This document shows positions 1 to 19,712 of a stretch of 19,712 bases of DNA, piece after piece; within the stretch, counting starts at the first letter, position 1, and each line of letters opens with the position of its first letter. The notes under the pieces are model-generated. The model worked only from the letters and a program-made list of their open reading frames with translations, searched no databases and had not been told where the DNA came from. This DNA comes from an uncultured bacterium (GTDB lineage: Bacteria > Acidobacteriota > Thermoanaerobaculia > Multivoradales > JAHZIX01): positions 1-19,712 of the forward strand of contig CBDUPA010000042.1 of assembly GCA_965368975.1 (NCBI GenBank), given 5' to 3'. The translations under genes and the position numbers were made by a program.

Positions 1-253
1 CACCACGAGCGATCGCGGCCAGCTTTTCGCGCGCCTGATCGCGCGCATCCGCCAGACTCATCACCGGGTAGACGCCGAGGTTCAAGCGGCGCTTGCTGCC
101 GCTGGCGCCCTTGTAGCGCACGATGAACGTCTTGCGACCGCTCTTCGAGACGCGCACCCCGAAGCCGGGCAGCTGGAGATCCCAGTAATCGGTCATCCAG
201 CGGCCGGCGGTGAAGGTCTCGATGGTGCGGTGGGTCAGGTGAGCTTTCGGCAT
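1..253 (-). CDS. Tyrosine integrase, N-terminal Arm DNA-binding domain (DUF4102/Arm-DNA-bind_3 type); 3' end runs off the window
   Basis: Not in the ORF track. Hand translation from ATG at 253 gives MPKAHLTHRTIETFTAGRWMTDYWDLQLPGFGVRVSKSGRKTFIVRYKGASGSKRRLNLGVYPVMSLADARDQAREKLAAIARG, matching the typical WD..LPGFGVRV..SG.KTF..RY....R...LG.YP.MSLA.AR pattern. The RBS GAGGT overlaps the TGA of the upstream gene. The catalytic domain is outside the window. Confidence 0.9.
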   Translation of the reverse strand, partial: MPKAHLTHRTIETFTAGRWMTDYWDLQLPGFGVRVSKSGRKTFIVRYKGASGSKRRLNLGVYPVMSLADARDQAREKLAAIARG

Positions 254-262
254 CGTCTGACC

Positions 263-1252
263 TCACCGCACCGGCTGCACCTGGCACCACTGGCCAGCGC
301 CCGCGACGGTGATCGAGGCGTACAGCTCGACGCCCAACACCCTCCCGGCCTCTTGGAGCCGATGCGTGAAGCGCTCATCCTGCCGGCTTGGTCTCGGATT
401 GCCGGACGGGTGGTTGTGCCCGACCACGACCGAGCGTGCATTAGCCAGCAAAGCCGGCGCCAAGATGCCGCGCGGCTCGGCTTGCGCTCCGGTCAGGATC
501 CCGATGTAAGGCACGTCCCAGCCGATGACCCTGCGGTTCCCGTCCAGGAAGAGTACGGCCAGGGCTTCGCGGTCGTAGCCCTGCAGCACCTGCCACAGCA
601 GCGCCGCCGCGTCACCACCAGCGCAGACTCGGGGATAGGCGTGCAGAGATGCGCTCGCCTCCCGCACCAACTCGACGCGAAATCGTGGCACCTTCGGCAG
701 CAACGGTTCCTTGGCGCGCCAGTATGGACTCGTCGGCTGGCTCTTGAGGAGGTTGGCGCGGCAAGGCCGAGGCTTTCTTTGATCGCCGGACAGAACAGTA
801 AAGAGCGGAGCCAAAGCACTCTCGTCGAGGCCGATCTTCTGCAGCTCAGCTTTCAGGTCTGCGCCGGGCCGCAGATCGGTCCAGCCGAAACGGTGCACCC
901 GCTCCCCCACCTCGAAACCGACCTCCTGTGCGAGGTCGCGGAACTTCCGGCTGTGATAGCCACGATGGCAGCAGTCCTTGATACCGCGTAGACCGTTGAC
1001 CCAATGCACCATCGCGTGCAGCAGAGATGCCGCGACCTCGGAGGTCGAGCCCGTCAGTGCATGGGCGGGCACGCGGACCGGTGGCGTTGGTTCTTCGTCC
1101 TCATGCCGCGCACCAGGTGAGATGCCCTCAATCTGTACGCGTAGTGGAACCTGCGCCAACTCGGGTCCGAAGCGGTCGAGGAGCTGAGCGCAGCAACGCT
1201 CAAGCTCCTGTTCCGCTCGTGCGACGTCGGTGCCGGTGTCCATGACCGGCAT
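263..1252 (-). CDS. Fusion of an SprT-like zincin domain (HExxH changed to HAxxH) and a C-terminal RadC-type JAB domain
   Basis: C-terminal DREALAVLFLDGNRRVIG...EPRGILAPALLANARSVVVGHNHPSGNPRPSRQD...LQEAGRVLGVEL is RadC/JAB with intact E and HxH..S..D. N-terminal SLLHAMVHWVN..GIKD....YHSRKF...A.EVG resembles SprT-like LLHEMVH...GIKD...YHN.KF. Starts 3 nt after the upstream stop, with GGAG upstream. Confidence 0.85.
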   Translation of the reverse strand: MPVMDTGTDVARAEQELERCCAQLLDRFGPELAQVPLRVQIEGISPGARHEDEEPTPPVRVPAHALTGSTSEVAASLLHAMVHWVNGLRGIKDCCHRGYHSRKFRDLAQEVGFEVGERVHRFGWTDLRPGADLKAELQKIGLDESALAPLFTVLSGDQRKPRPCRANLLKSQPTSPYWRAKEPLLPKVPRFRVELVREASASLHAYPRVCAGGDAAALLWQVLQGYDREALAVLFLDGNRRVIGWDVPYIGILTGAQAEPRGILAPALLANARSVVVGHNHPSGNPRPSRQDERFTHRLQEAGRVLGVELYASITVAGAGQWCQVQPVR

Positions 1253-1255
1253 CGC

Positions 1256-1666
1256 TCAGCTCTCCGGGTCCGGAGACGTCCCCAGAATGTCTTCGAGTCG
1301 GGCTGCGTGACCACCCAACTGCTCGGACAGTTCGACGGCGACGAGGTGCAGTTTCACCTGCTCGGGATCGTCCACGCTACCCGGCTCGGCGCCGACGTGA
1401 TGGATATAGCCTTGAAGCTGGCGCAAATCTCGGAGCGCGGCCCGTAGGTCCGACTTGACCGGCACCTCGCCACGCTCCTTATAGGTCTCCTCGTGGAGCA
1501 GGGCATTGTCGTAGAGCGTCACGCCGACGCTGCGGAAGGCGTCACGGATGTGTGCTTCCGGGTAGAGGTGCAAGTACGTCTCCCGGAAAACGGCATGCGC
1601 CTCCCAATGGCTCGGTTGCAGAGAGTTCGGCGTTGCCGGATTGGTATGCTGCGGCTGGTCACTCAT
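1256..1666 (-). CDS. Hypothetical protein, 136 aa, probably helical; first gene of the operon leading to the integrase
   Basis: Strong RBS (AAGGAG, 8 nt before ATG), protein-like composition, and only a 3-nt gap to the next gene. No family recognised. Confidence 0.8.
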   Translation of the reverse strand: MSDQPQHTNPATPNSLQPSHWEAHAVFRETYLHLYPEAHIRDAFRSVGVTLYDNALLHEETYKERGEVPVKSDLRAALRDLRQLQGYIHHVGAEPGSVDDPEQVKLHLVAVELSEQLGGHAARLEDILGTSPDPES

Positions 1667-1726
1667 GGGGTCATCTCCTTTGAGTGGCTAGGCCCGGTTC
1701 GGTGCTCTAACACCGGATCGGGCCGC
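1661..1726 (+). ncRNA. Putative cis-antisense RNA with SymR-like architecture, covering the start codon and RBS of the 1256..1666 gene; ends approximate
   Basis: Hairpin GGCCCGGTTCGGTG-CTCTAA-CACCGGATCGGGCC (1691-1724). All 14 positions pair on the + strand (two G-U wobbles), whereas the mRNA strand has two A-C mismatches. It directly follows CAT...CTCCTT, the antisense of the ATG and RBS. Confidence 0.4.
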
Positions 1727-1794
1727 TTGCTTGGAGGGTGACTTGCCTGCGCTGGCACAGCCTGGACAGGCCTTCACCCCGATAGGCTGGTACC

Positions 1795-1822
1795 ACTACA
1801 GCGGGAAGGGACGACCTGTCAA
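1795..1822 (-). promoter_or_regulatory. Possible sigma70 promoter for the hypothetical-SprT/RadC-integrase operon
   Basis: Perfect TTGACA at 1822-1817. The -10 candidates are poor (TGTAGT at 16 nt, TAGTGG at 18 nt). Confidence 0.25.
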
Positions 1823-1865
1823 CCAGAAACCCTGAACCAGATGCAGAAAGCCATATCAATCACAC

Positions 1866-1882
1866 TGCATCCTATATGCCAA
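1866..1882 (-). promoter_or_regulatory. Possible sigma54 -24/-12 element upstream of the integrase operon
   Basis: Minus strand reads TTGGCATATAGGATGCA: TGGCA with exact GG-N10-GC spacing, in an AT-richer intergenic patch. Confidence 0.3.
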
Positions 1883-1940
1883 GGAACTTGGCTAGCACCC
1901 CTCATGGTGCAGGCGTTCGCTCGGACTCAGACGTCCAGCC

Positions 1941-4900
1941 TCAGATGTCGCAGTGCAAGTTGTTGTAGGCATCGAGCTGGTCCTTCAGCTCGTTGCCTCG
2001 CTTGCGGTCGGCCCCCTTCGGATTACTGCCCGGCGGGAAGTCCTGCAGGAAGGCATCTGCCGCCTCGACGATAGGCAGGATGAAGGGATCAGTGCCGTTG
2101 GCCAGGTTGAGCTTGGTGGCGACCAGGTGGTGTGCCAGCTTGCTGGCGGCGTCGGGGCCGCCGTACTGCAAGAAGCCCATCAGCTCGACATCGCCGTACT
2201 CGACACCACCGAGGGTGAGACGATCAACGGGCCAGTCTTCGCGGTGGGTCTTCCAGTAGCCCGGTGAGCGGGTACAGGCGTCGTCATCGAGGATCTGTCC
2301 CTCGATAACCAGCTGGAGCAACAGGACGAGATCGGGTTCGACGAGCTGCATGCCCAGCTGCAGCGTCTCGCGCCCCTCGTCGAGGTCATCGCCCAGGACG
2401 CTGACGGGCACCTGTGTGCTTGTCGTGCCGGGCTCCAGGACCAGACTCCCGGTCGCCGCCAGGTAGTCCTCACCAGCCGTGGCCGTGATGTCCACCGTCT
2501 CGTAGGCCAGGACGACAGGCTCAGTCAGTGCGCAACTGAGCTGGACGGTGAAGAGCAGCTCCGCCGTGTCGCCGATGTCGCCTTCGACCACCGGCTCGCT
2601 GGTCGCCCAGATCACCGGCTGGCGCAGGCTGGTCAGCGAGAGGACAGCAACCTGGTCAGGAACAGCCCACACACGTACACGCACGGACTCGACACCCGTG
2701 ATGGCGTCCAGGGTCTCACTGAGCGTCAAAGCCTCGACAGGGCCGATCACATCGCCGCTGTCGAAGGCGTCGAGCAGCAGGCCGCCGCCGTCCAGGGCTT
2801 CCACCTGGACGCGAGCCGTCTCACCATCGGCCAGGCTCAGCGTGAGCGCGAAAGCGATGCGCAGCTCGCTACTGCCGAGCGTGCCGCCGCCGTAGGCACG
2901 GACGTCGACGGTGTGCGTCCAGACGCGGTCCGTCTGCGTCCAGGCTTGCGTGCCGAGGGCCGGCAGCAGCTCCGGTCCTGGGCACAGCTCGTCGTCGAGG
3001 ATCGTCGCCAGCGCTTCGGCATCAGCCAGCTGTGCGACGGTCGGCTCGCTCAATTCGAGGCGGAAGGTCTCCTCGGCCGGTTCGAAGAGGGAATCGCCCA
3101 GGATCGGGACGTTGACGTTCTGCGTCGTGACGGTCGGCGCGAAGGTCAGCTCGCCCTCGGTTGTCGTGTAGTCCTCGCCCGCGAGCGCGGTGTCGTCGGC
3201 CGTGCTGTAGCGCACGGTGACGTCGCGATCGGCGGGGTTGGACAGCCGTACCTCGAAGCGTGCTTCGCTATTTGTATCGCCTTCCTCGACTTCGACGTCT
3301 GCCGCCGAGAGCAAGGCTTGATCGTCGTCGAGGATGGTGACTTGCGCCTCACCATCGACGAGCACACCGCCGTCGACGCTCGTGACCTGCACCAGGAACA
3401 CCTCGTCGAGTTCATCGACATCGTCGGCAGTGACCGGCACCGGGATCACGCTCTGCGCCTGCCCGCTCGGGACGGTGAGACTGCCGGCGGTGGGCGTGTA
3501 GTCCTGGCCGGCGAGGGCACTGCCGTCGACGGTGGCGAAGTGGACCGTGACCGGCTGGCTCGACGTTTCGGATAGCAGCACGGGCACGCCCGCCAAACCG
3601 GCGGCTTCCCTGATAGCCAAATCGCCGAGGCTGACATCCGGCTCGGCGGAGACAGCATCGACGGTGACGCTCAGCTCGGCGCAGCCGCGACCGCCGTCGT
3701 CGTCGAAGACGCACAGGCGCACCAGGTAGGTGCCGGCTTCGCTGTAGGGATGCGAAGCCTGTACCGTGCCGCCGCCGGCTTGCTGGTCGAGCGCGACGAC
3801 TTCGGGCGCACCGTCGCCCCAGTCGATCTCGGCGCGGTGGGTGTCGAGCAGCCCCGGGTCGGTGAAGGTGCCAACGACCTCCAGCGGACCGCCGACCGTG
3901 AGGTCGTAGTCCGTGGTCAGCACGACGGTCGGCGCGACGTTGCGCACGGTGACCGTGGCACGGTCGCATGCCGGGGCACCACCGGCGGCTTGCCAAGCGG
4001 CTTCCTGGACGCACACTTCATGCTCGAAGACGCCGTCGTCGCCGAAGCGGTGCGTCGCTTCGATCGGGCCGATGCCGCAATGCGGAGTGCCCAGTGTCGC
4101 CGGCTGGAACGGCTCCCCGGCCCAGCTGACCTCGGCGCCGTAGCTGCGCGGCGGCAGCTGCGGGCCGCTGATGCGCAGGGCTTCGAGGTCGCAGGCTTCG
4201 AGCACCTCGCCGATGATGAAGGCTTCGTCGATGGAGCCGATCCACGGCTCGTAGTACTCCGGGTTAACACCCAGCCAGGTACGGTCGAAGCCGGGACCGA
4301 CATAGCCCTGGCCAACCAGCTCCTGTCCGTCGACGTACAGGCGTACGCTCTGCAGCGCAACGCCGTCCTGGATCGGCCCGATCTGCTCGTAGACGGCGGC
4401 GACGAAGGTCCACTCGCCGTGACGGATCGGCACCACGCCGAGTACGGATTCACTGCCCTGGAAGATCGACCAGCCGAAGTCGCCGCTGCGATAGTCGACG
4501 ACCAGCGTACGGTCGAAGCCGCCACTGTCGTGCGAGATGACGGTGTTGATAACGTAGCTGAAGCCCGGCACGGTCTTGACCCACGCACCCATGGTCAGCT
4601 TGGGCTGAGCGGTGACGTTGATGTCGACCGGGATCTCGATCGAGTCGCCGTCGTAGAAGCCACCGAACTCGTAGGCTCCGCCTCGATAGCCCTCGGTCGG
4701 CGTCGGCGTGCCCCAGATGGAGCCGTGGTTCTCGTTGCCGCTGGCATCCTGGACGTCGCCGTCGAGCGGTAGGTAGGCGAGCAAGCGGCCGTTGTCGAGC
4801 GGTGACAGGCCGGGCTGATCGAGCGACGCCTGCAGCGCGTAGGGCGAGCCCTCGTCGACACTGCCCGGCTGGATGCTGACGCGCGGCGCTTGCGGATCGA

Positions 4901-7900
4901 TGAACTCGACCGGCAGTTCGACGACGTGATCGTCCGGCGTGGTGTCGACGCCCTGGCTGCCGTCGTCCCACACTTCGAGCTGCACGAGCACGCCGTCGCC
5001 CGGAGTAGTGGTATTGGGTGCTCGCACCTCGACGGTGATGTCGAGCTGCGCGCGGTAGGCCAGGTGGTCGAGGCTCCAGACCAGCGTGCCAGTCGTGGCA
5101 TCAAAGCTCGACGGCGCCGGTTCGATGGCGCCGATTTCGAGCGGTGGCGGCACCACGGCGAGCAGCTCGACATTCGTCGGTTCGAGCGTGCCGTGGTTGG
5201 TCAGGCTCAGCGTCAGCGGCACGCTCTCGCCGGGGCGCAAGCTGCTCGGCTGCACGTCGCCGGAGAGGCCGAAGTCGAGCAGCGGACCGCGCCAGTAGAC
5301 CAGAAAGCTGTCGCACGCTTCGCCGCCGTCGTCGTCCGTGACGCAGACGCGCACCGGGTAGTCGGTCTCCAGGTCGTAGGCGTGCTGCGCGACGATGCGG
5401 CCGGCGCTGCCTTCGGCGCTGGCTGTGGGCGTCACGGCAACGCTCTCGATCGTGCCGTCGCCCCAATCGACCGTCGCTGTGTGCGTGTCCGCCGGACCGG
5501 CGTCCCAGTAGCTGGCGTCGAGTTCGAGGAAGCCGCCGACATAGGCGGGACGGTCGGGACCGGCGTCGATCTGCGGCTCGGCGTTGATCACGGTGAGCGG
5601 GAAGTCACCACAGCCGGTGTCGGTGCCATCGTCGACGCACACCTGGGCCACGAACTCGCCGTCGTCCGGATAGGAGTAGCTGGCGTGGATGCGACCGAAG
5701 GTCTGGCCGTTGGCGACCCAGCTATCGAGACCCGCGGCCGTGGTGTTGCCGTCGCCCCAGTCGACCGTCGCGCTGTGGCTGTCCGCGCTGCCGGGATCGA
5801 CGAAGGCGGCGCCGAGCGGGAAGGTGGAGCCTTCGAGCACCGCCAGTCCCTCGACGCGCACATCGTAGAACTGCACCAGGCCGAGGTTGAGCGTGTAGAA
5901 ACCGAAGCGACCGCTGCCGAAGGCGTAGTCCCCGCTCAGGTCGGCGATGGGGTTGCCGTTCATCCAGATCTGCACGCGATCGGCGCGGCTCTCGACGCGG
6001 AAGCGGTACTCCCAGCCGTTGTTCCACGGGCTGTAGCCCCAGGCGTCGTGGCTGCGCGAGATCTCGGTGACGCCATTCGACAGCCCGTTGCACTGCAAGT
6101 CGACGTGCGCCGCCAGCTCGGAGATGAGCGGTACGCCCCGGACACGCGAGACGGCCAGGCCACCCTCCGCATAACCACTGCCGCACTCCGGATTCGCCGA
6201 GATCTGGGCACCGCTTCGCTTCCAGTCGACGAGCAGGAAGTCGGCTTCCGGGTTGGCAGCGTCGCCCGGACGGTAGCCGAGCACGAAGCCGAACCAATCG
6301 TAGTCCCAGAAGGGGATCGGTCGCACGGTGAACTCGAGCGTCAGGCCGGTCGCCAGGTAGGGGCTCAGGAAGACCGTGGCCTGCGAGTCGTTCAGCTGCT
6401 CGACCTGCGTGCCTGACGGCGCCACCTGCCAGTCCGGCGAGCGCTGGTCGTAGGCCCAGCTCTCTGCCGTCCACAGCCGCAGGTCCGCGCCCTCGGTCGA
6501 CGCGCTGACGACCGGCGCCGCATTGACGACACCGAGAGTCTGCGAGCGACAAGATTCTCCGCCGTCGTCGTCCCGCAGGCACAGACGTACGGTGTAGCTG
6601 CCGTCCTGGCCGTAGGCGTGCGAGGCGCGCACCACGGAAGCCGCGGCATCGACCGTGGCCGGTTCGACGACTCCGTCGCCCCAGTCGACCGTCGCGCTGT
6701 GGCTGTCGTCGCTGCCGGCGTCGCTGTACGCCACGTCGAGGTGCAGTGCCTCGCCTTCGGCCGGAGCGGACAGGACGAGCGGATCGAGCACGGGGGCGGC
6801 GTTGGCGACCGTCACTTGCGTGCTAGCGATGTCGACTTCTCCACTGTCGTCGATCACCTGCAGCGCGACCGTGAAGACACCATTGTCCGCGAAGATCCAG
6901 GTCGGCGCCACGATCGAGGCATCGTCGAAGATGCCGTCACCGTCGAGATCCCAGGCATAAGCCACCAGCGTACCGTCGCGGTCGGTGGAGGCCGAGCCGT
7001 CGAGTTGCACGGGCGCACCCTCGGTGCCGCTGTAGGGGCCACCGGCGTCCGCGCGAGCGCTGGCGATGACATTGGTGTCACTCGCCTGGTTGTTGGCGGG
7101 CGTCGGGTCCGGACCGGCCGAACCGTCGTCGGTGACCGTGGCAATCATCGTCAGCTCGGTGACGCCCGCTGGTAGTCCGGCGTCGACATCGACGATGAAA
7201 GTGATGTCGCTGCTCGTACCTGCGCCCAGGTCACCGAGCTGCCACTCCAGCGTGTCCAGACTGCTCGTGCCGGCAGGGATGTCGACGCGTAGCGTCACGC
7301 CTGTGCGCGCCCCCGGTCCAGCGTTGACGACGGTCGCGGTGACGGTCAGGGAATCGCCCGGATGCATGCGCTCGACGCCGTCGACCAACTGCACGGCCAG
7401 GCCGACGTCAGTGGTGTCGTAGGCGAAGCGATGCTCGTTGTTACTCTCGTTACACTCGCGCAAGGCGTCTTCCGGGTCGACCTGCACGACGACCTCGCGG
7501 GCACCCCAGATCTCACCTCCAGCGCCGAGGCTTGTAGCATCGAAAGTCAGCGCGACGTCCTCGAAGCGTCCCGGCACCAGCGCCTGGCTGGTTGCCGCGA
7601 CACCCAGCAGAGCGCCACCGGTCGCCGGGTCGCCGTCATAAGCGTGCACCGGCACTCCGGCAGGCGCGGCGGAGGTCCCACCGTTGCCCACGCGCACCGT
7701 CACCGCAATCTGCGGCCAGGCATCGAAGTCGACGCGCAGGTACGACGCCGACAGATCCGCCGCCGCCAGCGGATCGACGCCCACAGGCGCCACGTTGGCG
7801 CGGAAGGTATTGTGGGTCAGCCAGGGGTGCGGCGCAGTCGCTGGCACCGAGCCGTCGTCGCGTACGTTGTCGGCGTGGAAGGCGTGCTGGTTCCACACCT

Positions 7901-10424
7901 TGCGCGCCGGTCGCCAGTTGCCGGTGGCATCGCCGTAGACACGCAGGCCATAGGAACGCTCGGGCAGGCCGTCGAGCTGCGTCGCCAGGTCGCTGGTCAC
8001 CAGCACCTCGGCACCGCCATCGCCGTCGACGTCCGCCACCACGACCTGCTCGTTCTGGGTGATCGAGCTGAAGGCATCCTCGAACAGCACCGTGCCGTCG
8101 CTACCGCGGAAGATGCGCAGGTGCGCCTCGTCGCGGTAGAGCACCTCGAAGCGGCCGTCACCATCCAGGTCGAAGACGGTCGAGCCGGTCATGTTGGAGC
8201 TGCCGTCACGTACCGAGCGCTGCCACTTGACGCTGCCGTCGCCCTCGAAGACCGCGTACTGGGTCGAGCCGGCGACACCGATCTCAGGTGCCCCGTCGCC
8301 GTCGAAGTCGGCGATCGTCGGAGCGCCACCGGCTTCGTCGCCAGCTCCCGGCAAGTCCACCGGCCCCCAGATCAGCGTGCCGTCGTGCTCGTGCAGGCGC
8401 AGCTGTCCCCGCGCCACCACGACGATCTCGGGGTAGTCGTCGCCGTCGAAGTTGGCCACCGCTGGGTACCCGTCGGCGTGGGTTTCATCGAGCTGCCAGT
8501 AGACGCTGCCATCAGCACGGTAAGCCGTCGTCCCCGTGACCACCTCGGCCGTACCGTCGAGATCGAGATCTGCGGCGATCGAGATGGCGCCCGAGTCGAC
8601 GCCGTCGCGATTAGACGCACTCTGGTACGCCTGGCCACCGCTACCGCTCCAGCGAAGCCGGCCCAGGCCGTCGAAGACGTGGGCGCCGACCAGGATTTCC
8701 GGCTGGCCGTCACCATCCAGGTCCGCCAGCGTCGGGTTGTCGCGGTTGGTCAGCGTCGTGCCGTCTGGGTGCGTCGAGTAGCCTTCGCTGATCCAGCGTC
8801 GACGACCCTGATTGTCGTAGGCCACCAGGCGGTTCGGGCGACCATCGAAGAAGCCCGAGACGATGATCTCGGTCGTCCCGTCGCCGTCCAGGTCGCCTGC
8901 CGCTAGCCCGGAGAGCGAGAAGATCACGAATTGTGACACCGGCGGCACGACCGTCCACAAGGCGCTACCGTCCGCGCCGCTGATCGCACGCAGGCGCACG
9001 CGCGGATCGAGTAGGTTGCCCAGGTTGGCGGTGACGAAGACGATGTCCGGCGTGTCCTCGCCGTCGAAGCGTCCATCACCGTTGTCGTCAGTGAGCTGGA
9101 CCACGATCGGCGTCGCCACGCTTTCCTTGCTCAGCGGTTCCTCGATGGCAGGTTGCCCATTGTCGTCCAGCGGTGGCCACGACCACTCGACCACCGGCTC
9201 GAACACCCCCACCGGCGGCGCCACACGGCAGCCCGTCGCGCTGCGGGCGAGGTTGTCGTCCTCGTCCAGCTCGGCGACGGTGTCACGGCTGTCGACCCAG
9301 GCCCACAGCGGCGCGTCGAGGAAGCTGAGCGTTCCACTCAGCGGCACGCTCAGATCTGAGGTCGCGCCAGCGGCCAGCTCAGCAGGGAAGGTCGCGGCAC
9401 CGAGCACGGTATCCGCAGCCGACAGCGCCCGATCGCCGTCGAGGTCTTCGAAAACCGTCACCTCGAACGCCGTGCTTGCGCTCACAGTTGCGGCACCGGT
9501 GTTGGCGACGGTGACGAGGCCGCTGCCCGTCACGGTCAAGGACTGCGCATCCGCCGTCGGCGGCACCACCGCCTCGACCGTCAGGTTAGCCAGCTGCGCC
9601 AGCGTGGTGACGTCGGTCGCGCTGTTGTCGGCCGGTTCCAGGTCCCGGCCACCGGTGCTCGTGGCACTGGCGCTGAAGAGGAGTTGGGCGAGGTCGGAAG
9701 GCGGTGCCGTGTCCACGCGCACTTCGACGGTGCGCGTCACCGCAGTACCCGCCGCCAGCTCGAAGGCGGGCCACGTCACGGTCCCCACCGCTCCCGAAGC
9801 CGTCCCGGTCGTCGGATCGAGCGCGCCGTCGTCCGAAGCGGTCAGGAACGTGATGCCGTCGGGCAGCGTCGCCGTCAAGAGCGTGCCCGTCGCGCGGCGC
9901 GTGCCGTCGTTGCGCAGCGTCAGCTGGTACTGCAGAAGATCGCCAGGCAGCGCTTCCGCGCGACCATCGTCCACCGTCACCACCAGGTCCGGCGCGGCGC
10001 TCAGCACTTCCGGCGGCGCCACGACGTCGAGCGGCAGGTACCTGCCCTCTTGCCACAGCACCGACGCGGGAGCCGACTGCGAGACGACGAATTCGTCCAC
10101 GCGCAGCTCGACCGCCTGCCCGGCAAGGCCACCCTCGACAACAGACGTGTCCAGGCGGTCGCCCGGAATGTCCAGCCGGAAGGATGCGTCCGCCGCCACC
10201 GTCGTCTCGGCGAACCGCTCGCCACCGATCCAGGCTGACAACGCGGTCCCCGGTGGCAAAGCGTCCCCGGACTCCAGCGCCACCGTCCCGAACCAGCTCG
10301 ACGGCAACGGGTGCGGCTCGTCTGCCCAGACACTTTCGATCCAGCCTCCCAGAGCTGCAAGTCCAACGAATGCACACAGCACAAACCAAGCCGACGTCTG
10401 CCGCTTCGGCGATCTCATCTTCAT
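1941..10424 (-). CDS. Giant secreted modular surface/adhesin-like protein (DUF11, CARDB, FG-GAP/VCBS beta-propeller, multiple PKD, thrombospondin-C-like and LamG lectin domains, Calx-beta x3, C-terminal PGYWKTH domain)
   Basis: 2827-aa ORF. Signal peptide: basic N-terminus, WFVLCAFVGLAALGG, then VWA. DUF11 motifs PDLVVTVDDG..PGD...Y.LTL.N.G..ADNSATD. CARDB motifs VD....V.ELDEDDN and RECNESNN. Repeated ADLDGDGxPEI (~7800-9200). PKD motifs H.ATVDWGDG..H.Y...G.Y.V. LamG motifs LLAYLPLDG..D.SGN.NHG, W.FVAAVY and GSIDE. Calx-beta motifs V.V.F.T.DG.A.AG.DY..G.L..V.I.DDD. RBS spacing (GAGGG) favours the second ATG at 10418. Confidence 0.92.
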   Translation of the reverse strand: MKMRSPKRQTSAWFVLCAFVGLAALGGWIESVWADEPHPLPSSWFGTVALESGDALPPGTALSAWIGGERFAETTVAADASFRLDIPGDRLDTSVVEGGLAGQAVELRVDEFVVSQSAPASVLWQEGRYLPLDVVAPPEVLSAAPDLVVTVDDGRAEALPGDLLQYQLTLRNDGTRRATGTLLTATLPDGITFLTASDDGALDPTTGTASGAVGTVTWPAFELAAGTAVTRTVEVRVDTAPPSDLAQLLFSASATSTGGRDLEPADNSATDVTTLAQLANLTVEAVVPPTADAQSLTVTGSGLVTVANTGAATVSASTAFEVTVFEDLDGDRALSAADTVLGAATFPAELAAGATSDLSVPLSGTLSFLDAPLWAWVDSRDTVAELDEDDNLARSATGCRVAPPVGVFEPVVEWSWPPLDDNGQPAIEEPLSKESVATPIVVQLTDDNGDGRFDGEDTPDIVFVTANLGNLLDPRVRLRAISGADGSALWTVVPPVSQFVIFSLSGLAAGDLDGDGTTEIIVSGFFDGRPNRLVAYDNQGRRRWISEGYSTHPDGTTLTNRDNPTLADLDGDGQPEILVGAHVFDGLGRLRWSGSGGQAYQSASNRDGVDSGAISIAADLDLDGTAEVVTGTTAYRADGSVYWQLDETHADGYPAVANFDGDDYPEIVVVARGQLRLHEHDGTLIWGPVDLPGAGDEAGGAPTIADFDGDGAPEIGVAGSTQYAVFEGDGSVKWQRSVRDGSSNMTGSTVFDLDGDGRFEVLYRDEAHLRIFRGSDGTVLFEDAFSSITQNEQVVVADVDGDGGAEVLVTSDLATQLDGLPERSYGLRVYGDATGNWRPARKVWNQHAFHADNVRDDGSVPATAPHPWLTHNTFRANVAPVGVDPLAAADLSASYLRVDFDAWPQIAVTVRVGNGGTSAAPAGVPVHAYDGDPATGGALLGVAATSQALVPGRFEDVALTFDATSLGAGGEIWGAREVVVQVDPEDALRECNESNNEHRFAYDTTDVGLAVQLVDGVERMHPGDSLTVTATVVNAGPGARTGVTLRVDIPAGTSSLDTLEWQLGDLGAGTSSDITFIVDVDAGLPAGVTELTMIATVTDDGSAGPDPTPANNQASDTNVIASARADAGGPYSGTEGAPVQLDGSASTDRDGTLVAYAWDLDGDGIFDDASIVAPTWIFADNGVFTVALQVIDDSGEVDIASTQVTVANAAPVLDPLVLSAPAEGEALHLDVAYSDAGSDDSHSATVDWGDGVVEPATVDAAASVVRASHAYGQDGSYTVRLCLRDDDGGESCRSQTLGVVNAAPVVSASTEGADLRLWTAESWAYDQRSPDWQVAPSGTQVEQLNDSQATVFLSPYLATGLTLEFTVRPIPFWDYDWFGFVLGYRPGDAANPEADFLLVDWKRSGAQISANPECGSGYAEGGLAVSRVRGVPLISELAAHVDLQCNGLSNGVTEISRSHDAWGYSPWNNGWEYRFRVESRADRVQIWMNGNPIADLSGDYAFGSGRFGFYTLNLGLVQFYDVRVEGLAVLEGSTFPLGAAFVDPGSADSHSATVDWGDGNTTAAGLDSWVANGQTFGRIHASYSYPDDGEFVAQVCVDDGTDTGCGDFPLTVINAEPQIDAGPDRPAYVGGFLELDASYWDAGPADTHTATVDWGDGTIESVAVTPTASAEGSAGRIVAQHAYDLETDYPVRVCVTDDDGGEACDSFLVYWRGPLLDFGLSGDVQPSSLRPGESVPLTLSLTNHGTLEPTNVELLAVVPPPLEIGAIEPAPSSFDATTGTLVWSLDHLAYRAQLDITVEVRAPNTTTPGDGVLVQLEVWDDGSQGVDTTPDDHVVELPVEFIDPQAPRVSIQPGSVDEGSPYALQASLDQPGLSPLDNGRLLAYLPLDGDVQDASGNENHGSIWGTPTPTEGYRGGAYEFGGFYDGDSIEIPVDINVTAQPKLTMGAWVKTVPGFSYVINTVISHDSGGFDRTLVVDYRSGDFGWSIFQGSESVLGVVPIRHGEWTFVAAVYEQIGPIQDGVALQSVRLYVDGQELVGQGYVGPGFDRTWLGVNPEYYEPWIGSIDEAFIIGEVLEACDLEALRISGPQLPPRSYGAEVSWAGEPFQPATLGTPHCGIGPIEATHRFGDDGVFEHEVCVQEAAWQAAGGAPACDRATVTVRNVAPTVVLTTDYDLTVGGPLEVVGTFTDPGLLDTHRAEIDWGDGAPEVVALDQQAGGGTVQASHPYSEAGTYLVRLCVFDDDGGRGCAELSVTVDAVSAEPDVSLGDLAIREAAGLAGVPVLLSETSSQPVTVHFATVDGSALAGQDYTPTAGSLTVPSGQAQSVIPVPVTADDVDELDEVFLVQVTSVDGGVLVDGEAQVTILDDDQALLSAADVEVEEGDTNSEARFEVRLSNPADRDVTVRYSTADDTALAGEDYTTTEGELTFAPTVTTQNVNVPILGDSLFEPAEETFRLELSEPTVAQLADAEALATILDDELCPGPELLPALGTQAWTQTDRVWTHTVDVRAYGGGTLGSSELRIAFALTLSLADGETARVQVEALDGGGLLLDAFDSGDVIGPVEALTLSETLDAITGVESVRVRVWAVPDQVAVLSLTSLRQPVIWATSEPVVEGDIGDTAELLFTVQLSCALTEPVVLAYETVDITATAGEDYLAATGSLVLEPGTTSTQVPVSVLGDDLDEGRETLQLGMQLVEPDLVLLLQLVIEGQILDDDACTRSPGYWKTHREDWPVDRLTLGGVEYGDVELMGFLQYGGPDAASKLAHHLVATKLNLANGTDPFILPIVEAADAFLQDFPPGSNPKGADRKRGNELKDQLDAYNNLHCDI

Positions 10425-10439
10425 CCCTCGTCAAGGCCA

Positions 10440-10456
10440 AGCTATCGCCGTGCCAG
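10440..10456 (-). promoter_or_regulatory. Putative sigma54 (RpoN) -24/-12 promoter of the giant adhesin gene
   Basis: Minus strand reads CTGGCACGGCGATAGCT versus consensus YTGGCACG-N4-TTGCW (one mismatch, exact GG-N10-GC spacing), just upstream of the RBS. An IHF-like AATCAGCAGCTTT (10512-10500) and an inverted repeat lie further upstream. Confidence 0.55.
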
Positions 10457-10517
10457 CATGGCTACGACGAAGCAATCATTAAATATGCAGCAAGAACTGA
10501 AAGCTGCTGATTGCATT

Positions 10518-10544
10518 TTGCCTCCATCACCGGGAAGGAGGCAA
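10518..10544. repeat. Inverted repeat TTGCCTCC-N11-GGAGGCAA; candidate activator binding site
   Basis: Perfect 8-bp arms at 10518-10525 and 10537-10544 in the divergent intergenic region. It is adjacent to a second dyad, GCAATCA (10472-10478)...TGATTGC (10508-10514). Confidence 0.5.
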
Positions 10545-10734
10545 GGGGCTGACGTGGGATTAGACGGACGCGGAAGGGATTTTCACAGCGAGGTCGGAGC
10601 CCAAACCTAGAGCAGTTGAATCGAACTGCACCGAGTCAACCGGCACTGAGATACGCTCCTGACTTCACGGTATGTCGTACATTTGTGAGACCACACGTCT
10701 GAATCAATAGAGCCCAAGGCACCCAGGATGCGAT

Positions 10735-11982
10735 ATGCACAGATCCTTTGTGGATCCGAGAGCTGATCCAGATCCGGCGGCACAGCGCCCACCGGCAAGA
10801 TTCACAAGCAACCCGGACGAATTGAACGCGCTTCACCAGTTGTGTCGTGAAGGACGCCTGTACGATGTCGAGCGGTACCTCCAAGCCGACGGACCGGTGC
10901 AGCTTTGTCCCAGCACTCGTATCAGTGGCCGCCGCAATTTTCATTCGGCGCTCGAGATCGCGTTCTCTCGACACAATCAGGCTCTGCTCCTGCTGCTTCT
11001 CGCCAACGGCTACGATCTGGCAGCGGAGCAACAGTGTCCGCTCGATTCGGCTCTCCGGTTGCGCCGCAAGGACATGGTTGACCTTCTGCTGAGATGGGGA
11101 GCGGACCCACATCGGGCCTCTGTCCACATCCTATGTGACAGCTACGACAGCGAACTGTTCGAACGGTTTCTGAACCTAGGCGTAGACTTCACCGCCGGGC
11201 ATGCTCTTGCTGAGGCTCTCGGTGAACACACCAGCAACAAGCCGCTCTTCGGCTTCGCGAAGCGCCATCGAATCAGAGATCCGAAGATCCAAATAGATCT
11301 AGATATGGCGCTCGTTCACCAGGCACAGAATGGCAAGGAGAAGGGGGTGCTTCTTTGCCTGTGGGCAGGGGCTAATCCTCACACGCCCGTACCTGGACTA
11401 GACCAGTGGTACGCCGACATTGAGGATCCGGACGAATGGTCCAGCGCGATCTATGCCGCTTGCAGTGCCGGACATGCAGCCATCTTGAAGCGTCTCGGCC
11501 CAGACCCGGCCTTGGATGACTACGAAGAACTCTATCGTTCCGCCTGCAATGGGGAGACCATCGAGATCCTGGCGCTATCGCAGCTACCTCGTGAGCCATC
11601 GACAGTTATCCTGCGCCAAATTGGGCGAACCACCTTGCTTCATTTCGAAGCGTATCGTCCGGTGGAAGTACTCAAGGCCTTGTTTGAAGCAGGCGTTCGA
11701 TGGGAATCGAGTTCGAAGAGGGAGATTGGAGAAGCTCGCCGAGACTTGCTGCAATCAAGTTACTCGACGTTCGAGGAAGTCCTGAAGCTCCTCTCCACGA
11801 AAGACTACTGTTCACGAGAGGTGCTCACTGAACTCGCGCGGACACCTTCAATTCGCAGGCGAATGCAGAAACAACATCTCATCCCAGATTCCGGAACTTT
11901 CTCGTCAGGCTGGTCGACTCTCTCTCGGGAGTCGCTAGCCAAGTTCGGAATCGACCGACCCAAGGCCAAACGGCGGCAGTAG
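10735..11982 (+). CDS. Ankyrin-repeat-like protein, 415 aa
   Basis: Degenerate ankyrin units: SALEIAFSRHNQALLLLLLANGYD, PLDSALRLRRKDMVDLLLRWGADP, ALVHQAQNGKEKGVLLCLWAGANP, AIYAACSAGHAAILKRL. AGGA lies upstream of the ATG. It is the only long ORF in this interval and converges on the broken paralog with a 23-nt gap. Confidence 0.8.
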   Translation: MHRSFVDPRADPDPAAQRPPARFTSNPDELNALHQLCREGRLYDVERYLQADGPVQLCPSTRISGRRNFHSALEIAFSRHNQALLLLLLANGYDLAAEQQCPLDSALRLRRKDMVDLLLRWGADPHRASVHILCDSYDSELFERFLNLGVDFTAGHALAEALGEHTSNKPLFGFAKRHRIRDPKIQIDLDMALVHQAQNGKEKGVLLCLWAGANPHTPVPGLDQWYADIEDPDEWSSAIYAACSAGHAAILKRLGPDPALDDYEELYRSACNGETIEILALSQLPREPSTVILRQIGRTTLLHFEAYRPVEVLKALFEAGVRWESSSKREIGEARRDLLQSSYSTFEEVLKLLSTKDYCSREVLTELARTPSIRRRMQKQHLIPDSGTFSSGWSTLSRESLAKFGIDRPKAKRRQ

Positions 11983-12005
11983 CACGGCTGGTAGAACTTG
12001 TACTG

Positions 12006-13112
12006 CTAAGTCTTGGAGTCTGCCTGTTGTGCCCGGATCTCGTCGCCCGTCTTGGCGCCAATGCTGCGAAGGTATCGCGTCACATCGTTCTCTTCCCATT
12101 CATAGCCAGCCCAATCAAGTTCTGTTTTCCCGGTCATGCCATCGACGATGGTTTATCCTGGCACCGTTTGCGATCATGTCCTTGAGAATATCGAGGTGTC
12201 CATTACGAGCCACAGGGTGAAGAGCAGGCTTCCCACCGTCGGATAATCTGTTGAGATCTGGCTTCCAGGAAAGAAGCTCGACGAAGAAAGAGTAGACTTC
12301 CGGCAAGATCATATCTGGTGCGATATATGGCAAGACCGTAGCAGCTAAGTCGCGCCGCTTGACCTCATCGAGGGTCAATAGAAAATCTCTAAGCTTGGAA
12401 ATGTCATCTTCAGCTGTAGCGAGTTCAATCGCCTCTTCCCTCAATGCCTGTTCACTATCCAAGTAGCTGCCTAGCTTGGTGGCCAGTAACTCGGGGCTCT
12501 CGGAGCCCGTCACATCTCCAGATGTCTTCCTAAGAGCCTGCTGCAATCGCTTCACCTGTACAAGATCCAGTGACAGTGTGTCTTCTGTTTCGAGCCGCTC
12601 TAGGATGGCCTGTGCCAGTACTGCGAGAGAACGAGCCTTCCCTTTCCGGCGAGAACTCAACCCCATCCTGATGGCATCGTTCAGCCAGCCTGGATCACTC
12701 ACCCGGAGCGCGCCTGCCACACAGAGCAGGCGCACTACTTCTGGGTTACACCGTGCCATCGCAGCGCTGATAGGTGATCCTCGTCGCTGTCGTCTGAGTA
12801 GGGTTCCGGGCACAGGTCTACCCCAAACTCCACGAGCAGACGTGCGGTGTCAATCTGATCTTCCAGGATTGCATCCACCAGAGCATAGGGCAGGAACTGT
12901 GGGTATTGGGTTGGCTGCGTCAGCAGATACTTCAGGCAGTTCTCGGCGCCTTTGCTCGCAGCCAATACCAGCGGATGCAGTTGGTAGTCGCGCAGGGTCT
13001 CGAAGAGACTGTCGGACGTCCAGCCGTCTGCTTCAGCTTGTTTCAGAGCTTCGACATCATCTGCGGCGATGATGGATTCCAGCCGAGGGTGCAAGTTGAT
13101 GCGGGTCAGCAT
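12006..13112 (-). pseudogene. Frameshifted paralog of the ankyrin immunity gene (two single-base indels; pseudogene or assembly error)
   Basis: From ATG 13112, MLTRINLHPRLES...YSDDSDED aligns with 13126..14229. One base is missing at ~12777, after which PISAAMARCNPE...NGARIN continues in another frame. One extra C at ~12150 is followed by IVDGMTGKTELDWAGYEWEENDVTRYLRSIGAKTGDEIRAQQADSKT and TAG at 12008-12006. The total span is 1107 nt (368 aa) versus 367 aa for the intact copy. Confidence 0.85.
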
Positions 13113-13125
13113 GGGGCTCGTGAAG

Positions 13126-14229
13126 CTACGCCTTCTCTTTCGCTTGCTCGGCACGGACTTCGTCTCCCGTCTTACAGCCGATGCTGCGCAGATAGCGAGT
13201 CGTCTCGTTCTCTTCCCACTGGTAACCTGCCTCGTCGAGTTCTGTTTTGCCAGTCAAGGTCGAGACCAGGTTGATCTGTGCGCCGTTGGACACGAGCATC
13301 TTGATGAGTCCTAGATCCCCGATCTGCGCCAAGTAGTGAAGAGCCAGTATTCCACCGTCGTCGCTCTGATTGACATCTACACCCCAGGAGATGATCTCTT
13401 GGCATAGCTGCGACTCAGCAGGCAAGTCGGCAGCCCGAGCGAGGTACGGCAGTACAAGTGAACCGATCTGTAACCGCTTCTCTTCGTCTAAGCCAAGTAG
13501 GAGCTTGCGGAGTTCAGAAACTCCATCTTCTGCGGTTGCAAGGTCAAGGGCCTCTTCTCTGAGAGCATACTCTCCGTCCACGAAGTCGCCGAGAGACTTC
13601 GCCAGCGCATCTAGCCCTATGCTCTCGCTCTTCTTAACAACTTCCTGAAAGACTGTTGCGAGTCGCTTCAACTGCAGAACCTCAAGCGAAAGCGAATCTT
13701 CAGCCTCCAACCTCTTCAAGACTTCCGATGCTAAGAGCGCCAGACTCTCGATCTTCCCCTTTCGGCGACATGTCAAACCTGCCCTAATGGCATCGTTCAG
13801 CCAACCAGCATCACTTACCTGTACCGCCCCCGCCTCACATAGCAAGCGCACCATCTCTGGGTTGCACCGTACCATCGCGGCGCTGATCGGCACGTCCTCG
13901 TCGCTCTCTTCCGAATAAGGCTCAGCACACAAGTCGACACCAAACTCCACGAGCAGGCGGGCGGTTCCTATGTGGTCTTCTTGGACTGCCTCCACCAGGG
14001 CGTAGGGCAGAAACTGCTTATATTGGGTTGGTTGCGTCAGCAGGTAGCGTAGGCAGCTCACCGCGCCTTCGCCCGCGGCCAAAACCAAGGGATGCAGTTG
14101 GTAGTCACGCAACGTCTCGAAGATCTTGTCGGGCGTCCAACCACCCGCTTCAGCCTCTCGCAGAGCATCGACATCGTCTGCAGCGATGAGGGACTCCAGC
14201 TCGGGCTGCAGGCTAACGCGATTTAGCAT
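13126..14229 (-). CDS. Ankyrin-repeat protein, probable cognate immunity protein of the Rhs toxin
   Basis: ATG lies 1 nt after the Rhs stop (TGA-A-ATG). Ankyrin units: HPLVLAAGEGAVSCLRYLL, ALVEAVQEDHIGTARLLVEFGVD, PISAAMVRCNPEMVRLLCEAGA, GVDVNQSDDGGILALHYLAQIGDLGLIKMLVSNGAQIN..TGKTELD. Acidic, with no signal peptide. Confidence 0.88.
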   Translation of the reverse strand: MLNRVSLQPELESLIAADDVDALREAEAGGWTPDKIFETLRDYQLHPLVLAAGEGAVSCLRYLLTQPTQYKQFLPYALVEAVQEDHIGTARLLVEFGVDLCAEPYSEESDEDVPISAAMVRCNPEMVRLLCEAGAVQVSDAGWLNDAIRAGLTCRRKGKIESLALLASEVLKRLEAEDSLSLEVLQLKRLATVFQEVVKKSESIGLDALAKSLGDFVDGEYALREEALDLATAEDGVSELRKLLLGLDEEKRLQIGSLVLPYLARAADLPAESQLCQEIISWGVDVNQSDDGGILALHYLAQIGDLGLIKMLVSNGAQINLVSTLTGKTELDEAGYQWEENETTRYLRSIGCKTGDEVRAEQAKEKA

Positions 14230-14230
14230 T

Positions 14231-17200
14231 TCAAGGTCTCTTTCCCGTGATCGATAGAATCAGGCCAGCGACGCCCTTGCTTCGCACTTCTCGTTCCAGC
14301 CAGTTCCAGTGGTACCGCTTACCACCCTTGAAGGAAACCAGGAACACAAGGTGAGGCGGAAACGCATAGCCACTGGCATGACGCCAAATCGCGTTCCATT
14401 GTCCCCGTTGCTTTCTCTTCCAGGCATTGTAGAAGGAATTGATGCCCAGCTTGATCTCTGCTGTCATCAGGGTCTTCCGACTTCTTAGTGTAGGTGGTCG
14501 GTCACGCACAAGGAAGTCGGGGTAGCGAACCTCGCGTTGTCTTCCCACATTCTGAGGGCGATCATCACATGTGTATCCGTCGGTGAGTACCCTTCCTGAA
14601 CGCTGCTCGATACCCGGCTCAAACCACATCACCTCGGGATTCGTGTCGCGAAATAGGAAGCACAGTGTGTGTGCCGTGAAGTCCTCGAACATGGCCCCGG
14701 CCTTCGAACCGACGGTCTGGGCAAAGCCGAAGGCATCGAGTTCGAAGCCCAGGAACGAGAACAAGAAATCCTTCAGGACGCTGGTCAGCACCTCTCCCAG
14801 CTTCTCGATCGCCCGATCCCGCAGTTCCTTGGCAGCATACGTCTTCGCCGCGCCGACGATATTCTGGACGCTGAGGCTGATGTTGATGTCAACGATGGTG
14901 AACAGCCCGGTCGGATCACCGAAGACCTGCGGGTTATTGTAGGCAAAGATGTAGGGGTGCGCGCTTTGAGGCTCGTAGGGGTCCAGCTCCGCCGCATCGC
15001 GACTCAGGAAGCGGCCGGTTGTCGGGTCGTACCAGCGAGCGCCGAGGTGGTAGAGCGAACTGGACGGCTCCCACCAACCCGCCTGGAAAGCGAAGTCGCC
15101 GCCAGCGGCTTCAGGCGTAGCGGCTGCACCAAGAGGAGCACCGAAGGCGTCGTAGTCGACGTTCTCCAAGCCCTCGTCGGACAGCAGACCCCGGACACTG
15201 CCTTGCCCGTCTTCCAGGTAGTAGACGGCACCGCTGTCGCCGTAGCGCAGCAGGGGACCACCGACCGCGTGGACGTAGGCGGTCCACTCGCCCGCATCGC
15301 TCGCCGCGTAGTGGACGGTGTCGAGTCCCGTCCCGAGGCTCGGTGCGACGACGAAGCTGCGTTCCTCACTACCCTCGACTGTGCCGACGCGCCGCCCCTC
15401 GGCGTCGTAGCGGTGGGTCAACGTCGTGCCACTGGTCGAGGTGGCACTGACGAGGCGATCGATCGCGTCATGTTCGTAGTCCCAGGTCTCGCCATTCCGC
15501 TCTACCTGGCTCACACGGCCATCGGCATCCCAGCTGTACGCCTCGACGACGGTACCGTTCTCGGTGACACTAGCCAGGCGGGTGCCCTCCAGGTACGTCG
15601 AGCTTTGCGTGACGCCATCGATGATGCGCTGAGTCCGGTTGCCGGCAGCATCGAAGGCGTAGCTCACCTCGTGCACCACCGTCCCCTCGGGCGACAGGTG
15701 CCGCTCGCTGGAGACTCGGAAGGCGATGTCGTAGGCGTACTCGACGACGCTGCCGTCTTCACGCTCGACGCGCAGCGGCTCGCCCTGAGGACCGCGCTGG
15801 TAGGCGAACGACTGGAGCACCGTGCCATCGGCGGCGCGGTGCTCGACAGCCGTAACGTGATCGCGGAGGTCATACTGCCACGTGGTCACGACACCGTTCG
15901 GCAGCTCGCGCTGGGTCGGGCGGTTGACGGCGTCATACGTGAACGTCGTCCGCCCTCCCAGGGGATCGTCGATCGCTGTCACGTTGCCGACAGCATCGCG
16001 GGTGTAGCGCGTCACCGCGCCGGCTCCGCCGCCGGGAGGCGTGACCGTCACTGCCGAGACACGGCCGAGCACATCGTGTTCATATGTCACGGCGCTGCCG
16101 TCGGTGCGCTGCAAACCCTGCAGCAGGCTACCGGACGCGTAGGTGTAGCTGGTCGTGGCGATGGCATTCGACGCTTGCGTGAGGCGGGACGCGGCATCCC
16201 AGGAGAAGGCCGCCGAAGTTGACGCGCCGCCTGACGTCGATAGGGTGCGCTGGCTGACGCGGCCACGATCGTAGGCATAGACGATCTCTCCGCCGGATGG
16301 TAGTCGGACGCGGGTTGGCTCGGGCCCGTCCTCGTAGTCGAAGCTGAAGACACCACCGTCCCCGAAGTCGAGACTGCGACGCTGGCCGAGGCTGTCGTAG
16401 ACCTCGCTCCGCAGCACCTCGCCCGTCGGTGCCTGCACGGAGGTCTGATCCTGCAAGCCATCCGCCGTCGGTTCGTCGGTGTAGGTCCAGGTGTGGCCGC
16501 CCGCATCCTGACCCGAGACCAACGCCCCGCTGGCGTCGTAGCCAAACTGACGCACATGGCCGCCCTCATCGGTGAACGAGGTGGGATAGTCGCGGCGCTC
16601 ACCAGGCGGCACGCCGTCGAGGTAGGACCAGGTCCGCTCTCCTCCGTCGCGCAGGACCTGCCGGACGATCACGCCTTCAGCGCCGTACTCCGTGCGCAGG
16701 CTGCGGCCCAGCGGATCCGCCTCCTCGAAGAAGCTCGGACCGTAGTCGAAACTCCAGGTGAAGCCGCGCGCGTTGCGCCGCGTCGCCGTGGCTCCGGACG
16801 GCGTGTAGGTGAAGCTCTCGCGGTTGCCGAGGGCATCAGTGGCGGTGGTCACCTGGCCGGCGGCGTCGAGGTCGAACTCGATCGCGCCGTGGCCGGGAAA
16901 CTCGACGCGATGGACGCGCCCCGCAGCATCGTGCGTGTAGCGCGTCATATCGCCCACGGGATCGGTCTGCGCCGTGGTGCGACCGGTGGCGTCGCGCGTG
17001 TAGGCGAGCGTCGGGGTGCCGTCCTGCGTCCAACCGGCCAGGCGGCCATTGGTGTCGACGCTGCGACCGACTTCGCCGACCAGGGATGTGGTCGAAGTCT
17101 GCCAGAAGCCGTCCTGCCCATAGGTCTGCGTGGCCCAGGAGCCGTCCTCATAGTCGGTGCGCACTTCGCGACCTTCGGCGTCGTACTGGTGCCGCGAGAC

Positions 17201-19711
17201 GCGATCCCGGTAGCGCAGCTCGCTCAGGTTGCCCTGAGCGTCGTAGTTGGCTTGCAGCTCCGTACCCTCAGCATCGACGATCCGGCGCGGCTCGCCAGCG
17301 GCGGTCAGGTCGTAGTAGCGGGTGGCACCGAAGCCGTCGAGTTCAGCCGTCACGTTGCCCCGGGCGTCATACTCCCAGCCGTGCAGCAGGCGCCCGGCCT
17401 CGTCGCGCATCGCCAGTTGTTGGTTGGCGTCGCTGTACTCGAAGTGACGCTCGGTGCCGTCAGGTGCAATCACCGCCAGGGGCCGGTCGCGCTCGTCGAA
17501 GGTGAAGCGGGTCGTGAAATCGGCGGCATCTTGATCCGGCAAGTGGGGATCGACGCGGCTCGTCAAGTTGCCTCGGGCGTCATAGGTCCAGCGCGTCTCA
17601 TGGCCCAGCGGATTGACCATGGAGGTGCGCTGATCCCAGTCGTTGTAGGTGAAGCGGGTCGTGTTGCCCAGACCGTCGACCACGGCCAGGACATTGCCGC
17701 GTTCGTCATATTGGACCTGCGTCGTGCGGTCGGTCGCGTCGGTCAAGACCTCGCGACGACCGGGTAGGTCGTGGACTAGAGCAGAACAATTCCCCTGCGC
17801 ATCACAGCTGCGCTCCAGGCGCCCTTCCGGCGTATAGCCGAGCGCCGCGATCTCGCGGCCCTGCGGGTCGATGATGGTGGTCAGGTAGTGATCCGGGGCG
17901 TAGCGGTAGCCGGTCGCCTCGTCGAGGCGGCTTCGGTGCCGGACCAAGTCGCCTTCCGGACTGTACTCGTATTCGTTGGCGTTGCCAGAGGGATCGAGGA
18001 TGCGGACGATGCGACCCTCACTATCGCGCTCGAAGCGGATCGAGATGCCGCTGCTGTGCTCGACGCCGTCGGCAGTGATGGTCAGAGTATTGCCGTTCAG
18101 GTCGCGAGCCTCTTCGACGCCAGTGTCCAGGCCGAGCACGAAGGCGTGCCCGTCGCGGGTGTGCAGGCGCACCCGCTCGGGATGGAAGTTCTCCAGCGTG
18201 TCGAGGTCCTTGACGCTGTCGGCGCCGTTCTCCCACAGCACCTGGTCATTGCCGAGAAGTTCGAGTCGAGCACCGGGCAGCGGACCGTCGACAAAGGCAA
18301 AGGAAGCGCTAGCGGCACAACCACCGGCGAGGCTCTGAGGCTGGTCGAGCTCGAGCCGAAAGCGGTATGTCTCGCGGTCCGACAGACGCACGACTGTCAA
18401 ATGGGAGAGCGTCTCGTGCACCACCTGGCAAGGCAAACCCAGCGGTCCATCGCTCGCCGCGATGCGCCACCCCTGGCCGGGCAGCCGGTTGTGGCGCACC
18501 GAGCCGTTGCGCACCTCGAGGCTCCAGCCGACGCCGAAGTCCCGCACCTGCTTGTCGCGGCTGTCATAGCTGCGCACGACTTCGAGGTCGAAGCCGGAGA
18601 GTGGCAGCAGGAGGTCAGAGTACGCCAGTTGGACGTGGCCGATCTTCATCCCACCGTCGACCGCCACGCTGACCACCTGCTCGCTCGACTGCTCCGCGAA
18701 GTCGGTGGCCGTCAGTCGCAGCTGGTAGAGGTCGTTGGGCAGCAGCGTCGGGTCGAAGGTCGCGAGCGTGCCCGAGGTCGGCGTCTGCCCTTCGGCAAGC
18801 GGCAGCCACTCTGCTCCATCGTCCAGGCTCGCCGGACGGAAACTCAGCTGCCAGCTCTGCAAGAGGTCGCTGTCGATCTGCGCCGCGACCTCGACCGGCG
18901 CCGTGATCTCGTCGAGGTCGACAGGAGCCGTCAACGCCACCTGCGGCGGCGGTCCGTGACTCGCAAAGCGCACCGTCGTCGCCTCGGTCACCAGCACCCA
19001 GTAGCCGCGCCCCGGCTGCAACTCGCGCAGATCATTCGCCCAGTCCGGAACGTTGGGGTCGTAGACCTCCCACGGATCCTTCTCGTCGAACGCGTCATAG
19101 CCAAACACCCGCAGGTACTTTCCCGCAATCGACGACAGCGCCGCCGGCACCGGGCGCGGCTGCGCCAGCGAATAGCCGATCAGGTTCCAGCCGGGGCACA
19201 CCGGGATCTCGGTGACGGTCGGTTGCTCGCCCGTCGGCAACGTCCAACCCCCAGCGGCCGGAGCTTTGACCCACAGGCCATAGCGATGGTCGATCGACGT
19301 CAGCTCGTTCGCAGGGTCGCCCGGCGTGTACTGCTTCCAGGCCGCTTCAGCGGCGCAGGCGTCCCAGATCCAGGCGCTCGTACCGGCAGGCGCTCCCGCG
19401 AGCACATCCGTCGGATCCGTCGACGTCGGCTCGACGGGCAGCGACACCAGGTTGAACTCCGTCTGCAACGGCAGGTCGCCTGCCTTGGCAGGCGTCGGAG
19501 TGACTACGACCGTCTCGGCTGTGCCGCTGCTGGGAAGGCGCGGAGGGGAACGCTGAAAGCGCTGCGCGGCGACACCCTCTTGCTGTTCATCCTGCGGCGC
19601 TGGCAGCGGAACGCCCAGCGCGGGAGGACTCAGCTGAAGCAGCAGCGCGCCACACAGGAGCTGTGCCGTGAGGTGGCGAAGAGCGTGCCACGAGGTGACC
19701 GGACGGGTAGA
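14231..19711 (-). CDS. Rhs/YD-repeat polymorphic toxin with signal-peptide-like N-terminus and C-terminal PD-(D/E)xK nuclease-like domain; 5' end just outside the window
   Basis: Many YD repeats (YDERGNV, YDARGNL, YDAQGNL, YDAVNR, YDAEGRR). Rhs core: YDAFG...LYHLGARWYDPTTGRFLSRD...PY.FAYNNPQVFGDPTGLF. The frame has no stop upstream of the track's TTG at 19468 and reads STRPVTSWHALRHLTAQLLCGALLLQLSPPALG-VPLP... to the edge. The tip has GAMFE...RYPDF...AEIK...Q. Confidence 0.93.
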   Translation of the reverse strand, partial: STRPVTSWHALRHLTAQLLCGALLLQLSPPALGVPLPAPQDEQQEGVAAQRFQRSPPRLPSSGTAETVVVTPTPAKAGDLPLQTEFNLVSLPVEPTSTDPTDVLAGAPAGTSAWIWDACAAEAAWKQYTPGDPANELTSIDHRYGLWVKAPAAGGWTLPTGEQPTVTEIPVCPGWNLIGYSLAQPRPVPAALSSIAGKYLRVFGYDAFDEKDPWEVYDPNVPDWANDLRELQPGRGYWVLVTEATTVRFASHGPPPQVALTAPVDLDEITAPVEVAAQIDSDLLQSWQLSFRPASLDDGAEWLPLAEGQTPTSGTLATFDPTLLPNDLYQLRLTATDFAEQSSEQVVSVAVDGGMKIGHVQLAYSDLLLPLSGFDLEVVRSYDSRDKQVRDFGVGWSLEVRNGSVRHNRLPGQGWRIAASDGPLGLPCQVVHETLSHLTVVRLSDRETYRFRLELDQPQSLAGGCAASASFAFVDGPLPGARLELLGNDQVLWENGADSVKDLDTLENFHPERVRLHTRDGHAFVLGLDTGVEEARDLNGNTLTITADGVEHSSGISIRFERDSEGRIVRILDPSGNANEYEYSPEGDLVRHRSRLDEATGYRYAPDHYLTTIIDPQGREIAALGYTPEGRLERSCDAQGNCSALVHDLPGRREVLTDATDRTTQVQYDERGNVLAVVDGLGNTTRFTYNDWDQRTSMVNPLGHETRWTYDARGNLTSRVDPHLPDQDAADFTTRFTFDERDRPLAVIAPDGTERHFEYSDANQQLAMRDEAGRLLHGWEYDARGNVTAELDGFGATRYYDLTAAGEPRRIVDAEGTELQANYDAQGNLSELRYRDRVSRHQYDAEGREVRTDYEDGSWATQTYGQDGFWQTSTTSLVGEVGRSVDTNGRLAGWTQDGTPTLAYTRDATGRTTAQTDPVGDMTRYTHDAAGRVHRVEFPGHGAIEFDLDAAGQVTTATDALGNRESFTYTPSGATATRRNARGFTWSFDYGPSFFEEADPLGRSLRTEYGAEGVIVRQVLRDGGERTWSYLDGVPPGERRDYPTSFTDEGGHVRQFGYDASGALVSGQDAGGHTWTYTDEPTADGLQDQTSVQAPTGEVLRSEVYDSLGQRRSLDFGDGGVFSFDYEDGPEPTRVRLPSGGEIVYAYDRGRVSQRTLSTSGGASTSAAFSWDAASRLTQASNAIATTSYTYASGSLLQGLQRTDGSAVTYEHDVLGRVSAVTVTPPGGGAGAVTRYTRDAVGNVTAIDDPLGGRTTFTYDAVNRPTQRELPNGVVTTWQYDLRDHVTAVEHRAADGTVLQSFAYQRGPQGEPLRVEREDGSVVEYAYDIAFRVSSERHLSPEGTVVHEVSYAFDAAGNRTQRIIDGVTQSSTYLEGTRLASVTENGTVVEAYSWDADGRVSQVERNGETWDYEHDAIDRLVSATSTSGTTLTHRYDAEGRRVGTVEGSEERSFVVAPSLGTGLDTVHYAASDAGEWTAYVHAVGGPLLRYGDSGAVYYLEDGQGSVRGLLSDEGLENVDYDAFGAPLGAAATPEAAGGDFAFQAGWWEPSSSLYHLGARWYDPTTGRFLSRDAAELDPYEPQSAHPYIFAYNNPQVFGDPTGLFTIVDINISLSVQNIVGAAKTYAAKELRDRAIEKLGEVLTSVLKDFLFSFLGFELDAFGFAQTVGSKAGAMFEDFTAHTLCFLFRDTNPEVMWFEPGIEQRSGRVLTDGYTCDDRPQNVGRQREVRYPDFLVRDRPPTLRSRKTLMTAEIKLGINSFYNAWKRKQRGQWNAIWRHASGYAFPPHLVFLVSFKGGKRYHWNWLEREVRSKGVAGLILSITGKRP

Positions 19712-19712
19712 T

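Follow-up and report, generated by a model that had tools for sequence, protein, structure and literature searches.

The fusion gene on the reverse strand of the window (the whole stretch of DNA analyzed, 19,712 nucleotides in length, from an uncultured Acidobacteriota bacterium) encodes, as predicted from its sequence, a two-domain metalloprotein under purifying selection, in which an N-terminal SprT-like zincin domain that has lost its catalytic Glu is joined through a linker to a RadC-type JAB domain (Table 1). The gene is the second of a five-gene, operon-like row, in the order ORF136, fusion, P4-type tyrosine integrase, a 139-aa ORF and a second tyrosine recombinase, and this row is the core of an integrative-element family with tRNA-Thr(CGU) att repeats and at least 12 diverged copies in the genome. 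The reading favored here, to which a probability of approximately 45% is assigned, is that the dead SprT-like domain would act as a recognition module and the JAB domain as a hydrolase, the two together forming an element-encoded accessory factor that functions with ORF136 and the recombinases.

Table 1. Features of the fusion gene and its neighbors in the window.
Feature	Position	Strand	Basis or remark
P4-type tyrosine integrase, 5' part (Arm DNA-binding domain), cut by contig end	2..253	-	PF13356, E 9e-17
Fusion gene: dead SprT-like domain, linker and RadC-type JAB domain	263..1252	-	329 aa, ORF translation
RadC-type JAB/MPN domain, aa 206-320	293..637	-	PF04002 and PDB 2qlc matches
Ala312-Ser313, at the site of the 'DH' dyad of ordinary RadC	314..319	-	Comparison with RadC motifs
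LYAS, aa 310-313	325-314	-	Script check
HNHPSGNPRPSRQD, JAMM H-x-H-x7-S-x-x-D (H279, H281, S289, D292)	377..418	-	Script check
SRQD, aa 289-292	388-377	-	Script check
HNHPSG, aa 279-284	418-401	-	Script check
Glu229, presumed JAMM Glu, in DREAL	566..568	-	Invariant in fusion alignment A5
Linker, aa 159-205	638..778	-	Alignments
N-terminal SprT-like zincin domain, aa 1-158	779..1252	-	
His100 in GYHSRKF (aa 98-104), presumed third Zn ligand	953..955	-	Alignment
HAMVH, aa 79-83; HExxH with general-base Glu replaced by Ala80	1004..1018	-	Script-checked coordinates
Ala80 codon GCG	1015-1013	-	GAG one base away, at 1014
ORF136, conserved orphan partner gene	1256..1666	-	Stop 3 nt before fusion ATG
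Conserved leader upstream of ORF136	1667..1847	-	blastn; upstream limit of the part common to all cassette copies

The reading frame of the fusion opens with ATG and has a GC3 of 0.76. Twelve full-length paralogs, diverged and all with intact frames, were found in the window's own genome, and their median dN/dS was 0.12 for the SprT core and lowest, 0.09, for the JAB domain, with dS values of approximately 0.85-1.0. The linker, of low pLDDT, is the most variable part of the protein (dN/dS 0.27) and contains the vestigial Cys164 together with a conserved motif, PRxRVELVRE. A profile search with the fusion alignment (E<=1e-30) returned 14 proteins, nearly all from the window's genome; it missed known relatives, such as the RadC-fused clusters P0016 and P0019 described below, and is thus no census. 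The proximity of the Ala80 codon to GAG, a single base, could hint at an artefact of sequencing or assembly at codon 80, or at a decaying pseudogene, but such an origin is refuted by the presence of Ala in 14 of 14 family members, the 12 intact paralog frames and a median dN/dS of 0.18 over the whole protein, and it can practically be dismissed. With 14 family members in agreement, an error of sequencing or assembly is excluded, and the reads are not needed to show this.

The N-terminal half is homologous to the SprT-like zincins by profile comparison, with tentative backing from the fold, and has no direct Pfam match. Scans of Pfam and NCBIfam assigned no family to this half, and PF10263, the family of the SprT-like proteins, did not match the window protein at E<=1. 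A profile of the N-domain (alignment A2) nevertheless recovered 1005 relatives, and when 147 of these (from the best 150 of the 1005) were scanned, 109 gave PF10263, many of them above 25.6 bits. A second profile (A3) matched the structure of Spartan, 6mdw (E 2.3e-4). Of the viral models, an unnamed protein matched best at E 2.5e-5, followed by a phage 'Peptidase' at E 1.4e-4, with phage SprT-like proteins among the weaker rows. Foldseek comparison of the N-domain with the PDB returned nothing at E<=1e-3, and with the whole-protein model the RadC half alone was recovered. It is through the A2 and A3 profiles, and through PF10263 in relatives, that the SprT-like assignment made in the sequence-only reading was upheld.

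The likeness to SprT-like proteins and Spartan (SPRTN; PF10263; PDB 6mdw and 6mdx) comprises this profile homology, an H-x3-H motif and a third His downstream. In zincins such as SprT and Spartan the Glu of HExxH serves as the general base, whereas the fusion has Ala at this position; the HAMVH motif and its GCG codon were confirmed by script as first read. H79, H83 and H100 are invariant across the 129-sequence alignment A3 (among the relatives listed), which agrees with the third His noted earlier in GYHSRKF, and in Spartan a third His is described as functioning in metal coordination (PMC7213743). As an isolated motif HxxxH is at chance level, and HAMVH carries weight because it sits in a domain with profile-supported, and tentatively fold-supported, zincin homology. 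The motif HA[MIT]VH, Ala80 included, is shared by all 14 members of the family in which the N-domain is present (the 12 paralogs plus relatives from other sources). The tally of Glu versus Ala suggested by the sequence-only reading gave, over the 165 domain rows among the relatives listed, E in 121, A in 16, Q in eight, K in seven, G and R in five each, D in one, and a gap in two. All of this fits the earlier view of the N-domain as a Zn-binding pseudo-protease in which the three predicted His ligands are kept and the catalytic Glu is gone; lacking a general base, it is not expected to be capable of conventional zincin peptidase activity. The role suggested for it in the sequence-only reading, that of a DNA binder or substrate trap, is a putative one.

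The loss of the Glu is not confined to the window's family. Among the relatives listed, a single branch of N-domains with an SH-like support of 98 comprised 22 rows, namely all nine RadC-fused proteins, all seven SymE-fused proteins and six others, and in 22 of 22 the Glu is replaced by A, G, R, K or Q. Its absence throughout the clade indicates an ancient loss, neither a recent point mutation nor a read error, so Ala80 is not a recent one-base change from Glu, and the A-to-E variant proposed in the sequence-only reading would represent an engineered gain rather than a revertant. The distant RadC-fused clusters are P0016, P0018, P0019, P0041, P0084 and P0087, and the SymE-fused Glu-less proteins are P0017, P0025, P0036, P0043, P0050, P0055 and P0070. 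The latter share with the fusion the same clade, the same three His residues and the same vestigial 'WxCG', but they terminate in a SymE_toxin-like (AbrB-fold) domain (PF08845) where the fusion has RadC; their genomic context comes from one G002 locus. The nearest active SprT-like relatives are proteins of approximately 200 aa that fall under PF10263 and possess a C-terminal Zn ribbon (W-x-C-x-C ... C-x-x-C), which in the fusion is reduced to Cys164 and replaced by the linker and RadC JAB domain.

The C-terminal half was matched by PF04002 (Pfam RadC) over aa 214-317 with 90.9 bits (cut-off 22.1; E 7e-26), a match confirmed on the genome, and by RadC of PDB 2qlc with 32% identity (sequence E 2e-13; fold E 3e-8). 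The JAMM set is complete (E229, H279, H281, S289 and D292); the fusion alignment A5 shows no variation at H279, N280, H281 or D292, nor at E229, which is presumed to be the JAMM Glu from the general motif E..HxH(x7)SxxD. The earlier description of the domain as intact stands with respect to the JAMM residues, but the domain is not fully RadC-like. A 'DH' dyad located approximately 20 residues past the JAMM Asp is shared by 2qlc, by the canonical RadC of 256 aa that the genome encodes separately and by 75 of the 79 motifs obtained for ordinary RadC at 78 of 80 loci, whereas the fusion has Ala-Ser; the 80 loci stem from a search of genome contigs with the fusion alignment that keyed on HNHPSG, all of them are plain RadC covered from residue 157 on only, and they are silent on the frequency of the fusion. 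The fusion also has PRG where most RadC have PRE. As an indication that the JAB domain is defective, this is weak, because the genome's canonical RadC likewise lacks PRE (EPRL). With the NCBIfam RadC equivalog NF000642 the protein scored 87.8 bits (cut-off 180), over model positions 89-198 only, and the N-terminal HhH domain of full-length RadC is missing. Compared with RadC/YsxA and with the short, island-borne RadC-like JAB proteins, the fusion shares PF04002, the fold, the full JAMM and an integrase-bearing island, and differs in its want of HhH, DH and PRE.

With the SprT-like Glu lost and the JAB domain without the DH dyad and PRE Glu, neither domain might be catalytic, and the protein could be a Zn-stabilized DNA-binding or architectural factor, for instance one that works with ORF136 to set the direction of recombination by the adjacent integrases or to regulate them. 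The gene is placed between the att arm and int, the usual place for excisionase-type genes, and the RadC-fused P0041 and P0084 retain the architecture while their JAMM residues are gone altogether, so that the shared function of the clade may need no catalysis. Inactive RadC JAB domains have also been suggested to act as DNA-binding domains (Iyer, Zhang, Rogozin, Aravind, 2011, NAR 39:9473; PMC3239186). Against such a doubly inactive protein, however, the 12 paralogs, the Gly-type relatives and most Arg-type relatives strictly conserve all five JAMM residues, dN/dS is at its lowest in the JAB domain, and strict conservation of catalytic residues exceeds the expectation for metal binding alone. 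This alternative is considered somewhat unlikely.

Gene neighborhoods place the fusion within a mobile cassette. The integrase starts 9 nt past the fusion stop, and in other copies it is complete, with 384 aa and the domains PF13356, PF22022 and PF00589. In each of the 12 full-length copies the fusion is flanked by ORF136 upstream and an integrase ORF downstream, and a homolog of ORF136 lies upstream in 13 of 13 copies and in both copies of the related genome G001, neither of which has an adjacent integrase. One cassette copy is directly preceded by tRNA-Thr(CGU) (C15:32296-32370), and nucleotides 1675-1726 of the window's leader are 98% identical to this tRNA-adjacent copy (blastn). The 3' 48 nt of the tRNA-Thr and an arm of approximately 100 nt are repeated at five further places; the window holds 0 tRNAs and no att repeat, the tRNA/att link being a property of the element family. 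No promoter-like site was seen on scanning positions 1-2000, and the one terminator-like site found there, on the opposite strand within the gene, is at chance level. The cassette appears to represent an undescribed family of tRNA-Thr-linked two-recombinase elements. Neither recombinase was matched by PADLOC, nor were the fusion, ORF136 and the 139-aa ORF. Defence-like cargo, for example a TIR-kinase gene with PADLOC kinase matches, was observed in the neighborhoods of the elements.

None of the 13 homologs detected for ORF136 carries a Pfam domain, and no match in the ESM Atlas reached 0.9. A complex prediction for ORF136 and the fusion scored 0.00 and carries no weight either way. Typical antitoxins evolve rapidly. 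The tight coupling of the two genes, conserved even where the integrase is lacking, together with the SymE-toxin-like domain that takes the place of RadC in the Glu-less sister proteins, raises the question of whether they constitute a two-gene addiction or toxin-antitoxin-like pair that stabilizes the element. Neither protein matched a known toxin or antitoxin family in Pfam, NCBIfam or PADLOC, however, twelve cross-reacting copies per genome would be unusual, and conservation is higher in ORF136 than in the fusion, unlike the case of typical antitoxins; a role of this kind seems quite improbable.

The union of a zincin with RadC is already in print. In the ArdC-RadC fusions of Firmicutes and Fusobacteria, which are encoded on mobile DNA, a single polypeptide likewise unites a zincin-like metallopeptidase module with a JAB domain of the RadC type (Iyer et al., 2011; PMC3239186), while ArdC itself has an N-terminal helical ssDNA-binding domain, an intact HExxH and the zincin ligands His, His and Glu (PMC7213743). 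By these published descriptions, the fusion differs in being of SprT type with three His ligands and no catalytic Glu, in its lack of ArdC-N and in adjoining tyrosine recombinases; no ArdC-type Pfam domain was matched in it at E<=1. In the literature searched, no paper dealt with both RadC and SprT or SprT-like proteins. The impression of the sequence-only reading that the fusion is undescribed agrees with that search for RadC with SprT but does not extend to zincin-RadC proteins at large, and the Glu-less SprT-type version is a new variant.

By analogy with ArdC or ArdC-RadC, the fusion might instead be an anti-defence or establishment factor, binding incoming or excised element DNA and neutralizing host restriction or defence proteins. 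A RadC domain fused to the ArdC zincin module is known on mobile DNA (PMC3239186), the zincin of ArdC is Spartan-like and its anti-restriction role is independent of catalysis and of the catalytic residue (PMC7213743), and the defence-like cargo of the element neighborhoods would suit such a role. Opposed to it are the failure to detect ArdC-N or any other ssDNA-binding domain with Pfam, the negative PADLOC result for the fusion, the lack of conjugation or packaging genes seen in the cassette, and the occurrence of the G001 copies and metagenome relatives outside any recognizable mobile context. A rather low probability is given to this explanation.

The accessory-factor reading can be outlined as follows. 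Stabilized by Zn, the dead SprT-like domain would recognize DNA or a DNA-bound protein, RadC or SymE occupying the place of the DNA-binding Zn ribbon in the active relatives, and any remaining hydrolytic activity, whatever its kind, would come from the JAB domain. Produced together with the recombinases, the fusion and ORF136 would then act on DNA or recombinase-DNA complexes at integration, excision or establishment. Tyrosine recombinases form covalent links with DNA. Support comes from the active relative P0093, a SprT-like domain fused to a MobA/MobL relaxase and so tied to an enzyme that becomes covalently linked to DNA through Tyr. Precedents are the Spartan-like zincin of ArdC, with its catalysis-independent anti-restriction role (PMC7213743), and the contextual ties of RadC JAB domains to nucleic acids (PMC3239186). 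The reading is weakened by the Ala-Ser and PRG of the JAB domain, by P0041 and P0084, and by the limited generality of the integrase link, given the G001 copies and the Gly-type fusion on two near-identical metagenome contigs, where it lies among ordinary chromosomal genes (the only loci returned with a three-sequence fusion alignment as the query). A more specific version, that the Glu-less Zn-binding SprT-like clade is a targeting domain which brings RadC-JAB or SymE to DNA or covalent protein-DNA complexes, with the RadC version and ORF136 as the obligatory partner of a two-recombinase element that resolves or controls the tyrosine recombinase-DNA intermediate, is doubtful and offered as speculation; were it true, it would provide the first defined substrate for RadC-type JAB domains.

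Few bacterial proteins that lack a known activity are, to our knowledge, as widespread as RadC. Its JAB domains have been connected with nucleic-acid functions on contextual grounds (PMC3239186), and a 2025 review noted no work on RadC-DinG fusions and left the catalytic role of RadC open (PMC11981726). The fusion presents a clear bacterial case of a predicted pseudo-zincin under purifying selection, and the pairing of a RadC-type JAB domain with a dead DNA-protein-crosslink-protease domain, in an operon-like row with tyrosine recombinases and in 12 natural variants, offers a concrete and testable context for RadC.

The fusion of a SprT-like N-domain to a RadC-type JAB domain is a real gene, and the sequence-only reading of it was essentially right; all motif coordinates given by that reading matched in a scripted check (see the table). 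The codon-position GC of the ORF (0.72/0.49/0.76) is similar to that of real genes nearby. Over the 12 full-length paralogs of the window's own genome (66 pairs), median dN/dS was 0.18 for the whole protein, 0.12 for the SprT core, 0.27 for the linker and 0.09 for the JAB domain, with a median dS of ~0.85-1.0; selection maintains both domains, and the paralogous copies are old. The notion that the fusion is an artefact or a pseudogene is refuted by the data and retains virtually no probability. Its genomic context is more interesting than the single residue at the Glu position.

Pfam and NCBIfam scans gave no match for the N-terminal half, and PHROGs placed aa 70-140 in a function-unknown family (phrog_6361, E 3e-7). 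The SprT-like character proposed earlier was borne out by profile searches. A three-sequence profile of this half, searched against 1.84 billion representative proteins, recovered 1005 proteins at E<=1e-3 (60 at E<=1e-10), and a Pfam scan of 147 relatives among the matches listed (P0016-P0162, close family excluded) identified SprT-like (PF10263) in 109 of them (38/52 and 71/95), with many scores exceeding the gathering threshold. When a profile of 129 sequences was run against the PDB, it matched human Spartan (6mdw, E 2.3e-4). With that alignment the N-domain (aa 1-160) was predicted at pLDDT 91.6. Foldseek returned no PDB match at E<=1e-3; of the viral models, two fell below 1e-3, one an unnamed protein (E 2.5e-5) and the other a 'Peptidase' of a Streptomyces phage (E 1.4e-4), with several phage SprT-like proteins among the weaker matches. 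We conclude that the N-terminal half is, by profile homology, a divergent SprT/Spartan-type zincin domain. Active relatives are ~200 aa long and carry a C-terminal Cys-rich ribbon (W-x-C-x-C ... C-x-x-C), which in the fused proteins is reduced to W-x-C-G or a single Cys ahead of the RadC or SymE domain. Other architectures observed were a DUF4096 (IS4/IS5 transposase N-terminal) domain ahead of the SprT-like domain (P0068, P0114, P0148) and a 618-aa protein, P0093, in which a MobA/MobL relaxase precedes a SprT-like domain with HEMCH and then a second, degenerate one with QGMCH.

The proposed loss of the catalytic Glu with retention of the metal ligands also held. HA[MIT]VH occurs in all 14 close-family members that have the N-domain, and H79, H83 and H100 are invariant over the 129-sequence alignment, with D93, N101, F104, G112 and G123 nearly so. 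The suggested tally of the catalytic column, run over 165 aligned domain rows, gave E 121, A 16, Q 8, K 7, G 5, R 5, D 1 and gap 2. In a FastTree tree of 152 rows, built on an 80-column core from which the catalytic column had been removed (11 near-identical paralogs and gappy rows being left out), a single branch (SH-like support 98) united 22 rows, every one lacking Glu; outside it, Glu was absent from 9 of 130. This branch holds all nine RadC-fused rows (P0041 being counted by alignment, not by Pfam match), all seven SymE_toxin-bearing rows (P0017, P0025, P0036, P0043, P0050, P0055 and P0070) and six fragments or unresolved proteins. Since a well-supported branch is uniformly without Glu, the loss is old and shared, and the freedom of the replacing residue beside fixed ligands is, at the level of sequence, the signature of a metal-binding pseudo-enzyme, in keeping with the earlier suggestion of a Zn-binding pseudo-protease.

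The C-terminal half matches Pfam RadC (PF04002) at aa 214-317 (E 7e-26). Among solved structures the sole relative by sequence, RadC from Chlorobium tepidum (2qlc, E 2e-13), is also the best fold match to the whole-fusion model (E 3e-8; pLDDT 69). The JAMM pattern E...H-x-H-x7-S-x-x-D, earlier described as intact, is complete (E229, H279, H281, S289, D292), and its residues do not vary among eight aligned fusion proteins that represent different sub-clades. The fusion scores 87.8 bits against the NCBIfam full-length RadC model, below the 180 required, and has no HhH domain. The unusual LYAS end is likewise genuine: Ala-Ser replaces a DH dyad ~20 residues past the JAMM Asp, which is DH in 75 of 79 RadC motifs (recovered at 78 of the 80 unrelated RadC loci; DS 2, EH 1 and NH 1 make up the rest), in 2qlc and in the genome's own canonical RadC (256 aa). 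PRG stands where RadC commonly has PRE, a change given little weight because the canonical copy also lacks PRE (EPRL). The missing dyad, together with the loss of JAMM in some relatives, speaks for a wholly non-catalytic fusion acting as a DNA-binding or directionality factor, a reading we regard as unlikely, though worth keeping in view.

The genome (7.1 Mb, 59 contigs) encodes the 12 full-length copies at 73-100% protein identity, one truncated copy, one fragment, and a divergent 439-aa fusion on C25 with Gly at the catalytic position (Gly-type). Each of the 12 is flanked by the same genes, all on its own strand: upstream an orphan ORF of 136-173 aa (ORF136 in the window) and downstream a 384-aa P4-type integrase (Arm-DNA-bind_3, Phage_int_M and Phage_integrase domains), followed, contig permitting, by an orphan ORF of 139 aa and a second tyrosine recombinase of 336 aa. 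The gaps in the window are 3 nt between the ORF136 stop and the fusion ATG, and 9 nt between the fusion stop and the integrase ATG. The fusion belongs to an operon-like row that includes two tyrosine recombinases, on an element present in multiple copies. Its core cassette (~4.5-5.6 kb; att arm, leader, ORF136, fusion, integrase, 139-aa ORF, second recombinase and a 137-nt conserved segment) occurs at least 12 times at ~75-88% nucleotide identity. The assembly breaks inside the integrase gene on several contigs, the window included, and on C56 that gene is split into two ORFs and so probably disrupted. Copies share only positions 1 to ~1830-1850 with the window, except C45, which shares 10.6 kb at 87% identity.

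Five further sites carry repeats of the final 48 nt of a tRNA-Thr gene together with an arm of ~100 nt, and many contigs repeat a core of ~4.5 kb and another segment of 137 nt. Such a pattern is consistent with integrative elements that accreted at a tRNA-Thr site or derive from one, and the repeats agree with serial integration of related elements.

Coordinates of the fusion, its motifs and associated features
Feature	Location	Strand	Remark
Fusion ORF	window 263..1252	-	ATG start, 329 aa
HAMVH	window 1018-1004	-	aa 79-83
Ala80 codon GCG	window 1015-1013	-	
His100 in GYHSRKF	window 955-953	-	
HNHPSG	window 418-401	-	aa 279-284
SRQD	window 388-377	-	aa 289-292
LYAS	window 325-314	-	aa 310-313
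Surface protein gene	window 1941-10424	-	2827 aa
Ankyrin-repeat ORF	window 10735-11982	+	
Ankyrin-repeat ORF	window 12735-13154	-	
Ankyrin-repeat ORF	window 13126-14229	-	
RHS/YD-repeat gene	window 14231-19711	-	runs off window end
Cassettes	C7, C15 (x2), C28 (x3), C42 (window), C45, C48, C49, C51, C55, C56		
Partial cassettes	C37, C41, C46, C50, C54, C57		
tRNA-Thr (CGU)	C15:32296-32370		one fusion copy directly downstream
tRNA-Thr/arm repeats	C15:12414-12258, C41:353-193, C48:5625-5781, C49:10575-10415, C28:53347		
Split integrase	C56:2349-3539	-	213 aa + 175 aa
Truncated fusion copy	C28:32809-33615		268 aa
ORFs just downstream of a cassette copy	C28:59354-61407	-	102 aa and 161 aa, then 280 aa and 404 aa
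TIR-kinase gene	C49 (L018) 8099-10387	+	762 aa
SymE-fused sister	genome G002, locus L022 733-2046	-	

Several neighbouring genes were also noted. The secreted or surface protein of the window (Calx-beta, PKD, DUF11, FG-GAP, CARDB and Laminin_G_3 domains) is duplicated along with the cassette on C45. The large RHS/YD-repeat gene, whose 5' 1.2 kb is common to C28 and C46, and the three ankyrin-repeat ORFs after it have the look of a polymorphic-toxin locus, perhaps with its immunity genes. On C49, a gene for a protein with TIR, Ser/Thr-kinase and FGE-sulfatase domains lies between att-arm repeat and cassette, its kinase part matching the PADLOC PD-T4-6 and mad6 models. On C28, the truncated copy adjoins putative DNA methyltransferase genes, beyond which, to ~5460, runs a long same-strand series with a 2143-aa ORF, prophage-like in look; just downstream of a cassette copy, two small ORFs may form an antitoxin/PIN-toxin pair, followed by a putative recombinase (280 aa) and IS91-type transposase (404 aa). 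The methyltransferase, recombinase and transposase assignments derive from N-terminal sequences alone.

Almost all close homologs in an index of 5.8 billion proteins are apparently this genome's own copies, those from elsewhere being P0012, P0014 and one RadC-only protein. The N-terminal half as query was present in two of five other genomes of the family and in none of 35 from other families of the order, and a phylum sample of 400 genomes gave no match at E<=1e-5 (five candidates scored per genome). A Gly-type fusion was found on two near-identical metagenome contigs, surrounded by ordinary chromosomal genes. The related genome G001 has two copies, both with an ORF136 homolog and one beside tRNA-Thr, neither adjacent to an integrase; the pair is therefore a conserved unit of the lineage with Ala at the catalytic position, and integrase linkage is specific to the elements of the window's genome. 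That fusion and ORF136 form an addiction pair is very improbable.

In Iyer et al. (2011, PMC3239186), RadC is described fused to an ArdC module (helical domain and zincin), a primase and DinG helicases, and its JAB domain is proposed to act on nucleic acids; according to a 2025 review, RadC-like DinG is experimentally uncharacterised and the activity of the RadC domain open (PMC11981726). In the literature library searched, no paper paired RadC with SprT and JAB, or with SprT-like, and those mentioning RadC and a JAB domain alongside an integrase were five genome papers unrelated to the subject. The earlier supposition that the fusion was undescribed consequently fails for zincin-RadC proteins in general, given the ArdC-RadC fusions of Iyer et al., and stands for the SprT-type, Glu-less, three-His version. 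This version is new, as are its place as core gene of a two-recombinase element and its sister relation to the SymE fusions, in which a SymE_toxin (AbrB-fold) domain takes the place of RadC. An ArdC-like anti-defence role is improbable.

The fusion combines a dead SprT-type zincin that has kept its ligands with a RadC-type JAB domain bearing a full JAMM, both under purifying selection. In active relatives the SprT-like domain adjoins a Zn ribbon and, in P0093, a MobA/MobL relaxase, which, like the cassette's integrases, forms a covalent tyrosyl-DNA link. We tentatively favour, with a probability of about 0.45, recognition by the N-domain and catalysis by the JAB domain in the service of the element: the former would be a Zn-stabilised recognition module, any catalysis would come from the latter, and the fusion and ORF136 would serve the element in integration, excision or establishment.
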